DNA from: a virus | Lineage: Duplodnaviria > Heunggongvirae > Uroviricota > Caudoviricetes | IMG/VR virus record: IMGVR_UViG_3300010348_000547 | Location: 64,566-128,565 of that record | Length of the DNA: 64,000 nt | Direction: 5' to 3' (one strand) | Notes under the pieces: model-generated | The model's database searches: none | What the model saw: only the letters and a program-made list of their open reading frames with translations | Told to the model about the DNA's origin: nothing | In this document: piece after piece, positions 1 through 64,000 of the stretch | Numbering within the stretch: the stretch's first letter is position 1 | How the letters are laid out: each line of letters begins with the position of its first letter | Program-made: the position numbers and the translations under genes

Positions 1-268
1 GAATGCCAGCCAGCTGCTTGACCTGAAGTCCCTTGTGATGGGTCCAACTATTAACTCTTACGAGGCTATGGGTTCTGACTTGATTGATATCTGGGATGAT
101 AAAGGTGGACAGTACTATAAGCGACGCGTAGGTCCATACTCTTGGCAAGACCAAGGCGGATTGAAGTTATGGGCTCATATGGGCAAGATGTTCGGATTGA
201 ATGCATCTAACATTGACCCTGCACAGCAGATAACAAACTTCCAAAAAGCTCAAGATATTAAACGCTAA
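1..268 (+). CDS. 3' end of an ORF that enters from upstream of the window (hypothetical protein)
   Basis: The frame is open from position 2 to the TAA at 266-268, and the stop overlaps the next start codon (ATGA). Confidence 0.4.
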   Translation, partial: NASQLLDLKSLVMGPTINSYEAMGSDLIDIWDDKGGQYYKRRVGPYSWQDQGGLKLWAHMGKMFGLNASNIDPAQQITNFQKAQDIKR

Positions 269-951
269 TGAAGGTTCTTGTATTGGTCCAGTCCATAGAC
301 AAAGATGGATACAGGGAGCTAATCCAAACGCAAAAAGAAACCTGGGATGCTATTCCGCACTCCCAGGTTAAAACTGTTTTCTATTTTCCAGACCCTCACA
401 AGGAAGGTTGGTTTGGACAAGATTTGTACGTCAGATCCAATACACATTATTATCTGATGTTTAATCATGCAATCGAGGCTATGAGACGCTGTTTAGAATA
501 TGAATGGGATTATCTATTCAAGACAGATAACTCAACGTATGTTTGCAAGCACGAACTGGTGAAAATCCTCCAGAATAAACCCAGAGAACATTACTTCGGT
601 GGACAACCTTACGAAGGACCTCCTTCACCGGATTGTAATTGGCCATTTATGTGGGGTGAGGGTATTGCTCTTTCCCGTGACCTGGTCGAATTCCTGGTTG
701 AATTTTACGGGACTCGTGTACCGGCTTGTTATTATGGTGCCGAAGATATGTTTATAGGAAGATGTTTAATGGACATGCCCGAGTGGGATAAGTCTCTCCT
801 GATATACCAATACGGGATTGCCAAAGGCAAGGTGATAAAATCTCACCATGTTTATCGCTGCAGAAAGGATGGAGCTGAACATGATTTTGATTCAACTATC
901 AAGTCCATGCGCCACATTCACCATGTACTCAGCATACTCAACAACTGGTGA
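268..951 (+). CDS. hypothetical protein (227 aa)
   Basis: Long ORF whose start overlaps the upstream stop; it lies convergent to the minus-strand block and a bidirectional terminator follows it. Confidence 0.55.
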   Translation: MKVLVLVQSIDKDGYRELIQTQKETWDAIPHSQVKTVFYFPDPHKEGWFGQDLYVRSNTHYYLMFNHAIEAMRRCLEYEWDYLFKTDNSTYVCKHELVKILQNKPREHYFGGQPYEGPPSPDCNWPFMWGEGIALSRDLVEFLVEFYGTRVPACYYGAEDMFIGRCLMDMPEWDKSLLIYQYGIAKGKVIKSHHVYRCRKDGAEHDFDSTIKSMRHIHHVLSILNNW

Positions 952-985
952 AAAAAAAAAAAGGGAACCCCGAAGGATTCCCTTT
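949..985 (-). terminator. rho-independent terminator of the minus-strand operon (probably bidirectional)
   Basis: Hairpin AAGGGAA-N10-TTCCCTT at 961-984 with a 12-nt A-run on the plus strand, i.e. a U-run after the hairpin on the minus strand. Confidence 0.6.
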
Positions 986-989
986 ACTA

Positions 990-1202
990 TTAACCATTCC
1001 GCTCAACTTGTCCGAGCAGATACGTCTCTAGCTTTTTTCCATCCAAGTCTAGTTCTTCAACGTCAACTTTGAATAGTTTAATTCTTTCTGCACTGAAACC
1101 AACAAGCACAAACTTTACAGGAGGTGTGTCAATTTCATCAACCAAGCTATAGGCGATGTGATGGACAAATACGTCTTTGTTATTCCATTTACACGTTTTC
1201 AT
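990..1202 (-). CDS. hypothetical protein (70 aa)
   Basis: ORF at the distal end of the minus-strand operon. Confidence 0.4.
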   Translation of the reverse strand: MKTCKWNNKDVFVHHIAYSLVDEIDTPPVKFVLVGFSAERIKLFKVDVEELDLDGKKLETYLLGQVERNG

Positions 1203-1584
1203 GAGGCAACAATATTGGTTTAATATTAGGTTTAAAATATCCCGGTCCCTTCAGGATCTTTCCATCTTCTCTGAAGACAGGTTTACCATCTTCACCTAAC
1301 TTAGACATATTACTGCGTTGAATCTCAGCAAAGACTTCTTCAATCTTGTGCTGCATCCCATGTTTAAGAATTGTCCCGCATAATATGTATAACTGGTCGC
1401 CTAAGGCGTCAGCAATACCTACCAGGTCCGCATCTCGACATGCTTCAATATACTCTTTATTTTCCTCATCCATGAGGTTGTAACGGAGCTCCGACTCTTT
1501 GTCCCTTAGCAATCTGGGAGAATCTCCATTCTCTACCAGAAATGCATTGTGGAATTCTTCCACTGCTTTTAATTGTTCTTTCAT
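1189..1584 (-). CDS. MazG-like nucleoside triphosphate pyrophosphohydrolase
   Basis: 131-aa all-alpha protein with EExxE/D-rich motifs typical of MazG/HisE-type pyrophosphatases (EEFHNAF...ELRYNLMDEENKEYIEA...DALGD). Confidence 0.55.
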   Translation of the reverse strand: MKEQLKAVEEFHNAFLVENGDSPRLLRDKESELRYNLMDEENKEYIEACRDADLVGIADALGDQLYILCGTILKHGMQHKIEEVFAEIQRSNMSKLGEDGKPVFREDGKILKGPGYFKPNIKPILLPHENV

Positions 1585-1732
1585 TGTATAGTTTTTGTGG
1601 TGTAAATTGTAATTCCTAACAGTTTAAAACCTGCTTTCTGTAGCTTTACATCATAAACCCAACAGTTGATATGGTGGTCGTAGGTGGGCTCTCTGAGAAC
1701 TCTAAGTTCGTAGAACCAGCCACATCCCAGAA

Positions 1733-2323
1733 TCATGCAGTCTTCAGCATCGGACGATACTGCTCCCCTATATGATCCCACATACCGTTCTTGTCGGGGT
1801 CACTTCCGTAAAAGCCACCACACGAATCTACTAATTCTTCATGAACATGTCCATGGTCACAAGTAGATTTTTTCACTAATTTGAAAGAGTAGATATCACC
1901 GGTCAGGTAACTATCATAAGTTTTCACTTCTCCTTCCAGAACACGTTTTGCTTTTGCAAGATTCTCTTCATTAATCTCACCGTATTCTTCTTTGATTTTC
2001 TCCTCTGTAACATATATCAGACCTACTTGGCCAGAATCCCACCTGCAGGAGAAACCTGTGGTGTTCATTGTGATACCGCTATGGTCATATAAATACAGGG
2101 GAAGGATTACCACGGCTTTCAAGTTCGTTCTTAAGTGCTCTTCCATTTCACTCCAGTTATTAAAATCATCTGAGTGAAAAGGGATGTTGTCATCACCTAA
2201 AGAATAACGTCTGTGAAAACAAGCCATGATTCCTAGATTGTCCCAACTACGCGGGTCATCTGGGCTTTCTTCTTGCTTAATCTGCAAGAAATGATTGTCA
2301 GCTAATTCTATTTCTCTTTCCAT
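1733..2323 (-). CDS. hypothetical protein (196 aa)
   Basis: ORF with His/Asp-rich motifs. A downstream ORF at 1581-1781 overlaps it in another frame, so a frameshift or fused gene is possible. Confidence 0.45.
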   Translation of the reverse strand: MEREIELADNHFLQIKQEESPDDPRSWDNLGIMACFHRRYSLGDDNIPFHSDDFNNWSEMEEHLRTNLKAVVILPLYLYDHSGITMNTTGFSCRWDSGQVGLIYVTEEKIKEEYGEINEENLAKAKRVLEGEVKTYDSYLTGDIYSFKLVKKSTCDHGHVHEELVDSCGGFYGSDPDKNGMWDHIGEQYRPMLKTA

Positions 2324-2652
2324 TAGTCTTCTGCATTACCTGGGTTATTAATGAACTTGTTGAATTCAGAGTCAAACGTAAAGCCTGCACCAATAAGTCT
2401 TGCTGTTACAGTTTCTAAATCAAATTCACCTGTTAATTCAAAATGAGCTTCAGCCATTTCAACTTCTTCTACACCACACTCAAGTAAGGTTTTGCCGGGC
2501 ATGTTATGTCCACCTAGTTCATCTGAACAAGCATGCGTTTCTTGCCAACACTTTTTAGTAGTAAAGACTACTATGTCATTGAAGTCATGGTCATCTCCAG
2601 ACATGACTGCAAAGATTATTTCTTCTGGTTTATATACGTATTCTTCTTCCAT
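2323..2652 (-). CDS. hypothetical protein (109 aa)
   Basis: ORF tightly packed against its neighbours with an ATGA overlap. Confidence 0.45.
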   Translation of the reverse strand: MEEEYVYKPEEIIFAVMSGDDHDFNDIVVFTTKKCWQETHACSDELGGHNMPGKTLLECGVEEVEMAEAHFELTGEFDLETVTARLIGAGFTFDSEFNKFINNPGNAED

Positions 2653-2653
2653 A

Positions 2654-2905
2654 TTATTGTATGCGTGTTAAGTGATCAACATCCCAAGCATTGTAGTAGA
2701 ACCCACCTGAACAGAATGTTACTTCATAAATACGGTTAGGTTGAACTGTTGTGTCTTGGGCAATATGCATTCTTTCACTTACTGTGTAAATACAACCAGG
2801 ACATACTTTTTGTACTCCTGCACGTCTTTGTTCATAATTAGCCTGACAGCTACGGCATCCCGTAAGTGTCAGGCTGATTAATACTATTCCTAATAGTTTC
2901 TTCAT
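2654..2905 (-). CDS. putative lipoprotein (83 aa)
   Basis: N-terminal signal peptide with a lipobox (MKKLLGIVLISLTLTGC). Confidence 0.5.
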   Translation of the reverse strand: MKKLLGIVLISLTLTGCRSCQANYEQRRAGVQKVCPGCIYTVSERMHIAQDTTVQPNRIYEVTFCSGGFYYNAWDVDHLTRIQ

Positions 2906-2906
2906 T

Positions 2907-3221
2907 TTAGTTTAAGATTACCCAGTCTTCTGCTAGCATGTCTGTTTGAGATGCTAACCAACCTGTTAAGATTTTCTTATCTGCAGTAAACATTCTGATG
3001 CTACCTAAAGCCTCAAAGTTTTCACCACCTACTTCTTTTTCTACAACCTCTCTCAAGGCTGGATCATGGATTGCTTTGGTAGGAACTATTCCTCCTGGTA
3101 ATAAGAATAAGAACATGTTCTTTCCATTCCATCCTTGACGGGCTACTCTTTTTCCGCTCTTAAGAGCTCTTAATGCTACACCAAAATCTACTTGGTCATA
3201 GTTTGCTGATTGTGCTTCCAT
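2907..3221 (-). CDS. DUF2829-like small protein (Tad2-like candidate)
   Basis: 104-aa protein with ALKSGKRVARQGWNGK near the N-terminus and WLASQTDMLAEDW near the C-terminus. I recall these as the DUF2829 signature. Confidence 0.45.
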   Translation of the reverse strand: MEAQSANYDQVDFGVALRALKSGKRVARQGWNGKNMFLFLLPGGIVPTKAIHDPALREVVEKEVGGENFEALGSIRMFTADKKILTGWLASQTDMLAEDWVILN

Positions 3222-3584
3222 TTATTTGTTTTTGATTGTTTCTTTAATAGTTGCTTCCTGTAATAGGAAATACACGATGATGTCTCCCAACTTCTCATTC
3301 ACCACTTCTTCCTTCACTTCCTTCCCTGCATCAATATCATCCAACATGTCCAGATAACTTACTAAGTGTTTCTGTAACATTCCGTGCAAAGCACGCGGCA
3401 TTGTTGTACGCTCCATCTCTGAAGCTCTACGGAAATTATGTAAGCGGTCATTACCACGAACATATTCTTTACCTTTTACAAGGATAAGCTGTTTAGTTTT
3501 CTCAATTCTTTCTGAGATAATGCGCTCTACTGTGTCCATTACAGGAGCTTTAACTGGTTTGTTTTTGCTTGCTCTTCTTGCCAT
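3222..3584 (-). CDS. hypothetical protein (120 aa)
   Basis: ORF with a basic N-terminus. Confidence 0.45.
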   Translation of the reverse strand: MARRASKNKPVKAPVMDTVERIISERIEKTKQLILVKGKEYVRGNDRLHNFRRASEMERTTMPRALHGMLQKHLVSYLDMLDDIDAGKEVKEEVVNEKLGDIIVYFLLQEATIKETIKNK

Positions 3585-4278
3585 TTTGTTCTTTTCTTTC
3601 TTGTTCGTATTTAAGTTTTCTTTTTCTGTCCGTAATCTTGTACTGCAACGACGGCATCTGGGACTTCATCAGGTTCAGGATTTTCTCTTTCTCCTCTCCC
3701 TCCACCGGCTGTTTCCTCCAGTTCAGTACCATCTTCTCATCATCAACGTAATAGTAGGCAGCGTATTCGTTACCACGGATATCGTATATCAGGAGACGGA
3801 ATAAATTGTCACTGACTACGTGTCCCTGCATTCCTCTCATCTGGATACCTGCGACGGTATTATTACCGGTCTCGCGGATACCTTTGAAGAAAAAGTTCTC
3901 AAGGAAATCTCTATCAGAACGAGTCATCATGTATGCCGTATTGTTCCACCTGAAGTGACCTTGCACATAGTCTTCTCCTTTTTTCCAAGTACGATGAATT
4001 CGCCCGGTGTTGTAACCATGTAACTGGTGACCACGCTCAGACATCTTCTCAAAGGATGTCCTGTTGTAATATGTCCACATCTTCACCTTCCCGCTGATGA
4101 TACTCTTCAGCATAGGCTTAACTGAGATAGGACAGCCTATGTTCAGGCACATGTGATGTATCTTGTCTACAAGAGCAATCATTCCCTCCAGATTCTCACC
4201 AGCATAGCAAGTGAGCATTAAATTGGTCTCTTTTTCTAGAAGAGCTTTTCTGTTGCTTAAAATGTCTAATGTATCCAT
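3550..4278 (-). CDS. hypothetical protein (242 aa)
   Basis: Long ORF. I could not place its His/Arg-rich central region in a family. Confidence 0.5.
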   Translation of the reverse strand: MDTLDILSNRKALLEKETNLMLTCYAGENLEGMIALVDKIHHMCLNIGCPISVKPMLKSIISGKVKMWTYYNRTSFEKMSERGHQLHGYNTGRIHRTWKKGEDYVQGHFRWNNTAYMMTRSDRDFLENFFFKGIRETGNNTVAGIQMRGMQGHVVSDNLFRLLIYDIRGNEYAAYYYVDDEKMVLNWRKQPVEGEEKEKILNLMKSQMPSLQYKITDRKRKLKYEQERKEQNGKKSKQKQTS

Positions 4279-4283
4279 GTTGT

Positions 4284-4502
4284 TTATCGTGCACGTTCTA
4301 ACACTCTCATTAAATTATAAGATGTAAAACCTTCAAGTTCGTCCGCTAGTTCATCGGGTATTTCAGGTTCATCTGAAAAATTACATCCTTCATACCTTGC
4401 ACCTGAACGGGTTGGTATGCATTTTTGAGTATAAGTTTTTCCCTTATAGTTAAGAACTATTGTGGCTTCTTTGCGCGTTGCTGTGATTGTAATTGTATCC
4501 AT
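4284..4502 (-). CDS. hypothetical protein (72 aa)
   Basis: ORF. Confidence 0.35.
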   Translation of the reverse strand: MDTITITATRKEATIVLNYKGKTYTQKCIPTRSGARYEGCNFSDEPEIPDELADELEGFTSYNLMRVLERAR

Positions 4503-4503
4503 G

Positions 4504-4722
4504 TTATTTGCATTTGCATCCCCAGTTAGGGTTTTCTTGATGCTCTTTTAATGTTATGGTTTTAATATCAAGGTCATCTTCAGAAGCTTCTTTCATAAAA
4601 TTAGCTCTTTGTTTTTTGTCCATGCAGTGCCATACAGCTGCCGATACATTACCGTTACATTTTCTGCAAAAGCCAATTTTTATTTCTACCTCTTCTGGTG
4701 GAAGTTCTTTAGTTTTGTCCAT
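4504..4722 (-). CDS. zinc-ribbon protein (72 aa)
   Basis: CxxC...CxC cysteine pairs (CRKCNG...CKCK). Confidence 0.4.
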   Translation of the reverse strand: MDKTKELPPEEVEIKIGFCRKCNGNVSAAVWHCMDKKQRANFMKEASEDDLDIKTITLKEHQENPNWGCKCK

Positions 4723-4784
4723 GTTGTTTAAAAATTATAAGGAGCCCTCGGTCGAAACTCCGGACTCCTTACCCATCGCCATGG

Positions 4785-5108
4785 TTAGTTTTGTGATTCT
4801 TGTCTCTTTTCTTTCAGAACTTTCACCAGCTTCTCAATTTCAAACCTCATCTCTTCAGGGATGCTGTTCATATATTCTTCAGTTGGTTTAATGAAGTTCA
4901 TGTTTTCGTCCAGAGTATTTATCTCAAGACATTTATCGCAAAGGATGATATCACCAGGACGCATTTCTACTTCCTGGTTACCATCAAATGGCAATGCTGA
5001 CTTCATCTCGAAGCCGCAGTGCCCGCATTTGTTTTCATTAGTGTTCATAACAGTTTCCACATAATTGTCCATCATAGAAAATTGCAGTAGATGGTTGCAT
5101 GGTACCAC
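4785..5108 (-). CDS. zinc-ribbon protein (107 aa)
   Basis: CGHCG...CDKC motifs. Confidence 0.4.
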   Translation of the reverse strand: MVPCNHLLQFSMMDNYVETVMNTNENKCGHCGFEMKSALPFDGNQEVEMRPGDIILCDKCLEINTLDENMNFIKPTEEYMNSIPEEMRFEIEKLVKVLKEKRQESQN

Positions 5109-6153
5109 ATTTCATACATGGCCATCCATCCTCATCCACAACTTCTGTTGGGGTTTCTACTACCGGTTCTTCAGCTTGGTGGTTCTGTTCCACTTCAGCC
5201 ATTGTCACCGGATACTTTTGAATTGCTTCTCTACCGATTTCCTCGATGATATCCGTCTTCTCCTGAACTTCCTCAGCATTATTTTGCTCAACCGCATGCC
5301 CAATACATGGTGCTACGGCTTCTTTCATTTCTGCAGATTGCTCTGCTTCCTTGATAGCATCGATAATGTTTAGCTGGTTAGGATTATCTGCGATAATGTT
5401 TTCCGGCTTAGACTCCTCAATATGTAATACAGGATTACCTACATTAAAGTCTTTGCAGATTAGATAGTGAATCATTCTTTGCTGGTCCATCCAGGTACGC
5501 GGATGTGATTTCTGAAGAGCAAAGATGATTGCATTATACATTTCCCACAAGCTATCCGTGATACCTGAGTATTCGAAACTTGGCTTTCTGAATTCCGTCT
5601 TCACAATCCCTAATTGCTCACCAGTAACAAGCTCATTCATATAATATGCACGGCCCATAAATTCTGCACGCAACTGCTCAGGTGCCAATATGTTCTTCAT
5701 TATCTCTTTGTCCATGATTAGCTGCTTAAAATACTCTTCAGCATTGTTAATCTGCTCCTCTATCTGGTCAAACACTTCCTGGTCTGCTGTTCCTGTATGC
5801 TTTCTTCCGAACGTAGCCATGTTTCCGCCAATCACTGTTGCCAATGATGCATGCACATAACCTCCGATAGAACACTTAAAGCGCATGCTTTTGTCGTATG
5901 AATTACTCCACGCGAACATCATTCCCAAATCTGGGTCATCTCCGTAGTTCAGGTGATATATTCCCTGCGCTACCTGAGCTCCCTCATTGCATCGATACAG
6001 CTCACGCTGAATCTCCAATCCTTTACTAGCAAGGACTTCACGGACTTTATCAATAATTGCTCCGTGCGATATCACAGTGTACGTATCAGTTGCCTCTGGA
6101 AGTGAAGCTTTGATTAAATACTCGTGTGTAGTTGTATTTGCTCTTTTACTCAT
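5038..6153 (-). CDS. DUF932-like phage/plasmid protein with a C-terminal zinc ribbon
   Basis: 371 aa. The N-terminal region resembles the DUF932 (TIGR03299) family, and the C-terminus has CMKCG...CGNC. Confidence 0.45.
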   Translation of the reverse strand: MSKRANTTTHEYLIKASLPEATDTYTVISHGAIIDKVREVLASKGLEIQRELYRCNEGAQVAQGIYHLNYGDDPDLGMMFAWSNSYDKSMRFKCSIGGYVHASLATVIGGNMATFGRKHTGTADQEVFDQIEEQINNAEEYFKQLIMDKEIMKNILAPEQLRAEFMGRAYYMNELVTGEQLGIVKTEFRKPSFEYSGITDSLWEMYNAIIFALQKSHPRTWMDQQRMIHYLICKDFNVGNPVLHIEESKPENIIADNPNQLNIIDAIKEAEQSAEMKEAVAPCIGHAVEQNNAEEVQEKTDIIEEIGREAIQKYPVTMAEVEQNHQAEEPVVETPTEVVDEDGWPCMKCGTMQPSTAIFYDGQLCGNCYEH

Positions 6154-6370
6154 TTGTTTTTGGTTGATTACTGTTTATAAAATCTATCCATTGTTGCCCT
6201 GTCCAATCCAATGAGGTGAGCCCAGTGGGTACCAATTGTTTTCCAATTGCTATATCCCACTTGCCTCCCCATTTAACGGGCCATCCTGCTTTTAACTGAT
6301 GATCAATTATCACTCGTCTTACCAGGCGTGAACTCCTTAACGGAGTGTTTAAAGGTGTATTCCAAATCAT
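6146..6370 (-). CDS. hypothetical protein (74 aa)
   Basis: ORF. Confidence 0.35.
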   Translation of the reverse strand: MIWNTPLNTPLRSSRLVRRVIIDHQLKAGWPVKWGGKWDIAIGKQLVPTGLTSLDWTGQQWIDFINSNQPKTNE

Positions 6371-8290
6371 TTAAAACAAGCTTAATTGTTGTTTTGGCTT
6401 TGGACAGATGTTATGTATTTCCTTGTAGATTTTTTCTAAGTAATAGCTCTCATCTACATTGTACTCTGCCCAAGGCTTCTTTACGAAATAACTCAAATCC
6501 TCCTGCATCCATTTACCGGATTCCAGTTGGATTTCCCTGCCGTCACTTTTATTCACCTTCATTATTTTGCAGCCTCTTTCAGATATATAATACCTAATCG
6601 TTTTCTGCAAAACTGTTTTCTCTATTGCTTTATTTCTTAAACAAGTTTGTTGAAATTCCCAGTCACCTTTGATTTTTACGCCTGCGCAATAATCAAGGAT
6701 GTTCCGGTTTTCCAGGAGAAATCTTTCTGGTGGAACGTCGTTGACAAAGTAATTGAAGATTGCCTTAGGGATAATGAGGAAGCTCTTGTTCTTATGAAGA
6801 GCTAAATCTTCAAACTCAAATCTACCTTTACACTTGTACTTACCAGCTTTGTTTACGGCAATGTAATTATTCACATCTCCAATAATCATCTTGGTGTACT
6901 CATCGTGTTCCAGTTGCAGGTTGGTTATCTTCTCCCATTCGGCACAGATTGCTAAATACTTTTCCTTATACTGTTCAGGAATCATCATTTCCAGACCATC
7001 TGTGTTTTGCATCAGTGGTACGGAACCTGGAATTCCTTCCGCTAACATTTCATACAGCATCATCAGACTTAGCTGTCCATTGATGGTAATCTGCATGGTG
7101 AACTGCGGGTCATACAGGAAAGAGTTTCGGTCGTTGCTTAGACCATAAGTTGAGTTAAGGATAATCTTGTACACATAATTCCGTGGGTCTTTCTTAGGGA
7201 TTTTCTTTCTCTCCTCGAAGAACCACTCATACAGTTGACAGAAATCCTTTTTAGGAAGGTGAGCAGGTGCCCAACCATTCCTGATTGCTAGATTCGGATA
7301 GAAGCTAGTCACATCCGATGTCATGATGATCATACCGTTACCTGAAACATACACTCCTGGTTCAGTGCAACCATGTACACCACCTAAGCCAAAATCAGTT
7401 TGTACCCCTTTGTATTTGAGAGAATATTTAAACCCTCCCTTGGTTACATTAGGGTTAACTACTACGGCTTTGAAATTGTCCAAGAGGTCTTGGAAAATAG
7501 GGGTTTTGAACTTCACATAGGGTACAATGATATCCTTCACCATAATGAGCGACCGGTTGGTGCGCATCTGACGTAAGTCATACTTTTGTATTCCAGTTTC
7601 CTTACTCAGGAAATGCATGAAAAGTTCTTTGGAAATTCTTGGTTCTGAAGCACTGAAGAGTCTTATCTTATACTCATCGGTCAAGGCGCCTCGCAGCGTG
7701 ATTTGTTCCTTGCTCAATTGCATAATCTTCTTAGTGGACTTCACATCATTCTTACAATAAGAGATAATCAAGTTGATTTGCTCCATTGTTTTAATACGAG
7801 TGCTGTGGTGAATTGGCATCTCTTGTATATTCTCCCAGTCCATGGAATACTGTATCCATTTCAAGGAAGACCTCTTTGCTGGGTTATCCCAGTGATTGAG
7901 CTTAAACACATCTACCTGTTCTATGGATAGATTTCTTTCACTGTATTCTGCAAACTCTCCAAACTCTTGCCGGCTGATTACCTCCTGCGCCTTCTCATAG
8001 ATGGCGGTTGCAATCTGTTCAGCGGTCATAGTGGACAATTTCTTCTTCTCCCGAAGAACAAATTCAGTAATCTGAGAGTCAAATGAAAGACCATTGAATG
8101 ACACATGCCATTCCTTTAGCTTTTTATTTTCTTCCAGAAAGGTTAAGAACTCTGGAAACTGGTCCAGGAGCTCATGGATAACGAAGACACGGGTATCGTC
8201 CGTCTTGTAATTTTCAAAGCATGCCACAAAACAATTACTGAGAGTTTCGTAGTCATGCACCCAATGGGTTCGAAGTCTCGGTTGGCTCAT
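6371..8290 (-). CDS. family B DNA polymerase (compact, 639 aa) with a 3'-5' exonuclease domain
   Basis: Exo I (HDYETL), Exo II (YCKNDV), motif A (DVTSFYPNL), motif B (KIILNSTYGLSN) and motif C (NTDGL). Confidence 0.7.
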   Translation of the reverse strand: MSQPRLRTHWVHDYETLSNCFVACFENYKTDDTRVFVIHELLDQFPEFLTFLEENKKLKEWHVSFNGLSFDSQITEFVLREKKKLSTMTAEQIATAIYEKAQEVISRQEFGEFAEYSERNLSIEQVDVFKLNHWDNPAKRSSLKWIQYSMDWENIQEMPIHHSTRIKTMEQINLIISYCKNDVKSTKKIMQLSKEQITLRGALTDEYKIRLFSASEPRISKELFMHFLSKETGIQKYDLRQMRTNRSLIMVKDIIVPYVKFKTPIFQDLLDNFKAVVVNPNVTKGGFKYSLKYKGVQTDFGLGGVHGCTEPGVYVSGNGMIIMTSDVTSFYPNLAIRNGWAPAHLPKKDFCQLYEWFFEERKKIPKKDPRNYVYKIILNSTYGLSNDRNSFLYDPQFTMQITINGQLSLMMLYEMLAEGIPGSVPLMQNTDGLEMMIPEQYKEKYLAICAEWEKITNLQLEHDEYTKMIIGDVNNYIAVNKAGKYKCKGRFEFEDLALHKNKSFLIIPKAIFNYFVNDVPPERFLLENRNILDYCAGVKIKGDWEFQQTCLRNKAIEKTVLQKTIRYYISERGCKIMKVNKSDGREIQLESGKWMQEDLSYFVKKPWAEYNVDESYYLEKIYKEIHNICPKPKQQLSLF

Positions 8291-8380
8291 GCGATTGTAT
8301 TCAGTTTAGCTGTTTCCCCGTCTAGTATAGACACAAAAGGGAGCACATGGCTCCCTTCGGTGACTACGGTGTGTAATCTA

Positions 8381-8803
8381 TTACGGTTTTATTAACTCAA
8401 TTTTCTTTTCCTCAGGCATGATAATCGCTGGATCAACCATGTACTTTTGGAAATCATAAGTGTCTGCATTCACTGCAATCATCTTAATCAAGCTAATAAT
8501 TTCTTCTTTCTCTGCTAAATAGTGCTCTGTATATGTCTCTAAGTGAACTCGCGTTTCCTTGTACGTTTTACCGTTCAAGCGCTTGTCTTTTGCTTTCATA
8601 GGGTCACCGTTCTCATCTAAGCGCGGTAACATGTGTACGGATTCTTTCTTTTCTCTTGACATCATCACTAAGATGCGTCCTTCAGGCATGAAGATACCTT
8701 CATTGAATGGACAGTCTTTGTGAATTGGCATTAGCTTAAACGTTTTTTCGCCTTGCATGGCTGACGTGATAAGCATCATTGTTGGTTGTACGATTGCTGA
8801 CAT
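8381..8803 (-). CDS. hypothetical protein (140 aa)
   Basis: ORF. Confidence 0.45.
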   Translation of the reverse strand: MSAIVQPTMMLITSAMQGEKTFKLMPIHKDCPFNEGIFMPEGRILVMMSREKKESVHMLPRLDENGDPMKAKDKRLNGKTYKETRVHLETYTEHYLAEKEEIISLIKMIAVNADTYDFQKYMVDPAIIMPEEKKIELIKP

Positions 8804-8832
8804 GTTTTTTGATTTTTAAGTTGGACTACAAA

Positions 8833-9399
8833 TTACGGCTTTTCTTTTACAATTTCCAAATTGGAAACAGAGATTGTTAATGTCTCCTTTTCCATGTCTG
8901 GTAAATCACAAAGTTCACCCACGCTTCTCAGGACTTCTTCCTCTATACCGGATAAATCCGAATACAGCTTGAAGTATTTTTCAGGAAACAAGAATGATTC
9001 AATATAAGGTAAGTGGGCACTTTTATGTCCAAAATACGCTCCTATTGCTTTCTTGTGTTCTTTTGAAATCTTTGAATACTTTCCTGTGAGAACGCTGTTC
9101 CAGTCCTTAATCATCGGCTGTAGATTAAACACGTAGACCCCTTGCTTCTCTGCTACTTGTATAAACTCATGGAAGTATTTGTTTCCACGGAGTTTAACTC
9201 TTTCAAACATCTTAAAATCTTCATCTTCTCTGAGATGATAGAGACAACACAACATACCGTCTTCAGGCTTGTAACGCCCTTCCCACGACATGTGTGTCTT
9301 AACGGGAGTTACACTTACTCCTCGTTTGATTTCCAGGGCCGGGTATAGAAATACCTGGCTCTTCTGGAAATACTCTTTATACATTGAGACTATCTTCAT
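8833..9399 (-). CDS. hypothetical protein (188 aa)
   Basis: ORF. Confidence 0.45.
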   Translation of the reverse strand: MKIVSMYKEYFQKSQVFLYPALEIKRGVSVTPVKTHMSWEGRYKPEDGMLCCLYHLREDEDFKMFERVKLRGNKYFHEFIQVAEKQGVYVFNLQPMIKDWNSVLTGKYSKISKEHKKAIGAYFGHKSAHLPYIESFLFPEKYFKLYSDLSGIEEEVLRSVGELCDLPDMEKETLTISVSNLEIVKEKP

Positions 9400-9409
9400 A
9401 CGCTAACAG

Positions 9410-10444
9410 TTATAGGATTACAGTACCTTCCGCAAATGCTTTTGGAAGTGAATAATTTCTGGTGTTATAATGCCATTCAGCTTCTTTGAGTTTTTCCTCA
9501 AGACGCAGTTGCCATTCCGCCATAGTTCCTTCACTAACCTCAAAGCAATATACTTGCTGGTACTTATCAATAACAATAAAGTTGAAGACAATCTTCCATC
9601 CTTCCTGAGCAAGAAGCTCGTGGAAGTTGAAATGTGCCAACCTGTGGTAAATTGCTGCTTGACTCCAATAATTGTAGAACTCAATTGTTTCTTTGAAGTC
9701 AGCGATGGTTTTACTTGTGGTCTTTAAGTCGTTGACAAAAATGGTTTTCTTGTCGTGGTCCACCTTGACATTGTCCAATACTCCTTTCAGACCAAAAGGA
9801 TAGTCAATATCAATGTTGAAAAACTTCTCATTGTGTAATTCCACATTGTCCATTTCACTGATAAGCAAGCCTAACAGTTCACAAACCTTAGGGTCTGCAC
9901 GTAAAATGTCCACAGCTTCATTACAACGCTGCATGGTTTCTGAATCTAATAGGTCTTTGTTACCTTTAATCTTCAGGAACTCGAAATAAGACTTAGCATC
10001 TTCAGTCAGGATTTTCTCCAACCTCTTCTCATCTCCTGTTTTCCAAGGAGCTTTCTTGTCATCCGTTAATGACTGATGTAGCTTGACCTCTTTCAAATAC
10101 TCCAGTATCTCTACGGTGTAATTTTCTAAAATGCCCGGTGCTTCCTTTACTCTGTCATAGATTACATCTACAAGCTTACGGGTATTATCCGTTGGTAAAG
10201 TGCTTGGCATCAACATGAATTGCTCTTCAAAAGAACCGTTGTCTAATAACAGACAGTGGATTACTTTTCCGTCAATTAAATAGCTTTCCAGCTTTTCTTC
10301 TCTTTGCTGCAAGATGTAATGCTTGTAGAAAAGAGCAGGCGAATACAGCATTTTATTTAAACCTGAATAGCTCAGGTAAAAAGGTTTGCTGTAAAATTCT
10401 TTTACCAGTTCTTCCACTGGTCTAGTTTCTGTTGTACTTATCAT
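9410..10444 (-). CDS. PD-(D/E)XK-family nuclease (putative exonuclease)
   Basis: 344 aa with a D...D-x-K arrangement (VNDLKTT) and a Cas4/RecB-like layout. Confidence 0.45.
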   Translation of the reverse strand: MISTTETRPVEELVKEFYSKPFYLSYSGLNKMLYSPALFYKHYILQQREEKLESYLIDGKVIHCLLLDNGSFEEQFMLMPSTLPTDNTRKLVDVIYDRVKEAPGILENYTVEILEYLKEVKLHQSLTDDKKAPWKTGDEKRLEKILTEDAKSYFEFLKIKGNKDLLDSETMQRCNEAVDILRADPKVCELLGLLISEMDNVELHNEKFFNIDIDYPFGLKGVLDNVKVDHDKKTIFVNDLKTTSKTIADFKETIEFYNYWSQAAIYHRLAHFNFHELLAQEGWKIVFNFIVIDKYQQVYCFEVSEGTMAEWQLRLEEKLKEAEWHYNTRNYSLPKAFAEGTVIL

Positions 10445-10467
10445 TGTACTTGTTTTAATTTGTTAAA

Positions 10468-11592
10468 CTAGAGATGTGGGTTGAGTTGTTCTTCTGAGTC
10501 GTCATAGATGATTGTGTTATGAGTTGCATCCAATATGTTCTCTTGCAGTCCTCTTTCAATTTCTTCAGAAAACTTGAATTCGGCACATTTAAAGTACCTT
10601 AGACCCGTTTTCCGCTCTAATATCTCTTGAGCAATCGGCATGATTACATCAAGATTATTTCTGCTGAGTAACTTATTGTTGATTAGGGTTTCAATTACCT
10701 TGTCTAGTGATACATCACTTGTACTTGATAATCCGAAAAATTTGAGTAGAGCTCTGAAGTTGACGTGATCTACAAGTGGACAGTTAGCAATTTTATCCTT
10801 TCCGAACTCGTGAATCAGGAGCAACAAATATACGGCAGATTTTTCATAATCACAATTAGCCATAATCTCCATTGCTACTTTTACGTCTTTGTCATCTGTA
10901 CTTTTGAACAATCTTTTGATTAATTGGAACTGATTTTCATCCATTTCCGCTCCAGAGTTGAGTCTTCGAGTAACATCTCTCTGGTGAAAAATGTTACTAG
11001 CTTCCTGAATATGTTGAAAAGTTTTCAAGTCAGCCTCACTTCTGAAGATAGTTGAACGAGCTCCACAATGTGTAGGACTCAAGTTTAAGGTATGCCCCTG
11101 TGTTAGATTTAACATCTGGTCTTTTATATTACTGCCAGATACATAAACATATTCTGCAGTAACTTGGCCAACCATTTCTATAAAAGCTGGACCACAGTAT
11201 CTCTGTACTTGAGCTTTAAAATAATCAGCTTTTATTCTATACATCTCACAACTTTTTACTAAAGCTGAGATAGTATCGGGACCAACAAAAAGAGCAGTTG
11301 CTGACTCCTTGTACTTAACCATTGCTGTCTTGTACTCTTCACAAAATTTCTTCATCTTGAATCTTGGAACAGTACAGCCGGGTAAGAAGAAAAGCTTATC
11401 ACCTCTTTGTGGTATGTATTCTTTTGCAGTAATTGAATGCTTAGCTGCAAACGAATCTGGACTTATATCTTCTACGACATACTCCAGCTTTGGTGTTGTT
11501 TCATAACGGCCATATCTGCGTGAGTATTCAGCCTGTAATGTTAGGGTTATCTTAATCTCCATCTTGATTATTAAATAAAACGGGTTTAGCAT
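10468..11592 (-). CDS. hypothetical protein (374 aa)
   Basis: Long ORF. Confidence 0.5.
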   Translation of the reverse strand: MLNPFYLIIKMEIKITLTLQAEYSRRYGRYETTPKLEYVVEDISPDSFAAKHSITAKEYIPQRGDKLFFLPGCTVPRFKMKKFCEEYKTAMVKYKESATALFVGPDTISALVKSCEMYRIKADYFKAQVQRYCGPAFIEMVGQVTAEYVYVSGSNIKDQMLNLTQGHTLNLSPTHCGARSTIFRSEADLKTFQHIQEASNIFHQRDVTRRLNSGAEMDENQFQLIKRLFKSTDDKDVKVAMEIMANCDYEKSAVYLLLLIHEFGKDKIANCPLVDHVNFRALLKFFGLSSTSDVSLDKVIETLINNKLLSRNNLDVIMPIAQEILERKTGLRYFKCAEFKFSEEIERGLQENILDATHNTIIYDDSEEQLNPHL

Positions 11593-12031
11593 TCGGGTCT
11601 AAGTGCTTCAGTGTATCTTTCAACTCAATAGTGTGCTGATAAAACTTAGAGTGTGTAGTACGTTTTTCATGCTCAATCAATTCATCCTTAATACGCATGT
11701 AAATTTCGTCTGTCATCCAACCTTGTTTAATCAACCATGAGCCAAACTCTGTAGCATTTTTATGTGCAATAAAGAACAAGTGAGCTCTGTCACGAAACTC
11801 TCTACCTATCTTTGTTCTCTGATTAACCATTCTACTTGAGTAAAGATTAGCTAATTTCCAAATCCAGAAAATGGATTTCTCCACATTAATAGGAGCTAGT
11901 ATTTGTTGTGCCATTAAATGGTCTGCCTCATCATTGCTACGCAACATACAAAGCAGTGTCTCGTAATGAGATTCAGTAAGAACAGTCACCCCAGGGATTA
12001 CCTGAGGTGCTGTTAATTTTGATTTTGCCAT
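11552..12031 (-). CDS. hypothetical protein (159 aa)
   Basis: ORF. Confidence 0.45.
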   Translation of the reverse strand: MAKSKLTAPQVIPGVTVLTESHYETLLCMLRSNDEADHLMAQQILAPINVEKSIFWIWKLANLYSSRMVNQRTKIGREFRDRAHLFFIAHKNATEFGSWLIKQGWMTDEIYMRIKDELIEHEKRTTHSKFYQHTIELKDTLKHLDPNAKPVLFNNQDGD

Positions 12032-12032
12032 A

Positions 12033-12578
12033 TTATTTCATTGCCATTTTTAAATAATCTGCAGCTTTTAGTAATAAGTCTGGGTCATCTTGTAGATATG
12101 AGATAGCTGAATTACAAAAAGCACAGAGTATACCTCTCACTTCTCCTGTATCATGATTGTGGTCTACTACTAGCCCTTTACCATGATTTAGTCCTGTTCC
12201 ATTACAGATTTTACAGAGACCTCCTTGGAGTCTATAATGTCTTTCAAAGTCTGGCATAGTAAAGTATTCTCCATTTTCATTGAGAATTCCTTTCTGTTTC
12301 CAACCTCTTTCAAGCCACTTAGCTCTATTCTTTTCATAATACTCTTTGTGCTTTAACCGGTAGTTATCCCAGTTCTTTTTTCTGTGCTCAGCGTTAATAG
12401 CAATGATATGCTTTCTATTCTTTTTATAGCGCTCTTGTCTTTGCTTAACAGCTTCTACACTCTTCTTCCGAGCACTCTCACAATCTTTACAATTAGGTGC
12501 CAGACCATCTTTACTTCTGCTTTTTTTGTGGAACTGTCCATGGTCTTTAGGAACAGCACATACTGAACATGTTTTCAT
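12033..12578 (-). CDS. Endonuclease VII-family (HNH-like) endonuclease
   Basis: N-terminal Cys4 zinc cluster. The C-terminal CKICNG...DHNHDTGEVRGILCAFCN is the Endonuclease_7 HNH signature and is paralogous to the gene at 47002-47355. Confidence 0.65.
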   Translation of the reverse strand: MKTCSVCAVPKDHGQFHKKSRSKDGLAPNCKDCESARKKSVEAVKQRQERYKKNRKHIIAINAEHRKKNWDNYRLKHKEYYEKNRAKWLERGWKQKGILNENGEYFTMPDFERHYRLQGGLCKICNGTGLNHGKGLVVDHNHDTGEVRGILCAFCNSAISYLQDDPDLLLKAADYLKMAMK

Positions 12579-12642
12579 AAATATAATTTAAGAGGTAACA
12601 AGCACAAAGATATACATTATGCTTGTTACCACCAAAAATATT

Positions 12643-14094
12643 TTACTTCATAGCCATCTTCATTACATCAGCGTTTGTCATCATGCGTTGGAACTTTTGC
12701 TTGTTACCATTTAAGATTTTCTTAACCAACACATATTTCAAGTCATCCGTAAACACGTCTTCTGTTGCCAAAGCAATCAAGCGGTTAGTGATATCCTGAG
12801 TGATTGGGTTCTCCTGAGAATAATTTACAGTGAAATTTATCAGACGAGTGGTTAATACACTAGCGATATCTGCACGATAAGCATTCCCTGTTCCAACACA
12901 CTCACGAATTTCATTCAATACAGTTGCGTCACTGTCTTTCAATAACATGTCTTTAGGAGAAATCAACTTATCCAATTTGTTGTGGATAAATGAGGTGAAC
13001 ATGGTAGTAAACTCAGGCCCTACTGAACCTTCACCAATCATTTGGATAAGAGGTAAAGTGTTAGCAAAGTCCTGAATAGAACTGATACAGTTGAAGAATG
13101 TGGTAATCGATCTTGGATTTACACGAGCACTTACTAACTCATCATGCATCAACAAGAAGTTGATACAACGACCGTCAATCTTTTGCTCTTCAGCCCAACG
13201 AGCCCATACATCTTTGTCAAACTTTAAGTTGACACTTACAAAACGAGTTCTTTGAGCTGTATCAATAGACTGTACTAAATAGTCTCCGTTGTCAGGGTTA
13301 GCTGTCAACAAGATATGCCAGTCTTTTGGTAACTTCCAAGAGATATATTCCTGTCTGTCCACCAATTCCATCACGGCTTGAATGAAACGAATGTCTGCAC
13401 GATTCCAGTCATCCAAGATTAAGAATCCACCACCTTGCTTATCTGCAATCCACTCTGGAGGACAGTAAGACATACGCTTTTGTCCAGTGAATTCGTATCC
13501 ACGCTTGATGTATTCTTCTACAGCATTTTCATCAACCCATAAGCATTGGGTATCAAATGAGCCTTCAGGAGCATCAGCAGGTACTTGAACTTCTTCCATC
13601 ACTGTTTCTTCAATTTCAACGTCCACTAATACTTCTTCCTTAATCTTTACTTCAACCGGCATGTTTACGGTTTTCATTTGGAACTTACCGTCTGGTCCCA
13701 TTACCTGTTTGTTTACAAGACGCGTTTCAGTTACAGTCTTTTCAACTTCTTTCGGTTGCTGAACAATTCTCTTAACTGTTTTTGGAACTTGCTTAGTTAC
13801 CATGTGTAATGCAACCGCAGCATGCTGAGATTTGCATAATTGGAACTGTCTGATAGGAAATCCTACCAAGTCACCTAACTCTTCAATCTGAGCTAAGTTT
13901 AACTTCACCACATTCATGGCTTTCTCATGTGCTAATTGTAACACAGAACTGGTCTTACCCAGACCCGATTCACCGATGATTTCTACAGCTACTGCAGGCT
14001 TGCCATCCTTTTGTAGGAAGCGGTTATTATCTACAATGTGAGTTAAAAATTCTTTTGTCTCATCAATGTTTAAGTGTACTTGATTGTTGCTCAT
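12643..14094 (-). CDS. AAA+ ATPase (MoxR-like)
   Basis: Walker A GESGLGKTS, Walker B LILDDWN. It sits directly upstream of the VWA protein, as in ATPase-VWA pairs. Confidence 0.65.
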   Translation of the reverse strand: MSNNQVHLNIDETKEFLTHIVDNNRFLQKDGKPAVAVEIIGESGLGKTSSVLQLAHEKAMNVVKLNLAQIEELGDLVGFPIRQFQLCKSQHAAVALHMVTKQVPKTVKRIVQQPKEVEKTVTETRLVNKQVMGPDGKFQMKTVNMPVEVKIKEEVLVDVEIEETVMEEVQVPADAPEGSFDTQCLWVDENAVEEYIKRGYEFTGQKRMSYCPPEWIADKQGGGFLILDDWNRADIRFIQAVMELVDRQEYISWKLPKDWHILLTANPDNGDYLVQSIDTAQRTRFVSVNLKFDKDVWARWAEEQKIDGRCINFLLMHDELVSARVNPRSITTFFNCISSIQDFANTLPLIQMIGEGSVGPEFTTMFTSFIHNKLDKLISPKDMLLKDSDATVLNEIRECVGTGNAYRADIASVLTTRLINFTVNYSQENPITQDITNRLIALATEDVFTDDLKYVLVKKILNGNKQKFQRMMTNADVMKMAMK

Positions 14095-14109
14095 ATTATT
14101 TTTATTGGA

Positions 14110-15315
14110 TTAGTTTAACTTTATTTGTGGGCCTATTAATGCTTCATTTATTTTAGACTGACTGCTTAGTACCCATAGCATTCGTCCTCTAGCTGGAGTC
14201 GGTGCTGAACATTCTCCATCAGTGAAATACATTAAACAAGTGTACTTATGTACATTCTCGTTATAATAATCAATCACCGGTTGGAAATCAGTCCCACCTC
14301 GTCCTTTAATCTGGATGTCCTTCTTAATGTTAAAAGGAGAGATATCACTGATAGCAGTATCACACTGTAAAACAGTTATCTCAGTTCCAGTCTTGTGTAT
14401 GTGATATAACTCATTCATACACTCTCGTAGTTCAGAAGAACTAACAGAGGCTGACGTATCGATTGCAAACAAGATGTGACGTCTCGGTTTTATTTTCAAA
14501 CCTGGATTCTCCTCATAGCGTTTGTTATACTTACGTCTTGTCTTTTTCGTATAGATTTTGGTTGATCCTCCTGCAAACCTTCTCAAGTATCCACGCCAGT
14601 CAAACTTAGGAGGCTCAACTTCAGCTAAACGCTTAAGTATCTCCGTAAATTCACCTGGAATAGTTCCACGAGATTTCTCAACTTGGTCAGCTACCTCTTT
14701 CAGAATATTTTCTGTATGAGTTCTAATCAATTTTTGAGTTGCTTCTGGAAGACCTTCCATAGCTTCCCAGCCTGAATGGTCTGGTAAATCTATAGTCTTT
14801 TGTCCCTTTCCTGTACCGATTGTTACTTGACATTGCCCAGCTGCATTAGCTGCCATCATTGCTTCAAGAGTTGGAGATGAACCATTTTTCTTAGCTTGTA
14901 TAAGCTTTTCATAATAGTACATTGTCCCCTTCTTTTCTTCAAGTTGTAGTTCAGGAAAACTAGACGGTAAAATTGGGTTGGGTGGTAAGTCATCAGTATC
15001 AATATACTGATTAATCTCACAATCCATGGCGTAGTTTGCAATTTCCTGGTCCGCCAAATGATTAAAGTCAGTCAAATGGAAAAACCCGATATGAAGTAAC
15101 TCATGTTTTAACAAACCTCTATGAGATTTCTCAGTTAGAGTACTCCAAAATTGCTCGTTGATTAGTAAATGGTAGTTGATACCATTCAATCCAACGCATG
15201 CGGTGTGAACACTATCACTCCACTGTTTGTTCAGCATTATCAGGAACATCCCGTAAAAGGGTTCCCTCAGCATCAGATCTTTCGAGGCTTTCGCCAATTG
15301 GTCTACTTTGCTCAT
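14110..15315 (-). CDS. VWA-domain protein with an N-terminal HExxH metallopeptidase-like domain (DUF2201-like)
   Basis: HELLHIGFFH motif in the N-terminal part. MIDAS motif LFAIDTSASVSS in the C-terminal half. Confidence 0.6.
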   Translation of the reverse strand: MSKVDQLAKASKDLMLREPFYGMFLIMLNKQWSDSVHTACVGLNGINYHLLINEQFWSTLTEKSHRGLLKHELLHIGFFHLTDFNHLADQEIANYAMDCEINQYIDTDDLPPNPILPSSFPELQLEEKKGTMYYYEKLIQAKKNGSSPTLEAMMAANAAGQCQVTIGTGKGQKTIDLPDHSGWEAMEGLPEATQKLIRTHTENILKEVADQVEKSRGTIPGEFTEILKRLAEVEPPKFDWRGYLRRFAGGSTKIYTKKTRRKYNKRYEENPGLKIKPRRHILFAIDTSASVSSSELRECMNELYHIHKTGTEITVLQCDTAISDISPFNIKKDIQIKGRGGTDFQPVIDYYNENVHKYTCLMYFTDGECSAPTPARGRMLWVLSSQSKINEALIGPQIKLN

Positions 15316-15721
15316 TTGGATTAATTTGGATTAGTAATTGTTCAATTTTTCTGTCTCCTGGTTGGAGCTTTCTGTTAATTTCGTCCATCATGTGTACTGC
15401 GAAGCGTGACATGAAGAACTGGATGTCGTCTAAATGAACCTTATATGCTAAAGAGATTTCCAAAATCTTCTTGTAGGTTATACGGTCAACGATTCCCAAG
15501 GCGCGGTATTTCTTAACTGTCTCTGCGGCATGTTCGTTCCATAACTTTCTGTCCACATTAGCCTCCTTCATCATCAGAAGAACGTAGGTAATGTTTTGTT
15601 TAAAGTCACTGGCCTCAATGCATGATAATGCAACTACAGCATTCTCCTTATCGGAGGATTCCAGCATATCTTTTAGCTGGCTGTATGTTTCTTTTCCTAA
15701 TATGATTTTGTCTCTGCTCAT
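15215..15721 (-). CDS. hypothetical protein (168 aa)
   Basis: ORF. Its 3' region overlaps the start of the VWA gene in another frame. Confidence 0.4.
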   Translation of the reverse strand: MSRDKIILGKETYSQLKDMLESSDKENAVVALSCIEASDFKQNITYVLLMMKEANVDRKLWNEHAAETVKKYRALGIVDRITYKKILEISLAYKVHLDDIQFFMSRFAVHMMDEINRKLQPGDRKIEQLLIQINPNEQSRPIGESLERSDAEGTLLRDVPDNAEQTVE

Positions 15722-16063
15722 TTAATCTGCGAGTTTCTTTGTTTTAATCATCCACTCTTTTGGTTCTTTCAGATTGTCCAACCATTCCTTCGCTGAAGGT
15801 AAGTGACCATTACAATCTTCTTTTACATGTTGTTCACCAACATATCTTGTGTAAACAGTTTTACCTTCACTGTTTACAAAGCTTGCTCCGAATTTCTGCT
15901 CACACTCAAAGATTCCCTCTGAGTGATGTCTGAATAAACGGTGTTTGGAATGCCCTATCCATGCCTTAGTTTCATCAAACCAGTTATGGATGTGGATATA
16001 ATCCTCGGGCTTTCCACCGAATTTTTTTGCGCTACTTTTAGCGTGAAGCATTGGATGTGCCAT
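15722..16063 (-). CDS. hypothetical protein (113 aa)
   Basis: ORF. Confidence 0.45.
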   Translation of the reverse strand: MAHPMLHAKSSAKKFGGKPEDYIHIHNWFDETKAWIGHSKHRLFRHHSEGIFECEQKFGASFVNSEGKTVYTRYVGEQHVKEDCNGHLPSAKEWLDNLKEPKEWMIKTKKLAD

Positions 16064-16479
16064 TAGTTATCGTCTCCTACTTTACCTGTTAATACTGAGT
16101 TCACTGTTTCTGTTACATTGTAATAATGGTCACCATGATAGCTAGCATCTAATGTACTTATATACATAGTACCACCGCCACCTTCATTATTGTACCAGTC
16201 ATCAGCTCCTTGTAATAATTTGTCAGTCACAAGATTTTTTACTCTTTCTTCCATTTCTTCACACAGCTCTGCAACATCATACTCATCATCATCCTTTACT
16301 TCACCATCTTCAATTGTAATGTGTCCTGCTGGAATTAATTCGATTTCATCAATACAACCCTCATCACCACCTCCTGAATACTTTATGCGAATCCAATGAT
16401 AGCCTTGAGCTGCAAGGTTGAATAATAAATGTGTAAATCCACTGTTTAATGGAATAGTTGGGCTAATTTTTTCTGCCAT
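16063..16479 (-). CDS. hypothetical acidic protein (138 aa)
   Basis: ORF rich in Asp/Glu. Confidence 0.45.
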   Translation of the reverse strand: MAEKISPTIPLNSGFTHLLFNLAAQGYHWIRIKYSGGGDEGCIDEIELIPAGHITIEDGEVKDDDEYDVAELCEEMEERVKNLVTDKLLQGADDWYNNEGGGGTMYISTLDASYHGDHYYNVTETVNSVLTGKVGDDN

Positions 16480-16480
16480 G

Positions 16481-17017
16481 TTATAAATTGTTTCTACGGG
16501 CGTATTCCGCCATTAATACTGCATCAATTAATCCGTCATGTGGTACAGTTGCTCTTGTACCAAATGTTAGTTTTAGTTCAGGGAAGATTCTTGTTATAGC
16601 CACAAGTGCCATAGCTTTGGTATCCCTAACCGGTTTCTTTCCGGTCTTACTTGGCTTGGTAATTTCTTCCACGCCCTGGAACATAGCCTTCTGCCAATCA
16701 ACAGCTCTTACTTTAGTATAAGGAAGCTGATTAGCTATGAGAGACATTTCCACTGCTCCTGCTTGGTTACCCATAGAGAATGCAGTTTGCTTACTTGAAC
16801 CGAATATCACACCAAGCTTTTCAAATACAGCATAGGCATCTTTCCCAAGATGACTTACTGCTTCATTCTTCATATCACGAATGATACTGTTCAGCTGATG
16901 ATAATTCAGTTCTGTTTTTATTTTGGGCATCTCAAATGTTTTGATTTCCCCGTCAGGATAGATAATGGCAAGAGCACCGGATTTTCCGATGTCTACACCC
17001 ATGTACACTTTACTCAT
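16481..17017 (-). CDS. RuvC-like Holliday junction resolvase
   Basis: N-terminal MGVDIGKSGALAI matches the RuvC/YqgF-fold start; size 178 aa. Confidence 0.5.
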   Translation of the reverse strand: MSKVYMGVDIGKSGALAIIYPDGEIKTFEMPKIKTELNYHQLNSIIRDMKNEAVSHLGKDAYAVFEKLGVIFGSSKQTAFSMGNQAGAVEMSLIANQLPYTKVRAVDWQKAMFQGVEEITKPSKTGKKPVRDTKAMALVAITRIFPELKLTFGTRATVPHDGLIDAVLMAEYARRNNL

Positions 17018-18006
17018 TTGAGTGCTTGTTTTAAAATTGGGGTTAATACTTGCTTTACTTTTAGGATACCATGGTCACGTCCAGAATCACTCAAATCTTT
17101 AGATAAAGGTAAGAGAGCTCCTTTCAGACCATACTTTTCCTCATAAGCTGCCATAGCTTTGATACCTGCATCATCATTATCAAAGAGAGTACAAATTCCT
17201 TTATACTTCAATTTGAATGAATTCATGATGTGTTCTGCAATAAGTGTGTTCTCACTATCAGGTGCTACGGATTCTGCTTCTTCATAACCAAGCTTGTCAA
17301 AGAACATTAAGTCCTTTAAAGAGCTACTGATTACAAGGTACTTCTTTTGATACGTCAGCTGATCCATCCCCTGTACATATTCTCGCACCTTGATGAACTT
17401 GTGGTCCGTTACAAGAGGCTGATAAATTTTATACAGTGTGCCATCTGCTCTGAAATAACCATAGATACAGCTACGACCTTTGATGATAAGAGTTTTGGTG
17501 TCACCATCTTCCTCCTTAGACATCTCATAAGATTCAAGAGGAACGACGTGATACTTGCTGAGCAATTTACTTCCGATGTGGAACTTAGTCCAGAACTTCT
17601 GGTCAAGGGTATTCCATCCACGGGTTTGATGTGCTGTTACCTTATATCGCTGTTGTACTTTGAATTCTCTGAGACTCATGTCTTCTTTATTTGTAAGAAG
17701 CCATTTGTTATAATCTTCAATAATTCTATGAGCTGCTTCACCACGCGTTGTGTAGTTAAACAGACTCTTTATCAGTGATACATTATCTCCGGACTTACCG
17801 GTTGAGAAATCTCTAAACAGATAAACATTGTTGCCTTTACTCCCGACAAATATGCTCAGGGAAGGTCTTTTATCTTTAGGATTAAACGGTGATAGAATCA
17901 TCAGATTCTGACCCATCAATTTCTCTGGAAGCTTTAGATAATGTTCAAACACCCATTCGGTGGGTATTTCAGTCAACTCAGTTACTAATACTTTTGTCTG
18001 AATCAT
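17014..18006 (-). CDS. TOPRIM-domain DNA primase
   Basis: FDNDDAG TOPRIM motif near the C-terminus; located inside the replication module. Confidence 0.5.
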   Translation of the reverse strand: MIQTKVLVTELTEIPTEWVFEHYLKLPEKLMGQNLMILSPFNPKDKRPSLSIFVGSKGNNVYLFRDFSTGKSGDNVSLIKSLFNYTTRGEAAHRIIEDYNKWLLTNKEDMSLREFKVQQRYKVTAHQTRGWNTLDQKFWTKFHIGSKLLSKYHVVPLESYEMSKEEDGDTKTLIIKGRSCIYGYFRADGTLYKIYQPLVTDHKFIKVREYVQGMDQLTYQKKYLVISSSLKDLMFFDKLGYEEAESVAPDSENTLIAEHIMNSFKLKYKGICTLFDNDDAGIKAMAAYEEKYGLKGALLPLSKDLSDSGRDHGILKVKQVLTPILKQALK

Positions 18007-18060
18007 AGTCTATAAATAACAAAGGGGGACGAATCCCCCTCTGTAATAGGTTAAAAGTTA

Positions 18061-18759
18061 TTAATCATCTAACTTGAAATCACCGGCTGCTGGACCTGAA
18101 ATGTCTTGAGTTGGTTCCATTTGCGTATTTGCATCTGGTTCGAACTCGCTAACAGCATCAGCTTTCTTTTTCTTGATGTGTTCTTCAGGATTGAAGACAA
18201 CAACTTTCTTACCGAAGGCTGCACCAGCTTTACTGTATTTAGGTAAGAACAAATCAAAATCAGTATAACCGTTTTTGTTTGTGTATTCCTTACCACCGAT
18301 ACAGAACTCGATAGCTTTATCACCATAAGGCTTGTCCTCATTGAACGCGTTAATTAACTGTTCAATGGTGTCGAACTTACCGTCTTGGTCAACTAACCAT
18401 TGGTTGCAATCAAATGCAGTACAAAGATTCTTAAGCAATTTTAAGATTTCATTGTCTTTGCTGATTTCAACACCGCTCTTAGTGGTACCGTCAGCATAAG
18501 CCCATTCGCTTGCTTTCACACGACCAACTTGACCTTTATGACGACCAAGAGATTGGTTATCTTTATCAAGCCAGAAACCTTCAAAATCAGGTCCTTGGTC
18601 AGGACCTTCTAAGTGCAATATTACATGCACGCTACCTGGTTTGAATTTGAAATCCTCTACGGTAATACCGTTCAATTTACAAATCACGTTACCCGGACTT
18701 AATGTTTTTGGTGTACCACCGTCGCCACCACCTTTGATGTTTTTTGTGTCTAATGCCAT
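18061..18759 (-). CDS. hypothetical protein with an acidic C-terminal tail (possible ssDNA-binding protein)
   Basis: 232 aa ending in GDFKLDD. The OB-like N-terminal region and its neighbourhood are only suggestive. Confidence 0.35.
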   Translation of the reverse strand: MALDTKNIKGGGDGGTPKTLSPGNVICKLNGITVEDFKFKPGSVHVILHLEGPDQGPDFEGFWLDKDNQSLGRHKGQVGRVKASEWAYADGTTKSGVEISKDNEILKLLKNLCTAFDCNQWLVDQDGKFDTIEQLINAFNEDKPYGDKAIEFCIGGKEYTNKNGYTDFDLFLPKYSKAGAAFGKKVVVFNPEEHIKKKKADAVSEFEPDANTQMEPTQDISGPAAGDFKLDD

Positions 18760-18769
18760 TTTCTTTTTT

Positions 18770-19408
18770 TTACTTAGTTGTTTTTACTTCTTCATGAGGT
18801 ACGTCAATTACTTCCGCAATTGAGCCATCCTCATTTCTCTTAATTTGATTCTCGTTGGAAATAAATGTGTCAGCCATTTCCTCAGCTGTGTACAGACCTA
18901 ATAACAAGTCTGCACCGATTCTATTGGCACCCTTTGCTAAGCAACGAGCATACAACATTTCTTTTGGCATACGCTTCCAGTTATCTTTTGTTGATAAGCC
19001 TTGAAGTTCTGCATCACGCATAGTGAACGTACACATCTCTTCTAATCCGTCACGGATAAATTTGATAGTAGTTCGTCTATCCACGGCCTTTTCGTCAGGA
19101 GTTGAAGGTTGTAAAGCACCGCCTTTGTAGACATATACTCCATCTTCAAGTGTTACGAACTTAACCCCACCTTTTCTTAATAAGGCGCCTACCGCCTTAG
19201 CACTTAAGCTAAGTCTTCCCTGAATAGGGATTATGTAGTGGAATGATTGCATGGTTGCAAATCCTAATTCCTTACCCATTTGGGCAACTGTGAACGCCTC
19301 TTCCACATTTTTGATGTGAACAGGCAACTTTTTGGACACGATTAGTGTCTCCAGGAAATTCTTGAGATCTCCTGCTGATTCTTGGACCAGAGCTTTGTCT
19401 TGATTCAT
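18770..19408 (-). CDS. hypothetical protein (212 aa), possible single-strand annealing protein
   Basis: Sits between the SSB-like gene and the helicase. I recognised no clear motif. Confidence 0.35.
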   Translation of the reverse strand: MNQDKALVQESAGDLKNFLETLIVSKKLPVHIKNVEEAFTVAQMGKELGFATMQSFHYIIPIQGRLSLSAKAVGALLRKGGVKFVTLEDGVYVYKGGALQPSTPDEKAVDRRTTIKFIRDGLEEMCTFTMRDAELQGLSTKDNWKRMPKEMLYARCLAKGANRIGADLLLGLYTAEEMADTFISNENQIKRNEDGSIAEVIDVPHEEVKTTK

Positions 19409-19415
19409 GTTTCTG

Positions 19416-19967
19416 CTATTTATTATTGGTGATGATATTATTCAGCCACGCCTTGTGGCTTACTGGTTTGTTTAAATGAATGGCAGCATAATCTCTGATG
19501 GTCATTTGTTCCATCGGCTGGTCGTTGTCCGGGTCAATACCTTTCAAGGTAAAGTCTTCTTCTACTACAGCTGGTGCAGCAGGTTTCTCTTTCTCCTTTA
19601 AGGTTACGTGTTGTAATTCTTCAACAGGGACTAAGTATCTGACGTGACCCGTTTGAGGGTGTGGTTCCGTCTTTTCATACTCTTCTTCAAAGTGTGGATT
19701 GAATCTCCACTTATACAGACGTCTTTCCGGGTCTTCCGGTACTAAATCTGCAGTAGTGAATTCAATATACACATCTTCGCCTTTGCTAATCTCACTAGCA
19801 AAGAAGGCAATGTGAAGCTCTGTCTTTCCATAAGGGCGATATGCCATCTTAGGAATAAAGACTGCTCCTGGTACACCAATCTTCTCTAAGAGAGGTTGGT
19901 GAAACTCGCGTAGCCGTTTAAGCCTTTCGCGCTTGTCTTCTGGTTTGTCTGTTGTTGATATACTCAT
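19416..19967 (-). CDS. hypothetical protein (183 aa)
   Basis: ORF. Confidence 0.45.
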   Translation of the reverse strand: MSISTTDKPEDKRERLKRLREFHQPLLEKIGVPGAVFIPKMAYRPYGKTELHIAFFASEISKGEDVYIEFTTADLVPEDPERRLYKWRFNPHFEEEYEKTEPHPQTGHVRYLVPVEELQHVTLKEKEKPAAPAVVEEDFTLKGIDPDNDQPMEQMTIRDYAAIHLNKPVSHKAWLNNIITNNK

Positions 19968-21010
19968 GTTCTTACTTTTCTGTCTTGTGTTGGTGGAGGC
20001 GGTATCTCCACTATACTCATTTTCTCAAACTCAACTCTGAAGAAACTCATTCTAATGTCACCATTTCTGCACTTCAAGAAATGCATTACCATGATGTTTT
20101 CATTATCAATGATGTATCTGTCAGGTCCAAAGAACTTGATTTTTCTTAAGCCTGGTCTGTTGATTCCGATAACCATGTCTGCATGCTGCAGTAAGGCATC
20201 AGCTCCAAAGATGTCAGACTCTAAAATAAAGTTGCCGTATTTGCCATCTTCTGCTCTTGCTGGGTCATCGATGCTTCTGTTTAACTGCGTTAAGATGATG
20301 AAGATGATAGGGTACTTTCTTTTCAATGCTGTAAGAGCATCTCCAAGTGCATACAAGGTATCATACTTGTCCTTCTCAAACGCTTCTTTTTTCAAAAGCA
20401 AACTATGGTCAAGAGTAATGATGGTCTTTTTGTAGACTTTGACTTGTCTTTGTTTAGTAACTGTTTTGCCATCAACTTCTTCATGATAATCTTCTGTCTT
20501 TATGATTGCATGCGCATTCATATAATCCTCAATGATGGCCTTAAATTCAGATACAGTACAAGGTTCTTCTACAATGTCAATTGGATACTTGACTTTTTGA
20601 TTGGCATAATCCAGACAGCTCTTGAGAACGTCTGTTGTTACGGGTTCATGCTTCACAGCATTACATAAAACTTTATAGCTTTTACCGGTTACAGCTGAGA
20701 ATTCTCGAATAGCTGAAACTCGGGCTAACATTTCCAAGGAGAACTCTAACACCCTAAAGTCCTCACCTGGATTAAGTTTAAATGCTTCACGAACTATCTG
20801 ATCTTTGATAGCTGTTTTTCCACTAGCTGGTCTTCCTCCGATTACAATGGTAGAATGCCATTCTATACCATCTACACCGGCATCATTAAACCTGTTCCAG
20901 GGCGTCTTCATGCTTCGGATGTCACCTTTCATTCGTCCCTGAAGATACTTCAGCGAGTCTTGAAAGCCTTGTCTTTGGCTTTGCCAAGCTTGTTTCTTTT
21001 TTAATGTCAT
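19964..21010 (-). CDS. DnaB-like replicative helicase (C-terminal RecA-like domain)
   Basis: Walker A GGRPASGKT and the DnaB H3-like motif ILTQLNR. Confidence 0.6.
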   Translation of the reverse strand: MTLKKKQAWQSQRQGFQDSLKYLQGRMKGDIRSMKTPWNRFNDAGVDGIEWHSTIVIGGRPASGKTAIKDQIVREAFKLNPGEDFRVLEFSLEMLARVSAIREFSAVTGKSYKVLCNAVKHEPVTTDVLKSCLDYANQKVKYPIDIVEEPCTVSEFKAIIEDYMNAHAIIKTEDYHEEVDGKTVTKQRQVKVYKKTIITLDHSLLLKKEAFEKDKYDTLYALGDALTALKRKYPIIFIILTQLNRSIDDPARAEDGKYGNFILESDIFGADALLQHADMVIGINRPGLRKIKFFGPDRYIIDNENIMVMHFLKCRNGDIRMSFFRVEFEKMSIVEIPPPPTQDRKVRT

Positions 21011-21136
21011 ACGTACTTTTGGGGAAAAGGCACCGGATATTGCTTGCGCAATTAGCTTTGTTCAATGTCTAATTTAGTTACTCTGTTCCCAACACAAAGA
21101 TACATTTTTTAGATGTATTTTGCAAGGGAAATCTGC

Positions 21137-21769
21137 TTAAACTGCCTTAGTTTTGAAGTGGTCTTCCTTCTCAATCATTGGCCCAGAAGCCGCGTCAGAA
21201 CAGCGATTGGCTAATTCAGAACCCCAGCTTTTATCAGCTAATTGCTTGCGGATAAAGTACTGAGAAGTCTGCATGTAGAGATAGTTTTTTAACTCGTATT
21301 CTGCTACATAATTTGCAGTAGCTTTGAAGATTGTCTCCCAGCTATAGTCATATGTACTCATGAACCAAGCAAATGCAATTTCTACATTTTTCTTGTCGGA
21401 ACGGGCTGCTTTTCCACTTGGTAATTTCATCTTAGGGAATATCTCCAGGTATTGCTGAATCTTTTCCTGATATCCTTCACCAAGAATCTGGGCAGGCGTC
21501 CCTTTCTTCTGAGGCTTAAAGAGAGCCTCTACTTTTTTCAGAACCGTTTCACCTTCTTTGGTCATATCAAACTGCATATGTCCTCCCTGAGGAGTCATAG
21601 TAGCAAGCTTCATGTCCAATAAAGCGTTGTGGTCTTTCATGTCAGAGATGATATACTCCATATCATTCTCTCGGATGTTCAATAAGAGAAAAAACTGATT
21701 AGGTGTCAAGCCTTGTTCTCGTATTGTCTGATGTATCAGCGTCAATGTTAAAGGTTTCTTTGAGCTCAT
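21137..21769 (-). CDS. hypothetical protein (210 aa; the true start may be an internal Met near 21661)
   Basis: ORF. Its first 36 codons overlap the upstream gene. Confidence 0.4.
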   Translation of the reverse strand: MSSKKPLTLTLIHQTIREQGLTPNQFFLLLNIRENDMEYIISDMKDHNALLDMKLATMTPQGGHMQFDMTKEGETVLKKVEALFKPQKKGTPAQILGEGYQEKIQQYLEIFPKMKLPSGKAARSDKKNVEIAFAWFMSTYDYSWETIFKATANYVAEYELKNYLYMQTSQYFIRKQLADKSWGSELANRCSDAASGPMIEKEDHFKTKAV

Positions 21770-22172
21770 GTTTTATTCTGTTAAATATTCTTACGGTTTC
21801 AGCATCATTGGTATCCAATAAGCCTTTTAATCCTCTTATACCTTGCAGGATAGTTGAGTGGTTCTTTCCAAACAGTTTACCAATATCACTCAAGGACATT
21901 CCTTGATTACGCAATATTAATGTGGTACACTGTCGGTACAGTACTAATTCTCTATACCTTGCATTACTTCCTAAACCAGTATATTTTACTCGTTTAGGTA
22001 CGTCAGGGTCATTCATCATCAACGTTTCTACGAAACTGATGAGTTGTTCAGGAGAGACTTTTATCACTGGCACAGTGTGTAGAATCTTGACTTCCACCTC
22101 CGTTTGATAGGTGATAGCACAAATTTCTTTAAACTGTTGGATAAACCTGAATATGTCTGATTCTGCATTCAT
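21699..22172 (-). CDS. DnaA C-terminal-domain-like DNA-binding protein
   Basis: SLSDIGKLFGKNHSTILQG resembles the Bac_DnaA_C helix-turn-helix (GRDHTTVLHA region). It is the first gene of the minus-strand block, next to the divergent control region. Confidence 0.5.
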   Translation of the reverse strand: MNAESDIFRFIQQFKEICAITYQTEVEVKILHTVPVIKVSPEQLISFVETLMMNDPDVPKRVKYTGLGSNARYRELVLYRQCTTLILRNQGMSLSDIGKLFGKNHSTILQGIRGLKGLLDTNDAETVRIFNRIKHELKETFNIDADTSDNTRTRLDT

Positions 22173-22321
22173 GTTAATAGGGTTTGCAAATTACAATCTT
22201 TTTCTGTATATTAAGGTATGGTTCATGGTGATCTCCTGTTTGAACCATCTCTGATTCCCCCTACACTTTAAAAGTGTAACAGTGAGAGATCACCTTAGTA
22301 TAAACTTAATAGATGTAGAAA

Positions 22322-22639
22322 ATGTTTGACTTCATGAAAAAATCTTTTCCAGGAACATGGAAATTCATCGCGGACTTCTTTGAAGCCCTTAACGGTAACC
22401 GAAAAGGTCACAGTTTACGTAAATGGTTAGCTGTTGGATTCTTTTGGTTATGTGCAGTAGTTACTATCAAATACACGAATTCAGAAAATCTGGAAGGTGT
22501 ATTAGTGATTTTAACTAGTATGATTACAGCCTTGATTATTACTTATTCAGTAAGTAACCATGCTGATAACAAATTACAAGCAGGTAAAAATCCGAGTGAT
22601 AACACAACAACAACATCTACAGATGAAACTCAAGCCTAA
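22322..22639 (+). CDS. membrane protein (105 aa)
   Basis: Two predicted transmembrane helices. First gene of a short plus-strand island. Confidence 0.45.
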   Translation: MFDFMKKSFPGTWKFIADFFEALNGNRKGHSLRKWLAVGFFWLCAVVTIKYTNSENLEGVLVILTSMITALIITYSVSNHADNKLQAGKNPSDNTTTTSTDETQA

Positions 22640-22958
22640 CCAAATATTTCAGATTTGTCTTGTAGGACTTGTCCTAATTCTGTTTGCTATTATCATCTTC
22701 AGAAAACCGACGGTGATAGTAACATCCGATAGAGAACAGGTATTACAAGATTCAGTCAAACTTTTACGCAGTCAAAGGGACTCTTCTCTTGGTCGTCAAG
22801 CTAAGATTCAAAACTCGTTTGACAGCTTGATGAATTTGGACCCACAGATAAAATACAGAACTCATGAAAAAATCAAGTTTATATTTAATACTGCTTCTCC
22901 TCGTGACCTGGACAGTATCATTCGCACAAACTGGAAAACCAGCAGCAGATACCGTTAA
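22623..22958 (+). CDS. membrane protein (start chosen at the internal ATG)
   Basis: TM segment IFQICLVGLVLILFAIIIF. The ORF track begins at 22560, but ATG 22623 avoids overlap with the previous gene. Confidence 0.4.
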   Translation: MKLKPNQIFQICLVGLVLILFAIIIFRKPTVIVTSDREQVLQDSVKLLRSQRDSSLGRQAKIQNSFDSLMNLDPQIKYRTHEKIKFIFNTASPRDLDSIIRTNWKTSSRYR

Positions 22959-23274
22959 GTGTTACGGTATTACTGAGTTGCGATACATTGCTTCTACCAT
23001 TGTTGAGGGTAGAGCTTGTGATACAGCACTAGCTAATGCTAATGCAAAGATTGCCAACCGGCAAGCTCTTATTCGTGAGAAGGACGTTGAGATAGCCAAC
23101 CTAGACCTCCAACTCTCACTCAAGGATCAAATAATCCTTAAGCGAGATGAGGAAATCAAAGCTGTCAATCTCAAGTTAGATAAAGAGAAAAAACGCCATA
23201 AATGGACTAAGTTTGGTTGGGCTGCAAGCAGCGTTCTCCTAGGTTCTCTAGCTTTTGTGGTAGCCGTACATTAA
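22864..23274 (+). CDS. secreted coiled-coil protein (136 aa)
   Basis: Signal peptide MKKSSLYLILLLLVTWTVSFAQ and a heptad-rich middle region. Confidence 0.45.
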   Translation: MKKSSLYLILLLLVTWTVSFAQTGKPAADTVKCYGITELRYIASTIVEGRACDTALANANAKIANRQALIREKDVEIANLDLQLSLKDQIILKRDEEIKAVNLKLDKEKKRHKWTKFGWAASSVLLGSLAFVVAVH

Positions 23275-24936
23275 ACCGGGATAATTCTCTCTTAAGACAT
23301 ACAATTTATCAGTAGCTCTGGAATAAACAGTATATTTTATACGGTTTCTTTCCAGAGTTTTTCTGTTTTGGTCAATGTCTTCCTCCAGAATCAACACATT
23401 CTTGTAAGTAGAACCTTGTGACTTGTGAGCTGTGATAGCATAATTGTATCCCACATTAGCTGACCATTTCAGAATGTTAAAGTAACGTACCCATGCTTTA
23501 CCGTCTTTTGTTGTAACTGCATGTTGTTTTGCAGCTTCCTGAAGACGTTTGTAATCTTCAGCACTTTCTTCATGAACTACAAAGATTACATTACTTTTAG
23601 GATTATCCGGATACTCAGGGTCAAATGATTCTACAAACAGCTTATACACTTTCATGCTTAAGCTGAACGGCCCTTCAGCAAACTTGGTAAACTCTTCTGT
23701 TACTTTCTTTACTTTCAACTCCTCTGAAGTAGTCAATAGCATTTTGTAATAGCGGTCATCATCCTCTCTCTTCATAAAGATTGGCTTCATTACAATGAGA
23801 GCTTCTCCAGGTATGAATCGAGACTGAGAATGTAAGGCTCCGTATTTGATTTCTCGGGCAATGTTGTTGATATAATCAATGGTCTTGTTTCTCCATGCAA
23901 TCACCTTAAAGTAATCAGTATCCTTTTCATATTCAGGAGCCATGAAATACTGTTTCATCAGCTCTTTGATTTTCGGTTTATCGGTCTTAGCATCCAAAAA
24001 CACAATACCATGGTCTGCATCATTCAATTCTGTTTTCAATACAGGTAATGGTTGTGTTTTGTCTAAGTTCTCTCTAATCTTAAAGGACTGAGCAATGATC
24101 GGATGGTCACCTTTCTGACGCATGATTTCTTTTAACTCCACTAATTTGAAATTGAAACCGGTATTAGTCTTGAAAGGAAGACTGTCCGTCCTGTTAACTG
24201 GTGGAATTTGAGCAGGGTCGCCCATGAATATGATACGTACTCGTTTAGAGAACTTCATAATATCACGGCACAGTTTATCGTCCAGCATTGATACTTCATC
24301 TACAATTAAATAGTGATAGTTGCTGAGCTCACTGTTGTTAATCTTGTCTACTACAAACATTTGTTCACCCTCATCGGTGATTACTTCTTTTAACCCAAGC
24401 AACTTATGAATTGTGCTATACGTGATACGTGAACCCATCTCAAAGATGTCTTCAAACACATAACCATCCATGCCATTTTGCATTGAGCTGCGATATAATA
24501 CCGATACAGCTTTGTTTGTAGGAGCTCCAATAGCAATCTTCTTTTGGTCTGTACTGTAAGTGATATATTCTAATATCTTCTTAACAAGATAGGTTTTACC
24601 TGTACCGGCATAACCCTTTAGAACCACAGCATCATGCTCTGGATTTTCAATAAAGTCAACAATTTCTTCAAAGGCTGCTGACTGCCCCTGGTTGAGACCT
24701 ACAGCTAAGCGTGTACGAATTAATGTTTTCACACATTCTTCAGCTACTGTAAAGTTCTCCGGATCTGAAGAATCAATCATCATTGTCAAACTAGCCTTTT
24801 GATCTTTGTCAATAAGGTCTTTGTCATAGATTTCTGTAATTCTTCTGTTCCATGCTTTTTTCTTAAATGCTATTGTCATAGGATTGGAATAAGGTTTGAC
24901 GTATTTTGGGTCTAATTGTTGCCACAATCCGCTCAT
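23248..24936 (-). CDS. Dda/RecD-like SF1 DNA helicase
   Basis: Walker A GYAGTGKTY, Walker B LIVDEVSML, and a C-terminal VYSRATDKLYVL motif. Confidence 0.65.
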   Translation of the reverse strand: MSGLWQQLDPKYVKPYSNPMTIAFKKKAWNRRITEIYDKDLIDKDQKASLTMMIDSSDPENFTVAEECVKTLIRTRLAVGLNQGQSAAFEEIVDFIENPEHDAVVLKGYAGTGKTYLVKKILEYITYSTDQKKIAIGAPTNKAVSVLYRSSMQNGMDGYVFEDIFEMGSRITYSTIHKLLGLKEVITDEGEQMFVVDKINNSELSNYHYLIVDEVSMLDDKLCRDIMKFSKRVRIIFMGDPAQIPPVNRTDSLPFKTNTGFNFKLVELKEIMRQKGDHPIIAQSFKIRENLDKTQPLPVLKTELNDADHGIVFLDAKTDKPKIKELMKQYFMAPEYEKDTDYFKVIAWRNKTIDYINNIAREIKYGALHSQSRFIPGEALIVMKPIFMKREDDDRYYKMLLTTSEELKVKKVTEEFTKFAEGPFSLSMKVYKLFVESFDPEYPDNPKSNVIFVVHEESAEDYKRLQEAAKQHAVTTKDGKAWVRYFNILKWSANVGYNYAITAHKSQGSTYKNVLILEEDIDQNRKTLERNRIKYTVYSRATDKLYVLRENYPGLMYGYHKS

Positions 24937-25349
24937 ACATCACCGTCATTTGAGTAAACTTCACGGTTATCACCTGTGAAAAATTCTTTAATCAAGTACA
25001 GCGTATCTATTGTGCGTTTTGGTGACTTCATCTCATTAAAAGAAAAACGAACTTCAGGTATAGTGTAATGGTCAATATCAACCCTTTCTCCTGTTTCTCG
25101 CCAAAACCATTTCTTGCTTAAGAGGACGTTAACCTCAGCTAATAGTTTTCTTTTTTCGTTTGAGATGTAATTTTGCAGCTGAGGGATTGTTAGTTCCATC
25201 ATCTGTATTCGTGTAGGTACCGGCAGCTTAGTAAGCTTTTCATAGAAGTCTACATGGTGAGGGTGAATAGTGACATTATCACCGTTTCTCAACTGAATCT
25301 TTAATGGTTCAGGAGCATTGTGCTCACTCTCCAAAGTTTTATCTACCAT
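24933..25349 (-). CDS. hypothetical protein (138 aa)
   Basis: ORF. Confidence 0.45.
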   Translation of the reverse strand: MVDKTLESEHNAPEPLKIQLRNGDNVTIHPHHVDFYEKLTKLPVPTRIQMMELTIPQLQNYISNEKRKLLAEVNVLLSKKWFWRETGERVDIDHYTIPEVRFSFNEMKSPKRTIDTLYLIKEFFTGDNREVYSNDGDV

Positions 25350-26062
25350 ATGATTTTCTGTTTAAACTGTTTGTAACTAATATCAGATATCTTGTTGAAG
25401 ATGTCTCCTGAATCCCAACGCTCGAGTGCATTATGCGCTGCAGAAGCGGGGTGTGAACAGAACAGTTTGTAGTTATTGTCTGATACTGATTCAGACCACT
25501 CTTGGGCTTTCTTACCCATAAAGGCGTAAATCAATCCAGGGTTATAACACATTAATTGATCCATCACAAATGCAATGAATGGTTGCCAGATGTTATAATG
25601 CTGACCTACTTTCCCTACCGTAGTAGTTAAAGCAGAGTTCAGCATTAATACACCTTGCTTTGACCATCGCCTTAGGTCAGGGTCCCACGAGTAACCGTCT
25701 GTATAGACAGTATCCTCAATTTCTTTAAACATGTATCGTAAGGAAGCTTCAATGATTTTAGTGTTGGAACATGAGAAAGCAATCCCATCTGCAACACCTA
25801 GCTGCGGATAAGGGTCTTGACCCATGATTATTACCTTCAATTCATTATAAGGACATTCCTCAAACGCTCTGAATACTTGCTTTATTTGTGGAGTAAAGCG
25901 TCTCCCTTCTTGCGCATCTTTTAATAGCGCCTTTAGAATCTTGTCAAAGTCCGAGCTTAATATGAATGTTTTGAGCTTGTCTGCCCAGCCGGAAGGCTTT
26001 AACTTTTCATACAGCTTTTGCTTTATCTCTTCTAAATCTACAGTGTGTACTTGTGAGCTCAT
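25343..26062 (-). CDS. uracil-DNA glycosylase (family 1)
   Basis: GQDPYP water-activating motif, GIAFSC, and a C-terminal HPASAAH motif. Confidence 0.7.
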   Translation of the reverse strand: MSSQVHTVDLEEIKQKLYEKLKPSGWADKLKTFILSSDFDKILKALLKDAQEGRRFTPQIKQVFRAFEECPYNELKVIIMGQDPYPQLGVADGIAFSCSNTKIIEASLRYMFKEIEDTVYTDGYSWDPDLRRWSKQGVLMLNSALTTTVGKVGQHYNIWQPFIAFVMDQLMCYNPGLIYAFMGKKAQEWSESVSDNNYKLFCSHPASAAHNALERWDSGDIFNKISDISYKQFKQKIIW

Positions 26063-26103
26063 AAACTTGTATTGTTTAAATTTTTTTACTTACATTTGGT
26101 GTA

Positions 26104-26486
26104 TGGCAGAAGAACAAAACACAACTCCTCAAGAGGAGAAACAAACAGTAAAGATGACCACAATGCCTTTAGAGGCCATAGTCACTTTAGAGGTATCAGG
26201 TATATTCTTGCAACGCATACACGGATTAATGGTTACCATGTGTGATGAGGTTGGACAGGAAGAAACTATTAAGATATTTGAGAGGCTTAAAAATGATCAA
26301 GCCCCTCAAACAACTCATGAAGAATCCATCCGTGTCCTTTTAGCTTTAATTGACGGTATTGAAACCGCAGCAAGAGAACAAGGTAAGATTCAAGAAAAGG
26401 AATATTCACATGATGAGGCATTCCAAATGCTGGAGTTCCTTAACATACGTCCTACTGCTGAACCACCTAGACCTACCGGAAATTAA
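26104..26486 (+). CDS. hypothetical acidic protein (127 aa)
   Basis: A lone plus-strand ORF. TACATTTG sits about 9 nt upstream of the ATG, and the 3' end overlaps the convergent gene. Confidence 0.45.
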
Positions 26487-26877
26487 TTCCGACAGTGTCT
26501 CCCATCTGGATAATGGTTTCAATAACCATACCCAGCTCCTCTTTGGATGCATCTCCTAAGGATTTGCAGAAGAGGACTGATTCGCCCTTATGCTCGGTTA
26601 TAAAACACAAGCCAGAGCTTTTAAGTACTTCCAATTTCATTTCATCAAATGTGTATCCAAGTTCTTTTGCAAGTTCTCGGATGCACACATGTACTTTTGC
26701 TAATTGAGCTAGCGTACCGTCATCTTGATTAGCCTCAAGAAAAGTTTCAATCACTTGACCTACTTCCAGATGCTTTACAAATTCGTCGTACTTTGCTCGA
26801 CTGGTAGAAATTGGATGTAATTCACCCGTAGGTGTTTTAATCATTTTACCGTGAAAGATGTTATGCTTTTGCGCCAT
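26473..26877 (-). CDS. hypothetical protein (134 aa)
   Basis: ORF. Confidence 0.45.
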   Translation of the reverse strand: MAQKHNIFHGKMIKTPTGELHPISTSRAKYDEFVKHLEVGQVIETFLEANQDDGTLAQLAKVHVCIRELAKELGYTFDEMKLEVLKSSGLCFITEHKGESVLFCKSLGDASKEELGMVIETIIQMGDTVGINFR

Positions 26878-27250
26878 TTTCTGTGTGAACTAATTTAACC
26901 CATTCCTTTGCGGTAACTTTGAATGACCCTCTTTTTTCAATAAGAGCAACAGCTTCTCTTACAGGAAACTTACTTCCTCATTCAAGAATATGCTTGATGT
27001 CACTTGGTTCATCATTACCAGGAACAGTTTCGATGAATGCTTTAAGAACTCCTTCAGCATTGATTGCAAGGGCGACACCAATTGCATGTCGCCCATTGAA
27101 CCATACAATTCCTAACAGCTTCATTTCTTAGCCTTTTGAGAAGCCATAAGCTTCTTATGTTCAGACTTAGCTTTTTTAACTGCCGCTTTTTCCTCTGGAG
27201 TTTTCTTAAATACTTCTCCTCCACGGAACTTGTTTTCTTTTGGAATTACT

Positions 27251-28342
27251 TCAGACATTTTCTTCAACTTGTTTTTTAGGTTTTAACTGTTTAAGGGTAC
27301 AGTCTTCTTGACCCACATCATCTCTTTTTCCTAATAGGACAGGCTGAAATAATGCTCCGCCTGGATTGTAGTACAAATATTTCACTTCTACAAAGTCACC
27401 TGGTTTCACCTTATCTGAATTAGCATACACCGTGGTGTTACCAACAGGAACAGGATTACCATTCTCATCAAATACAGCTATCCCGATTGAGGTACCGGCT
27501 GTATTAATGCTTGTAACTATACAAGTGGCTGAAGCTACAAATTTAAACTTTAATTGGTCACCACCTGAGTTAGGACGACCGCTTTTGTACATGCTATCAA
27601 TCTTTTTGAACACAATTCCTTCGCCTTTTTCGTCTAAGATTTTAGCATATAAGTCGGCTTTTTGCTGAGGTGTGTAAGCCGTTGGTACTTTTACCAAAAT
27701 TTTTCCATCTAACTTTAGCTTATCAAGAGCACCGAGGCGCTCAGCTAATGTAAGATTTGGATCTGGCATGTCAAATACATATACCGTATCACCAATTGCC
27801 TCACCATCCAAGATAAAGTCTTTAGTCCCGGCCATTAATGTAGCACCTGTAAGTGCATCACTAATCTCCACTGATAAACCTTTCTTGTTAGTTCCAATGA
27901 CGTCGGTGCCTTTTCGGATAAGACCTCTGCGGACACCGTCCATCTTCTCCTGAGCAATCCACTCAGGACTATTAATCAGTTCTTCCAAACGTGATTCATC
28001 CACATCATTTAATAGCTGAGGTAAGAACTCTGTTTTGCGAGGAGCAAATGTACCTAAGCTAAATGCAACTCCGGCACCTTCTTTCTCGCAATAACCTTTA
28101 GCCATTTTCTCATGAATAAGCTTGCCATATATGGCTGAGGCTTTTTCAAAAGTTGTTGGACTAGCTGTTTTAGTTCCTGTACTTAGAGTTGAACCTCTAC
28201 GTCCATATGCGAACTTTACTACATACTGTTTCTGTGGTGTTTCTAATAACTCAACGTTATACACCTTATCTGAACCACCTTCTCGGTAGAACAAATGTTT
28301 GCTTTCTACTAGAATCATAGCTGTATTCCTTGTTTTTGACAC
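27251..28342 (-). CDS. ATP-dependent DNA ligase
   Basis: Motif I KMDGVR, motif III LDGEAI, motif IV EGIVFKK, motif V LKFK. The N-terminal part has a WGR-like YGRRGS signature, but that call is uncertain. Confidence 0.65.
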   Translation of the reverse strand: MSKTRNTAMILVESKHLFYREGGSDKVYNVELLETPQKQYVVKFAYGRRGSTLSTGTKTASPTTFEKASAIYGKLIHEKMAKGYCEKEGAGVAFSLGTFAPRKTEFLPQLLNDVDESRLEELINSPEWIAQEKMDGVRRGLIRKGTDVIGTNKKGLSVEISDALTGATLMAGTKDFILDGEAIGDTVYVFDMPDPNLTLAERLGALDKLKLDGKILVKVPTAYTPQQKADLYAKILDEKGEGIVFKKIDSMYKSGRPNSGGDQLKFKFVASATCIVTSINTAGTSIGIAVFDENGNPVPVGNTTVYANSDKVKPGDFVEVKYLYYNPGGALFQPVLLGKRDDVGQEDCTLKQLKPKKQVEENV

Positions 28343-28629
28343 CAGGTCATAGCTGTTCCTGAGAGTATCATGAACAAATCCATGATACGGTTCTCATCAA
28401 TACAGGTAATCGCTGATATGATGGTTTGTGGGCCTAACTCAAATCTGAGTTTGCTCCATACTGGTACCAACCAGTCCCACGATTCGTGGAATCTTAGGTC
28501 ATCAAGACCTATTAGTTGAAACTCTACATCCATTAAATGGCTGAAGTGTTTCTCCTTTAAATATTTTGGACCACCCATGTAGGCGGTGATAGCATTGAGC
28601 CTTTTACCTAATTCTGCTTTTTCCATCAA
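28315..28629 (-). CDS. hypothetical protein (104 aa)
   Basis: ORF. Confidence 0.4.
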   Translation of the reverse strand: MMEKAELGKRLNAITAYMGGPKYLKEKHFSHLMDVEFQLIGLDDLRFHESWDWLVPVWSKLRFELGPQTIISAITCIDENRIMDLFMILSGTAMTWCQKQGIQL

Positions 28630-28985
28630 AATTGTGCTAATAAATTACGAATTGTTTCATGCGCTACTGTATGGTTCTCTGTATCCTGAGATGCAAGCAT
28701 TTTCAGGAGAGACCGCATTTGTTCCTTGCTAATCATTTCTAATGTATAGAGCTGTAACAAGGATATTTCAGTTGAAAGAGTGTCAATACGCTGTTCTAAG
28801 TGGGTAGCTCTATTTTCAAATGAAGAAAGAGAACTTTGCAAAGTGCTCATGTTTGATGAATGTGCGCTTGCCATAGTTACTAATTCATTTTTTGCGTTAA
28901 ATACTTCTGTTTTTAATGTTGAAAGCTTTGAATCTAAGTTGTGCTCGTTCCATCTATGGTCCCATTCATTCAGATGTTCTACCAT
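28626..28985 (-). CDS. hypothetical coiled-coil protein (119 aa)
   Basis: ORF. Confidence 0.4.
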   Translation of the reverse strand: MVEHLNEWDHRWNEHNLDSKLSTLKTEVFNAKNELVTMASAHSSNMSTLQSSLSSFENRATHLEQRIDTLSTEISLLQLYTLEMISKEQMRSLLKMLASQDTENHTVAHETIRNLLAQF

Positions 28986-29274
28986 TTGGGAATTCGTTAG
29001 AGTTAAACAATCTTCTTATCCAGGGCTTTTTCATATCAGGATATACATCACCAACAGTTTCAGGAATAAACCCGCAACCTTCAAAGTATCGACCACCATG
29101 AGGTAAACAGCTTCTAACTTGTAACTCTTTTCCATGACAGTCAATACAAAGTGTTTCTTCAGTAAACCAAGACCTAGTTTTTGTGATTAATGGGCCTTTG
29201 CATCTATCACAAAAAGATGCTGAGAAAAAGTTATCTGTTTCCATTTTTTCTTGATTCTTCATAGTCAATGACAA
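28966..29274 (-). CDS. zinc-finger protein (102 aa)
   Basis: CDRCKG...CIDCHG motifs. Confidence 0.4.
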   Translation of the reverse strand: MSLTMKNQEKMETDNFFSASFCDRCKGPLITKTRSWFTEETLCIDCHGKELQVRSCLPHGGRYFEGCGFIPETVGDVYPDMKKPWIRRLFNSNEFPNGRTSE

Positions 29275-29497
29275 CTTGTTTTAATCTCACTCGTGCTTTA
29301 ACTAGCAAGAAATTGTGTTTATCTCCGGAGACATAACACACTTTTCCTTGTCTGAATTTGCCGCGTTGAGAGGGTAAGAAAATAGCATGCTTACTTTCTG
29401 AGACGAATAAGACTACTCTGTGATTTGAACCGTTTTTGTTGCAAACAATACTCCCTGGAACCAGGGAGAACCACTCATCCGAAGTCATCGCCCTCAT
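29231..29497 (-). CDS. hypothetical protein (88 aa)
   Basis: ORF. Confidence 0.35.
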   Translation of the reverse strand: MRAMTSDEWFSLVPGSIVCNKNGSNHRVVLFVSESKHAIFLPSQRGKFRQGKVCYVSGDKHNFLLVKARVRLKQVVIDYEESRKNGNR

Positions 29498-29729
29498 TTA
29501 AAAAGGTTAGCATTTTATTGCGTTCCTCAATAGCCTCTAAGCGAGGCTTATCAAGTTCAACAATAGATTCTCCTCCCATTTCCAGGTCAGTCTCAACTTC
29601 TTCATAGAACTTGATGATCTTTCCTACCTTACGAGAGAGAGCTTTTGTTAATTGCTGATTTGCTAGTATCTTTTGAATATACTTCAGCTGCTCTTTTTGT
29701 TGAGCATGTTCTTTAAGATTGACTTTCAT
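29475..29729 (-). CDS. hypothetical protein (84 aa)
   Basis: ORF. Confidence 0.35.
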   Translation of the reverse strand: MKVNLKEHAQQKEQLKYIQKILANQQLTKALSRKVGKIIKFYEEVETDLEMGGESIVELDKPRLEAIEERNKMLTFLNEGDDFG

Positions 29730-29943
29730 CTGTAGGGTCTTTAAATAAATGTGAAAAGATAGGGTGATTCCAACAAATTTTCAAATCCGTAGTGTTGTAA
29801 TTCATGATTTTTCTGGTTTTCTCCAATGCAACCACCCATGTTCGGTCTTGGTTGCCACCGTACTCAATAATCATGAGCACGATGCCGTCTCCATTGGGTG
29901 TTTCCACCCAAAGGTTTTGTTTTACTTCGTGTATTGCTATCAT
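29713..29943 (-). CDS. hypothetical protein (76 aa)
   Basis: ORF. Confidence 0.35.
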   Translation of the reverse strand: MIAIHEVKQNLWVETPNGDGIVLMIIEYGGNQDRTWVVALEKTRKIMNYNTTDLKICWNHPIFSHLFKDPTDESQS

Positions 29944-30665
29944 CTGATAAAGATTAAGTTGACATTATTTATCCAGTGTAAGAACATTCCATGGGACTTA
30001 GCGTAAGCGACAAACTCTTCCTTCTGAACACCATTGTATTCTATACAAAGGCATTTACAACCAACTGCTGTTAAGTCAATCTGCTTGAGTATTTCTAAGT
30101 CCATACCTTCCGCGTCAATGGATATAAAGTCCCATTGCTGTCTACCACTTAAACGTTTGAAATAATCAAATGTAATAGAGTGTACTTGCACAGTTTCAAA
30201 CTGCGTATTGTAAGGCTCCCACTTTTTTATCTCTTCAGGTAAAAGGGTTGATACAAGAGCAATATCATCTGATGTAACCAAATGACCACTCTCATAAAGC
30301 GTGACATGACCAAACTTACCAATAGCGTAATTGAAAAGATTTACACCGGCTCTTCCTAAATACATTTGTTCTAGTCTTTCAAAAGCTTTAGGTGATGGTT
30401 CTACCAAATCTGCTTTCCAGCCACGTTTAATGAACTGATAAGAGTTTGAATAAGTGATTCCATCATTAGCCCCAATGTCTAAGACAGTACCTTTGTAATT
30501 AAGGCCCCACGTTGACATGAAGTAATTGTCAATGATTTTGTCTTCTCCATATTGCGCACTTGAATTCATAGAAATAAGCTTATTAATGCTATGCCCAAGG
30601 CTATATAGGCTACGACCAAGGCGTGTGTGCTTCGCCTGCTGTAATAATGTTCTGGCTCCCACCAC
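29940..30665 (-). CDS. FkbM-family SAM-dependent methyltransferase
   Basis: LDIGANDGITYS motif typical of the FkbM methyltransferase family. Confidence 0.5.
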   Translation of the reverse strand: MVGARTLLQQAKHTRLGRSLYSLGHSINKLISMNSSAQYGEDKIIDNYFMSTWGLNYKGTVLDIGANDGITYSNSYQFIKRGWKADLVEPSPKAFERLEQMYLGRAGVNLFNYAIGKFGHVTLYESGHLVTSDDIALVSTLLPEEIKKWEPYNTQFETVQVHSITFDYFKRLSGRQQWDFISIDAEGMDLEILKQIDLTAVGCKCLCIEYNGVQKEEFVAYAKSHGMFLHWINNVNLIFIR

Positions 30666-30672
30666 ATTCTTT

Positions 30673-31287
30673 TTAGTTTAAAGATTTAACAAAAGTTTCA
30701 GCCCACTCATTGGACTCTTTGCAACGTTGCACTTCCTCTGCATATTGCTTTGTGTGATACGCAATGTCATGGTCGATTGCTTCAATCATTTCATTACGTT
30801 TTGCTATTGGGTCAATGTGCTTTAATTGTTCCTCAATGCGTTTTAGCTCTTCTTCATGGTACTTTGGATCAGCATCCCAATCAATGGTGTCTGAAATCTG
30901 TTTTACCATGAAGTCTTTGATTCCTTTGTGCTGGTCCGTTGGAGGCTGCCATTTATTGACTTCATCCAAGAAATGATTCAGTCTTTTACCGATAGCATTT
31001 ATTTCAGCTATCTTCTGTGTCACTCTTTCCTTTTGTTCTTCAAGTTCTTTCTTGGTTTGAAGAGTGATTTCCAATACATCCATTTTCAGGACTTTGGCTT
31101 TCTGTTTTTCGTACTCGTTAATTTGCTTGAGATGATAGTCATCCGGTTTACGGTGTTCGTAAGGTTTATCGAAGGGTTCATCTCTCATGTGAATTGCAGC
31201 ACCAAATGCTCTCATGCACTGTTTAGCAAATTCTTTAAATGTTTTTGTCTTGCCGTCTACAATACCGGCCGTGTAACCTGTTGGCAT
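30673..31287 (-). CDS. hypothetical coiled-coil protein (204 aa)
   Basis: ORF. Confidence 0.45.
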   Translation of the reverse strand: MPTGYTAGIVDGKTKTFKEFAKQCMRAFGAAIHMRDEPFDKPYEHRKPDDYHLKQINEYEKQKAKVLKMDVLEITLQTKKELEEQKERVTQKIAEINAIGKRLNHFLDEVNKWQPPTDQHKGIKDFMVKQISDTIDWDADPKYHEEELKRIEEQLKHIDPIAKRNEMIEAIDHDIAYHTKQYAEEVQRCKESNEWAETFVKSLN

Positions 31288-31311
31288 ATGATTAATTATT
31301 AGTTATACAAG

Positions 31312-31344
31312 AAAAAAAAAGGACAGTACATCTCTGTACTGTCC
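31312..31344 (-). terminator. rho-independent terminator (minus strand)
   Basis: Perfect hairpin GGACAGTACA-tctc-TGTACTGTCC at 31321-31344 next to a 9-nt A-run on the plus strand, i.e. U9 after the hairpin on the minus strand. Confidence 0.65.
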
Positions 31345-31445
31345 TAATTGGAGTGGGTATCCGGTTCCGTTGACTCCGCTACGCTAGTCTTTCGTTGACA
31401 TCATTGGTCATGGTTTTCATGCCTCCGTCCTTTACCCAGGCGGTT

Positions 31446-31766
31446 TTATCCTAGGGAATCTTCAACTACCACATGTTTCACAATCCATTGAAGACCTGGT
31501 TTTATCCACTGATTCTTCTTACGGATTAAAAGCTTGTTTGCTTTTGGATAGAAGTTCACTAATCCCTCTGAACACTCAAAGATGTAACAATGATTTTTTT
31601 CATCATGTGTTATTTCAATGCCTTGTTTCAAAAGCATAGGTAAATACTTCTCTTCAAATCTTTCAAGACGGGCCTCTCTAATTGCACCAGTCATAAGACC
31701 GAGTGCTCTTAAATCATGGTCCGCCTCGTCAGCTTGCTTCTTTAATATTTCTGATTTTTTTTCCAT
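31446..31766 (-). CDS. hypothetical protein (106 aa)
   Basis: ORF. A structured 100-nt 3' UTR separates it from the terminator. Confidence 0.45.
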   Translation of the reverse strand: MEKKSEILKKQADEADHDLRALGLMTGAIREARLERFEEKYLPMLLKQGIEITHDEKNHCYIFECSEGLVNFYPKANKLLIRKKNQWIKPGLQWIVKHVVVEDSLG

Positions 31767-32212
31767 TATACTCCTGCCGGAACTAATTCAAATTCCTCTT
31801 TTGCCTCTTTCAACAATTTCTCCAAATAAGAGTCAACCCACTGATCAGGTACGGGAATACCAAATCGGTCTGCAAGAAAAAACTGGTAAGGAAAACAGTC
31901 ATCAATGTTAAGTTCTTGTAGTTTAAAGCCAAGCTTTCCACCTTGGATTAACATTTTACTGACTGCAATCACCGTGTACTTTTGTCCACGCTTTACCCAC
32001 TTTGATGTAGGTATCCCATCGGGTCTGTCGGCATCATTGATGCATATTACACTAAACGGCAGCATCTGGATAAAAGTCTTGTTCTGTTTCTTCAGGAGCC
32101 ACATAACCAGGGTTCCACTCTGGGTTTGTCGAAGCTTCGATGATAAGCTCATTACGTTCATGCGCTTGTTTACGCAATTCCTTATGATACTCTTCTTCGG
32201 TTCTTGGGTCAA
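31766..32212 (-). CDS. hypothetical protein (the start may be internal, near 32062)
   Basis: ORF that overlaps the next ORF in another frame. Confidence 0.35.
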   Translation of the reverse strand: MTQEPKKSIIRNCVNKRMNVMSLSSKLRQTQSGTLVMWLLKKQNKTFIQMLPFSVICINDADRPDGIPTSKWVKRGQKYTVIAVSKMLIQGGKLGFKLQELNIDDCFPYQFFLADRFGIPVPDQWVDSYLEKLLKEAKEEFELVPAGV

Positions 32213-32360
32213 ACCCTAATGAGGGTTGCCCCACCGGTTCGTAGTTTTCATTACCTAAGTAAATGTCTACGTCTAGTCCTCCTCCTTCACGAGGGACTGT
32301 CATCAACAAGAGAATGTGGTCTTGTTCGTCTTTCTTTGTTTTGATTGTTGTTGTTGCCAT
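32052..32360 (-). CDS. hypothetical protein (102 aa)
   Basis: ORF. Confidence 0.35.
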   Translation of the reverse strand: MATTTIKTKKDEQDHILLLMTVPREGGGLDVDIYLGNENYEPVGQPSLGFDPRTEEEYHKELRKQAHERNELIIEASTNPEWNPGYVAPEETEQDFYPDAAV

Positions 32361-32520
32361 TAGCTTGCTTTTACTTTTTGTTTACAGTGTACACAACGCC
32401 ATGAAGGAGTACCTACTCTGCGCCCACTCCTCCTAATTATTTTGAAGGAGTGAACTTTACCATCTGTATTACTAAGACAAACATCCATATTCATCTTTTC
32501 CTCAGCTGGCTTTTCAGGTT

Positions 32521-32865
32521 CTAAGATAATCTCCATACGTGAGAGCCAATATACGTCTTTTTCGCATCAAGTATAGCTTTAGACGTCAAATAAATTTCTC
32601 CCTTTTTCTTGCCACCATTCATCTTACGTTTTAAATTTAAAACTAAGTTTGCGGCTTGGCTACGTGTTGCACAAATCGTAACAGGGATATGAACCGATGT
32701 GGTTTTATCTCCAGGTACTAATTTTTGTACTTGTTCTTCAAGTAAAGGTAAGAACTCACCATGTACTGCTGAGCGATTACCTGTGAACGTTATGTCTTTC
32801 TTAATCGCGAAAGGGTTCACTTTTTCTGTCTTTTTTGCTGCTGCTTTTACTGTTGTTTTTGCCAT
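32521..32865 (-). CDS. basic hypothetical protein (114 aa), possibly DNA-binding
   Basis: Lys/Ala-rich N-terminus. Confidence 0.4.
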   Translation of the reverse strand: MAKTTVKAAAKKTEKVNPFAIKKDITFTGNRSAVHGEFLPLLEEQVQKLVPGDKTTSVHIPVTICATRSQAANLVLNLKRKMNGGKKKGEIYLTSKAILDAKKTYIGSHVWRLS

Positions 32866-32875
32866 GTTGTTTAAA

Positions 32876-34096
32876 TTAAATTGTTTCGTGAATTGTGCTT
32901 ATTTTGTTTTGGTCAAACCCTTCAAGAGCTATCTTAACCCAGTACTCATCTACACTGTCTTTATAACAAAGAATGTGTACTGTTGACGTTTCTTTAGGAT
33001 TTAATCTCAGCAATCGTCCGATGCGTTGGCTTGACTTACGCTCATTACCATATGCATGCATAATGATTCCTTGCTTAAGATTAGGGACATTGACACCTTC
33101 GCTCAATTGTAGAACGGATGCCAATTTTGTAATTGACCCTTCCTTGAATGCTTTCAAGTTGTCTTCTGATTGCTTATTCTTGCTATGATAGCTAGGAATA
33201 CCAAACTTATCAGCTTGTTCCTGTGTATTAGCAAACAGAATGACTTTGTCTTTAATTTGATTCAGGAGAATGGATGCGAGTTTCTCTTTGCTTGGGAAAC
33301 TCTGGAGCGCTTTCATCCGCATTACACGCATGATTTGCTCTTCTTTTTTGGTACTGGCTGCATCTAATCGATTGCACCAGTAGTTGTAAGTCTCAAGTTC
33401 TGATGCGTACCACTGCTTACCTGTCTTGGTCTTCATGACCATTGTCTTTAATGGATTCAAGCGTAATGTGTGAATAATGATTCTATAGTCATTAAGGATT
33501 TTGTCCTTAACAGCATCATCTGTTACATACTTGTACACTATTGGACAATATTTGTCTACCATTTTACCTTTCTCTGAGCCTTTATATTTTGGCGGAGTTC
33601 CTGTAAGACCTAAAATCTTATTAGAGTATTCACTTAACCAAGGATCATGTGTTTCTAATAAGGAATGACACTCATCTAGATAGACAACATCAAAATCATG
33701 GTCTTGCTTAGGAAGAGATAAATAGGTGGTAAACACCATGTGATCTACGAGATGTGGAAGACCGTGCTCTACAGCTTGACTCTTCCATTCCTCAAAGACA
33801 GATACTTTAGGAGCAACAATGAGGAATCGTGCATACTCCGAGTAATTAGCATTCATGTGACGTAAACCAAGTAAAGTCTTTCCAGAACCCATACTCATAC
33901 CTACACCACATCTATGCAGTGGTAAAATCAAAGCAAGAGCTTCACTTTGGATTTCACTTTTGTTTTTCATGATATTCGAAATAACGTTGAGAGAGTTCTC
34001 GGTGTTTGCAATCTGGACAGGTGTATGCACCATAAAGACCAATACCCGCTTTCCACTCTCCAATTGTAGCGTGTCTACCACATCTACATCTAGCAT
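32876..34096 (-). CDS. SF2 (DEAD/DEAH-like) helicase
   Basis: Walker A MGSGKT, DECH box VYLDECHSL, motif VI HAYGNERKSSQRIGRLLR. Confidence 0.6.
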   Translation of the reverse strand: MLDVDVVDTLQLESGKRVLVFMVHTPVQIANTENSLNVISNIMKNKSEIQSEALALILPLHRCGVGMSMGSGKTLLGLRHMNANYSEYARFLIVAPKVSVFEEWKSQAVEHGLPHLVDHMVFTTYLSLPKQDHDFDVVYLDECHSLLETHDPWLSEYSNKILGLTGTPPKYKGSEKGKMVDKYCPIVYKYVTDDAVKDKILNDYRIIIHTLRLNPLKTMVMKTKTGKQWYASELETYNYWCNRLDAASTKKEEQIMRVMRMKALQSFPSKEKLASILLNQIKDKVILFANTQEQADKFGIPSYHSKNKQSEDNLKAFKEGSITKLASVLQLSEGVNVPNLKQGIIMHAYGNERKSSQRIGRLLRLNPKETSTVHILCYKDSVDEYWVKIALEGFDQNKISTIHETI

Positions 34097-34134
34097 GGCT
34101 GCTAGGCATAAGATTATTATTGTGCTTGCTCATC

Positions 34135-34368
34135 TTACTTTATTGCATTAACAGCTTCTTCAGTTGTATTGTATAATGTCCAGCTTGTTGCCGGCATTTC
34201 CATCTTAGAACCGATTTGCTTTATTATTGGTACAACTGTACCTTCAATGTTTTCGTAAGCTTTAATCTTGCAAGCTAAAACCTTTGCACCATGTTTGCTT
34301 TTATTTTTCTGTGAATAATGTTTGTGTACAGCATAGACTGTTGTACCAATTCTTTTATAACCAATCAT
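34135..34368 (-). CDS. hypothetical protein (77 aa)
   Basis: ORF. Confidence 0.35.
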   Translation of the reverse strand: MIGYKRIGTTVYAVHKHYSQKNKSKHGAKVLACKIKAYENIEGTVVPIIKQIGSKMEMPATSWTLYNTTEEAVNAIK

Positions 34369-34370
34369 GA

Positions 34371-35174
34371 TTACGCGTTTAGATTAACACCTGGTAATTG
34401 CATTTGAGCTGCAACAGTTACATCCACAAAGGCGATACCTGATTTAGGTGCACCATGTGGAGCAAATAACTGCTCAGCTACTTCTTGTTTTACACACCAA
34501 ATATTACCACTTCTGTAAGGATTGGTAGCATCTTCCGTTTTTGCTTCTACCGCGCCAATTAAGATAAAGCCTTTGGATTTCATTTCTTTGCACTCATCAC
34601 ATAGTTCTTTAGACCATACGTTTTGGTTGTGCATTTCTTCTACTTTCTTGGCTGCACTCTCAGTTAAGCGAGTATTCATCACAACGGTACCACCGTTTTC
34701 CATTTTCTTTGTGCACACTGGACATAACTCGTTGATCAGTGCTACACCTAACTTTTTTGACATAGCTTTTTCTTTTTTTAGCCGCTTATCACGCAGCTGG
34801 TTAATTACTTGTTCAGCAACAATAAGATTTTCTTCGTCTGGAGAATTAATCATGGCTTTAATGTTATCATACTCTTCAGTAGTAATAATATCAAGTGTTT
34901 TAAGTTTTTCGAGTTCCATAGGTAGCAAGAGTTTTGCTGTTCCTGTATCTCTCTTGACTTTATTTTGCCAAGTAACTGTTCTTGGAAGACCTGCTGATTT
35001 GCCTGACATAGGTGTCCATGTATAAGAACGAGGAGCTGTTTTCCCTTTAAAGAATTCAGCCATTTTCGTTCTCATCATGATATCCACTTTAGCTTGGTCT
35101 CCTTTGAATAAGACGGTGAAAAACTGTTTCATTTCATTGTACTGATCTCGACCAATCTTATCTTGAATTTCCAT
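34371..35174 (-). CDS. hypothetical protein (267 aa)
   Basis: ORF. Confidence 0.5.
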   Translation of the reverse strand: MEIQDKIGRDQYNEMKQFFTVLFKGDQAKVDIMMRTKMAEFFKGKTAPRSYTWTPMSGKSAGLPRTVTWQNKVKRDTGTAKLLLPMELEKLKTLDIITTEEYDNIKAMINSPDEENLIVAEQVINQLRDKRLKKEKAMSKKLGVALINELCPVCTKKMENGGTVVMNTRLTESAAKKVEEMHNQNVWSKELCDECKEMKSKGFILIGAVEAKTEDATNPYRSGNIWCVKQEVAEQLFAPHGAPKSGIAFVDVTVAAQMQLPGVNLNA

Positions 35175-35794
35175 CAGTTCAAATTCTCTTTACTGTTGAT
35201 TCTTTGCATTTGTTGAGCAAAATGGTCATAGTTGTCTGTTAACAAATCTGCCATAATACCGCCTACAAAGCCTTCTTTCTTACTAGCCCATTCAAGGTCC
35301 ATGATTTTTTCCAGCTTTACATCAGCTGGGTCAGCTTCATTTCTCTTGATTTCGTAGTGAACAGAGGCTTCTCTGTCAAATGTTTCAAACATGAACATTA
35401 AGACTTCCTTCTTGTCTTTAGCTTCTGAGGGACGTTCCATTAAAGGGTCAACTAATTGACCTTCTGAATTAACATAAGGAGTAACTGCATCTTTATCTAC
35501 CATCTTTGCCCAGCCTTCACAAATAAAGGCTGTAGCTACAGGCTTCATTTCTTTGTTAAACTTACGCATAATAGCAGCAGCTGCTTGTTTACCCTCAGCA
35601 TTCATGAACAATGGTCCGATACCACCCAAGACTGCAATGGTTAACTTATTTTGGTCTTCAGGTATAATCAAAGCAAACAACATAGGTTCAATTTCACCGG
35701 CTTGATTAAACATGTCTTGCACCATAAGTTGCACATTCTTTTTAAAGAGTACTAACTCTTCTTCAAACTGTTCTTTAATTGTCTTTACGTTCAT
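35174..35794 (-). CDS. hypothetical protein (206 aa)
   Basis: ORF. Confidence 0.5.
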   Translation of the reverse strand: MNVKTIKEQFEEELVLFKKNVQLMVQDMFNQAGEIEPMLFALIIPEDQNKLTIAVLGGIGPLFMNAEGKQAAAAIMRKFNKEMKPVATAFICEGWAKMVDKDAVTPYVNSEGQLVDPLMERPSEAKDKKEVLMFMFETFDREASVHYEIKRNEADPADVKLEKIMDLEWASKKEGFVGGIMADLLTDNYDHFAQQMQRINSKENLN

Positions 35795-36116
35795 TGTTTG
35801 TCTCTGTGTTTTTAATTCTCTTGAATTTCTTAGGCTTCAAGGTTGCCATAATTGTAAGAGCTACTAAATTGTTTTCTTCATCAGGTGACTTTAACATGTT
35901 CTGCAAGTTTACACCTTGCTCTTTGCTCACCTGTTTTTCTAAAATCAATTTTTCTACAGCATCTTGAACTAATCGCAATGCTTCAGCACCACCTCTTCGG
36001 TTATTAATTAGTTCTACCCATTCTTCAGGAGACTTTTCATATCTCCAGCGTCTTGTCCAAAACAATTTCATATGTGCTTTGTATTTGCTCTTAGACATTC
36101 CTCTTTTATAACTCAT
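35775..36116 (-). CDS. hypothetical protein (113 aa)
   Basis: ORF. Confidence 0.4.
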   Translation of the reverse strand: MSYKRGMSKSKYKAHMKLFWTRRWRYEKSPEEWVELINNRRGGAEALRLVQDAVEKLILEKQVSKEQGVNLQNMLKSPDEENNLVALTIMATLKPKKFKRIKNTETNNERKDN

Positions 36117-36580
36117 TTGTCTAAGCGTGTTAGTGAAAAGCCCATTTCCTTGGCTTCTTTAGGATGCATTTCGATCCATTCATGGCAAGCTCTGCATGCA
36201 GCTAGCCAATAAAGTATATTCAGGAGTAAGTCACCAACTCGACCAGCTTTGTGATGTACATCAGTTGCCTGACCTGTACACACACCTGGTATGTGAGCTT
36301 GGCACATACAATTCTTGGAGAGAAACTCCTTTCTCCTGATTGAATACTCTTGTTCTTCTTTAGCTCTTTTGGGAGAGCGTGAGGGTACGCGCTTTTGCAC
36401 AGACGTTGGTTTAATTCTGGGTCTAACTGAAAGAGCACTCCAGCATGACTTGCAATAACGTTTCCCCTCATGATTCTTCCAGATGAACTGGAACTCTCCA
36501 CAAGGGCCATCACACTTTTTCTTCTTTGCCTTCATTTGAATCCGGACTCTCAGAAGTTGTGGTAGGTGCATCAGTAGCAT
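36113..36580 (-). CDS. Cys/His-rich zinc-binding protein (NinG/Rap-like?)
   Basis: Several CxxC clusters plus DVHHK...ACRACHEWIEMHP, which resembles lambda NinG-type proteins. Tentative. Confidence 0.35.
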   Translation of the reverse strand: MLLMHLPQLLRVRIQMKAKKKKCDGPCGEFQFIWKNHEGKRYCKSCWSALSVRPRIKPTSVQKRVPSRSPKRAKEEQEYSIRRKEFLSKNCMCQAHIPGVCTGQATDVHHKAGRVGDLLLNILYWLAACRACHEWIEMHPKEAKEMGFSLTRLDK

Positions 36581-36770
36581 TACGCCCTAATTCTTTCTTA
36601 CCGATAATAACTCCGGTGCTGAACGATTTGTTTACAACTGTAATACGACTTCTGATTTCAGTGATGTCATTGTTTTGTTTCATCATCTGTTTTAACAGAG
36701 CTTCTTCAGCTGCATTCTCAGGGCATAGTATCAATGATACAGAGCCATTCATGATAAATTCTACCTGCAT
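36510..36770 (-). CDS. hypothetical protein (86 aa)
   Basis: ORF. Confidence 0.35.
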   Translation of the reverse strand: MQVEFIMNGSVSLILCPENAAEEALLKQMMKQNNDITEIRSRITVVNKSFSTGVIIGKKELGRNATDAPTTTSESPDSNEGKEEKV

Positions 36771-37261
36771 GGTGTTTCTTGTTTAAGTTGATAAAAATTG
36801 GATGGCAGAACGCCTTCCTGAATTAATTTGGTAACGATTTCTCTCTTGGTAATACCTAACTGCTTAAAATCAATTGTGCAATTGAAATCAGGGTCAACTT
36901 CTTCAACAGTCCTAACGAAGTATTCAGCAAATTCTGTCTTAGGAAATTTCCTTTGAAAGAACCGCGCTGTCATTACATTCACGACCTGTTGTTTCCAGAT
37001 GTTTAACACCCTTTTTGCTTTCTTCTGCATTTTGACTATGCGTTTACGTTTTTCCCAATGCATGTCTTTTATCTCATCTTGTGTATAGACAGATAAGCCA
37101 AACATTACTCTATTATACAAAAAATTCTGGTAATTATTCATAGGGTTATGAACAACTAGTCCCACTTTCTTGCCATTTAAAGTATTGCCAGTGAGCTGAT
37201 ACTCACTCATTATGCCATTGTACTCAACGTTTACCGGAGTTTGTTTTTTGTGTTTTGTCAT
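36761..37261 (-). CDS. hypothetical protein (166 aa)
   Basis: ORF. Confidence 0.45.
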   Translation of the reverse strand: MTKHKKQTPVNVEYNGIMSEYQLTGNTLNGKKVGLVVHNPMNNYQNFLYNRVMFGLSVYTQDEIKDMHWEKRKRIVKMQKKAKRVLNIWKQQVVNVMTARFFQRKFPKTEFAEYFVRTVEEVDPDFNCTIDFKQLGITKREIVTKLIQEGVLPSNFYQLKQETPCR

Positions 37262-37284
37262 GGTGATTGGGTTGATTAGTTTAA

Positions 37285-37836
37285 CTACATATTATCTATT
37301 GGGCCTGCGTCAAGTGTATAATCGGCTTCAGCCATTTCTTTGTAAGCTAAACGAATCTCATCTCCATTTGTGTGACTCATAGGATTACCTAGAGCGTCCA
37401 AGATAAACACATCTTGGGCATTTGGATTTGGACTATAAAAAGTCTTACGGTAAATAGGAGAACCATCTATGCAACACACAATACCGGTTTTCCCGGCTAT
37501 TTTATAATCGCGTTGCGGTTCTTTCTTGTTAAACGGTGTCAATTGCTCCTTAAAAACAATGGTGCCCGTTAATTCTTGTCCTTCAAACCATCCAAACCTT
37601 TTCAAGTCTTTAATAAGACCTGGTATTAGAGCGCTTACAGGTTTCATACGACCGAAACCTCGCTCATCAATGATTATACGGTGTTGTTCCACACGTATAT
37701 GCCCCCATTTTGCATTGTTCTTTGAGGGAATGACTACATTTCCAGAAACGGCCGTAACTATTACGGCAGATTTCTCTGCTTGTTGAGTTGATATCATAAA
37801 GGGTTGAGTTGGTACAGCTATAAACACAAAAGACAA
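37285..37836 (-). CDS. hypothetical protein (183 aa)
   Basis: ORF. Confidence 0.45.
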   Translation of the reverse strand: MSFVFIAVPTQPFMISTQQAEKSAVIVTAVSGNVVIPSKNNAKWGHIRVEQHRIIIDERGFGRMKPVSALIPGLIKDLKRFGWFEGQELTGTIVFKEQLTPFNKKEPQRDYKIAGKTGIVCCIDGSPIYRKTFYSPNPNAQDVFILDALGNPMSHTNGDEIRLAYKEMAEADYTLDAGPIDNM

Positions 37837-37853
37837 GTCAGCTGCGAACTTGT

Positions 37854-38153
37854 CTAATCTTCAACGATGTTGTCTGGAAAATCTGAAATGTCGTCAAGAA
37901 GTATTTCATCACCACCTAAGTTGTCACCATGACTACGGTCAGGGTCATCTTCTTGATAATCCATTGAGTGGTCTTCATCACTGTCATCAGGAGGTGGTTG
38001 TTGTTTCTTACGGATTGCGGAACCGTAAAAAGGGCTAGTAGCATAGTTTCCTGCGTTAATGCTCATAAGGTATTGGATATCTTGGTCATCAAGATCCAAG
38101 TATTCCTCTACAGTTAAGTGTATGACCTTACCATTTGGCAGTTGATATATCAT
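37854..38153 (-). CDS. acidic hypothetical protein (99 aa)
   Basis: ORF. Confidence 0.4.
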   Translation of the reverse strand: MIYQLPNGKVIHLTVEEYLDLDDQDIQYLMSINAGNYATSPFYGSAIRKKQQPPPDDSDEDHSMDYQEDDPDRSHGDNLGGDEILLDDISDFPDNIVED

Positions 38154-38213
38154 GTGCTAATAAGATTCCCTGAACAAATATACTTCTTTTTTCAACAATC
38201 TGCATGTAACTTG

Positions 38214-38432
38214 TTAACTTTTAATGAGTAAGTAGATTACAGCACCTGATAACAATAGAGTGAACATTCCAAGGGCAATGTACATGCGCCATAGTTCACT
38301 TAACTTGTTTTCTAATTCTGTTTTTTGCTGCTCTACATACTTGTTAAAGTTGTCCAAGTACAAATACTTCTTTTTGTTTTTGGGCTTAACACCGTTATTC
38401 AACGATGAAGACCCTGCCTTCTCTTCTGACAT
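38214..38432 (-). CDS. small membrane protein (72 aa)
   Basis: C-terminal TM helix. Confidence 0.35.
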   Translation of the reverse strand: MSEEKAGSSSLNNGVKPKNKKKYLYLDNFNKYVEQQKTELENKLSELWRMYIALGMFTLLLSGAVIYLLIKS

Positions 38433-38643
38433 GTTCTTTTTCTTCTAGTTCTTTAATAATTCGCTCCACGGTACGTCGGTTGACGCCTGCAAGTTCTGAC
38501 AGAGTCTTGATAGATGGATAGCACCTACGTTCTTTGTCAAGGAATGTACACAGTAATGCGTACAACGCCTTGGCACGAAGTGATAGTCCAGGATCTTGGA
38601 CTATGTCAGCGTGGACTATTCCAAATTTTCTTTGCTTTGTCAT
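38395..38643 (-). CDS. helix-turn-helix DNA-binding protein
   Basis: LSELAGVNRRTVERIIKELEE is a winged-helix recognition motif. Confidence 0.5.
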   Translation of the reverse strand: MTKQRKFGIVHADIVQDPGLSLRAKALYALLCTFLDKERRCYPSIKTLSELAGVNRRTVERIIKELEEKEHVRREGRVFIVE

Positions 38644-38667
38644 AGCTATGTGGATTAATGTGATTGC

Positions 38668-39141
38668 CTAGAAAGGCTTATCATCACTTAAGTTCTCGGG
38701 ATATTCCTCCGAGTGATTGAATACAACATCTGGGATACATGAATAGGAATCTTCTGTTGAATTACCTGATTCATCTATGCGCTCATAACGTACTTGTATA
38801 GATTCACGACGGTTGTGATTGATATCAACAACTACAGCTTTCACTAATGTTTCTTTTACTAGTAAACCTGCTTCACGCATTCTATCTTTATTCATACGCC
38901 ATGTGGGCATGTTGTCCCAAGGTATTAGTACATCATCTCCTATCTTTACATGCACTGATGGTTTTAATCCACTAAATGCATTATACAGATGAGATAAACC
39001 CATTTCTGAATCTGCTAAACCATCTACAATGGTTTCTGCGATAAGAGTGGCATGTGGGGTACCTTTCATGCACCCCACTAGCCTTTCTTTAATTTGTTCC
39101 ACAGATGTTCTTACTTCTATGTATGACTTTTTTCTTGACAT
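38668..39141 (-). CDS. hypothetical protein (157 aa)
   Basis: ORF. Confidence 0.45.
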   Translation of the reverse strand: MSRKKSYIEVRTSVEQIKERLVGCMKGTPHATLIAETIVDGLADSEMGLSHLYNAFSGLKPSVHVKIGDDVLIPWDNMPTWRMNKDRMREAGLLVKETLVKAVVVDINHNRRESIQVRYERIDESGNSTEDSYSCIPDVVFNHSEEYPENLSDDKPF

Positions 39142-40121
39142 TACTTTAAGTTAATCATGGGTGTGTTATTACCTAAGATTGTAGTTGGCAACTTACCATC
39201 CCAAGTTTGTGCTTTGATAAAGTCCACATAAATTGGAGACAATTCTTGTTTCTTCAAACGCATTGCTTCTGCTACACCTTTGGCTTCAATGATATCCGCT
39301 TGTGCTTTACCTGATGCTGTAATTACGGCTTTAGCTGAGTCACCTTTAGCTTGAGCGATTAACTTCTTGGCATTGGCATCTGCTACTAAAGCTTCTTGCA
39401 TTTTAGCTTGTGCTTCTTGAATTGCTTTGGTCTTATTTACAATAGCCTCTTTTAATGCTTCAGGAGGAACAATGTTGGTTCTCAACTGTGATACCGTAAA
39501 CCATTTAGAAACGCGCTTATTACATTCTGCTACAATAGCTGCTTCAAACTGTTCTCGGTTATTGAAGATGTCATCAACTGCCCACTTATTGGCTACGTCA
39601 TTAACAGAGCCACATACAGCATTCATTAACCAGCCCTGTTCAATTTCTTTAACGCTTACACGCAAGTTGACGAACATATCACCTACCTGGTCTGGCTTTA
39701 ATGTGTAATTGAATGTTGGTTTAATCGTTGCTGAGAATCCTCCTTTAGTAATTACACCCTGGTCTGCATACTCAATATGCTGTTGGAATGTAGGAAACTC
39801 ATATAAGTCTTCAGCCCAATTATTATACACGACCCAACCTGTTTTATAAGTATAGTCTGATACACCACGTTCATTACCGGTTAAGTTCACTTTGATACCA
39901 ATATGACCCGCATCTACACGTTCAAGACTATAAGGCTGAAATATGGCTACAATAAGAGCGCTCACCGCAATCACAATTGGCATCTTCAGCCAAGAACCTT
40001 TTACCTTTCGGATTTTATCTCCATAACGCGTTTCGGTCACTGTGAAACCGTCATTACGAGTTGCTACTAATAAACCACAGGCTAATGCTAAGCCTACTAA
40101 CAAGATAATTAATGAGATCAT
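39141..40121 (-). CDS. SPFH/band-7 domain membrane protein
   Basis: N-terminal TM anchor. The Ala/Lys/Gln-rich coiled tail (AIQEAQAKMQEALVADANAKKLIAQAKGDSAKA) is typical of HflK/C and prohibitin-like proteins. Confidence 0.55.
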   Translation of the reverse strand: MISLIILLVGLALACGLLVATRNDGFTVTETRYGDKIRKVKGSWLKMPIVIAVSALIVAIFQPYSLERVDAGHIGIKVNLTGNERGVSDYTYKTGWVVYNNWAEDLYEFPTFQQHIEYADQGVITKGGFSATIKPTFNYTLKPDQVGDMFVNLRVSVKEIEQGWLMNAVCGSVNDVANKWAVDDIFNNREQFEAAIVAECNKRVSKWFTVSQLRTNIVPPEALKEAIVNKTKAIQEAQAKMQEALVADANAKKLIAQAKGDSAKAVITASGKAQADIIEAKGVAEAMRLKKQELSPIYVDFIKAQTWDGKLPTTILGNNTPMINLK

Positions 40122-40324
40122 TCTGATTTAATTTTTAAGAGTTTAACAATTAATTTTAACAGGTAGTAACCTACCATAGCGTCAATTCCAAGCACTACTA
40201 CTAGAGCTAGAAAAGCTAACGCTCCCGGAACTATGTCACGGTTTACAACGTACTCAAAGTACGCACCATTTAGAAGCAGCAAAAAACTTAATGCTGCACC
40301 TAACTTAATCAAGTTTCTCAACAT
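40118..40324 (-). CDS. small membrane protein (68 aa), possible SPFH partner
   Basis: Two hydrophobic helices; its start overlaps the SPFH gene. Confidence 0.35.
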   Translation of the reverse strand: MLRNLIKLGAALSFLLLLNGAYFEYVVNRDIVPGALAFLALVVVLGIDAMVGYYLLKLIVKLLKIKSE

Positions 40325-40447
40325 ACTAGCGGAAAAAAAAAGATTTAAAAATGCGAAGCGTAATATTTAGCTCAACAAAACACATAAATTCTTACATGTC
40401 TTGTTGAGCATAATTCTGTTGCCAAGCTCTACTACGAGCTCCGACTC

Positions 40448-41848
40448 TTAGTCAAATTTCACGCGAGCATATCGGTCTGTCATCACTGTGTCTAACATCA
40501 GTTGTTCAGGTCCGTAAACCTTACCCTTCAGAATAGACTTCAGTATTGATGGACTGAAACCGGATACCAATCCTACGCCTTGGTCTTGAACCTGTGCAGG
40601 AGAATTACCCAAACGACCGTTCACATTCCAGAAGATAATCTCAGGCATTACATAACCAGATTGGTTATACTTTGCACGGATTACATCCAAGTTTGTAGAG
40701 CGATTGTCTCTAGTTGCTGTATTAAACTCCATATCAGAGATAATTAACAACTTAGTAGGCATTTCTTCAGAGGGAATATTCTCTCTGATTGCACTGTTCA
40801 GGATTAGGTCAAAGGAAGCCTGCAGATTAGTGGTCATTCCCCACGCTGCTGAACTCAACTGACGCATCCTTTGAGTCAATGACCCTTTCAGGTATTGCAT
40901 CTCAGGATTTGAGCTGAATGTCAGGAACGCATCCTTGAATATACCTTCGTTTCTCTCAGAGATATAAATCCCAAGAGCAACGGATACATCCATAGGTAAC
41001 CCACCGTTATCATTCATAGAGCCAGACACATCACACATCGGTAAGATGCGTTCAGTACTGCCTTCCATGTAATTAGGTAGGTTATTCCACTGAGCTTCGA
41101 TTGCGCTTGCATTTTGACCACTCTTAACTGCTTGATACAATTGATGAGGGAACAAAACAGAGGCATTAATCTTGGCTTCTCCTGAATGAACTGCATCGAT
41201 ATATGCTTTCATGCGAGCTTCATCATGCTTGAAAAATGCCGTACGGTATCTATTCATAGCAATCGAAGGTACATGAGCATAATTAATGCCACCCCATTCA
41301 CGTCTGCACATAAGCGTCTCCACTACTACAGTCTTTTTCACTAAGTATTGACGGAACTCTTTTGGAGTTACTTTCATATACTTGTGCATGGCTACAAACC
41401 ATGGACCTTTGCGTGGGAACCACTTGGCTAAAAGACCAGCGTTCTCCGATTCCTCTAATGTTGTTTTCAACCAATTAAGGTTGTTATCATTAGGTTTCTC
41501 GATAACGAACACGTCTTTCCAGTATCCGAACTCTGGCACAAGAATCATCAGCTGATCAAAGACTTCCGGATAGTTAGTACCAATATGGCTCATAACAATT
41601 TGGAAGAATCTTCTCTCACCTGCACCTCCTCGTGCGTCGCGAGCCCAAAACAATATCTTCACAGCAACTAATGAGTCTTGAGCGAATGCTCTCTCAAAGG
41701 CTGTCACGATATCTTTTGGTTGCATGTTGCGAGATGCTCCTGCTAAGAAGAACAAATCTACACATGAATTTAACGAAGTCGAGTGCGTAACTGCTCCGTT
41801 TGCTGTCACGCTATTATAGCTGCGTGTTGCGTTTACTAATCTACTCAT
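40448..41848 (-). CDS. VWA-domain protein, candidate TROVE/Ro60-like (DUF2828-type)
   Basis: 466 aa. The C-terminal half has MIDAS elements (MCDVSGSMN, a Thr in TNLQASFD, LLIISDMEFN). The N-terminal half of about 260 aa is alpha-rich. An ORF-free ncRNA island with tRNA-like RNAs lies immediately upstream. Confidence 0.45.
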   Translation of the reverse strand: MSRLVNATRSYNSVTANGAVTHSTSLNSCVDLFFLAGASRNMQPKDIVTAFERAFAQDSLVAVKILFWARDARGGAGERRFFQIVMSHIGTNYPEVFDQLMILVPEFGYWKDVFVIEKPNDNNLNWLKTTLEESENAGLLAKWFPRKGPWFVAMHKYMKVTPKEFRQYLVKKTVVVETLMCRREWGGINYAHVPSIAMNRYRTAFFKHDEARMKAYIDAVHSGEAKINASVLFPHQLYQAVKSGQNASAIEAQWNNLPNYMEGSTERILPMCDVSGSMNDNGGLPMDVSVALGIYISERNEGIFKDAFLTFSSNPEMQYLKGSLTQRMRQLSSAAWGMTTNLQASFDLILNSAIRENIPSEEMPTKLLIISDMEFNTATRDNRSTNLDVIRAKYNQSGYVMPEIIFWNVNGRLGNSPAQVQDQGVGLVSGFSPSILKSILKGKVYGPEQLMLDTVMTDRYARVKFD

Positions 41849-41895
41849 TTGGCTTAGGTTTTTTAGTTAGTTAATAATTGATTAATGGTGATGTA

Positions 41896-42121
41896 CCCCT
41901 CTGCACTCAGTTATGCATGTTGTTTACTTCATTTCTGAAGGATGATTCGTTAGATGCTTTCTAGGCTCCTATACAATTGTAAGCAAATAAAAGTCCGTAA
42001 GATTTCTCTTGGGAACAGTAACAACAAACGTTAATCCATCATTGACTAATCTTGCTTGGTTCCTCGCGTGTTAGTCTACATAACTGCTCACCCTTGGGAA
42101 GTGAGTTATGGTGCATTAATA
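41896..42121. repeat. structured repeat element, copy 1 (conserved 16-nt 5' arm and 39-nt 3' arm around a 170-nt variable stem-loop)
   Basis: CCCTCTGCACTCAGTT...AACTGCTCACCCTTGGGAAGTGAGTTATGGTGCATTAAT. The internal stem CAGTTATG/CATAACTG covaries with copy 2. Confidence 0.5.
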
Positions 42122-42614
42122 TACAGGCGTGTTCAACATGTATAGTGAGACTTCATCTGTGTCTATACACTTCCCTCATTAAGGCCTTAGCCACCTGTAA
42201 TGTTATCTCAAGCACTTAGTTGTAGTAGTCAGACTGGGATTGATTACCCAGGCTCTGGCAGGGTACCACAACTACTGTCACACTACAACATTGTGCTATG
42301 AGAAAACTGTGTTGATTTTTAACAATGGACCAGGTTACTCCACCAATCATTACTAATTGGCTTCATAGATAAAGCATCATAGCTCACCTGAGTGTTTTAA
42401 TCCATCTAATCTTTAACAGTTATAGAGATAATAAATAAATGCAGGTCAACATCATCCCTGCTTGCCCCAGATATTGAAGACTAGATATGCTCTAATTGGC
42501 TGTTCTTTGGGGTTACCCTGATGGTTATTAACCTATTCCACTCAGCTGTGGGGTCAGATTGTTTAAATTAATAACTCGTGCTCTTTATACTCAGCAGGGA
42601 GAGATTTTGGATAT

Positions 42615-42718
42615 CCCTCTGCACTCAGTTGTAATAGTTGGTCTTAGGTCAATATCAATAGATATCCCATGTACATTACAACTGCTCACCCTTGGGAAGT
42701 GAGTTATGGTGCATTAAT
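42615..42718. repeat. structured repeat element, copy 2 (same arms, 49-nt variable stem-loop)
   Basis: Identical 5' and 3' arms. The internal stem CAGTTGTAAT/ATTACAACTG keeps base-pairing through compensatory changes. Confidence 0.5.
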
Positions 42719-42940
42719 TTTGGGAGAACCCACCACCTTTTCACGGGTGATGGGGCTCAGATGTACGACAGGATACGGTTACCACCACACGCTACTTTCG
42801 TAGGCAGGTTCTCCCGGGTTATTGAACTTATAGTTTATAGTTTATAAGTTGCTGATGTATCCTTTGACATCTAATGTTTGCAGAATGCTACTAAGCCAAG
42901 TTATCAAATTGGATTAATATGCTGAAGCATTCTTTGTTTG

Positions 42941-43061
42941 TGGGGGCAGCAGGATTCGAACCTGCGACACATTGTTTTTAGTTTGGTATGCTGACCCAAT
43001 CAACAGATTGGACTGCTTTCGCAGTTATAGACGATTGCTCTACCAGCTGAGCTACACCCCC
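42941..43061 (-). ncRNA. tRNA-like RNA A (acceptor, D-arm and T-arm intact; about 70-nt structured insertion replaces the anticodon region)
   Basis: Minus strand: GGGGGTG-TA-GCTCAGCTGGTAGAGC...GCAGGTTCGAATCCTGC-TGCCCCC-A. The insert holds a GNRA hairpin CTGCGAAAGCAG and the motifs TAACTGC and GCATACCAAAC. Confidence 0.55.
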
Positions 43062-43307
43062 GTTTGCTGTCTGTTCCAGCTGTCAACCCGTATTGTTCTT
43101 ATTGGATGGATGTTACCTCAATGGGCTCATTTCGATGCCAGTGTCCCACTTATTGCTCTGACAAAATCAGTTTTCGGGCCCGTTACTGTTCTTTCGAACT
43201 TAAGTATCCCTGATGCTGAAACATGGTGTGCAGAACTTTCTCTGTAGTCAACCACCCTTATGTAATTAAAAGTCACTAGTACTTCTCAGTCATAAGGCAG
43301 GATTTTG

Positions 43308-43423
43308 TAGGGAGGGCTGGACTCGAACCAGCGACCACGACGTTAACAGCGTAAGTTGGTATGCAGTTAGCAACCTTTGACAGGCTGCGTTTTACGTGCT
43401 CTAACCAGCTGAGCTACCTCCCT
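43308..43423 (-). ncRNA. tRNA-like RNA B (paralogue of A with a different, about 64-nt insertion)
   Basis: Minus strand: AGGGAGG-TA-GCTCAGCTGGTTAGAGC...GCTGGTTCGAGTCCAGC-CCTCCCT-A. It shares TAACTGC and GCATACCAAC with A. Confidence 0.55.
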
Positions 43424-43776
43424 AAAAATACGGACTCCAGCTTGATTCATTAAAAGTGAATTGCTTAAGTTGCTGTATGGAGTCCTTATTAGACAGATTC
43501 CCTTTTTGCTTTTTCCAATAAAAGTTTTTTAAGTTGCGGATGGAATCTTTGTTTAAGGTGGCTGAGAGTGTTGAGCTTTGTCTTGCGACTGACTCAACCT
43601 TTTGCTCTCAGCAATTTCTTAAAGAGTTCAGACTTGGTTACCTGGTAACTGTTGTCTCGGATCTCTCCGGCTACGTTCACTCGAATGGTGTCTACGCAGC
43701 TAAACTACATGCATTGTTCCTGACTTTCGTCAACGCTTTGAGCTTATAACACTCACAGTTGTTTTGCTCAGACCTT

Positions 43777-43792
43777 TTTTTGTATATTTGTC
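43777..43792 (+). promoter_or_regulatory. Bacteroidetes-type -7 promoter element (TTTTTTTGTATATTTG) driving a near-leaderless HNH gene
   Basis: TAnnTTTG consensus 4-5 nt before ATG 43795. The same 16-mer precedes the HNH gene at 47002. Confidence 0.45.
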
Positions 43793-43794
43793 TT

Positions 43795-44277
43795 ATGAAG
43801 ACTTGTACACAATGTGATGGTAAACATCACGCTAAAGGTTACTGTAAGATTCACTACAAGGAGTTTATTCTCGACAGTAAAAAGCTTAATCAACTATGCT
43901 CAATAGATGGTTGTAACAATAATGTTGGAAAGAACGGTTTTAACGGATTATGTTCTAAACATTATACCCGTGTAAGACGTAATGGAGATGCTTTAATTGC
44001 AGGTAAAAACCGACAGTTTTATTCACTCCAAGAGTTCTTTAACACTAATGATACAGATACAATTCTTGACACTGTATTTGAAAGCAGAGTACGCTGGGCG
44101 TTTGCCGTCAAACTTTATTATGGTGACAAGTGTTGTAAATGTGGATGGGCTGAAACATCTTGCGATGCTGATCATATCATCCCTTTTGAATCCGGTGGTC
44201 CTAACACAATAAGAAATGGACAAGTTTTATGTCCTAATCATCATGCTATTAAACACCGACCTTCTACATCATCTTGA
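43795..44277 (+). CDS. HNH endonuclease with N-terminal Cys-rich repeats
   Basis: C-terminal CDADHIIPFESGGPNTIRNGQVLCPNHHAIKH. The ORF track starts at 43759, but the internal ATG at 43795 is chosen because of the promoter position. Confidence 0.6.
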   Translation: MKTCTQCDGKHHAKGYCKIHYKEFILDSKKLNQLCSIDGCNNNVGKNGFNGLCSKHYTRVRRNGDALIAGKNRQFYSLQEFFNTNDTDTILDTVFESRVRWAFAVKLYYGDKCCKCGWAETSCDADHIIPFESGGPNTIRNGQVLCPNHHAIKHRPSTSS

Positions 44278-44390
44278 GTTTAACGTGGCTCAAACCACGG
44301 TGCAAATATACACATTAATATCAGAAGAACAAGAGCCGGTCTAACCATCACCACTGGTATAGCTGACCGACTCCGCTCTATATCTTGACA

Positions 44391-44534
44391 TCATATTCCG
44401 CCACAATAGGCGCACTCAATCCAAGCACCTGTACCTGGACCACCAACATATTCATTATGGCCGCAATAGCCACATTTGAATACGAGCCTTTTGGGTTTTA
44501 CTTTAGGCTTTGATTTATGTTGTTTCTTTTTCAT
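44391..44534 (-). CDS. small zinc-ribbon protein (47 aa; not in the ORF track because it is under 60 aa)
   Basis: MKKKQHKSKPKVKPKRLVFKCGYCGHNEYVGGPGTGAWIECAYCGG with two CxxC pairs. Confidence 0.3.
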   Translation of the reverse strand: MKKKQHKSKPKVKPKRLVFKCGYCGHNEYVGGPGTGAWIECAYCGGI

Positions 44535-44542
44535 CAAATTCA

Positions 44543-44582
44543 AAAGATGAGACCGCGCATTAAATAGCTAGGTCTCATCTTT
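44543..44582. terminator. 12-bp perfect hairpin (AAAGATGAGACC-N16-GGTCTCATCTTT), candidate terminator or processing site
   Basis: Long perfect stem between convergent transcription units, with flanking T-rich sequence on both strands. Confidence 0.4.
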
Positions 44583-44759
44583 AAGGTATTTTCAGCTCTC
44601 AGACACCGCCTGGGTAACCTTGGGTCTGAGCCAGAACTTCTGTTAACTAACGTTCATCTAGTTCTCGGCATCCTTTTCAGTCAACCCATTCCAGCGCTAG
44701 AGTAGGGTGCTCTTCTTGAAGAATGACTAACTGACTTCTTAAGCTCGTCTGCCCATATC

Positions 44760-45365
44760 TTATAGCTGGATGTTGAACACAGGAGCAAGAGCCAAATGAG
44801 GCTGTGTGGTATTCACTTCTTCTCCTGATTCATTTAGTTTTACTGCACATTCTGGGTATAATACAAACTCGGCCATGACATCAATGTTCCAATTCATTCC
44901 CATATACAACCAGGTTGAGTAATGCTGTTTCCAGTCACTACCATCTACAAATAATGAATCAAGTTCATCCATGTAGATTCTGGTTTCTCCTCTTTCAATT
45001 TCTACTTCAGTTATGATATATATCATACTCTTACCGAAATTGTATGTTGCTGGAGTATTGTCATCCACTGACATGTTGCATGTGTGACGAGCGAATGCAA
45101 GTATTTGTTCATGTTGACCTTTACCGATTCGATAATCGCAGGGTTCTGCATATGCAGCTTGCAACGAGGGTTTCATTTGTTGTAACTCCCCTAATACATG
45201 TTGCCCTGGTAAAACAAGCAATGCCTCACAAGAGAGGAGTAAAGACGGGTCATATTCACCACCGTTATGTTCAATGACTTGATGACCCATCTTTATTAAT
45301 TTTTGTTTTACCACATTGTACACTGAGAAATTAGCCTGATTACTTTTAGAGAGATATATTCTCAT
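44760..45365 (-). CDS. hypothetical protein (201 aa)
   Basis: ORF. Confidence 0.45.
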   Translation of the reverse strand: MRIYLSKSNQANFSVYNVVKQKLIKMGHQVIEHNGGEYDPSLLLSCEALLVLPGQHVLGELQQMKPSLQAAYAEPCDYRIGKGQHEQILAFARHTCNMSVDDNTPATYNFGKSMIYIITEVEIERGETRIYMDELDSLFVDGSDWKQHYSTWLYMGMNWNIDVMAEFVLYPECAVKLNESGEEVNTTQPHLALAPVFNIQL

Positions 45366-45730
45366 TAAAGAGTCTCTCCAAATAACTCAGTATAATTAGC
45401 TTGGGCAATAGCTAATTCGATTTTCTTGTTTGCGATTTGTACTGATACTTTTTGGTATTCAGCAGCCCAGGAGTCAGCATCAAATGCTTTACCTACCGTT
45501 AATGAATAACGATTATCAGGAGATTGGTCAAGCATTAACTCACGCTTATCTTCCAGGTTCATGACTTCTTTATCTAAGCCGTCGATGATGCCACGTTGAG
45601 CAACTTTACCTGATTTAATAATACGATCGCCTCTGTCTCCGATGATGGCGTCCCCTCGACGTTTAATCATGGAGTCGAATTTACCTGCTACTTTGCAGTT
45701 TCCTTTTTTGGTTGATGTTCTTGTACTCAT
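45365..45730 (-). CDS. hypothetical protein (121 aa)
   Basis: ORF. Confidence 0.45.
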   Translation of the reverse strand: MSTRTSTKKGNCKVAGKFDSMIKRRGDAIIGDRGDRIIKSGKVAQRGIIDGLDKEVMNLEDKRELMLDQSPDNRYSLTVGKAFDADSWAAEYQKVSVQIANKKIELAIAQANYTELFGETL

Positions 45731-46028
45731 TTTCTAATTTTTTAAGTGATTGATGATTGGGTTGATATATTGAGTTTACGAATTTTCCCAACTCCCACTC
45801 AAGGGAGCCTTGCGAGCGTGACGGTCGTTGCACATTGATTCAGCTACGCTAATCAAGAGGTGGTACTGAAACTGACGCTATGTACAATTAGATACTCTCT
45901 TCAGAACCCACAACCTTAAACCGTTATAAGTGTTACAGTGGAAGACTAAAGAGAGGAAGCAAAGCTTCAAATGTGAGGGTTCTCAGACTTTTCCCACGGC
46001 ACGCCTGGTACTAGGTTGAGATTTAACC

Positions 46029-46610
46029 CTATGGTTTCTTTAAAAGAGCTTCTAAATCAGACACAAATTCAAGAGCCAATACTCTTAAACTAGATATGCG
46101 TGTTCTATCTTTAGCGAACTCGTTGTACTTGGTACGCATTGCAGTTATCTTATTGATAACTCTGTCCAAATCTTCTTTCCCCTCAAGTCTTTTGTTATGC
46201 TTAAGATGAAATTCAATTTCAAGTCTCAGCTTATTTTTGAACAGGAGCTCATCATTTAATCCTTTGATTTTGAGTTCAAGATTATTCAGATGATTTTTCA
46301 CATTTTGACGTGTGTTTTTAATACGATGGTAGTCTTTACTGCCTTGTTCTACCTCTCTGTATTTATCTCTCAACTGAGATAATGAATTCTGAAGACTGAC
46401 TTTTCTGTTGATGTAGTCATTCCTCTTCTGCTTAATATCCAAGATTAAACTCTCGATAGTATGCAGATTTTCTTTGGTTGGATTAAACGTGTCTGACATG
46501 GTGTGTATAATTATGATTAAGAATAATAATGATTGAACCCGAGTCCAACGGACCACTGCGAGTTGTTGGCTTTTCAATTCCTCGGCACGCCAGGACAGCA
46601 GATACTCCAA
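46029..46610 (-). CDS. coiled-coil hypothetical protein (the true start is probably the internal Met near 46499)
   Basis: The first 37 codons translate an AT-rich, promoter-like stretch and contain the GC-rich 15-mer motif. The rest is heptad-rich. Confidence 0.4.
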   Translation of the reverse strand: MEYLLSWRAEELKSQQLAVVRWTRVQSLLFLIIIIHTMSDTFNPTKENLHTIESLILDIKQKRNDYINRKVSLQNSLSQLRDKYREVEQGSKDYHRIKNTRQNVKNHLNNLELKIKGLNDELLFKNKLRLEIEFHLKHNKRLEGKEDLDRVINKITAMRTKYNEFAKDRTRISSLRVLALEFVSDLEALLKKP

Positions 46611-47001
46611 TCACAGGTTCAATAAGGATATGGTAGCCGGTCTGTTTAAGACGCAGTATCGGGATTGCTCCCTAGACATCCCGTAGTATGTCACCCGGCA
46701 GGGCTTTCGAGATCCTCCCTCCGTTCCCCTTTTACCATAATGTGTTGTTCTCCTCTTCTGTATGTAACGCGAGAGTTGATATTACATTCGCCTCAATCCC
46801 ATACTCGCCATCAATCCGCTGTTTAGTGCTTACACTCACAATAGACTTATTACTCCACGGCACGCCTGAAGATTCGTGATTGTTGGGGATTCTGTTGACC
46901 GCAAGAAGATACAGAGGGCGATGACTAGTATTTGCTCATGGGCTATGACCCACTTTACCCCTCTTAGAGAACAATATTTTTTTTTTTTGTATATTTGATA
47001 C

Positions 47002-47355
47002 ATGAAACAAGGTAATCATTCTGACCGTGATCGTGAGTTATATCTTAAAAGCATACGCTTTAAGGGTTTAACTGCTGCTGAGAAAGCTCTTCTAAAGAAA
47101 GAGGAGTCAAAGTTTAGGGATATCAAACGAAAGTACAATCTTACTAAAGAGCAGTACTTAAAGATGATTGATAATCAGAACGGATTATGTCTGGGTTGTG
47201 GTAAAGCTCCAAAGAAACTCTGTATTGACCATTGTCATACCACAGGCAAAGTCAGAGGTATTTTATGTTCGGATTGTAATGTTGCTCTTGGGCTTCTTAA
47301 AGATGATCCAAATACTTTACGCAATCTAATGCATTACCTAATACGACATTCCTGA
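47002..47355 (+). CDS. Endonuclease VII-family (HNH-like) endonuclease
   Basis: CLGCGKAPKKLCIDHCHTTGKVRGILCSDCN is paralogous to the C-terminus of the 12033-12578 product. The same TTTTTTTGTATATTTG promoter sits just upstream. Confidence 0.6.
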   Translation: MKQGNHSDRDRELYLKSIRFKGLTAAEKALLKKEESKFRDIKRKYNLTKEQYLKMIDNQNGLCLGCGKAPKKLCIDHCHTTGKVRGILCSDCNVALGLLKDDPNTLRNLMHYLIRHS

Positions 47356-47372
47356 CCATACTTGCGACATTT

Positions 47373-47579
47373 TTGTCGTATCAAAACGATGTTGTTAAGT
47401 TATTCAAGCCCTTTAATAGAGCGCTCTACGACTGTTCAAAACATTTCCTAACAATACCAAGAACAGGACCATACAAAAGATGGTTCTCTTTGTGCGACAA
47501 ATTTGTCGTATTAGGTTTGCTTCAGCTAGGTAAAAACTTAAAAACCCTTGACCAAAGTCTTTCGTGCACTGTTTTGTAG
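47373..47579 (+). CDS. hypothetical protein (68 aa)
   Basis: Short ORF. Weak. Confidence 0.25.
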   Translation: MSYQNDVVKLFKPFNRALYDCSKHFLTIPRTGPYKRWFSLCDKFVVLGLLQLGKNLKTLDQSLSCTVL

Positions 47580-47810
47580 GTCTGTAAGGTGAGACTTAGG
47601 CGTTTCTCCATTCACCACTCAGATTTCCCGAGGGAGGCTTTGTCTGGATTGGACCATATCTCACCCAACTTCTTAATGTTTTGCTCACTTACCACATGGT
47701 TTTAATGGGAGCTACCCAACATAGCCTAGTTTATACACCAGGTCAGGTGCTCCTGATTCTATAGTGTACTTTAGTCAGTGAGCTAAGGTTCCTTCAGTTG
47801 GTCCGGAACC

Positions 47811-48128
47811 TTAATGTTGTTTCCAATCAGCCTCAGGTTGATTAAACTCTGGGTCATTGTCAGGATCTGGATGAGCGATTTGCTCACCATAAGCTTTCTT
47901 TAAGTCCTCTTGTTTTTCCATGAGGCTTTTGTAGTTGTACATAGTACCTGGTCGTTCTTTGATTCCGACCATTATATAATTGAAATGGTCTGACGGTAGA
48001 TGCTTGCTATACTCAATCTTGTTGATGGTAGCTTTTCCTCCTGCGAAATCATCCTGACCGCGGTACACATACAATGCAGAGGGAACATATATTACGTCAC
48101 CCTCTGCTGGTTGTTTGTACTCTGCCAT
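47811..48128 (-). CDS. hypothetical protein (105 aa)
   Basis: ORF. The hairpin AAGGTTCC-N12-GGAACCTT lies immediately 3' at 47783-47810. Confidence 0.45.
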   Translation of the reverse strand: MAEYKQPAEGDVIYVPSALYVYRGQDDFAGGKATINKIEYSKHLPSDHFNYIMVGIKERPGTMYNYKSLMEKQEDLKKAYGEQIAHPDPDNDPEFNQPEADWKQH

Positions 48129-48377
48129 GATTAGTATGTGTTTAATGATTATTAGTGCAAGAGGTAGACGCTACTCCTGCTCCCGGATTCTTTCTCAGCC
48201 TTCTTGGCTCTTATGTCAACCACAATTAAGAGAATCACTCCTATTTGGTTCCGGTGCTGGTTATATTTATCAAACCAGTCAACTTTAGACTCATTACGGG
48301 ATGTATCTTCCTAGGAAAGTTACTTGTCCCTCGCTTACCCTCAGTGATTAGTTGAGGCTGGGCAGAGTCCAATCAGC

Positions 48378-48477
48378 GGTAAGTAGAGGAATTGAACCTC
48401 ATGTAACCAACGTACGGATTCGAACCGTATCTTCTCGCTCCCTCCTCAGGAGCAGCCCACCAGACAGGGACTTACCG
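48378..48477 (-). ncRNA. tRNA-like element (tentative)
   Basis: Minus strand: GGTAAGT...GCTCC-TGAGGAG-GGAGC...ACGGTTCGAATCCGT...GAGGTTCAATTCCTC-ACTTACC-G. It has a 7-bp acceptor pairing and two T-arm-like hairpins but no canonical D-arm. Confidence 0.3.
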
Positions 48478-48560
48478 TAAAAGGGATCAGTGTAGTATGG
48501 GAACTACACTGTTGCCCTTTCTGCTAGCTCTCCCACCGTAGGGGTGGTTGCTACTCATTG

Positions 48561-49034
48561 TCAATTGCAGTAATCATTTAAGGTAATCGTATTAACCGTG
48601 CCTGCTGCACATGATGACCCATTAGATTGACAAAAATTTAAGAAAACACCGGTTGTCTTTGTTATTACACCATCCCTGAGTATGCTAAGCCTGATTGTAT
48701 TTGTTAAATTACAATTGGCACTTACATGGTTAATGAAGTTAGGTCCAGGTACAATGTTTAATGAGAACACGGGTGCATCTGCATTGGGTACAATACTCTT
48801 TGTCCATATAGTTCCTGTTGCTGTAGTATCCTCAATGGTATTGTTGTAACCATCAAGATATAATATATCATACTGGCCTGAGCTAACACTTGTACCAAAC
48901 TCTATTTGGTATGTCCATGTGCTTGACTTACATGATGCAACAGATGCTGTACTTGCCGGAGCGGGTGATGATGACTTTTTACTGCATGCCACCATCATCA
49001 AGATAGACATACAGATTAGGATAATCTTTTTCAT
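48561..49034 (-). CDS. secreted lipoprotein (157 aa)
   Basis: Signal peptide with a lipobox (MKKIILICMSILMMVACSKK). Ser/Thr-rich. Confidence 0.5.
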   Translation of the reverse strand: MKKIILICMSILMMVACSKKSSSPAPASTASVASCKSSTWTYQIEFGTSVSSGQYDILYLDGYNNTIEDTTATGTIWTKSIVPNADAPVFSLNIVPGPNFINHVSANCNLTNTIRLSILRDGVITKTTGVFLNFCQSNGSSCAAGTVNTITLNDYCN

Positions 49035-49214
49035 TTTGTTTGTTATTGAGATGGTGGTTATGGATAACTAATAGCGGATGTGGCATAACCAATTAACTAC
49101 ATCCTGTAAGGTATGCTCAATAGAGATTTGAGTGTGCTGAATTTAACATACTGCCTAAGCAATAGAGGTAGATAAGCCTTTCAATTCCCGATATTGGTCC
49201 CTACTGAGCAATAT

Positions 49215-49433
49215 CTATTGTGGTGAATTACGAAGTGGCGGTTGCTCTTTCTCTTGAAATGATACTGATGGACCACTATAGTAGTAATCAAGTACCCATA
49301 GAGGAATACCCGAGTCACTCACTCTCTGTATATACTCTTCATGTTGAATAGCTAATAGCTCATCTCTACTAAGAGAGTCTATATAAGAAGAACTATTAGT
49401 GTGTGAATCAGAGCGTATGTTGTTTCTAGCCAT
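49215..49433 (-). CDS. hypothetical protein (72 aa)
   Basis: ORF. Confidence 0.35.
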   Translation of the reverse strand: MARNNIRSDSHTNSSSYIDSLSRDELLAIQHEEYIQRVSDSGIPLWVLDYYYSGPSVSFQEKEQPPLRNSPQ

Positions 49434-49591
49434 ATAGTGCGATTGAAAATGTTATTGATGACAAGGTGGACAGATTAGAATGTAGACAATATGAGGGATG
49501 GTTGAGGACCCTCTCACACTTTCTCCCTCACTCTCAGCTACTTACAGCTAAACCATATAGGTGAGCACGTTTAGCAAGAGAGCAAAGCGAG

Positions 49592-49622
49592 AAAAAAAAG
49601 GGGAAGACTCTATGTCCTCCCC
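49592..49622 (-). terminator. rho-independent terminator (minus strand)
   Basis: Hairpin GGGGAAGAC-N5-GTCCTCCCC next to A8 on the plus strand, i.e. U8 after the hairpin on the minus strand. Directly 3' of the 49645-50001 gene. Confidence 0.5.
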
Positions 49623-49644
49623 TCTTCTCTGTCTAACAACACTA

Positions 49645-50001
49645 TTACATGTTGTCTATGCCCTCGCTCTTAGCGACATCAGCACCGCCTAACAAGTGAG
49701 CAACACTTGCCTTAGCTAACTCTTGACCGAAGTTACCTCCGTACTGTTTAGCTAATGATGCTGCCTGCTCGAATGCAGACATATCCGGTACAACTTTACC
49801 CTTCTCTGTTACGATAAGAGTTCCCGTGTTACCGATGCAACGGGTTGTGAACCATAATGGTACACCGTTTTCTGTCTCGCGATAGTTGTCGCCTTGAGCC
49901 GCCTTATACGCCTCGATTTGTGCTTCTGTTCCACTGCCTTCGTAAACGAATACTGTGTTACCTTTCTGTGATCTGTACGATCTGCTTAACTTTACTTTCA
50001 T
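49645..50001 (-). CDS. cassette protein, paralogue 1 (118 aa)
   Basis: About 60% identical to the 50522-50872 product (shared TVFVY, PLWFTTRCIGN, VPDMSAFEQAASLAKQ, GGNFG). The conserved 25-nt motif lies upstream. Confidence 0.55.
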   Translation of the reverse strand: MKVKLSRSYRSQKGNTVFVYEGSGTEAQIEAYKAAQGDNYRETENGVPLWFTTRCIGNTGTLIVTEKGKVVPDMSAFEQAASLAKQYGGNFGQELAKASVAHLLGGADVAKSEGIDNM

Positions 50002-50065
50002 GTCTCTGCTTTTTAATTGTTTGACTTTTATTTATTTGTGTACTCGCAATGCGCGCCTTACTTAT

Positions 50066-50089
50066 ATGGCGAACATGTACGTATTAGCA
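50066..50089 (-). promoter_or_regulatory. conserved cassette-leader motif, copy a
   Basis: AGCAATAGATGTTTGAGAAATAGG. One of five copies of the (T)ACAATAGATGTTT(T/G)AGAAATAG(C/T)T motif, each 20-70 nt upstream of a small minus-strand gene. Confidence 0.45.
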
Positions 50090-50521
50090 ATAGATGTTTG
50101 AGAAATAGGCGGGGAGGAAAAGCCGGAGCGAAGCGGAGGCTGTGGGGAGGAAAGAAGGCGCGAAGCGCCCACGTTTATCACACACGCCTTATATATATGT
50201 ATAACCTGAGCGTGTAACCATTACATTCTCAAAAGTGTTCGTCGAAGAATTACCTGTCATTTATACCTGTTTTCCCAGGGTTTTACAAAACTCATCGGTG
50301 ATAAACAGACATTAGTCGAAATGAGAGCGTGTAATGTTTGTGAGTTGAGTTAGAGGAGATAACCCTTTTACTGTACGTCTAGTTTGTGTTTGAGAAATAG
50401 CTGACCGAAAAGAAACCCGTATTGCTACGGGTCTCAATGTGTTTCGTTGCTTAGCACCTGTGCTCAGGGTTATCCTCACTCGTGGGTGAATGACTATCAC
50501 AACGGGGAAGTCCCCCAAGGC

Positions 50522-50872
50522 TTACGCCTCAGGGTTCTCGTCCTCGGACTTGTTACCAAGCAAGTTGGCAACAGACGCCTTTGCAAGGGCATCACCGAAG
50601 TTTCCACCAAACTGCTTCGCTAAGCTTGCGGCTTGCTCAAACGCAGACATGTCAGGAACAATCTTCCCTTTGGAAGTTATTACCAACGACCCACTGTTGC
50701 CAATGCAACGAGTAGTGAACCACAATGGGGTTCCGTCTTCTTGCTCACGGTAGTAATCACCGCTTGCTTGTTTGTAAGCCTCAATCTCTTCAGGCTTAGC
50801 AGTTACTGCATAAACGAATACAGTGTTACCGTTTTGAGAACGGTATGAACGCTTTAGATTAACCTTAATCAT
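50522..50872 (-). CDS. cassette protein, paralogue 2 (116 aa)
   Basis: Tandem paralogue of the 49645-50001 product. Confidence 0.55.
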   Translation of the reverse strand: MIKVNLKRSYRSQNGNTVFVYAVTAKPEEIEAYKQASGDYYREQEDGTPLWFTTRCIGNSGSLVITSKGKIVPDMSAFEQAASLAKQFGGNFGDALAKASVANLLGNKSEDENPEA

Positions 50873-50930
50873 GGCGATGGGCGCACAAGAGGACTATATC
50901 CAACAACATGTTGAATATTTTCTTATGCAA

Positions 50931-50959
50931 TTACAATAGATGTTTTAGAAATAGTTAGG
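50931..50959 (-). promoter_or_regulatory. conserved cassette-leader motif, copy b
   Basis: TTACAATAGATGTTTTAGAAATAGTTAGG. Confidence 0.45.
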
Positions 50960-51018
50960 GCAGGAATGTGCGTGGAGCGCTGACCGTAGGGAAGCGGAAT
51001 TAAGGGAAAAGATAACGG

Positions 51019-51306
51019 CTAATTGCCGTCATCATTCTCCATATTCTTTTTACGGTTAATAGCTAATGCCATTGGTCCGTAGACTGCTGCCTGAACTCTG
51101 AAGCGGACTAATCCGCTCAGTTGTTCAAGCTCTGCAGTTGTCTTGTCGTACAGCTCATCAAACTCTCTTGGTGAAAGTCTTGGTAATCTGTACTGATGTA
51201 AGGTTGCCGCTATGCAGTAAATGTGCTCAACCTTGATTTGATTCTCTTCCGAGAGCGTGAGGTAAACAACCTCATTGAAAGTTTGTGTCATGGTGATAAT
51301 TTTCAT
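51019..51306 (-). CDS. hypothetical cassette protein (95 aa)
   Basis: ORF. The motif copy lies immediately upstream. Confidence 0.45.
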   Translation of the reverse strand: MKIITMTQTFNEVVYLTLSEENQIKVEHIYCIAATLHQYRLPRLSPREFDELYDKTTAELEQLSGLVRFRVQAAVYGPMALAINRKKNMENDDGN

Positions 51307-51333
51307 ACAATAGGGGTTTTAGAAATAGCTGGC
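51306..51333 (-). promoter_or_regulatory. conserved cassette-leader motif, copy c
   Basis: ATACAATAGGGGTTTTAGAAATAGCTGG. A strong hairpin GGTGAGTAGGCC-CGAA-GGCCCTATACTCACC follows at 51336-51367. Confidence 0.45.
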
Positions 51334-51438
51334 TTGGTGAGTAGGCCCGAAGGCCCTATACTCACCACAAGTTTCTTTATGTGGTTGTGTATTCAGGAGA
51401 AGCAAGCTACTCTCTAATGAGAATAGCCTGCAAATGTA

Positions 51439-51663
51439 CTACTTCTTCCCAAAGTGGAAGTTTAGTAGTTGTACCTCACGATGTTCAATAACATCGCATG
51501 GATTGATTCTCATTGGTCTGATTGGTACTAACCATTGAACATCAATAAGGTCTCCACCTTGGTACGTGCGTAGAGACTTTGCACCACAAGAGTAACTAAC
51601 TTCTTGTTTAACAGCTGGCATTCCGTCAACTGTTGTGATTTGGATTGGTCCTAAAATCATGGT
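51439..51663 (-). CDS. hypothetical cassette protein (start moved to the internal ATG 51663)
   Basis: The ORF-track start at 51756 would translate through the conserved leader motif. MILGPIQITTVDG begins downstream of it. Confidence 0.4.
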   Translation of the reverse strand, partial: TMILGPIQITTVDGMPAVKQEVSYSCGAKSLRTYQGGDLIDVQWLVPIRPMRINPCDVIEHREVQLLNFHFGKK

Positions 51664-51720
51664 GATGAGTACGTAAGGGATAACATCAAACAACCTTGTC
51701 TGTATGTGTCTTATCGTAGA

Positions 51721-51747
51721 TACAATAGATGTTTGTGAAATAGCTGA
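51721..51747 (-). promoter_or_regulatory. conserved cassette-leader motif, copy d
   Basis: TACAATAGATGTTTGTGAAATAGCTGA. Confidence 0.45.
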
Positions 51748-51761
51748 GTTCAGCAAAGCCC

Positions 51762-51986
51762 TTATTCAGGGCTGCTGTTCTCGGCTGCATTCAGTTGGGC
51801 TTCAATGTATTCTTGAAGATGTGCACTAAATGCCTCAAATGCATTTGCCTGTCCTTGACAATATGCTTTTAATTCTCTTGCTGTCTCACACTCAATTGGT
51901 GATTGATCAGTCATACAATCTGCAGCTGCTTTGTTTGCATCAGCCGCTAATACATCAAGTTGTTTGATGATGTCTAATACGTCCAT
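51762..51986 (-). CDS. hypothetical cassette protein (74 aa)
   Basis: ORF. The hairpin GCCC-CGAA-GGGC lies upstream at about 52003-52030. Confidence 0.4.
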   Translation of the reverse strand: MDVLDIIKQLDVLAADANKAAADCMTDQSPIECETARELKAYCQGQANAFEAFSAHLQEYIEAQLNAAENSSPE

Positions 51987-52039
51987 GGTAATTAGTTTAA
52001 ATGATTAATAAATAAGTAAAGCCCCGAAGGGCCTTACTC

Positions 52040-52351
52040 TTACTTGTTTGCGTAATACTCTTTACGTATTACAGATGCCTGTTCATCTAACAGGTCAGCC
52101 TTAGCTAATGTGGTTGCACTGTCAATTGCAAACCATATTGCAGACTGTTGGTGTGCTACACAAGCAATGAATGTGTAACCTTTCAATGTAATGAATACAC
52201 TGATGTGTTGATGAAAGTGTGCAGGTAAGCGCTTTAATATGGCTGTTGCCATCTCAGTCTTATAACGCATTTTCATCGCCTTATGAGTGCCCATATAGGC
52301 ATACCCAAATCTGAAGCTTTTCAATTGCTCCATTGTACAGTTTGTTGTCAT
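52040..52351 (-). CDS. hypothetical cassette protein (103 aa)
   Basis: ORF. The motif copy lies upstream. Confidence 0.45.
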   Translation of the reverse strand: MTTNCTMEQLKSFRFGYAYMGTHKAMKMRYKTEMATAILKRLPAHFHQHISVFITLKGYTFIACVAHQQSAIWFAIDSATTLAKADLLDEQASVIRKEYYANK

Positions 52352-52377
52352 GGTGAGTATGTTTAAAGTTATGTATG

Positions 52378-52405
52378 TACAATGGAGGTTTTAGAAATAG
52401 TTAGC
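52378..52405 (-). promoter_or_regulatory. conserved cassette-leader motif, copy e
   Basis: TACAATGGAGGTTTTAGAAATAGTTAGC. Confidence 0.45.
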
Positions 52406-52694
52406 AAGCTTAGGTTGATGTAAATGTTTCCAAGAAAAAAAGAATTCTTAAAAGTTTAGCCAGATTTTCAAATGCTCCAAAATAAAAGGTGGGGGTAGGG
52501 GCCCTGGCGGTTAGACCCCGGGGTGTTTTGTAGAGGACCCCTCTCTCATACTCACATATATCAAATCGCCCACCCGTCATAAACAGGAGTCACTCCTAAT
52601 CTTCTTGTCCTAGGGGGTTTTGCTTTTATGCAGAAAGATGCATGTCACGCTTGTTTATTCGCTGGAATTTTGTATATTATAGAAAACAAACATT

Positions 52695-53495
52695 ATGAAA
52701 AAGAAACTCTTATTAATCATCTTGGGTTCTCTGGTTGTAGCTGGGATAGCTGCAGCAGTTTTGATACCCTTAATTTTAAAGAAAGACCATCATGAAAATC
52801 CGGTACCAATTACTCCTTCTCCTGAACCCCAAGATACTGCGGGCACGGCTTTACAAATTTTCAACCGTTATGACAGTGCTGTTGTTGTTTACATTACTCT
52901 TGGCGCTACTCCTGGTTGCATTCAGTCTGTTCTGGATTTGCCGTTTAATGTGGATACCGTTCCTGGCTCTAAGAAAATGCAAGGAACATTCTTATTGGCG
53001 CCAGGTGATTCTACTGTTGCATTCAACTCAGATACCCTCGGCTTTAACGGGGTTATTTCATTTGGCTATGCTCCTGATAATTGCCCTTCTCCCCGATATC
53101 CCTTAGGTCTTAACCAGTTCGAATTTATATTGAATAATTCTTTCCAGCCGGGTCAACCTCAGGAGTCGATAAATATATCATGTGTCCATGGTGTGAATTG
53201 TGTTATCAGATGTGATGTGAAAACGGATTCGTTAACTCCATTCAATGCTGGTCCTACTATTCCTTTGGTACAGAGTTTTGCTAATACACTTAATCGTTCT
53301 CAGATTAATATTGTCGGTGTTTATCCTTACGGATGTACTCACTGTACTGATTATATAGGAGCACCTAATTGTATTCCGGTACCGCAGCCAGTTAACACGG
53401 AAGCTATTTGCCAGGTACAAAGACCTGCTGTAAAAACCAACAAGGGAAAAATTTCTGTAATTTATTTAGGAAAAATGCAGCCCGCATTAAAATAA
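52695..53495 (+). CDS. secreted or membrane-anchored Cys-rich protein (266 aa)
   Basis: N-terminal hydrophobic signal or anchor (MKKKLLLIILGSLVVAGIAAAVLIPLIL). Confidence 0.5.
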   Translation: MKKKLLLIILGSLVVAGIAAAVLIPLILKKDHHENPVPITPSPEPQDTAGTALQIFNRYDSAVVVYITLGATPGCIQSVLDLPFNVDTVPGSKKMQGTFLLAPGDSTVAFNSDTLGFNGVISFGYAPDNCPSPRYPLGLNQFEFILNNSFQPGQPQESINISCVHGVNCVIRCDVKTDSLTPFNAGPTIPLVQSFANTLNRSQINIVGVYPYGCTHCTDYIGAPNCIPVPQPVNTEAICQVQRPAVKTNKGKISVIYLGKMQPALK

Positions 53496-53614
53496 GTATT
53501 ATATTTGCACCATGTTCAACTTTGTTCAACCTTGTCTATATTGGAGTTTGTTTTCACACATCAATGTGAACAGGGATAAGTTTGTCTATTAGTTAGTAAA
53601 ACAAATTTTGAAAA

Positions 53615-53644
53615 AGCCCTGTAGAAATACGGGGCTTTTTTTTT
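53615..53644 (+). terminator. rho-independent terminator
   Basis: Hairpin AGCCCTG-N8-CGGGGCT followed by T9. Immediately precedes tRNA-Phe. Confidence 0.55.
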
Positions 53645-53716
53645 GGGGCTATAGCTCAGTTGGTAGAGCAGCGGACTGAAAATCCGTGGTCCCTGGTTCG
53701 ATTCCAGGTAGCCCCA
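53645..53716 (+). tRNA. tRNA-Phe (GAA)
   Basis: Cloverleaf GGGGCTA/TAGCCCC, D GCTC-AGTTGGTA-GAGC, anticodon loop CTGAAAA, T-loop TTCGATT. Confidence 0.8.
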
Positions 53717-53722
53717 CAATAT

Positions 53723-53805
53723 GCCGACACTGCAGAGTGGGAGATCTGCACCAGACTGTAAATCTGGCGTCATTGACTTTGGGGGTTCGAGTCCCTCTGG
53801 CGGCA
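53723..53805 (+). tRNA. tRNA-Tyr (GTA), class II
   Basis: Anticodon arm CCAGA-CTGTAAA-TCTGG, 13-nt variable arm, T-arm GGGGG-TTCGAGT-CCCTC, one A.G mismatch in the acceptor stem. Confidence 0.65.
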
Positions 53806-53811
53806 CAACAC

Positions 53812-53894
53812 GGAAGTGGTCTGAATGGACGAAGAGCTAGTCTTGAAAACTGGTGGCTGTAAAAGGTTTGGGGGTTCGATTCCCTTCGCTTCCG
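53812..53894 (+). tRNA. tRNA-Ser (TGA), class II
   Basis: Acceptor GGAAGTG/CGCTTCC-G, anticodon arm CTAGT-CTTGAAA-ACTGG, long variable arm. Confidence 0.7.
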
Positions 53895-53899
53895 CAAAT

Positions 53900-53972
53900 A
53901 CATCTCTAGCTCAACTGGTAGAGCAGTGGTCTCCAAAACCAAAGGTTGTAGGTTCGATTCCTGCGAGATGTG
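53900..53972 (+). tRNA. tRNA-Trp (CCA)
   Basis: ACATCTC/GAGATGT acceptor, anticodon loop CTCCAAA, canonical D and T arms. Confidence 0.8.
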
Positions 53973-53977
53973 CAAAT

Positions 53978-54050
53978 GGTACCGTGGATGAGTTGGTTTA
54001 GTCTCAGGTCTGCAAAACTTGCTACGTCAGTTCGAATCTGACCGGTACCT
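53978..54050 (+). tRNA. tRNA-Cys (GCA)
   Basis: Acceptor GGTACCG/CGGTACC, anticodon arm CAGGT-CTGCAAA-ACTTG, T-arm GTCAG-TTCGAAT-CTGAC, irregular D region. Confidence 0.6.
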
Positions 54051-54059
54051 CAAACATAC

Positions 54060-54146
54060 GGAAGATAGGCAGATATTGGTTTGTTGCACCGCACTGCTAA
54101 CGCGGCCCAGGTAAAACTGGTGAGGGTTCGAGCCCCTTGTCTTCCG
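54060..54146 (+). tRNA. tRNA-Ser (GCT), class II
   Basis: Acceptor GGAAGAT/GTCTTCC, anticodon loop CTGCTAA, variable hairpin CCAG-GTAAAA-CTGG. Confidence 0.7.
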
Positions 54147-54152
54147 CACTAT

Positions 54153-54234
54153 GCCTCTGTGGCGGAATTGGTAGACGCGTTGGTCTTAGGAACCAATGTC
54201 GAAAGGCGTGCAGGTTCGAGTCCTGTCAGAGGTA
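54153..54234 (+). tRNA. tRNA-Leu (TAG), class II
   Basis: Anticodon arm TTGGT-CTTAGGA-ACCAA, 13-nt variable arm, T-arm GCAGG-TTCGAGT-CCTGT. Confidence 0.75.
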
Positions 54235-54238
54235 CAAT

Positions 54239-54318
54239 GCTCCGGTGGTGAAACTGGTAGACGCGCAGGACTTAAAATCCTGTCCTTCGGGGTGCGGGTT
54301 CAAATCCCGCTCGGAGTA
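54239..54318 (+). tRNA. tRNA-Leu (TAA), class II
   Basis: Anticodon arm CAGGA-CTTAAAA-TCCTG, T-arm GCGGG-TTCAAAT-CCCGC. Confidence 0.75.
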
Positions 54319-54523
54319 CAAAAAAAAAATATTTTTGCAAAATGTTTGCAGGAATAAAAACTATGCTTATATTTGTAGCGCAAATGAAACATGTACAACA
54401 TATAAATATCCAGGTGGCGAAAGCCATGATTACGCGCAGAGGCGATGAGCCGTCATGCCCGGAGGGTTTTGTATATTGTCTTGCTTCACATAAATAAGAA
54501 GTCATAGAAATCAAAATACGCAA

Positions 54524-54560
54524 AAGCCTCTGGGAATCATCTCAGAGGCTTTTTTGTTTT
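54524..54560 (+). terminator. rho-independent terminator inside the tRNA array
   Basis: AGCCTCTG-N10-CAGAGGCT followed by TTTTTTGTTTT. It abuts the 5' end of tRNA-Pro. Confidence 0.6.
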
Positions 54561-54633
54561 CGAGATGTAGTTCAGTTGGTAGAACGCGTGCTTTGGGAGC
54601 ATGAGGTCGTCGGTTCGAGTCCGGCTATCTCGA
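54561..54633 (+). tRNA. tRNA-Pro (TGG)
   Basis: Acceptor CGAGATG/TATCTCG, anticodon loop TTTGGGA, T-arm GTCGG-TTCGAGT-CCGGC. Confidence 0.75.
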
Positions 54634-54643
54634 CTTAAATTAT

Positions 54644-54716
54644 GGGCCAGATGCCGACGGCAGGTCAACCCGCTTGCACCGGGATTGTATGGGTTCGATT
54701 CCCACTGTGTCCACAG
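54644..54716 (+). pseudogene. pseudo-tRNA or tRNA-like fragment with an Ala-type anticodon loop (CTTGCAC) and no acceptor stem
   Basis: Anticodon arm ACCCG-CTTGCAC-CGGGA and T-arm TGGG-TTCGATT-CCCA are present, but the flanks cannot pair as an acceptor stem. Confidence 0.35.
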
Positions 54717-54781
54717 AGCTGATTATCAGGTGCAACCTAACAGCGGATTCGCAACCCGTCTGGATAATCAGGTTACATTAA

Positions 54782-54857
54782 GCGCCAGTAGCTCAATTGG
54801 TAGAGCTCTAGCCTTCCAAGCTAGAGGTTGCGGGTTCGAGACCCGCCTGACGCTCCA
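54782..54857 (+). tRNA. tRNA-Gly (TCC), CCA encoded
   Basis: Anticodon arm CTAGC-CTTCCAA-GCTAG, T-arm GCGGG-TTCGAGA-CCCGC, 3' CTGACGC-T-CCA. Confidence 0.75.
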
Positions 54858-55015
54858 ACATCTGTGATTACAATAAGCAGATGGAAGGGAAGTAAAATGA
54901 AATTCAGCACGGGGTTAGTTCTGCGTGTTTGTAAGGAGTGGTTGGAGGCCACAGTCCCCGACTAACAGGGACAAAGTACTGAAAAAGCCTTATAACGAAT
55001 GGATTACTTCCCTAT
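54858..55015 (+). ncRNA. structured spacer RNA candidate between tRNA-Gly and tRNA-Asp
   Basis: Hairpin CATCTG/CAGATG at 54859-54883. A 9-bp long-range stem GGGAAGTAA (54887-95)/TTACTTCCC (55004-12) encloses internal hairpins such as GTCCC-N9-GGGAC. A 22-codon micro-ORF lies inside. Confidence 0.35.
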
Positions 55016-55022
55016 GATTTTT

Positions 55023-55101
55023 GGTCTGTTGGGGGAGTTCGGCCGTCCCTGCTGCACTGTCACTGCAGAGATCACGGGTTCAAATCCCGTACAGACCGCC
55101 A
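55023..55101 (+). tRNA. tRNA-Asp (GTC), CCA encoded
   Basis: Acceptor GGTCTGT/ACAGACC-G-CCA, anticodon arm CTGCA-CTGTCAC-TGCAG, T-arm ACGGG-TTCAAAT-CCCGT. Confidence 0.75.
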
Positions 55102-55180
55102 GGAAGCAAACATGGGTTCGATTCCCATCAACTGGTCTAGTGCCGGTTGTCGTCTAGGGGTCAGGACGGCTTCACGTTAT
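55102..55180 (+). other. permuted tRNA-like halves (a 3' half followed by a 5' half of a Glu-type tRNA-like sequence)
   Basis: Order: GAAGC (anticodon 3' strand), AAAC, T-arm ATGGG-TTCGATT-CCCAT, acceptor 3' AACTGGT, then acceptor 5' GCCGGTT, GT, D-arm CGTC-TAGGGGTCAG-GACG, anticodon 5' strand GCTTC. All four stems are complementary but circularly permuted. Confidence 0.4.
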
Positions 55181-55252
55181 TGCTTCTTAGCTCAGCGGTA
55201 GAGCAGCGCCCTGTTAAGGCGACGGTCCTAGGTTCAATCCCTAGAGGAGCAG
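55181..55252 (+). tRNA. tRNA-Asn (GTT)
   Basis: TGCTTCT-TA-GCTC-AGCGGTA-GAGC, anticodon loop CTGTTAA, T-arm CTAGG-TTCAATC-CCTAG, 3' AGGAGCA-G. Confidence 0.7.
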
Positions 55253-55259
55253 CAAACAT

Positions 55260-55334
55260 TGACACATGGCGCAGCCTGGTTAGCGCATCACACTGATAAT
55301 GTGAGGGTCCCAAGTTCAAATCTTGGTGTGTCAA
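55260..55334 (+). tRNA. tRNA-Ile (GAT)
   Basis: TGACACA/TGTGTCA, anticodon arm TCACA-CTGATAA-TGTGA, T-arm CCAAG-TTCAAAT-CTTGG. Confidence 0.75.
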
Positions 55335-55340
55335 CTTAAT

Positions 55341-55415
55341 ATCAGAATAGCTCAGCTGGTTCAGAGCAACACCCTTACAAGGTGAAGGCCGGGAGTTCGA
55401 ATCTCTCTTCTGATA
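55341..55415 (+). tRNA. tRNA-Val (TAC)
   Basis: ATCAGAA/TTCTGAT, anticodon loop CTTACAA, T-arm GGGAG-TTCGAAT-CTCTC. Confidence 0.7.
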
Positions 55416-55496
55416 CACAAAATATATTTAAACTTGTAATGTTTACACTAATAAGATATAGAAGAAGCAAGGCTAAGATAAAATCTTAGTCCAAAC

Positions 55497-55570
55497 TCCT
55501 CTATAGCTTAGCTGGCTAAAGCACCATACTTTTAATATGGGGACCGCGGGTTCGAATCCCGCTAGAGGAA
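55497..55570 (+). tRNA. tRNA-Lys (TTT)
   Basis: TCCTCTA/TAGAGGA, anticodon arm CCATA-CTTTTAA-TATGG, T-arm GCGGG-TTCGAAT-CCCGC. A hairpin CTAAGAT-AAA-ATCTTAG sits just upstream at 55471-55492. Confidence 0.75.
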
Positions 55571-55577
55571 CAAATCT

Positions 55578-55654
55578 CTCCCCATAGCTTAACTGCATAA
55601 AGCTTTTGCCTTCTAAGCAAACGATTACAAGTTGGAATCTTGTTGGGGAGACCA
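55578..55654 (+). tRNA. tRNA-Arg (TCT), CCA encoded
   Basis: CTCCCCA/TGGGGAG-A-CCA, anticodon arm TTTGC-CTTCTAA-GCAAA. Confidence 0.75.
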
Positions 55655-55655
55655 C

Positions 55656-55730
55656 GCACCTTTAGCTCAGTTCGGTCAGAGCAGCTCACTCATAATGAGA
55701 AGGTCGTTGGTTCAAGTCCAATAAGGTGCA
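55656..55730 (+). tRNA. tRNA-Met (CAT), elongator-type
   Basis: GCACCTT/AAGGTGC, anticodon loop CTCATAA, no 3xG-C initiator signature. Confidence 0.7.
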
Positions 55731-55740
55731 CAAAATATTT

Positions 55741-55814
55741 GGCGGGGTAGAGCAGTCGGCTAGCTCGTGAGACTCATAACCTCAAGGTCACTGGTTCGAA
55801 TCCAGTCCCCGCTA
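55741..55814 (+). tRNA. tRNA with CAT anticodon, second copy (Met, or Ile2 if lysidinylated; fMet unlikely)
   Basis: GGCGGGG/CCCCGCT, anticodon loop CTCATAA, T-arm ACTGG-TTCGAAT-CCAGT. Confidence 0.65.
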
Positions 55815-55879
55815 CTAGAGTGCTAATGACGCCTGACAAAGGAGGGGATATATAACGCAGGTCTCCCGACACTCAACTT

Positions 55880-55951
55880 GTTCCTGTCTTCTAGGGGTTA
55901 GGATATTGCCCTTTCACGGCAATGACACGGGTTCGAATCCCGTCAGGAATA
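55880..55951 (+). tRNA. tRNA-Glu (TTC)
   Basis: GTTCCTG/CAGGAAT, Glu-type D-arm TTC-TAGGGGTTAG-GAT, anticodon arm TTGCC-CTTTCAC-GGCAA. Confidence 0.7.
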
Positions 55952-55956
55952 CATAA

Positions 55957-56029
55957 GCCAAAGTAGCTCAGCTGGTAGAGCTCCTGATTTGTAATCAGAT
56001 GGTCGTAGGTTCGAACCCTATCTTTGGCT
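55957..56029 (+). tRNA. tRNA-Thr (TGT)
   Basis: GCCAAAG/CTTTGGC, anticodon loop TTTGTAA, canonical D-arm. Confidence 0.75.
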
Positions 56030-56031
56030 CT

Positions 56032-56106
56032 GTGTTAGTAGCATATTCGGTTAATGTATCAGATTGTGGATCTGAGGAACAGGGTTCGATTCCCGCTAAC
56101 ACCCCA
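56032..56106 (+). tRNA. tRNA-His (GTG), CCA encoded, weak T-stem
   Basis: GTGTTAG/CTAACAC-C-CCA, anticodon arm TCAGA-TTGTGGA-TCTGA. Only a 3-bp T-stem and no encoded G-1. Confidence 0.55.
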
Positions 56107-56109
56107 ATT

Positions 56110-56183
56110 GGTTTCGTAGCTCAACTGGATAGAGCGTTACACTACGGATGTAAAGGTTCGGGGTTCGACTCCCTGTGAGACCA
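56110..56183 (+). tRNA. tRNA-Arg (ACG)
   Basis: Anticodon arm TTACA-CTACGGA-TGTAA, T-arm CGGGG-TTCGACT-CCCTG. Confidence 0.7.
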
Positions 56184-56191
56184 CTTCTTAT

Positions 56192-56264
56192 TGTCCTGTA
56201 GATTAACTGGCAAATCGTCTGATTTTGGATCAGAAGACTCCTGGTTCGAACCCAGGCGGGACAA
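56192..56264 (+). tRNA. tRNA-Gln (TTG)
   Basis: U1:A72-type acceptor TGTCCTG/CGGGACA, D-arm GATT-AACTGGCA-AATC, anticodon arm TCTGA-TTTTGGA-TCAGA. Confidence 0.7.
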
Positions 56265-56333
56265 CTTTCTTTTACAAGTTCTTGCATATTTGAATTGTTT
56301 TCTGTATATTGATTAAAAGATATTGACAGCATC

Positions 56334-57695
56334 ATGGATATAGAAAACATACAAGCATTAATTGCTCAGGGCAAGATTGTAACACTTGCAGACATTGACC
56401 CTTCACAATCTTATGTAGGAATCGGTGTGTATCAAGCAGGAAACAGAAAAAGAGGTAGTGCTAACAATAGTTACCCTACTTATGTAATTCCTGTTTCTGA
56501 ATTAGGAGGAACTCCTCCGGCACCTTATGTGTACATTACTCCAAACATTTTATATGTTGATAATGTTCAGGGGAATGATGCAACTGCTCAGATTGGATAT
56601 CCAAACAAGCCTTACCAAACGTTAGATGCTGCAACAATTGCAGCTAGTGCAGGTGACTTAGTTTTAGCTCGTAGAGGTACCTACAATGTTTCAGTATCTT
56701 TTAAGCCAGGAGTTAATTATGACCTAGGTGTTTCAACTGTATCAATTGGATACATGGTAAACAATGACTGGGGTTCTGGTTATTTCAATGTATATGGAAA
56801 TGCAGACTTCTTAGTATATGGAGGTCTTGTAAACAGCTGTATAAATAGTACAGTGTATATTGAGTGCAACTCAGTTATGTACTGGGCTGAACCGGTTGGT
56901 GGTATCATCACAAATTCTGAAATCACAATCAAGGTTACTGAACAAATGCAAGGAATGGCTCAATATGCCTTCTTATCATACTTAGACGGTAGCTCAACAA
57001 ACGTAATTGTAAACTTTACAGCTGACCGCTATAATTTCCCAAGAGGTGTTATTAGCTGGTTCAACGGAAATAATCCGATTACATTCAACCTTTATGGTCG
57101 TGAAATGACTCACACGGGTCCTGATGGATTTGCTTCTTTAGCATGGCCTTTAGGTGATGGTATGACTATGAACTTCTATGTTGAACATATCATCATAAAT
57201 GCTGTTGGTGCCAACGCATTCTTCCCATGGTACGGTAAATTAAATGTGTATTCAAAAATCACATGTAATACGGATACGTCATGGATTATGGCAGACGGTG
57301 GTGAATCTACCTTCTTTGGAGATATTGAAGCTCCTTTAGGTCTCTTATATGTAAGAGGTACTGGAGGAAAAGTTAACCTACGCCAAGCTAATTATAACAG
57401 TGGTCGTAACGGTTATGCAGCTTTAGTTAATGGAAAATTGACTATTCAAAATGGAACTGTTAAAAACATGTATGCTGCATTAGGTGCTCCCGCTATTATT
57501 CAGGTAAATAACGCAGCTGCATCATTAATATTGACAAACACTAAAATCATTGGAGACGCGGGTCGTTCTCCTATTACTGATGTAACAGCCGGTTCCGCTT
57601 TAGTTCAAGCTTACGGTTCGAATTATTCAGTAGGTGTACCAGTAGGTATCACACCTGTTCCAGAAACAATTACTCAATTTGCAGCATTACAATAA
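56334..57695 (+). CDS. tail fibre or tailspike-like structural protein (453 aa, beta-helix-like composition)
   Basis: First gene after the tRNA array. Asn/Gly/Tyr/Val-rich repetitive beta-strand composition. Confidence 0.45.
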   Translation: MDIENIQALIAQGKIVTLADIDPSQSYVGIGVYQAGNRKRGSANNSYPTYVIPVSELGGTPPAPYVYITPNILYVDNVQGNDATAQIGYPNKPYQTLDAATIAASAGDLVLARRGTYNVSVSFKPGVNYDLGVSTVSIGYMVNNDWGSGYFNVYGNADFLVYGGLVNSCINSTVYIECNSVMYWAEPVGGIITNSEITIKVTEQMQGMAQYAFLSYLDGSSTNVIVNFTADRYNFPRGVISWFNGNNPITFNLYGREMTHTGPDGFASLAWPLGDGMTMNFYVEHIIINAVGANAFFPWYGKLNVYSKITCNTDTSWIMADGGESTFFGDIEAPLGLLYVRGTGGKVNLRQANYNSGRNGYAALVNGKLTIQNGTVKNMYAALGAPAIIQVNNAAASLILTNTKIIGDAGRSPITDVTAGSALVQAYGSNYSVGVPVGITPVPETITQFAALQ

Positions 57696-57706
57696 ACCCC
57701 TAAGAT

Positions 57707-57922
57707 ATGAGCGCAATAACAATGAATAAAAAAACTACAGCTGATATCTCAGCTGAGAGACTTGACTTCAGTACGTTTCAAAAAGTACCTGAAGTAATTC
57801 CTGCTAATTCAGAACTTACATTTACAGGTAAACCTGCACCAGACAAGGTAAAGGTTATTGTAAAAGGTTTAAACCACATTTACAGTATTTCTGAAACAGA
57901 TTGGGAACAAAAAGCACAGTAA
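57707..57922 (+). CDS. hypothetical protein (71 aa)
   Basis: ORF inside the structural operon. Confidence 0.4.
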   Translation: MSAITMNKKTTADISAERLDFSTFQKVPEVIPANSELTFTGKPAPDKVKVIVKGLNHIYSISETDWEQKAQ

Positions 57923-57943
57923 CACAACTTAATATAAAACAAG

Positions 57944-58615
57944 ATGAGTGTAGGTAATTTAAAAACTAACGGGAACAAAGGAAACAACTTCCCATTCCAA
58001 CTAGGAGCATTACAGCTATTAGGTTTAATAGAAGCTGGCATAACAGGTTTAGTTCCTCCAGGTGGTTTAGCCACTGAAGCAACAGCTTTATCGATTTTAG
58101 CTGCAATTCAAAATGGAAGAGATTTTGAACAAAACTTAGTAATAGATACGGGTGGTGTAGGTTGTCCTGCAAACTGTCCAACTTATTCTGAAATCAGAAT
58201 TTGGAATGGAACTAGTTTTGATCCTCCTGTTTACTATAATGCAGCAGGTGCTGTTGTAGTTCCAGTTGGTCCATTGGAATATGTGAATCCTCAATTCACG
58301 TTAGAAGATATTTTGCAACAATTGGTTGCAGCAAATGCATTACTTACCACAATCGATGGTGATACATCTACGTTAAGTGCGCCTCAAACAGGTTTACCTC
58401 CAGTAATGATTAGATCAAGTGCTGCAGGTACGGTTGCTGCTGGAAAGCGTAGTATAGCTTTCTTTAATGCAGGTAATGCCGACGCCACTGTAACAGGTGC
58501 TGTTTTAAAGCCAGGTGAAACTGTATCTTTTTCAGCAGATGGTTTACGTGATACGTTAGCTGCTGCATCATATGATGGAACAGGAACTGATTTATTAATT
58601 ACAACTGTAGGATAA
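57944..58615 (+). CDS. structural protein (223 aa), possibly fibre-associated
   Basis: ORF whose stop overlaps the next start (ATGA). Confidence 0.45.
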   Translation: MSVGNLKTNGNKGNNFPFQLGALQLLGLIEAGITGLVPPGGLATEATALSILAAIQNGRDFEQNLVIDTGGVGCPANCPTYSEIRIWNGTSFDPPVYYNAAGAVVVPVGPLEYVNPQFTLEDILQQLVAANALLTTIDGDTSTLSAPQTGLPPVMIRSSAAGTVAAGKRSIAFFNAGNADATVTGAVLKPGETVSFSADGLRDTLAAASYDGTGTDLLITTVG

Positions 58616-58616
58616 C

Positions 58617-60863
58617 ATGAGCACAGAAATAAAAAGAACATTACCTAATGATGAGTACCAAGCTGCTATAAATTCAAGCAGTCCATCAAGTACTAATCCA
58701 TTTGCGACAGAAGCAATTACTGATGCATTACAAGTGCAAATTAATGCAATTACTCCAGGTAATGTATTAATTTCTGGAGGAGTAGTTTGGTCAGGAACAG
58801 GTTTTACGTATGACGTATCTGCACTTGAATATAAGATTCAAGGTGTGACTTATACAACTTTACCTACATCTGTTACATTAAGTGCGGCTGACCCATCAAA
58901 TCCACGTATCGATGTTATTTACGCAGATGACACCGGTGCTGTTGGTGTATTAACAGGAACACCGTCAGGCTCTCCTGTAAAACCAAGCATTGATACTGCA
59001 ACTCAGATTGAGCTTACATTTGTAGCAGTACCTGCCGGTTCAACTACACCTGTGATTTCTACAGTACTGATTTATAATGAAAACATTGGTGCTCCAGGAG
59101 AATGGAATACGTCATCAGATGATGTTAACGTAAACTTTAACTCAACACTTGACCCATACTCAGGTGTAAAATCTGTAAACACACAATTACCATTAGGTAT
59201 TAACCGTGAGATTATTTTCACAAGAGGTACACCATATCCAGTAAATGGTGGTGTATTAAGCTTCCGTATTAAAGCTAAGAATGCAATGAACACGGCAGGT
59301 GGTCGTGTGTATGTAGGTTTCTTTAATGGAGCTACCTTACAAGGAAATGCAGTGTATATTGGTGGTAGTAATGCAACCATTTACGGATTCAATCCTAACA
59401 ATACAACATCTTACCAATTAGTGAGCATTCCTATGAGTGCCTTTGGTGTATTACCAGCTACGGTAGGTGCTTTACGTTTATACAGATTAACCGGTACATC
59501 TACCGCAAACTTCTTTTTAGATTTAGTTCAAATCCAAGAAGGTGTAGTAACTGTGCCATCAGCTGCTCCTGGACACGTTATCTATGAAGAAACGACTCAA
59601 CTTGCACAAAGAACTAAACTGTCTTTTGTAGGGGCAGGTGTAACAGCTTCAGATGATCCAGGTAATGACCGTACAATAGTTACAATTCCAGGTGGAGTAA
59701 ACTCTCTTGGTTCCATTGTAGGTGATTATAAAGTGGATACAGCTGTAGGAGGTAATCCTGCTCCAGGTTATATTCGTTATAACAATGCTACACAAACTGC
59801 AGCTACTGTTATTACTATTGACCACTTAACTGATAACGGTATTGATATTGACATATTATTAGCCTTAATAACATCAGGCTCTTCTTTGATAATTCAAGAC
59901 AAAGATGATTCTGCAAACTATCAGATATTCACTATCACAGGTCCTCCTGTTGAAACTGTAGTAAATGATTACTGGAGTATTCCAGTAGCCATCAATACAA
60001 GTGGTGGTTTAGGAACAACTAACTTTGCGAACAACCAATCAATCATTGTAGCTAATTTTGCTGCAGCACAACCTATTACTATTTCAGGTGAGGCGAGTGG
60101 TTCAGGAACTACAGCTATTGCATTAACTTTATCAAACGCAGCTGTAATATCAAAAGTACTTACAGGTTACGTTAGTGGTGCAGGGGTTATTACAGCTACC
60201 GATACCATTTTACAAGCTATTCAAAAACTGAACGGAAACATAGGTTCTTTAGTAACAGGTGTTAGTTCTGTATATGGTAGAACAGGCGTTGTTACAGCTC
60301 AAAGTGGAGATTACAATACTTCACAAGTTACAGAAAATACAAACTTGTATTTCACTAATGCAAGAGTTCTTGCAGCAGTGTTAACCGGGTATGTATCTGG
60401 TTCAGGTGTAATCAGTGCTACAGACACTGTTCTACAAGCTATTCAAAAGTTAAACGGTAATGTAGCTTTAAAACAAGATGCATTAACATTAACTACAACA
60501 GGTACAAGTGGACCAGCTACATTAGTAGGTAGTACGTTAAACATTCCACAATACTCAGGAGGTGGAGGTGGTTCATCTTGGACTGTTACAACTCAAAGTG
60601 GAGCAAGTTATACTGCAGCTAATAATGATTTTGTATTAATCAATGCAGCTACACAAACCGTAACATTACCTGCAGCTACTGCTAATGCAAGAGTAGGGGT
60701 GAAAATGATTAACGCGACTGTTACAAATATTCAAGTTAAAACAGCTTCGGCAGGTGTAACAATTGACGGAGTTGATAGAAGCGCAACAGGTTTACCTATT
60801 TACAATCAGTGGGATTCATTGACTTTTATAGCAGACGGTACTAACTGGTTTATTCAATCTTAA
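58617..60863 (+). CDS. tail fibre protein (748 aa) with an internal tandem repeat
   Basis: Thr/Ser/Gly/Val-rich. Repeated block LTGYVSG(A/S)GVI(T/S)ATDT(I/V)LQAIQKLNGN at about 60150-60240 and again at about 60380-60470. Confidence 0.55.
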   Translation: MSTEIKRTLPNDEYQAAINSSSPSSTNPFATEAITDALQVQINAITPGNVLISGGVVWSGTGFTYDVSALEYKIQGVTYTTLPTSVTLSAADPSNPRIDVIYADDTGAVGVLTGTPSGSPVKPSIDTATQIELTFVAVPAGSTTPVISTVLIYNENIGAPGEWNTSSDDVNVNFNSTLDPYSGVKSVNTQLPLGINREIIFTRGTPYPVNGGVLSFRIKAKNAMNTAGGRVYVGFFNGATLQGNAVYIGGSNATIYGFNPNNTTSYQLVSIPMSAFGVLPATVGALRLYRLTGTSTANFFLDLVQIQEGVVTVPSAAPGHVIYEETTQLAQRTKLSFVGAGVTASDDPGNDRTIVTIPGGVNSLGSIVGDYKVDTAVGGNPAPGYIRYNNATQTAATVITIDHLTDNGIDIDILLALITSGSSLIIQDKDDSANYQIFTITGPPVETVVNDYWSIPVAINTSGGLGTTNFANNQSIIVANFAAAQPITISGEASGSGTTAIALTLSNAAVISKVLTGYVSGAGVITATDTILQAIQKLNGNIGSLVTGVSSVYGRTGVVTAQSGDYNTSQVTENTNLYFTNARVLAAVLTGYVSGSGVISATDTVLQAIQKLNGNVALKQDALTLTTTGTSGPATLVGSTLNIPQYSGGGGGSSWTVTTQSGASYTAANNDFVLINAATQTVTLPAATANARVGVKMINATVTNIQVKTASAGVTIDGVDRSATGLPIYNQWDSLTFIADGTNWFIQS

Positions 60864-60868
60864 TCACT

Positions 60869-61384
60869 ATGCCATATATAGGAAATAGAGGAAAATACAC
60901 ATATGGTTTAAAGACCATTGCCCAGATTGATGCCTTAACTGGTATGCAAGCTGGCGATACCGTTTATGACACTACCAATAATAAACCTACTCGTTATACA
61001 GGAACTGTTTGGACAAATGCCGATTGTGTAGTATTGACAAACAGAACCGGTGCAACACTTGTTAGAGGTGATGTAGTGGTAGTATCAACTAACGCAAATG
61101 CTGTAGCACGAACCATTACATCAGGTAATCCATTAGTGGTAGGACCTGTACTTTATGGAGGTGCTGACTTAGCAGAAGTTGCTGTAGCTATTTCTGGAAT
61201 TTATGATGTAAACTTAACAGCTGCAGGAACTGCACGAGATGGTGTTATAACAGGTACTACTTTAGGTAGAGGTACAGGTACTAACAACTTTGCTCAAGAT
61301 GGAGTTTTTGCAAGTATCCTGGTAACAGGAGGCGCTGCCGGATTACATAGATGTTTTATTAGACCACACCCTGAATACTGGTAA
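60869..61384 (+). CDS. fibre-tip or receptor-binding-like protein, paralogue 1
   Basis: Conserved N-terminus (GxKTxAQIxALTGMxxGDTVxDT...TGTVWTN) shared with the next two genes. Confidence 0.5.
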   Translation: MPYIGNRGKYTYGLKTIAQIDALTGMQAGDTVYDTTNNKPTRYTGTVWTNADCVVLTNRTGATLVRGDVVVVSTNANAVARTITSGNPLVVGPVLYGGADLAEVAVAISGIYDVNLTAAGTARDGVITGTTLGRGTGTNNFAQDGVFASILVTGGAAGLHRCFIRPHPEYW

Positions 61385-61388
61385 AATT

Positions 61389-61913
61389 ATGAGTTACTTT
61401 AGTGAAAGATTTACATATGGACGTAAGACTACTGCTCAAATTGCAGCTTTAACTGGTATGCAACAAGGTGATACAGTTTGGAATACGACCATTAAAAAAA
61501 GAGAATATTATACAGGTACAGTTTGGACTAATGACGATTGTGTCATTCTTACAAACGGTGAAGGCTCCGCTGTAGGTGAAGGAAAGCTTATGTATTTAAG
61601 TGCTGCAAATACAGTGATGTTAGCAGATAACGTTGACAATGACTTCTTTATTGGAGTTGTTTTCAGAGGTGCAGCAGCAGGGGGTGAATTAGTTATTGCA
61701 ACTAAAGGTGTTTACAAAATTGAGTTTAACCCATCTAGTTTACCTACTATAGGTAACTTTGCAAACCTTTCAGCTAATGCTAATGTTGGGTATGCGAATG
61801 TGAATACAACAGGAACTGTAAACAGCATAGCTGTAGTAGCAGAAAATTATTCAGGAGGACTTCCTGTAGACAAATTAGTTAGATGTTGGTTACACGATCA
61901 TGACAGTTTTTAA
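61389..61913 (+). CDS. fibre-tip or receptor-binding-like protein, paralogue 2
   Basis: Same N-terminal module with a divergent C-terminus. Confidence 0.5.
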   Translation: MSYFSERFTYGRKTTAQIAALTGMQQGDTVWNTTIKKREYYTGTVWTNDDCVILTNGEGSAVGEGKLMYLSAANTVMLADNVDNDFFIGVVFRGAAAGGELVIATKGVYKIEFNPSSLPTIGNFANLSANANVGYANVNTTGTVNSIAVVAENYSGGLPVDKLVRCWLHDHDSF

Positions 61914-61915
61914 TT

Positions 61916-62458
61916 ATGGCACTATTAACTAGAGGAGGTACAACCTTCGGAAATAGAACAACCGCTCAGATTGATGCTTTAACAGGCATGGCTGAAGGTG
62001 ACACTGTGTTTGATACCTCATTAAAAAGATACAGAGTATATGACGGTCTTGGTTGGGCCGGTGATAATATCATTGTGCAAAAAATAAGTACAGGATTAGC
62101 TTCTGCTGCACAAGGGAATCTTATTCGACCAAGTTCTGTAGCTAACAATGAAATCGGTTTACCAAGCGTTGCTTCAGGTAATCTTAAACTTATTACGGCT
62201 ACATCTGTTTCTACAGTAACTAAAGCACAAAACGAATATTGTCCTGTAAGTTATTTAGGCGTTCAACCTGCGAAGTATGACGGTGTAGGTGCTTCTGTAG
62301 ACCCAACTGAATATGTTCAGATGTCAACAGGTGTAGCGGGTCAATTTACCGAAACTACTTTAGGTTCTGGTACGGCAGTATTCGGAGTCGCTCTTGAAAC
62401 AAGCAACGTAGCAGGCGCATTAGTAAACATTATTTTTAGATCAACAGAAAAAGCTTAA
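61916..62458 (+). CDS. fibre-tip or receptor-binding-like protein, paralogue 3
   Basis: Same N-terminal module with a divergent C-terminus. Confidence 0.5.
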   Translation: MALLTRGGTTFGNRTTAQIDALTGMAEGDTVFDTSLKRYRVYDGLGWAGDNIIVQKISTGLASAAQGNLIRPSSVANNEIGLPSVASGNLKLITATSVSTVTKAQNEYCPVSYLGVQPAKYDGVGASVDPTEYVQMSTGVAGQFTETTLGSGTAVFGVALETSNVAGALVNIIFRSTEKA

Positions 62459-62464
62459 TAGATT

Positions 62465-62707
62465 ATGGCACACAAGTATTATGCATATGCAAGACATATG
62501 GACGGAAGTCAAGAAATTGTAACTCTTAAATGGGTTGAAGTTACACAAGATCCAACATATCCATGCAGTGATGGTGGGTTCTCGAAACCCGTAAGTCAAT
62601 TGGATGCAAATGAACAAGCACATCTTGATGAATTTCTTACAAGTGGTCAAACCCTAGAAGATGTAAGTAATTTGCCAAAAAATGAAGATGGCATGAACAC
62701 GTTATAG
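62465..62707 (+). CDS. hypothetical protein (80 aa)
   Basis: ORF. Confidence 0.4.
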   Translation: MAHKYYAYARHMDGSQEIVTLKWVEVTQDPTYPCSDGGFSKPVSQLDANEQAHLDEFLTSGQTLEDVSNLPKNEDGMNTL

Positions 62708-62722
62708 TATTAATAATTATAT

Positions 62723-63040
62723 TTGCAAAAGCTATACGTTATGACAACAGAAATATACACCTTCTTACTTGGATTGTCTGGTTCAATCATCATCCTCCTA
62801 TTTGCAATAATAGGCTACTTCTTAAAAATTGTGCACGCTGATGCTAAAAAATCTGTTGAGGAGGCCGGAAAGAACAAAGGAAAAATTGAGTTATTAGAGC
62901 TTCAAATCAACAGCGACGTTAAACGTCTTGAACAAACTACACAGCTAGAGCTAAGGAATCTTGCTGATTCTGTTGGAAAGTTGTCATACAGTGTAGAACA
63001 GTTAGTAAAGATGAAATTCACAGATACACATAAATCTTAA
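62723..63040 (+). CDS. single-pass membrane protein with a coiled coil (holin or spanin-like candidate)
   Basis: N-terminal TM segment FLLGLSGSIIILLFAIIGYFL followed by a charged coiled region. Confidence 0.35.
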   Translation: MQKLYVMTTEIYTFLLGLSGSIIILLFAIIGYFLKIVHADAKKSVEEAGKNKGKIELLELQINSDVKRLEQTTQLELRNLADSVGKLSYSVEQLVKMKFTDTHKS

Positions 63041-63124
63041 TGCATACAGCCAGATCTTAAAGTCTGGCTTTTAAATTTGCATATCTCCTCTAAAATCTGT
63101 ATATTATATCATTATACAGAGCTC

Positions 63125-63808
63125 ATGGCAGCACAAGATAAATTAACCCCTACAGCTATTACGTTAGCTAACAACCTAAATGGAACAAGGCTTTCAACAG
63201 GTGCAACTTTCAAGATGCCCTCAAAAGCTAAGTCTAAATGGGATAACCCGTTCATGGATGTAGTTAAGTTCTTTGCAAGCATTTATGCTAAGCAGAACAA
63301 AATTGCAACAGGGGATATGTCCTGGAATCATAAACTTGACGACAATCAACCGTTACAAGATGCATTTGCACTTGACCAAAATCTTGCTCAACTTACTCTC
63401 GGAAACGTGGTTGCTATTACAGAAGCTGAATGGAACGAATTTCAAACAGCTATCAGTCGTTGCTATAATATAATCAAATGGCTTCCACCGGTTGCTTCAT
63501 TACCTTATACAGCAACTGAAATGACAAACTTATATAGTTTAGCAGGGATTGGTTACGACACTACTAACAAGATTTATGGTGCGGATGGTGAACTCCTTTA
63601 CAGTGGTGCATCTAAGGCAGCTCCTGACTATACATGGCATGCTAAGTGGAACGAACTTAAGGTACCTTATGACAAGGTGCTTAAAGTAGATACTCCGTAT
63701 GTTGCACCAATAGCGCCATCTGGAGTTAATCCGAATTCAAATTATTACCGCTTTACAGGTAATCGTAGATGGTTCTTTGACCAATCCATGATTGAGATTG
63801 GCTTATAA
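63125..63808 (+). CDS. hypothetical structural protein (start at the internal ATG)
   Basis: ORF. A strong terminator follows. Confidence 0.45.
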   Translation: MAAQDKLTPTAITLANNLNGTRLSTGATFKMPSKAKSKWDNPFMDVVKFFASIYAKQNKIATGDMSWNHKLDDNQPLQDAFALDQNLAQLTLGNVVAITEAEWNEFQTAISRCYNIIKWLPPVASLPYTATEMTNLYSLAGIGYDTTNKIYGADGELLYSGASKAAPDYTWHAKWNELKVPYDKVLKVDTPYVAPIAPSGVNPNSNYYRFTGNRRWFFDQSMIEIGL

Positions 63809-63813
63809 TTAAT

Positions 63814-63841
63814 GCCCTGATTCGTCAGGGCTTTTTTTTTC
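63814..63841 (+). terminator. rho-independent terminator
   Basis: GCCCTGA-ttcg-TCAGGGC followed by T9-10. Confidence 0.7.
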
Positions 63842-63913
63842 TCCTAGCTGTTAATAAATTTGTAAAGTTTAAATTTTTTGCATTATATTTGTCTGTAACT
63901 AAAAACTCATATC

Positions 63914-64000
63914 ATGTCAGAAACAACCAACAACACTCCAGAGAGTACTACTGAAGAAAGAGTACCTACGGCTGCCGAGATGGAAGCATACCGTAAAAAC
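63914..64000 (+). CDS. 5' end of an ORF that runs off the window
   Basis: ATG at 63914. TATATTTG sits about 20 nt upstream and the frame stays open to the window end. Confidence 0.35.
   Translation, partial: MSETTNNTPESTTEERVPTAAEMEAYRKN

What the first reader, a model, noticed from the sequence alone, without database searches (positions are those of the whole stretch)
2907..3221. DUF2829-like small protein, a possible Tad2-type anti-Thoeris sponge
The 104-aa product carries ALKSGKRVARQGWNGK near the N-terminus and WLASQTDMLAEDW near the C-terminus. I recognise both as hallmarks of DUF2829. Members of that family (Tad2) were shown to sequester the Thoeris signalling molecule gcADPR. It sits among small early genes (lipoprotein, MazG-like), as expected for an anti-defence gene.
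Basis: partly seen in the sequence, partly recalled or inferred. Interest (0 to 1): 0.55.

Follow-up and report, generated by a model that had tools for sequence, protein, structure and literature searches.

The report
Tad2-family immune-signal sponge gene in phage
This small gene in an uncultivated large phage is a clear member of the known Tad2 (DUF2829) family of proteins that soak up bacterial Thoeris alarm molecules, so it is an ordinary though correctly spotted anti-defence gene.

Summary
The 104-aa ORF exists at 2907-3221, on the minus strand, and carries both quoted motifs. It matches Pfam PF11195 (Tad2-like) over the whole profile (E 8.4e-22, 77.9 bits, cut-off 25). By sequence it also matches every solved Tad2 (SptTad2 1.9e-20, HgmTad2/AcrIIA7 2.5e-18, ModTad2, SPO1 Tad2).

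An AlphaFold2 model (pLDDT 74) finds only Tad2 structures in the PDB: the top 22 hits have probability 1.00, and the next hit has E 0.63.

All residues that contact gcADPR in SPO1 Tad2 and HgmTad2 are present (W31, N32, G33, M77, T79, D81, W88, S91, T93, D94). They are invariant or nearly so in 120 clade relatives. Synonymous sites are saturated while pN is only 0.11-0.14.

In contrast, the mutationally validated cGG-pocket residues of HgmTad2 (R31, S47, F70, N85) are replaced by L, A, A, T. The insertion is 32 aa, against 35-41 aa in cyclic-dinucleotide binders.

Best reading: a homotetrameric sponge for ADPR-derived Thoeris signals, most likely 3'cADPR, in a phage that probably infects Bacteroidota. 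It is a new member of a known kind. Binding and Thoeris rescue are untested.

The parts
2907..3221 (-). Tad2-like (DUF2829) gene, 104 aa, ATG start and TAA stop. The Pfam domain covers residues 12-103 (window 2913-3188).
   Evidence: ORF list and translation; PF11195 E 8.4e-22; PDB sequence hits to SptTad2, HgmTad2, ModTad2 and SPO1 Tad2; Foldseek top 22 hits all Tad2.
3123..3134 (-). GWNG loop (G30-W31-N32-G33). W and N correspond to SPO1 Tad2 W25/N26 and HgmTad2 W21/N22, which stack on gcADPR and bind its diphosphate.
   Evidence: Alignments; 120/120 conserved in the clade; residue roles from 10.1101/2023.05.01.538930 and PMC10680739; coordinates checked.
2940..2960 (-). W88-L-A-S91-Q-T93-D94 segment, equal to SPO1 Tad2 W73, S76, T78, D79 and HgmTad2 W87, S90, T92, D93. 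This is the second half of the gcADPR pocket.
   Evidence: In HgmTad2 the W21A/N22A and S90A/T92A/D93A mutants lose gcADPR binding (PMC10680739).
3003..3098 (-). Clade-specific insertion between beta2 and beta5 (residues P42-G73, 32 aa). It occupies the position of the cyclic-dinucleotide pocket of HgmTad2/SptTad2 but has different residues: L41, A50, A71, T86 in place of R31, S47, F70, N85.
   Evidence: Insertion lengths are 24 aa in SPO1 Tad2 and 35-41 aa in CDN binders (PMC10680739). Mean top-residue frequency is 0.88 in 86 clade members, against 0.95 for the C-terminal core.
3222..3224 (-). Stop codon (TAA) of the upstream 120-aa gene (3222-3584), which directly abuts the Tad2 ATG. Downstream, the lipoprotein ATG (2905) follows the Tad2 stop after 1 nt. 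The genes are tightly packed and co-oriented, and there is no Shine-Dalgarno motif.
   Evidence: Sequence junctions AAACAAATAA|ATGGAA and CTAAAATGAAG.

Best explanation
The gene encodes a Tad2-family sponge. The inferred mechanism follows solved homologues. The ~12-kDa protein assembles into a homotetramer made of two V-shaped dimers. Each of two pockets between non-dimeric protomers encloses one molecule of the TIR-made Thoeris signal, most likely 1''-3' gcADPR (3'cADPR) and its 1''-2' isomer. The ligand is held by the GWNG loop (W31, N32), by M77/T79/D81 on the strand after the insertion, and by W88/S91/T93/D94. Sequestering the signal, without degrading it, would keep the host effector (ThsA NADase or equivalent) inactive and let the phage replicate. 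Shown here: family membership, fold, and complete conservation of the ADPR-signal pocket under strong purifying selection. Inferred: tetramer formation, which ligand is bound, and the in vivo effect. This member probably does NOT share the high-affinity c-di-GMP/cGAMP pocket of its closest solved relatives, HgmTad2 and SptTad2.
For: PF11195 is matched end to end at 77.9 bits against a cut-off of 25. phmmer finds all solved Tad2s at 1.9e-20 to 3.9e-14. The AF2 model has the expected alpha1 plus antiparallel sheet and matches only Tad2 chains, at E 4.7e-7 to 1.5e-4 and probability 1.00. All 12 HgmTad2 and all 10 SPO1 Tad2 gcADPR-contact positions are identical or conservatively replaced, and the key W, N, G, W, S, T, D are invariant or nearly so (117-120 of 120) in clade members (residue roles). 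pN is 0.11-0.14 against pS 0.75-0.95 versus 80-86%-identical relatives. Li et al. report that only about 1% of Tad2s are predicted to be defective in gcADPR binding, and most tested homologues inhibit type I Thoeris. In relatives the gene sits among entirely different neighbours: 0 of 15 flanking proteins are shared, as is typical of accessory anti-defence genes. Against cGG binding: R31 to L, S47 to A, F70 to A and N85 to T, where S47A, F70A and R31A/N85A abolish binding in HgmTad2. The insertion is also only 32 aa.
Against: There is no biochemical or genetic test. Tad2 specificity is not predictable from sequence: ModTad2 keeps the same pocket architecture yet binds His-ADPR and not 3'cADPR, Tad2_71 blocks types I, II and IV, and others block CBASS or Pycsar. 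The host is unknown, so it is unknown whether it carries Thoeris. The model is a monomer of moderate confidence (pLDDT 74, pTM 0.56), and alignment within the insertion is uncertain, so the mapping of cGG-pocket residues S47 and F70 could be off by a few positions.
Confidence: 0.8

Rival explanations
1. It is a Tad2-fold sponge whose main or additional target is a different immune signal: His-ADPR (type II Thoeris), N7-cADPR (type IV Thoeris), or a nucleotide bound in a second pocket formed by the conserved clade-specific insertion (for example cUMP/cCMP of Pycsar, or a CBASS cyclic dinucleotide other than cGG).
For: Hadary et al. 2025 found Tad2 homologues that inhibit CBASS, Pycsar and Thoeris types I, II and IV, many of them inhibiting more than one system. 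The dimer-internal interface binds cGG in HgmTad2 and cUMP in MoTad2. The query's 32-aa insertion is almost as conserved as the core (0.88 against 0.95) and retains conserved charged residues K49, D53, R57, E61, E70 and R76. Position 86 is T, as in ModTad2.
Against: The canonical pocket has the S-Q-T-D signature of the 3'cADPR binders, not the S-V-S-D of ModTad2. The validated cGG residues are absent and the insertion is shorter than in known CDN binders. Nothing positively identifies a second pocket.
Confidence: 0.3
2. It acts as an AcrIIA7-type anti-CRISPR. The head-less tetramer would bind tracrRNA in a basic groove and prevent Cas9 RNP assembly.
For: The query is about 46% identical to HgmTad2 (= meAcrIIA7). 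It lacks an N-terminal head domain, like the forms active in vitro. Four of the five basic groove residues (K58, K71, K93, R101 of pdAcrIIA7) are conserved as K21, K34, K49, R57. Bacteroidota often carry type II-C Cas9 (own knowledge, not tested here).
Against: K66, whose mutation abolishes RNA binding, is Q29 in the query. K21 and K34 are also present in SPO1 Tad2 and ModTad2, so they do not discriminate. Li et al. could not reproduce any Cas9 inhibition by HgmTad2 or other Tad2s, in vitro or in vivo. The reported activity needs micromolar protein and pre-incubation with sgRNA.
Confidence: 0.08
3. It is a DUF2829 protein with a role unrelated to defence, or a decayed non-functional copy.
For: Many phage annotations still read 'hypothetical' or 'DUF2829', and no experiment exists for this clade.
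Against: The ORF is intact. Purifying selection is very strong at saturated synonymous divergence. The ligand pocket is invariant across 120 relatives. The exact protein recurs on 8 independent contigs.
Confidence: 0.03

Closest known systems
SptTad2 (Sphingobacterium thalpophilum; PDB 8WJD) and HgmTad2 = AcrIIA7 (Bacteroides-phage/human gut metagenome; PDB 8KBI-8KBM, 8WJC)
   Same: These are the best sequence matches (E 1.9e-20 and 2.5e-18, 46-47% identity) and the best structural matches. The gcADPR pocket is identical (W/N, W, S, T, D). They share the one-residue-longer 'xGW' beta-turn before WLASQTD. The source is likely a Bacteroidota phage in each case.
   Different: The insertion is 32 aa rather than 35-41. 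The cGG/cGAMP pocket residues R31, S47, F70, T71 and N85 are replaced by L, A, A, L, T in the whole clade, so high-affinity c-di-GMP binding is not expected.
SPO1 Tad2 (gp34.65; PDB 8SME/8SMF/8SMG), the founding member
   Same: Same family and fold. All ten gcADPR-contact positions align: W25, N26, T65, D67, W73, S76, T78 and D79 are identical, I63 is M, and H71 is T. Similar size and single-domain architecture.
   Different: About 49% identity over the aligned region. The query has a longer and differently structured insertion, and it lacks the F44 stacking that occludes the second pocket in SPO1 Tad2.
ModTad2/MoTad2 (Myroides odoratus prophage; PDB 8V3E, 9EIB), a His-ADPR and cUMP sponge
   Same: Same fold (Foldseek E 6.3e-7, TMt 0.69), a Bacteroidota origin, and T at the position of query T86.
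   Different: ModTad2 has S-V-S-D and T-W-T-P where the query has S-Q-T-D and G-W-L-A, and its insertion is shorter. ModTad2 does not inhibit type I Thoeris.

Membership tests
Tad2 / DUF2829 (Pfam PF11195) | Significant full-length match to the family HMM, above the curated threshold | tested here: met
   E 8.4e-22, 77.9 bits against gathering score 25; profile positions 2-73 of 73, residues 12-103.
Tad2 / DUF2829 (Pfam PF11195) | [quoted passage not shown] | tested here: met
   AF2 model elements H13-21, E25-28, E36-41 ... E74-81, E84-89, H92-96, E100-103, pLDDT 74. Foldseek against the PDB: ranks 1-22 are all Tad2 chains at probability 1.00, and the next hit has E 0.63.
Tad2 / DUF2829 (Pfam PF11195) | gcADPR pocket residues (SPO1 W25, N26, T65, D67, W73, S76, T78, D79; HgmTad2 W21, N22, S90, T92, D93) | tested here: met
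   Query W31, N32, T79, D81, W88, S91, T93, D94. Each is conserved in 117-120 of 120 clade members.
Tad2 / DUF2829 (Pfam PF11195) | Homotetramer with two inter-protomer ligand pockets | not testable with these tools
   Only a monomer could be modelled; this needs SEC-MALS, crystallography or a multimer prediction.
Tad2 / DUF2829 (Pfam PF11195) | Binds and sequesters 1''-3' gcADPR and rescues phage from type I Thoeris | not testable with these tools
   Needs biochemistry or plaque assays.
Tad2 / DUF2829 (Pfam PF11195) | Small protein encoded by a phage or prophage | tested here: met
   104 aa. The window has a DNA polymerase, primase, helicases, ligase and 23 tRNAs. The exact protein lies on 117-128 kb viral-like contigs.
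Dual Thoeris/CBASS Tad2 (HgmTad2/SptTad2/SaTad2 type) | Long insertion domain (35-41 aa) between beta2 and beta5 | tested here: not met
   32 aa (P42-G73).
Dual Thoeris/CBASS Tad2 (HgmTad2/SptTad2/SaTad2 type) | cGG/cGAMP-contact residues R31, S47, F70, N85 (the S47A, F70A and R31A/N85A mutants lose binding) | tested here: not met
   Query L41, A50, A71, T86. In the clade these are L 120/120, A 108/120, A 120/120, T 120/120. Caveat: alignment inside the insertion is less certain.
AcrIIA7 (tracrRNA-hijacking anti-CRISPR) | Basic groove residues K58, K66, K71, K93, R101 (pdAcrIIA7 numbering) | tested here: inconclusive
   Query K21, Q29, K34, K49, R57: four of five are kept and K66 is lost. Two of the kept residues are also present in SPO1 Tad2 and ModTad2.
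AcrIIA7 (tracrRNA-hijacking anti-CRISPR) | No N-terminal head domain (required for activity in vitro) | tested here: met
   Only 10-11 residues precede the domain.
AcrIIA7 (tracrRNA-hijacking anti-CRISPR) | Binds tracrRNA and inhibits Cas9 | not testable with these tools
   The activity itself is disputed.

The most novel reading that the evidence does not exclude
The query belongs to a large, strongly conserved, apparently uncharacterised Tad2 sub-clade from putatively Bacteroidota phages. Its mid-length insertion (LLPxGxVPTKAIHDPALRxVIExEVGGExFEALGSIRM) would form a second ligand pocket with a specificity different from the known cGG/cGAMP pocket of HgmTad2 and the cUMP pocket of MoTad2. One small protein would then neutralise Thoeris plus a second, possibly still unassigned, nucleotide signal.
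Probability: 0.2. Interest if true: 0.45.

Novelty: new member of a known kind. Interest (0 to 1): 0.22.

Why it matters
The result adds one well-supported anti-Thoeris sponge candidate to an uncultivated ~120-kb, tRNA-rich phage lineage that probably infects Bacteroidota. It implies that the host population uses TIR/Thoeris-type signalling. It also defines a Tad2 sub-clade of more than 100 sequences at 74-96% identity that keeps the gcADPR pocket but has replaced every validated c-di-GMP-pocket residue. That sub-clade is a convenient natural test of how the Tad2 insertion sets second-ligand specificity. It does not change what is known about the family.

Tried and rejected
Searches that found nothing useful:
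- A megablast of window 1-8000 against GenBank phages found nothing. The nearest cultured relatives of the DNA polymerase are only 34-37% identical, so no named phage or host could be assigned.
- I looked for this clade among experimentally tested Tad2s. No supplementary text is held for Hadary et al. or Li et al.. A full-text search for the motifs returned nothing. The Yirmiya homologue table holds WLASQTDML 69 times but never FEALGSIRM, though that file is truncated.
- Synteny as functional evidence failed: none of 15 flanking window proteins is found next to the 56-86%-identical homologues.
- I tested whether the N-terminal modules fused to many clade members are encoded separately in the window. 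They are not, and they have no Pfam match.
- No paralogue of the gene exists in the window.
- The promoter scan of 900-6400 was no better than shuffled sequence (12 sites against 13.4 expected), so no promoter is claimed.

Technical dead end:
- A first MAFFT L-INS-i run on 272 sequences timed out. I replaced it with hmmalign.

Readings considered and rejected:
- A cGG-binding, HgmTad2-like dual sponge is rejected on residues and insertion length.
- A pseudogene or chance ORF is rejected on selection and HMM statistics.

Full report
**Observation**

The ORF listing shows one ATG-initiated ORF of 104 codons at 2907..3221 on the minus strand. The plus-strand reading of the same interval is full of stops. 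The product is MEAQSANYDQVDFGVALRALKSGKRVARQGWNGKNMFLFLLPGGIVPTKAIHDPALREVVEKEVGGENFEALGSIRMFTADKKILTGWLASQTDMLAEDWVILN.

The ATG directly abuts the TAA of the upstream 120-aa gene (3222-3584). The downstream 83-aa gene starts 1 nt after the Tad2 stop. That downstream product begins MKKLLGIVLISLTLTGC, a lipoprotein signal. ORF 1189-1584 is MazG-like (PF01503 1.7e-12; phrog_671 2.6e-38).

**Family membership**

- hmmscan against Pfam gives a single hit, PF11195 'Tad2-like', at E 8.4e-22 and 77.9 bits (gathering score 25). It covers profile positions 2-73 of 73.
- PHROGs gives only 'unknown function' families 1048 and 872.
- phmmer against PDB sequences finds exactly the solved Tad2 proteins: SptTad2 8WJD (1.9e-20), HgmTad2/AcrIIA7 8KBI (2.5e-18), pdAcrIIA7 9KZR, ModTad2 9EIB/8V3E (about 5e-16) and SPO1 Tad2 8SME/8WJE (about 4e-14).
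- An AlphaFold2 model was built from 86 clade sequences (alignment A2). It has mean pLDDT 74.4 and pTM 0.56, and shows an N-terminal helix followed by an antiparallel sheet. This confidence is moderate, as expected for one chain of a protein expected to be an obligate tetramer modelled from a shallow alignment.
- Foldseek against the PDB returns Tad2 chains at ranks 1-22 (E 4.7e-7 to 1.5e-4, probability 1.00, TM 0.5-0.7). The first non-Tad2 hit has E 0.63.

**Ligand sites**

Crystallography of SPO1 Tad2 assigns 1''-3' gcADPR contacts to W25, N26, I63, T65, D67, H71, W73, S76, T78 and D79 (10.1101/2023.05.01.538930). For HgmTad2 the contacts are W21, N22, G23, M76, A78, T82, V84, W87, L88, S90, T92 and D93, and the W21A/N22A and S90A/T92A/D93A mutants lose binding (PMC10680739).

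The alignments (A1; the hmmalign of 272 sequences) map these onto query W31, N32, G33, M77, T79, D81, K83, L85, T86, W88, L89, S91, T93 and D94. The key W/N/G/W/D are 120/120 in the clade, S91 is 117/120 and T93 is 119/120.

HgmTad2 and SptTad2 also bind cGG/cGAMP through the insertion between beta2 and beta5. The residues are R31, P32, D34, L36, K46, S47, F70, T71 and N85, and S47A, F70A and R31A/N85A abolish binding. The insertions are 35-41 aa, against 24 aa in SPO1 Tad2.

In the query these positions are L41, P42, G44, V46, K49, A50, A71, L72 and T86. L, A(71) and T are fixed in 120/120 clade members and A50 in 108/120. The insertion is 32 aa.

The query therefore keeps the ADPR-signal pocket but not the known c-di-GMP pocket. 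The caveat is that alignment inside the insertion is less secure than in the core.

The insertion itself is well conserved in the clade. Its mean top-residue frequency is 0.88, against 0.95 for the C-terminal core. A different second pocket is therefore not excluded.

**Selection and distribution**

- The exact protein occurs on 8 contigs, including JGI 3300009716 Ga0116191_1000031 (128.5 kb) and SRR5007461 (116.6 kb), with the same neighbourhood.
- 2781 proteins match at E <= 1e-5. In the exhaustive search of 1.84 billion cluster representatives, 4772 match at E <= 1e-3 and 29 at <= 1e-30.
- Against nine homologous genes (63-86% amino-acid identity), pS is 0.75-0.98, which is saturated. For the six relatives at 81-86% identity, pN is 0.11-0.14 and pS 0.75-0.95. 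This indicates strong purifying selection.
- None of 15 flanking window proteins is detectable next to those homologues. The gene is thus embedded in otherwise unrelated genomic contexts, as is usual for accessory anti-defence genes.

**Genome and host**

The window is part of a large phage genome.

- It encodes a family-B-type DNA polymerase (6371-8290), a primase, DnaB-like and Dda-like helicases, a ligase and an exonuclease, all on the minus strand.
- It carries a 23-tRNA cluster at 53645-56265.
- GC content is about 39%.
- It has no near-identical GenBank phage, and its polymerase is at most 37% identical to cultured phages.

The host is most plausibly a member of the Bacteroidota, for three reasons.

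- The closest copies in binned genomes are in Flavobacteriaceae (85%), 'Bacteroidetes' (85%), Chitinophagaceae (80%), Bacteroidia (72%) and Muribaculaceae (56-60%, including a 3.6-Mb chromosome). The flanks examined for two of the closest (the Flavobacteriaceae and Chitinophagaceae contigs) look phage-like, so this is indirect evidence.
- Shine-Dalgarno motifs are depleted (5 of 69 genes, against 13.7% of random windows) and the leaders are 45% A.
- The nearest solved relatives come from Sphingobacterium, Bacteroides-phage and Myroides sources.

**Mechanism proposed**

By homology, the protein forms a tetramer with two pockets between non-dimeric protomers. Each pocket encloses gcADPR through the two tryptophans and the N/S/T/D polar network. 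This withholds the signal from the Thoeris effector.

Shown here: family, fold, pocket residues and constraint. Inferred: oligomeric state, ligand identity and phenotype.

Recent work shows that the family is versatile. ModTad2 binds His-ADPR and cUMP. Tad2_71 blocks types I, II and IV Thoeris. Other members block CBASS (PMC12393519; 10.1101/2024.01.03.573942). The S-Q-T-D signature matches the 3'cADPR binders rather than ModTad2 (S-V-S-D), so 3'cADPR is the most likely ligand, but this is not certain.

**Anti-CRISPR rival**

HgmTad2 was first named AcrIIA7. Li et al. found no Cas9 inhibition. Lee & Park 2026 (PMC13133391) report that head-less AcrIIA7 binds tracrRNA through K58, K66, K71, K93 and R101.

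The query has K21, Q29, K34, K49 and R57 at these positions. That is four of five, but two of them are also present in SPO1 Tad2 and ModTad2, and the critical K66 is lost. I rate this reading as possible but unlikely.

**Verdict**

The gene is a new member of the well-known Tad2 family in an uncultivated phage. The one refinement is that it, and its whole sub-clade, lacks the cGG-pocket residues of its closest solved relatives while keeping a conserved mid-length insertion of unknown significance. Interest is low to moderate.

Noticed in passing
window 53645-56265 (+): A compact cluster of 23 tRNA genes covering 19 amino acids, with two each for Ser, Leu, Met and Arg. GC rises locally to 48%.
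   Followed up: no
homologues P0081, P0047, P0088, P0119 and others (169-aa forms); L010:4812-5279: 102 of the 267 homologues retrieved in the two searches carry N-terminal extensions. A recurrent ~70-aa module ('KAKPMNRxEYNxYRGWELP...GYISWSPxDVF') is fused in front of the Tad2 domain. It has no Pfam match and is not encoded in the window. The same module appears fused to another Tad2 in the Yirmiya et al. homologue table. The extension of P0004 looks like a degenerate second DUF2829 repeat. A link to the inhibitory 'head' domain of pdAcrIIA7 is untested.
   Followed up: partly
window 960-985 (-): A very strong intrinsic terminator (11-bp stem, GC-rich, followed by 12 T). It closes the long minus-strand gene block where it converges on the plus-strand gene 268-951.
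   Followed up: partly
window 39141-41848 (-): A 466-aa DUF2828 + DUF7788 protein (phrog_850 'RNA-binding protein', E 1e-140) lies close to (about 330 nt from) a 326-aa SPFH/Band-7 protein. This is an unusual pair for a phage, and its function is unknown.
   Followed up: no
window 12643-15315 (-): A DUF2201 metallopeptidase/VWA-like protein (14110-15315; PHROGs labels it 'HNH endonuclease') lies beside an ATPase (12643-14094). This resembles a MoxR/VWA-type pair inside the replication module.
   Followed up: no
window, genome-wide: Shine-Dalgarno motifs are depleted upstream of genes (5 of 69, below random expectation). Leaders are 45% A and 11% G, which suggests Bacteroidota-style translation initiation and hence the host phylum.
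   Followed up: partly
window 1-268 (+) and L001/L002 8954-12315: The window starts inside the 3' end of a 1973-aa gene that is seen at greater length, though still cut by the locus end, on the 117-128 kb contigs. It has no Pfam hit on record.
   Followed up: no
window 27251-28342 (-): An ATP-dependent ligase with an N-terminal WGR domain, and a weak RNA-ligase match just below Pfam's threshold. A similar WGR-ligase sits near the Tad2 homologue in the unrelated phage locus L090.
   Followed up: no

What the first reader, a model, noticed from the sequence alone, without database searches (positions are those of the whole stretch)
40448..43450. Candidate Ro60/TROVE-like VWA protein next to a 1.9 kb ORF-free island of structured RNAs
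The product of 40448-41848 ends in a VWA domain with a complete MIDAS motif (DVSGSM ... T ... D) after an alpha-rich N-terminal half of about 260 aa. That is the architecture of Ro60/TROVE and of DUF2828-type phage proteins. Directly upstream on the same strand lies 1.9 kb with no ORF of 60 aa or more on either strand, in an otherwise gene-dense phage. It contains two copies of a conserved stem-loop element with compensatory base changes and two tRNA-like RNAs. Bacterial Ro60 orthologues are known to sit next to Y-RNA genes carrying tRNA-mimicking modules. A phage-encoded Ro-like RNP with its own RNAs in a Bacteroidetes-type phage would be unusual. It could act in RNA quality control or as an RNA decoy during infection.
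Basis: partly seen in the sequence, partly recalled or inferred. Interest (0 to 1): 0.85.

Follow-up and report, generated by a model that had tools for sequence, protein, structure and literature searches.

The report
Phage Ro-like protein and partner RNAs
A phage gene for a Ro60-shaped RNA-binding protein lies behind a 1.9-kb array of small structured RNAs (two tRNA look-alikes, four short stem-loops, two probable self-cutting ribozymes); the tRNA look-alikes and stem-loops share a motif found next to this protein family in very different phages, which points to an undescribed viral RNA-protein particle.

Summary
- two tRNA-like RNAs whose anticodon loop is replaced by about 50 nt carrying a hairpin plus UAAC(A/U)GCA;
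- four roughly 55-nt stem-loops of the form "AAG-stem-(N)CAGCAA...stem-CUG";
- two copies of a twister-like ribozyme.

DNA-pattern scans that did not use the protein recovered both RNA families from viral metagenomes. A DUF2828 gene shares the locus and strand in 30 of 52 tRNA-like hits and 20 of 31 stem-loop hits, against 0 of 12 stemless pattern matches. These proteins are only 27-44% identical to the window's. Covariation supports the RNA folds.

The ribozyme-like element is widespread and is not specific to this gene. In relatives, pistol, hatchet or hammerhead ribozymes sit upstream of the gene instead.

Best reading: a Ro60/Y-RNA-type RNP with a new cognate RNA family. Phage Ro60 with Y-like RNAs is known, but this RNA family is not. 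The stem-loops closely resemble Dictyostelium Class I RNAs.

The parts
40448..41848 (-). Gene for a 466-aa Ro60-like protein (DUF2828 helical TROVE-like half plus DUF7788/VWA half with complete MIDAS)
41891..42124 (-). D2: twister-like self-cleaving ribozyme candidate (type P1, with a ~190-nt P5 insertion). Predicted cleavage between U42118 and A42117. Lies 43 nt upstream of the start codon.
   Evidence: Same conserved core as 97 distinct copies. Covariation in P1, P5 and the T1 pseudoknot. Position-by-position match to a documented twister sequence. Not matched by the Rfam twister models.
42610..42721 (-). D1: second copy of the twister-like element with a short P5. Predicted cleavage between U42716 and A42715.
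42722..42866 (-). Module C, 3' part. SL4 motif (cAAAG-GAUAC-AU-CAGCAA ... GUAUC-CUGU, stem 42863/42770) interleaved with a conserved long hairpin GGGAGAAC/GUUCUCCC (42815-42722).
   Evidence: Conserved in L001, L014, L027 and L003 directly upstream of their DUF2828 genes. Hairpin covariation.
42882..42933 (-). SL3: Class I-like stem-loop (AGAAUGCU-U-CAGCAU ... AGCAUUCU-G)
   Evidence: homologous copies in L002, L004-L010, L013 and L034
42941..43061 (-). T1: tRNA-like RNA with full acceptor, D and T arms. The anticodon loop is replaced by two hairpins plus GUCAGCAUA. An ACAGCAA copy lies just 5' of it at 43070-43064.
   Evidence: Rfam tRNA 48.6 bits. Family model R1 78.5 bits. Family covariation.
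43308..43423 (-). T2: tRNA-like RNA. The anticodon loop is replaced by an extended stem, hairpin GCAGCC/GGUUGC and UAACUGCAUA.
   Evidence: Rfam tRNA 47.0 bits. R1 86.7 bits. The orthologue in L012 has compensatory changes in the acceptor stem, T stem and hairpin.
43432..43485 (-). SL2: Class I-like stem-loop (GGACUCCA-UA-CAGCAA-CUUAAG ... UGGAGUCC-GU)
   Evidence: (Dicty_Class_I_RNA 19.8 bits)
43495..43548 (-). SL1: Class I-like stem-loop (AGAUUCC-AU-CCGCAA-CUUAAA ... GGAAUCU-GU)
   Evidence: (Dicty_Class_I_RNA 25.6 bits, E 0.088)
43599..43716 (-). Module A: conserved multi-stem RNA of unknown class at the 5' end of the island. In relatives it is preceded by a hammerhead-like core.
   Evidence: Conserved in L001, L014 and L003. 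7 pairs have changes on both sides among 4 sequences.
39141..40121 (-). SPFH/Band-7 family gene downstream of the Ro-like gene, separated from it by a 68-aa ORF (40118-40324). A recurrent neighbour.
   Evidence: Pfam Band_7 E 2.7e-18. A homolog lies on the same strand near DUF2828 in 13 of 81 loci and in mycobacteriophage DuncansLeg.

Best explanation
The locus encodes a phage Ro60-type ribonucleoprotein system.

**Protein.** It is a divergent Ro60 homolog: a TROVE-like helical ring plus a VWA/MIDAS domain, filed in Pfam as DUF2828+DUF7788.

**RNAs.** The co-oriented 1.9-kb leader is most likely transcribed as a precursor carrying several small non-coding RNAs. These share one recognition module: a helix end followed directly by single-stranded (A)C(A/U)GCA(A/U). 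The module appears in two scaffolds:
- short ~55-nt stem-loops (SL1-SL4);
- tRNA-like RNAs (T1, T2), in which the module replaces the anticodon loop. This parallels the way bacterial YrlA Y RNAs combine a Ro-binding site with a tRNA-like domain.

**Inferred mechanism.** The protein binds this module, possibly threading the single strand into its ring with the helix on the surface, as Ro60 does. The tRNA-like body would recruit tRNA-handling or RNA-decay enzymes. The two twister-like ribozymes, together with RNase P/Z acting on the tRNA-like ends, would cut the precursor. That would release the small RNAs and separate them from the mRNA.

**Shown:** the fold, the RNA structures (by covariation), and the gene-RNA linkage.
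**Inferred:** transcription, processing, binding, and the downstream role. The likely role is RNA or tRNA quality control, or hijacking or blocking of host RNA decay or repair during infection. That guess fits the family's frequent position beside phage tRNA arrays.

For: **tRNA-like family.** Two protein-blind DNA scans found it.
- 25 modelled pairs are 93.6% paired against 65.7% in shuffles. The covariation score is 0.737 against 0.188 in shuffles and ~0.13 in slid controls. Acceptor, anticodon, hairpin and T helices all show double changes.
- 30 of 52 hits have a DUF2828 homolog (23-44% identical) on the same strand in the locus. In 25 it starts 165-1058 nt downstream; in three it ends ~130 nt upstream of the RNA.

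**Stem-loop family.**
- CAGCAA occurs at 1.28/kb in same-strand flanks of DUF2828 genes, against 0.26/kb on the opposite strand and 0.39/kb elsewhere.
- 46% of these copies have a closing stem of 7 bp or more, against 6% after shuffling.
- 61 of 81 DUF2828 loci carry at least one.
- A protein-blind scan gave 31 hits with a full stem. 20 have DUF2828 on the same strand, 18 of them with the gene starting 86-399 nt downstream. None of 12 stemless matches do.

**Cultured phages.** The same motif sits next to the gene in E. coli phage JH2 and in mycobacteriophage DuncansLeg. In DuncansLeg a permuted, YrlA-topology tRNA-like lies between motif copies; the Rfam YrlA model gives a partial hit of 27.3 bits.

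**Ribozymes.** Pistol (L013, 42.8 bits), hatchet (L034, 79.8 bits) and hammerhead (L012, 32.5 bits) lie upstream of the gene on the same strand in relatives.

**Precedent.** Phage and bacterial Ro60 genes are flanked by their Y RNAs (PMC4201824, PMC12135203).
Against: - There is no experimental evidence here for transcription, processing or binding.
- There is no sequence-level match to TROVE.
- The Rfam Y_RNA and YrlA models do not match the window.
- The tRNA-like RNA is absent from most of the closest relatives (L001-L011). Those carry only stem-loops and ribozymes, so no single RNA form is obligatory.
- The stem-loops often sit at a fixed ~240 nt upstream of the gene, which would also fit a cis-acting leader.
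- The loci are phylogenetically related, and some are duplicates of one contig, so the counts overstate the number of independent events.
- The AF2 model is of moderate confidence (pLDDT 77, TM ~0.5 to Ro60).
Confidence: 0.65

Rival explanations
1. The CAGCAA stem-loops are cis-acting leader or processing elements of the DUF2828 mRNA, not stable partner RNAs. They could be autoregulatory operators, RNase entry sites or transcript stabilisers. The tRNA-likes would then be unrelated passengers of a phage tRNA/ncRNA region.
For: Many stem-loops lie at a near-constant ~240 nt upstream of the gene on the same strand. The gene family often sits at the edge of ordinary tRNA arrays (L020, L021, L030 and JH2). 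Ribozymes in the same leader fit mRNA processing.
Against: Stem-loops also occur downstream of the gene (L026 +44 and +112; DuncansLeg +52, +113 and +259), and in 2-5 copies per locus. The same motif is built into the anticodon arm of a covarying tRNA-like scaffold that is itself linked to the gene. That is hard to explain for an mRNA operator. Even under this rival the protein would still recognise the motif.
Confidence: 0.2
2. T1 and T2 are real, intron-containing or degenerate tRNA genes. The protein is a VWA-domain factor unrelated to RNA, for example an assembly chaperone cofactor. The co-location is coincidental.
For: The Rfam tRNA model scores 47-49 bits with full acceptor, D and T arms. 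VWA proteins in phages can be MoxR cochaperones (PMC7824862).
Against: No consistent U33 or purine-37 anticodon loop can be read on either side of the insertion across the family (sequences). ARAGORN does not call them. The insertion carries its own conserved motif and a covarying hairpin. Linkage to DUF2828 holds at 23-44% protein identity. The helical half matches Ro60 specifically, not only the VWA domain.
Confidence: 0.07
3. The ORF-free island is a replication origin or packaging site, and the apparent RNA structures are incidental.
For: It is a long non-coding stretch between divergently oriented genes, with an HNH gene on the + strand at 43813-44277.
Against: There are no iterons or inverted repeats beyond the RNA element copies. 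There is no GC, AT or skew anomaly. The structures are strand-specific and covary. The elements are found individually in many unrelated phage contexts.
Confidence: 0.03

Closest known systems
Bacterial and phage Ro60 (Rsr) with YrlA/Y RNAs, including Thermus phage phiLo Ro60-Yrl1/Yrl2 (PMC4201824, PMC12135203)
   Same: Ring-like helical domain plus VWA/MIDAS fold. Small RNA genes lie directly beside the protein gene on the same strand. At least one RNA carries a tRNA-like domain. In mycobacteriophage DuncansLeg the RNA next to the DUF2828 gene even has the permuted YrlA topology.
   Different: There is no detectable sequence similarity to TROVE, and the protein belongs to a separate Pfam family. 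In the window the tRNA-like is not permuted: the acceptor ends are free and the insertion sits in the anticodon arm. The conserved element is helix plus single-stranded ACAGCAA, not the Y-RNA bulged helix or the CGAA motif used for phiLo. The Rfam Y_RNA and YrlA models do not match the window.
Dictyostelid Class I RNAs (Rfam RF01414; PMC7919456)
   Same: About 55-60 nt. A terminal stem of 6-8 bp conserved in structure but not sequence. A conserved motif (CC)UUACAGCAA directly after the 5' stem strand. Conserved start AAG and end C-UG(U). Often clustered in several copies. The Rfam model gives 25.6, 19.8 and 25.1 bits on SL1, SL2 and an L020 copy.
   Different: The scores are below Rfam's gathering score of 41.5. 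The host is a phage rather than an amoeba, with no DUSE promoter. Class I RNAs were reported as unique to Dictyostelia, and their known direct binder is the RRM protein Rnp1A/CIBP. Common ancestry as against convergence is untested.
Twister self-cleaving ribozyme, type P1 with optional P5 (PMC6154101; sequence in bioRxiv 10.1101/2020.06.20.162982)
   Same: Order and spacing are the same: P1 - UAA - 4-bp P2 - 2-nt T2 strand - 4 nt - P4 hairpin with loop U(U)CCCAAG(C/G) - [P5] - P2' - GAGGG - P1'. P1 and the CCC/GGG pseudoknot covary. In related loci, pistol, hatchet and hammerhead ribozymes lie upstream of the same gene.
   Different: The Rfam twister models give no hit even at E of 10 or below. 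T2 is CC/GG instead of GC/GC. A P5 stem is present, which is reported in only ~1% of twisters. Cleavage is untested.
Canonical phage tRNA genes
   Same: T1 and T2 have acceptor, D and T arms with the usual conserved nucleotides and score above the Rfam tRNA gathering score.
   Different: There is no anticodon loop. A 51-55-nt structured insertion with its own conserved motif takes its place. They lie 10 kb from the phage's real 23-tRNA array (53645-56265) and on the other strand.

Membership tests
Ro60 / TROVE-VWA proteins | Helical-repeat (TROVE) domain followed by a VWA domain, forming the Ro fold | tested here: met
Ro60 / TROVE-VWA proteins | Sequence match to the Pfam TROVE model (PF05731) or to solved Ro60 sequences | tested here: not met
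   Pfam at E of 10 or below lists only DUF7788 and DUF2828. phmmer and a profile search against PDB sequences find no Ro60.
Ro60 / TROVE-VWA proteins | MIDAS motif DxSxS...T...D in the VWA domain | tested here: met
   D273, S275, S277, T340 and D372 are invariant in 28 homologs.
Ro60 / TROVE-VWA proteins | Binds Y RNA or misfolded RNA | not testable with these tools
   The only evidence is genomic linkage to conserved RNAs.
DUF2828/DUF7788 (PHROG 850) | Matches to PF11443 and PF25043 above the curated cut-offs | tested here: met
   125.3 bits (cut-off 29) and 172.2 bits (cut-off 27.1). PHROG 850 E 1e-140.
YrlA (Rfam RF02553) | Score at or above the gathering score of the covariance model | tested here: not met
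   No hit in the window at E of 10 or below. 19.4 bits on L012 and 27.3 bits (partial, model positions 24-84) on DuncansLeg, against a gathering score of 69.
YrlA (Rfam RF02553) | tRNA-like domain (D and T arms) encoded next to a Ro-type gene | tested here: met
   T1 and T2. Family linkage to DUF2828.
YrlA (Rfam RF02553) | Permuted topology: acceptor-like stem closed by a loop, RNA ends in the Ro-binding stem | tested here: not met
   In the window the acceptor ends are free and the insertion is in the anticodon arm. The permuted form is seen only in DuncansLeg.
tRNA | Cloverleaf with a 7-nt anticodon loop (U33, purine 37) | tested here: not met
   A 51-55-nt insertion takes its place. No consistent anticodon loop exists across 43 family members. 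ARAGORN is negative. Acceptor, D and T arms are present (Rfam 47-49 bits).
Twister ribozyme | P1, P2 and P4 helices with T1 and T2 pseudoknots around a U-A cleavage site, and conserved GA-GGG | tested here: met
   Mapping onto a documented twister sequence. P1 pair 2 is canonical in 78 of 97 copies against 42 expected. T1 shows C-G in 78 copies and A-U in 17, with 2 mismatches. P4 and P5 covary. P2 and T2 are invariant, partly because the search pattern fixed them.
Twister ribozyme | Match to the Rfam twister covariance models | tested here: not met
   No twister hit at E of 10 or below in the 3.1-kb island or in a 171-nt search of the shortest copy.
Twister ribozyme | Site-specific self-cleavage | not testable with these tools
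   An in vitro transcription and cleavage assay is needed.
Dictyostelid Class I RNA (RF01414) | Short terminal stem, conserved motif adjacent to the 5' stem strand, AAG start and CUG(U) end, ~60 nt | tested here: met
   SL1-SL3 and 48 further copies from other loci. Alignment with published Class I sequences. Feature list from PMC7919456.
Dictyostelid Class I RNA (RF01414) | Score at or above the Rfam gathering score (41.5 bits) | tested here: not met
   25.6, 19.8 and 25.1 bits. The original authors used a CM score of 25 or more plus a stem to nominate candidates.
Dictyostelid Class I RNA (RF01414) | DUSE promoter ~60 nt upstream; expression in dictyostelids | not tested
   Not applicable to a phage.

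The most novel reading that the evidence does not exclude
The phage stem-loops and the Class I RNAs of dictyostelid amoebae are the same kind of RNA: ligands of DUF2828-type Ro-like proteins. DUF2828 is also a eukaryotic and giant-virus family. Class I RNAs have had no known mechanism since 2004. A pull-down with Class I RNA DdR-21 recovered an uncharacterised protein, DDB_G0281243. If that protein, or another dictyostelid protein, is a DUF2828 member, Class I RNAs would be the Y-RNA equivalents of a second, widespread Ro-like RNP family shared by phages, giant viruses and eukaryotes.
Probability: 0.25. Interest if true: 0.92.

Novelty: new variant of a known kind. Interest (0 to 1): 0.8.

Why it matters
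Ro60-Y RNA particles are a conserved but poorly understood RNA-surveillance system. This locus indicates a second large branch of them.

- **Size of the family.** The search scored more than 6,600 homologous protein clusters, and the family is present in 696 sequenced phages. These include tractable ones: Felix O1-like coliphages, cluster L mycobacteriophages, and Listeria, Staphylococcus and Campylobacter phages.
- **A candidate ligand.** The family has its own, previously unrecognised RNA ligands, defined by a simple motif (helix plus ACAGCAA). That gives an immediate, testable binding site for a 'domain of unknown function'.
- **A link to other phage RNAs.** The locus ties the protein to phage tRNA arrays and to self-cleaving ribozymes, whose biology in phages is unknown.
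- **A lead on Class I RNAs.** It offers a concrete hypothesis for the orphan Class I RNAs of Dictyostelium.

Tried and rejected
- **Nucleotide similarity.** Megablast of the locus against 50,697 phage records found no match.
- **Sequence searches for Ro60.** A single sequence and a profile against PDB sequences found no Ro60.
- **Known RNA families.** The Rfam twister, Y_RNA, YrlA, ROOL and GOLLD families have no hit in the island at E of 10 or below. A focused 171-nt Rfam search on the shortest D copy gave nothing.
- **D as the protein's partner RNA.** Rejected. Only 6 of 80 D copies found by a protein-blind scan lie upstream of a DUF2828 gene.
- **Intron-containing tRNA.** Rejected. No anticodon loop can be read, and ARAGORN is negative.
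- **Replication origin or pac site.** No iterons and no composition anomaly.
- **Sigma-70 promoter and terminator scan.** Not above shuffles, so uninformative.
- **Opposite-strand TTG ORFs (91 and 71 aa).** No family match.
- **Dictyostelium DUF2828 check.** This failed. The afdb50 fold library was unavailable. Homolog lists and cluster look-ups carry no organism names. The 2011 pull-down paper is not held, and the term DDB_G0281243 occurs in one preprint only.
- **Primary ribozyme papers.** The twister and new-ribozyme papers (PMC3867598, PMC4509812) are not held.


Full report
**1. What is there**

The ORF 40448-41848 on the - strand encodes 466 aa. Pfam assigns DUF2828 (PF11443, E 4e-36) to the helical part and DUF7788 (PF25043, E 1e-50) to residues 270-445. 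PHROGs assigns phrog_850, 'RNA-binding protein', at E 1e-140. In an alignment of 28 homologs the MIDAS residues D273, S275, S277, T340 and D372 are invariant.

The stretch from 41849 to about 43750 has no ATG-initiated ORF of 60 aa or more. Two TTG-start ORFs on the other strand (91 and 71 aa) are listed mechanically and match no phage protein family. GC content and skews in the interval are ordinary, and there are no iterons.

**2. The protein is Ro60-like by fold, not by sequence**

Single-sequence and profile searches against all PDB sequences find nothing. Pfam TROVE does not appear even at E of 10 or below.

An AlphaFold2 model (pLDDT 77, pTM 0.75) gives different results when compared with solved structures:
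- By Foldseek its best matches are a 'Trove domain' entry, the Ro60 of Thermus phage phiLo and human Ro60. All are aligned over the full length, at E 2.5e-6 to 1.7e-4.

So the helical half is specifically TROVE-like.

The family is large. The search scored more than 6,600 clusters in the protein collection. It occurs in 696 cultured phage records, among them Felixounavirus, cluster L mycobacteriophages, and Listeria, Staphylococcus, Campylobacter, Vibrio and Aeromonas phages. Some records already carry the label 'Ro-like RNA binding protein'. Phage Ro60 proteins with adjacent Y-like RNAs are published for TROVE-annotated proteins (PMC4201824, PMC12135203).

**3. The two tRNA-like RNAs belong to a family linked to this protein**

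Rfam's tRNA model matches 43061-42941 (T1, 48.6 bits) and 43423-43308 (T2, 47.0 bits) on the gene's strand. The anticodon region carries 51- and 55-nt insertions. ARAGORN does not call them.

A T2 orthologue upstream of the DUF2828 gene in L012 shows compensatory changes in the acceptor stem, the T stem and an internal hairpin.

Two pattern scans of IMG/VR that used only RNA features recovered dozens of relatives. They share this architecture:
- full acceptor, D and T arms;
- an anticodon stem;
- an A-rich linker;
- a hairpin;
- an invariant single-stranded UAAC(A/U)GCA(A/U);
- a second linker.

On a 34-sequence alignment the 25 modelled pairs are 93.6% paired, against 65.7% in shuffles. The covariation score is 0.737, against 0.188 in shuffles and about 0.13 when partners are slid. 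All five anticodon-stem pairs and all four hairpin pairs show changes on both sides. No consistent U33 or R37 anticodon loop exists, so these are not intron-containing tRNAs.

Of 52 pattern hits, 30 have a DUF2828 homolog on the same strand in the locus, only 23-44% identical to the window protein. In 25 the gene starts 165-1058 nt downstream. In three it ends about 130 nt upstream. Several of the remaining hits are cut by the end of the locus.

**4. The stem-loops carry the same motif and are linked to the gene as well**

SL1 (43548-43495), SL2 (43485-43432), SL3 (42933-42882) and SL4 (from 42863) all read 'cAAAG - 5-7-nt stem strand - 0-3 nt - C(A/C)GCA(A/U) - variable loop - complementary strand - C-UG'.

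The same design lies next to DUF2828 genes in most related loci, often in 2-5 copies. Examples are E. coli phage JH2 and mycobacteriophage DuncansLeg. In DuncansLeg three copies fill an unannotated gap after the 'Ro-like' gene. A permuted tRNA-like (T arm, acceptor hairpin, D arm) lies between the second and third copies. Rfam's YrlA model matches it partially (27.3 bits, model positions 24-84).

- CAGCAA occurs at 1.28/kb in same-strand 1.5-kb flanks of DUF2828 genes, against 0.26/kb on the opposite strand and 0.39/kb elsewhere.
- 46% of the flank copies have a closing stem of 7 bp or more, against 6% after shuffling the downstream sequence.
- 61 of 81 DUF2828 loci have at least one.

A protein-blind scan (AAAGAC N5 ACAGCAA N25-55 GTCTTG) returned 43 matches. 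Of the 31 whose two free stem positions are also complementary, 20 have a DUF2828 gene on the same strand. In 18 of those the gene starts 86-399 nt downstream. Of the 12 matches without that complementarity, none do.

**5. The repeated element D1/D2 is a probable twister-class ribozyme and is not specific to this gene**

D1 (42721-42610) and D2 (42124-41891) share a near-invariant core around a variable insertion. A scan with the 5' half found at least 118 loci. Only 6 of 80 copies lie upstream of a DUF2828 gene.

Across 97 distinct cores:
- The helix formed by the flanks (P1) covaries strongly. Its second pair is canonical in 78 of 97 copies, against 42 expected, and sliding the partner abolishes the signal.
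- A loop-tail pseudoknot shows C-G in 78 copies, A-U in 17 and two mismatches.
- P4 and P5 covary.

The order and spacing P1-UAA-P2(4 bp)-2 nt-4 nt-P4(loop UUCCCAAGG)-[P5]-P2'-GAGGG-P1' match a documented twister sequence position by position. They also match the published description: cleavage at U-A, pseudoknots T1 and T2, and an optional P5 in about 1% of twisters.

The Rfam twister models nevertheless give no hit. Membership is therefore structural inference only.

In relatives, a pistol (L013), a hatchet (L034) or a hammerhead (L012) ribozyme lies upstream of the gene on the same strand, and hammerhead-like cores can be read by eye in L001 and L003. This fits the known clustering of self-cleaving ribozymes near phage genes (PMC4604425, PMC6765202). 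It also supports a processing role.

**6. Mechanism**

*Shown:* the Ro-like fold, the covarying RNA structures, and the conserved RNA-gene linkage.

*Inferred:* the leader is transcribed with the gene. The ribozymes and tRNA-end-processing enzymes cut it into small RNAs. The protein recognises 'helix end + ACAGCAA'. The tRNA-like scaffold recruits other factors, as the tRNA-like domain of YrlA is thought to.

The frequent position of the gene at the head or tail of ordinary phage tRNA arrays suggests a role in tRNA or RNA surveillance, repair or decay during infection. Examples are L020, L021, L030, L031 and JH2. An SPFH/Band-7 gene is a recurrent neighbour. This last step is the weakest part of the argument.

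**7. Comparison with known systems, and novelty**

The system works like Ro60-Y RNA. It fails the sequence-based membership tests for TROVE, YrlA and Y_RNA.

The stem-loops match every descriptive feature of dictyostelid Class I RNAs: about 60 nt, a 6-bp terminal stem conserved only in structure, the motif CCUUACAGCAA beside the 5' strand, an AAG start and a CUGU end (PMC7919456). They align with published Class I sequences. Rfam's Class I model is the best sub-threshold hit for three separate copies, at 25.6, 19.8 and 25.1 bits against a gathering score of 41.5.

Class I RNAs were reported as unique to Dictyostelia. DUF2828 also occurs in eukaryotes and giant viruses. One of four proteins pulled down with a Class I RNA is uncharacterised (DDB_G0281243). 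Whether that protein is a DUF2828 member could not be checked here.

**8. Still unexplained**

- The spacers 43300-43062 and 42600-42125.
- Module A (43716-43599), which is conserved with covariation in L001, L014 and L003.
- The long conserved hairpin of module C (42815-42722), which interleaves with the SL4 stem.

Noticed in passing
window 53645-56265 (+): An array of 23 canonical tRNA genes, 10 kb from the Ro-like gene and on the opposite strand. In many other phages the DUF2828 gene directly abuts such an array.
   Followed up: partly
L013:5116-5184, L034:4587-4748, L012:3776-3821 (all +, upstream of the DUF2828 gene): Pistol (42.8 bits), hatchet (79.8 bits) and type I hammerhead (32.5 bits, just under the gathering score of 34) ribozymes lie upstream of the gene on the same strand, as the twister-like element does in the window. 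Hammerhead-like cores (CUGAUGA...GAAAC) can also be read by eye in L001 ~5473-5505 and L003 ~4065-4115.
   Followed up: partly
L038 (Mycobacterium phage DuncansLeg) 5401-5788: An unannotated 387-nt gap after gp55 'Ro-like RNA binding protein' holds three ACAGCAA stem-loops and a permuted tRNA-like (T arm, acceptor hairpin ACCGGGC/CCCGGUG, D arm). This is a YrlA-type topology. The Rfam YrlA model gives a partial hit of 27.3 bits.
   Followed up: partly
L037 (Escherichia phage JH2) 6416-10740: The DUF2828 gene is followed at once by ~25-30 tRNA genes that are not annotated in the record, interspersed with three stem-loops of the form GACCnnnnnCAGCAA...GGUCUGG. A D-arm-less tRNA-like with ACAGCAA lies at 7434-7564.
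   Followed up: partly
window 39141-40121 (-): An SPFH/Band-7 gene lies downstream of the Ro-like gene, separated from it by a 68-aa ORF. Band-7 homologs recur on the same strand near DUF2828 in 13 of 81 loci, and in DuncansLeg (gp48).
   Followed up: partly
window 43599-43716 (-): Module A is a ~120-nt multi-stem element conserved in L001, L014 and L003, with 7 covarying pairs. It matches no Rfam family, and its function is unknown.
   Followed up: partly
window 42722-42866 (-): Two conserved pairings interleave: GGAUAC/GUAUCC (invariant) and GGGAGAAC/GUUCUCCC (covarying). They form either a pseudoknot or mutually exclusive folds.
   Followed up: no
window 42125-42600 and 43062-43300 (-): Two spacers of ~475 and ~240 nt inside the island have no ORF, no detected homolog in the fetched loci and no assigned structure. 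43218-43213 holds another CAGCAU within a possible GUUCU/AGAAC stem-loop.
   Followed up: no
window 43813-44277 (+) and 36113-36580 (-): HNH endonuclease genes flank the region. The island and its modular make-up (A + C in L001, against A + SL1/SL2/T2/T1 + C + D1 + D2 here) suggest insertion and shuffling of RNA modules.
   Followed up: no
window 41807-41801 (-), codons 14-16 of the gene: The motif ACAGCAA also occurs inside the coding sequence (Thr-Ala-Asn of the conserved N-terminal VTANGA). It is not conserved at nucleotide level in most relatives, so it is probably incidental.
   Followed up: partly
L036:5722-7668 (giant-virus MAG): A 648-aa DUF2828/DUF7788 homolog in a giant-virus contig, plus relatives in marine eukaryote transcriptomes (MMETSP), show that the family extends beyond phages.
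   Followed up: partly
window 44391-44543 (-): A 50-aa ORF with two CxxC pairs (weak zinc-ribbon match) lies upstream of the island.
   Followed up: no

Follow-up and report, generated by a model that had tools for sequence, protein, structure and literature searches.

Hatchet, pistol, and hammerhead ribozymes (RF02678, RF02679, RF03152; 'RAGATH') are small structured RNAs of phage-like metagenomic DNA that lie between phage genes, on the strand of those genes, and their biological role in phages is, to our knowledge, still unknown. Structured RNA also recurs between the polycistronic genes of T7, tens of nucleotides before start codons, in the form of RNase III sites, which are simple hairpins with an internal loop. 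Flavivirus xrRNA is a three-way junction with a loop-to-3′-tail pseudoknot formed from the second hairpin, and it blocks a 5′-to-3′ exoribonuclease; we know of no established bacterial or phage xrRNA. The PeSLs of T4-type phages are composite promoter-terminator repeats that mediate modular shuffling (PMC2839356, PMC4122927). Y RNAs (YrlA/YrlB, Yrn1) are encoded beside Ro60 genes in bacteria and phages, and GNCGAAN0-1G has been proposed as the Rsr-binding motif (PMC4201824). It has been reported that self-cleaving ribozymes cluster together, and such clustering was the criterion that yielded the hatchet, pistol, and hammerhead classes (PMC6765202).

In this study, we analyzed a window of 64,000 nt (the whole stretch of phage DNA) and found in it two copies of an RNA family that is undescribed, being without an Rfam entry and without a counterpart in sequenced phage isolates. 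We interpret its observed fold, strand, distribution, position relative to genes, ribozyme neighbors, and insertion/deletion behavior as those of a leader RNA that acts in cis on processing or stability of the message and is also a recombining cassette. We give this reading a probability of about 40%; transcription, action in cis, and any cleavage are inferred.

The RNA consists of a closing helix P1 (5 bp), a hairpin P2 (7 bp with two conserved U-G pairs, and the 5-nt loop CCCAA), and a long helix P3; the P2 loop and the 3′ tail GAGGG form a 3-bp pseudoknot. The tip of P3 varies from ~10 to 300 nt across the family, the unit ranges from 58 to 350 nt, and the minimal members, such as L007:5734-5791 and L129:6365-6422, are compact at ~58 nt. 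The features of the locus are the following.

42615..42718, minus strand: copy 2, ~102 nt, with a short P3 tip; covariance-model match at 42615-42716 (97.4 bits, E 2.5e-24)
42709..42713, minus strand: P1 5′ strand of copy 2, UGCAC; its partner GUGCA is at 42620-42624
42685..42703, minus strand: P2 hairpin of copy 2, CUCACUU-CCCAA-GGGUGAG, with the loop at 42692-42696
42626..42684, minus strand: P3 of copy 2, CAGUUGUAAU (42675-42684) with AUUACAACUG (42626-42635); variable tip at 42636-42674
42615..42619, minus strand: 3′ tail of copy 2, GAGGG; the pseudoknot is formed by GGG at 42615-42617 and loop CCC at 42694-42696
41896..42118, minus strand: copy 1, ~223 nt, with a long P3 tip; covariance-model match at 41897-42118 (76.6 bits, E 1.2e-18)
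42087..42115, minus strand: 5′ part of copy 1, with the P1 5′ strand at 42111-42115, junction CAUAA at 42106-42110, and the P2 hairpin at 42087-42105 (loop 42094-42098)
41908..42086, minus strand: P3 of copy 1, CAGUUAUG (42079-42086) with CAUAACUG (41908-41915); variable tip of 163 nt at 41916-42078
41896..41906, minus strand: 3′ part of copy 1, with the P1 3′ strand GUGCA at 41902-41906, GA, and pseudoknot strand GGGG at 41896-41899, placed by fold and homology
42119..42614, minus strand: spacer between the copies, with a decayed third copy at ~42207-42300
41864..42721, minus strand: block present in the window and missing from relatives (BLAST limits 42721 to 41864), made up of copy 2, the spacer, and copy 1
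40448..41848, minus strand: downstream gene for a Ro60-like protein (TROVE plus vWA fold; DUF2828+DUF7788), outside the element and given as context

The earlier note had described a duplicated element with shared exact arms of 16 and 39 nt, and the duplication is real. The 39-nt arm AACTGCTCACCCTTGGGAAGTGAGTTATGGTGCATTAAT has two exact matches in the window, at 42082-42120 and 42680-42718, and none arose by chance in 100 shuffles even with 3 mismatches permitted. The 16-nt arm CCCTCTGCACTCAGTT is exact at 41897-41912 and 42615-42630, against a chance expectation of 0.05 matches. This 16-nt arm begins at 41897 and had been placed one base off, at 41896. The inner stems, CAGTTATG/CATAACTG in one copy and CAGTTGTAAT/ATTACAACTG in the other, have the sequences given earlier, differ in their letters, and are paired in both. 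The TGCAC/GTGCA helix and the CTCAC/GTGAG hairpin are likewise present, and the minimum free energy (MFE) structure of each copy is the proposed three-way junction. That description had the junction fold right but read the plus strand, although the RNA is on the minus strand, and it missed the pseudoknot.

Covariation was observed in all four helices across 96 distinct homologues. The 25 pairs of these helices were paired in 96.7% of cells, and double changes occurred at 22 of them: in 5 of 5 pairs of P1 (97.8% paired), 5 of 7 of P2 (99.1% paired), and 9 of 10 of P3. Double-change cells numbered 220 against 34.5 in shuffles, a level reached in none of 500 shuffles, and sliding the helix register made pairing collapse to 28-55%. 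P2 stem variants include CCUGAUU/GGUCAGG and CCUGUUU/GGACAGG. In the pseudoknot, loop CACAA occurs with tail GAGUG, loop CCAAA with GAUGG, and loop UCCAA with GAGGA. When the tail GAGUGG alone was used for searching, the loop was CACAA in 3 of 3 elements, and the tail GAUGGG alone led to loop CCAAA in 13 of 14, so that the matching loop change predicted from the two tail variants was right in 16 of 17 new cases. These results bear out, and much strengthen, the claim that conserved arms enclose a variable central stem-loop whose compensatory changes show selection on structure rather than coding. Because the fold energy z-scores of the two window copies were only modest (-1.7 and -1.9), the case for a structure rests on the covariation among homologues and not on thermodynamics.

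The functional sense of the RNA is that of the minus strand, which also carries the neighboring genes. It was identified from the G-U pairs, which on the opposite strand would become C-A mismatches, and from gene orientation. Roughly twelve unpaired positions show almost no variation, namely the 5′ UAA, the junction CA, the loop AA, the junction A, and the tail GA. In the CAUAA variant a frame from ATG to TAA (12 codons, ATG CAC CAT AAC TCA CTT CCC AAG GGT GAG CAG TTG TAA) exactly spans the conserved 5′ arm, and a micro-peptide could be read from it. We give this reading next to no credence and consider it effectively ruled out: the equally common CAUU junction variant moves the frame by one base, and substitutions track base-pairing and not codon positions. 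A role of the P3 tip as a guide or antisense sequence was also rejected; its complementarity to the window was at chance level, and the best match was 13 nt in sense orientation.

The family was found well beyond the window. At least 120 exact 19-mer matches were present among those listed in IMG/VR, and the fetched loci contained well over 100 distinct covariance-model matches, a total pooled from three partly overlapping locus sets. The carriers are over a hundred contigs of uncultured lake phages. Only 5 matches were obtained in 185,579 species genomes, all of them in metagenome bins, at least two from lakes. The element was absent from 50,697 sequenced phage records searched with megablast and blastn, where the sole matches were tRNA-like. 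A cmscan of 41800-44800 against Rfam 15 matched neither copy, at the gathering threshold or at E up to 10; an overlap with GmglnB1_5p_UTR (plus strand, 17.9 bits) was attributed to chance. The arm sequences were not found in the full-text literature, and the literature on DUF2828, RAGATH, and new ribozyme classes held no description of the motif. The family is large, phage-exclusive, and exceptionally well backed by covariation.

The element is intergenic, usually just upstream of genes, and clusters of 2-3 copies on one strand are common. The downstream gene was co-oriented with it in 85 of 90 cases and the upstream gene in 74 of 90, although these figures rest on crude ORF calls. In 31 of 94 cases the next ORF has its ATG at a distance of 19-49 nt past the element, with a peak at 30-36 nt, and in the window 47 nt separate the end of copy 1 from the ATG of the Ro60-like gene. 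The neighboring genes are mutually unrelated: the largest cluster among 94 downstream ORFs had 4 members and most were singletons. A riboswitch or gene-specific regulator would call for a single functional class, and none was found among these 94 ORFs. A promoter was rejected as an explanation because there is no conserved upstream motif (no upstream information content beyond position -6) and a sigma-70-type promoter scan gave only shuffle-level matches. A terminator-like hairpin with a T-run lies directly upstream in only ~16-19 of 95 cases.

For a leader RNA acting in cis, we propose the following mechanism. The minus-strand transcript would carry an independently folding RNA module, in which P1 closes the three-way junction, the P2 loop CCCAA clamps the fold by pairing with the tail GGG, and the tip of P3 accepts any insert. 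The module lies where gene cassettes have their 5′ border, in what may be early or replication-side transcripts of an uncultured freshwater phage clade. It would serve as RNA punctuation in cis, by which the 5′ end of the downstream message is defined or protected, either through self-cutting or through cutting or binding by a nuclease or another protein. The niche is the one that hatchet, pistol, and hammerhead ribozymes occupy in sister loci. The module may in addition provide a recombination break point through which element-bearing cassettes are gained, lost, and swapped. Transcript coverage starting at UAAUGCAC would favor processing or a leader. A small RNA, among the functions suggested by the earlier note, is compatible with these results.

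Protection of the message can be compared with the flavivirus type of xrRNA. Both have a three-way junction, a hairpin loop paired with the strand 3′ of the closing helix, and one helix of free length. However, the pseudoknotted hairpin of the element is the first branch and not the second, and no pseudoknot from the 5′ end to the junction was found. By analogy, 5′-to-3′ protection would be useful to an element upstream of a message; exoribonuclease resistance is without assay data. The element also resembles the T7 RNase III sites as a repeated structured RNA between genes, a short distance before start codons, but its fold is a pseudoknotted junction, and it has not been linked to any nuclease.

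The sequences of P1 and of the P3 base are conserved far beyond the needs of pairing, which, judged from sequence, could reflect specific recognition by a protein. P1, the first two pairs of P3, and the junction are almost invariant across divergent phages, even where their Ro60-like proteins share only 53-76% identity. The element might therefore be bound by a protein or enzyme complex, of the phage or of the host, that recognizes these bases. It could then serve as a translational operator, act on RNA polymerase in antitermination as HK022 put does, or carry a processing signal of the RNase III/E type like the T7 R sites. Such a site would fit the indifference to the identity of the downstream gene, the co-orientation with that gene, and the preferred distance of 30-50 nt from the ATG. 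In low-scoring relatives the P2 loop and the pseudoknot are missing and P1 is extended instead, while P1 and the P3 base are kept; such relatives are easier to reconcile with a scaffold or a site of protein binding than with a catalytic core of fixed form. However, no candidate partner protein co-occurred with the element in the fetched loci, and nothing connects it with downstream terminators. We consider a binding site doubtful, though well conceivable; it overlaps with the cis-acting leader, and the two cannot be separated by sequence alone.

Known ribozymes occur in the same loci. Among the 48 loci scanned, 5 have a hatchet (L044, L039, and L050) or a pistol ribozyme (L013 and L096) within ~1.1 kb upstream of the element, on the same strand and 0.4-1.1 kb away, and in L027 a hammerhead core abuts the element. 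The neighborhood criterion for self-cleaving ribozymes is met by the element, although some motifs obtained by the same criterion are reported not to have self-cleaved on testing. The association in 5 of 48 loci may merely mirror the shared ancestry of the RNA-rich regions of these phages.

These neighbors raise the question of a new self-cleaving class, a sharper form of the cis-acting leader reading, in which the pseudoknotted junction would provide the catalysis and cut polycistronic phage transcripts at a fixed site; cleavage is inferred. The element shares neighborhood and strand with hatchet, pistol, and hammerhead ribozymes, and like them it is scattered among small unrelated ORFs, clusters, and has a variable peripheral helix (compare P4 of HDV or the stems of hammerhead) and a pseudoknot or junction core. 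The compact minimal forms and the nearly invariant unpaired nucleotides would also suit a ribozyme. On the other hand, the models of hammerhead, HDV, twister, twister-sister, pistol, hatchet, hairpin, and glmS gave no match on the element even at E up to 10. Manual threading of its helices onto the HDV and pistol topologies failed, as the helix order differs: in the element P1 comes first, P2 with its loop bound to the 3′ tail comes next, and P3 is last. Members without the pseudoknot and the conserved loop exist, and the helix sequences are more conserved than catalysis usually demands. We consider a catalytic core unlikely. Correspondingly, it is improbable, without being negligible, that this pseudoknotted three-way junction of ~58 nt is an unrecognized small self-cleaving ribozyme class punctuating early transcripts of uncultured freshwater phages. 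If the element does cleave, it would be one more ribozyme class; if it does not, a non-catalytic RNA in the ribozyme niche would be a clue to what that niche needs, such as processing, 5′-end protection, or protein recruitment.

The gene downstream of copy 1 raises a further possibility, that the element acts in trans as a Y-RNA-like partner of the adjacent Ro60-like protein; such binding is hypothetical. The protein has a Ro60 fold, and its top Foldseek matches were the TROVE domain, phage phiLo Ro60, Ro autoantigen, and Rsr (E 1e-7 to 3e-5). Searches of the PDB by sequence, with the protein and with its profile, gave no match, and only the fold search succeeded. Like Y RNAs, the element is non-coding, falls in a range of 80-230 nt with paired 5′ and 3′ ends, and lies upstream of a Ro60-fold gene here and in the 62-76% identity clade, in which 1-3 copies were located ~0.2-2.6 kb upstream (mostly 0.2-0.8 kb) in 14 of the 36 Ro60-like loci. 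Most copies, however, do not lie near such a gene: it is within reach in just 9 of 125 element loci and not in the other ~116. The Rsr/Ro60-binding motif (GNCGAAN0-1G or GGUCCGA-like) is absent from the element consensus UAAUGCACCAUAACUCACUUCCCAAGGGUGAGCAGUUGUAAU...AUUACAACUGAGUGCAGAGGG, and no tRNA-clan match on the element indicated a tRNA-like domain with D and T arms. The two tRNA-like RNAs neighboring the element (47-49 bits), together with RNA X, are better Y-RNA candidates. In the closest relatives (L200, L202, L001, and L014) the Ro60-like gene, the tRNA-like RNAs, and RNA X are retained but no element stands at the site. In near-identical strains the element is dispensable. We give a Y-RNA-like partner little credence. 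Presence and absence between near-identical strains offer a natural experiment on the effect of the module on the Ro60-like gene.

The whole block of two copies and spacer is missing in loci L200, L201, L202, and L203 (three close relatives). The flanks of L200 and L201 are 95-98% identical to the window, and in L202 flank identity falls across the site from 98% to 82%. Inspection by eye places the true edges of the block at ~42720, where copy 2 has its 5′ end, and at ~41895, where copy 1 has its 3′ end, and no target-site duplication was visible at them. The spacer contains no convincing ORF and has a homologue in none of the fetched loci, and a 22-mer taken from it was not present in IMG/VR, so its donor was not found. 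The nearly identical arms, between copies and between phages, are the reason why the element may serve as a recombination break point. A recombination site, as suggested by the earlier note, is thus supported in part: the indel boundaries between close relatives coincide with the ends of the element, but the predicted deletion between copies was not seen. Recombination between the copies should remove the intervening spacer and leave one copy, whereas the relatives are without both.

These boundaries could also point to a DNA-level feature without any RNA role. It might be a site of recombination, a repeat of the iteron or origin type, a cruciform, or the termini of a miniature transposon. The perfect inverted repeat of P3 and the frequent HNH endonuclease genes nearby would agree with this. 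However, wobble pairs are conserved on one strand only, the pseudoknot covaries, and the bias in gene-relative orientation would not be expected for a DNA site. The inverted repeat is internal, with conserved non-palindromic sequence outside it, and is not terminal as in a MITE. The core consensus of integron attC sites, RYYYAAC...GTTRRRY, was unmatched on inspection. Iterons, another earlier suggestion, are unsupported, as copies are dispersed in many contexts and not arrayed at one origin. A feature of DNA alone is very improbable.

As a recombining leader cassette, the element resembles the PeSLs, with which it shares a conserved intergenic repeat at cassette boundaries, indels that end at the repeat, and shifts in flank identity. 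It satisfies the PeSL-type criterion of a repeated intergenic motif at indel boundaries between close relatives, but it is not built from a terminator stem-loop joined to an early promoter. The element has no conserved promoter and is a junction of 58-350 nt with a covarying pseudoknot, which means that the tertiary structure of the RNA is under selection. The family also shows that the borders between mosaic segments of phage genomes can be marked by structured RNAs as well as by promoter-terminator repeats. When more empty sites were sought among the fetched loci, none was obtained, and only orthologous sites with different family members were found; at one of these, a 110-nt member was swapped for a 58-nt member with different letters in P2 and the pseudoknot.

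The window carries two minus-strand copies of a folded RNA element, copy 1 at 41896-42118 and copy 2 at 42615-42718. The 39-nt arm was matched exactly in the window only twice, at 42082-42120 and 42680-42718, and the 16-nt arm was matched exactly at 41897-41912 and 42615-42630; the chance expectations from shuffles were 0.00 and 0.05, respectively. An earlier note had described a duplicated structured element whose inner stems differ in sequence and remain paired in both copies. This pairing was confirmed, and every feature it described was found where it had been placed. Read 5' to 3' on the minus strand, the element consists of UAA, P1 (UGCAC), a junction (CAUAA or CAUU), the P2 hairpin (CUCACUU-CCCAA-GGGUGAG), P3 (CAGUUGUAAU...variable...AUUACAACUG), A, P1' (GUGCA), GA and GGG(G). 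The three-way junction was the energy-minimum fold in both window copies and in all 45 homologues inspected. Within the window, a covariance model derived from 42 members matched nothing but copy 2 (97.4 bits) and copy 1 (76.6 bits). The 496-nt spacer between them contained no convincing ORF, no homologue of it was found in the fetched loci, and a 22-mer taken from it was absent from IMG/VR. A decayed third copy was observed in the spacer at approximately 42207-42300 (-), in which a 3'-arm-like sequence, ACTACAACTAAGTGCTTGAG, agrees with the consensus at 17/20 positions and a P3-like stem is present, with the P2 hairpin absent.

The genes neighbouring the element all lie on the minus strand, and 41849-44760 is nearly devoid of ORFs. 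In minus-strand order, the features are:

201-aa gene, first upstream of the element
Small zinc-ribbon ORF, after the 201-aa gene
43759-44277, plus strand, antisense HNH ORF, after the zinc-ribbon ORF
43423-43308 and 43061-42941, minus strand, two tRNA-like RNAs (Rfam tRNA, 47-49 bits)
42935-42719, minus strand, structured RNA X, between the tRNA-like RNAs and copy 2
42718-42615, minus strand, element copy 2
496-nt spacer, between copy 2 and copy 1
42118-41896, minus strand, element copy 1
41848-40448, minus strand, 466-aa DUF2828+DUF7788 protein, ATG 47 nt after copy 1

We investigated the family to which these copies belong. The 19-nt P2 hairpin alone had more than 120 exact matches among the IMG/VR matches listed, and the covariance model found 19 matches in 36 loci with relatives of the DUF2828 protein and 125 in 100 other loci. 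Element length ranged from about 58 to 355 nt, with the variation confined to the P3 tip. In an alignment of 96 distinct sequences (A2), the 25 pairs of the four helices were 96.7% paired, and 220 double-change cells were observed compared to 34.5 in shuffles; none of 500 shuffles reached the observed values. When the 3' partners were slid by 1-3 columns, pairing fell to 28-55%. P2, invariant in the first ascertainment, covaried freely in divergent members (CCUGAUU/GGUCAGG, CCUGUUU/GGACAGG, UCAGCUU/GGGCUGA and CCAACUU/GGGUUGG). U-G and G-U pairs recurred in the element, and two conserved U-G pairs close P2. Read from the plus strand, these pairs would become C-A mismatches, and the folded strand is therefore the minus strand.

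The P2 loop also pairs with the tail. In divergent copies, tail GAGUGG was accompanied by loop CACAA, and tail GAUGGG by loop CCAAA. IMG/VR was then scanned for these two tail variants only, and the predicted loop was present in 3/3 true elements with GAGUGG and in 13/14 elements with GAUGGG, the exception being locus L192. A third change, UCCAA with GAGGA, was found in L042. Double changes occurred in 3/3 pseudoknot pairs, which were 94.9% paired. The RNA fold is thus shown to be conserved and to include a pseudoknot that covaries. Such a covarying tertiary pairing is hard to explain except by RNA structure under selection. Flavivirus xrRNAs resemble the element only in having a junction and a loop-to-tail pseudoknot, but their branch order differs.

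No Rfam 15 family matched the element, even at E up to 10, and membership of an Rfam family was ruled out by the lack of a covariance-model match. The element was not found in 50,697 records of cultured phages, and a full-text search of the literature did not find the arm sequences. Among 185,579 species represented by one genome each, there were 5 matches, all on metagenome-bin contigs, and the record titles of two indicate lakes (ELA, Lanier). The element is restricted to phages; it is an RNA of uncultured phages, probably mainly of freshwater.

Its position relative to genes was examined using crude ORF calls. The downstream gene was on the element's strand in 85/90 cases and the upstream gene in 74/90, with 15 divergent junctions versus 5 convergent ones. 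The next ATG-ORF began 19-49 nt past the tail in 31/94 cases, the distances peaking at 30-36 nt, and the intervening leader was A/T-rich without an evident Shine-Dalgarno sequence. The element lies before genes, and the ORFs neighbouring it belong to no common family. Upstream, no conserved motif was found past UAA, and only a minority of elements were immediately preceded by a terminator-like hairpin and T-run. Groups of two or three copies on the same strand were frequent, some abutting (L051, 9205-9429 and 9431-9535), often with one small ORF behind each copy. We infer that the element may be transcribed together with the genes and act in cis on the RNA, as punctuation or as a leader that would set or protect the 5' end of the message downstream of it.

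Genes for Y RNAs are reported to lie typically next to Ro60 (PMC4201824), and a Y-RNA role therefore had to be weighed. The DUF2828 protein had no match to Pfam TROVE by sequence, and PDB sequence searches were likewise empty. Its AlphaFold model (pLDDT 79) had as top Foldseek matches 9kop (TROVE domain), 9l5y (Ro60 of Thermus phage phiLo), 1yvr/1yvp (Ro autoantigen) and 2nvo (Deinococcus Rsr); the alignments spanned about 500 columns, with E-values from 1e-7 to 3e-5. On this predicted structure, the 466-aa protein has the Ro60 fold (TROVE ring plus vWA). Homologues were found by tblastn in 696 phage records; most of 45 sampled were labelled 'hypothetical protein' or 'RNA-binding protein', and those of mycobacteriophages 'Ro-like RNA binding protein'. 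The evidence was against the element being a Y RNA: a Ro60-like gene was within reach in only 9/125 element loci, the proposed Rsr-binding motif was absent from the element, and the closest relatives kept the gene with no element at the same site.

Better Y-RNA candidates than the element are the two tRNA-like RNAs and RNA X, all conserved next to the Ro60-like gene. The former, neither of which was detected by ARAGORN, have intact acceptor, D and T arms, and 51-55 nt folding into small hairpins replace the anticodon arm. Upstream of the Ro60-like gene, both were conserved in L202, the RNA at 42941-43061 also in L200, and that at 43308-43423 also in L012; they are candidate YrlA-type Y RNAs. 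RNA X (about 210 nt) was conserved directly 5' of the gene in L001, L014, L027, L003, L200, L202 and L203, with helices GGAUGC/GCAUCC, GGAUAC/GUAUCC and GGGAGAACC/GGUUCUCCC and some compensatory changes. No Rfam family covers RNA X, which may serve the Ro60-like protein as leader or RNA partner.

Previous work showed that bacterial and phage self-cleaving ribozymes sit near one another, and proximity has been used to find new classes (PMC6765202). When 48 element-bearing loci (about 566 kb) were scanned with Rfam, three hatchet ribozymes (L044 191-325, L039 5635-5767, L050 46-208) and two pistol ribozymes (L013 5116-5184, L096 2731-2790) scored above the gathering thresholds. Each shared the element's strand and lay 0.4-1.1 kb 5' of a copy; their hosts are uncultured lake-phage contigs, in which the ribozymes lie on the gene strand amid small ORFs. 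A hammerhead core (CUGAUGAG...CGAAAC...GUC) starts 7 nt past the element tail in L027, scoring 35.5 bits against RAGATH-1-hammerhead, under the curated threshold; L001 contains another. The element is thus co-located with ribozymes, and it could be one itself. That reading is tempered by low-scoring relatives, which have a longer P1 in place of the pseudoknot, and by sequence conservation in the helices beyond what pairing alone needs. Sequence cannot decide between self-cutting, being cut and protein recruitment. With unusually strong evidence for the fold, this large, undescribed family of unknown function is best filed as a new one among orphan structured RNAs sharing phage ribozyme neighbourhoods.

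Other RNAs were observed in these contigs. A conserved non-coding segment, RNA Z (window 43599-43746 (-); L001 about 5480-5634; L027 5472-5557), was common to the window, L001, L014, L203, L057 and L103, and the hammerhead core precedes it in L001 and L027. A DUF805b RNA motif (RF02914, 37.3 bits) was located at L060 885-916, about 1.2 kb upstream of an element on the same strand, and phage-encoded tmRNA genes were present in element-bearing contigs, at L044 8424-8820, L084 887-1274 and L089 6973-7527.

Contigs of relatives from a database search (99%, 84% and 80% protein identity) were compared with the window. Both flanks of L200 and L201 aligned to it with 95-98% nucleotide identity, and 42721-41864 was skipped. 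L202 was 98% identical through RNA X, lacked the same block and resumed at 82%, and L203 lacked it likewise. Compared base by base, the empty sites run ...GGGUUCUCCC-AAAA-leader-ATG; in the window, a block from UUAAUGCAC (copy 2 start) to GCAGAGGGG (copy 1 end) is inserted at that point without target duplication. Because the empty sites lack exactly this block, copy 2, the spacer and copy 1 form a single discrete cassette, bounded on both sides by ends of the element itself. The earlier note had raised deletion of the spacer by recombination between copies; this would leave one copy, which relatives do not show. Past the block, the short leader CAUCACCAUUAAUCA is similar to the element 5' arm, AAUGCACCAUAACUCA, and we infer that this similarity could have guided deletion or insertion.

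At an orthologous site, L008 has a 110-nt element (5681-5791; loop CCCAA, tail GAGGG) and L007 a 58-nt minimal element (5734-5791; loop CACAA, tail GAGUGG). They differ in P2 and pseudoknot letters within flanks 84-88% identical, which looks like allelic exchange between family members. L203 has two copies at another intergenic position. These results indicate cassette-like gain and loss, in which the module moves or is exchanged. We infer that the conserved arms may be recombination break points, by analogy with the PeSL repeats of T4-type phages (PMC4122927). PeSL as defined has a promoter; the element has none, which rules it out as a PeSL.

In the window, a replication module of a tailed phage, with DNA polymerase, helicases and ligase, is followed by a tRNA array and structural genes. 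The array of 23 canonical tRNA genes (53645-56265 (+)) covers 19 amino acids, with Ala missing, and sits where genes switch from minus to plus strand. At 44391-44533 (-), just after a perfect 12-bp hairpin (44543-44582), an ORF of 47 aa encodes a lysine-rich, zinc-ribbon-like mini-protein with two CxxC pairs. The antisense HNH ORF within the non-coding RNA island encodes a 172-aa endonuclease. L202 has the same HNH ORF, whereas an unrelated HNH_3/NUMOD4 gene occupies the equivalent place in L203, which suggests that homing endonucleases have invaded repeatedly. Further HNH genes are present at 14110-15315 and 47002-47355.
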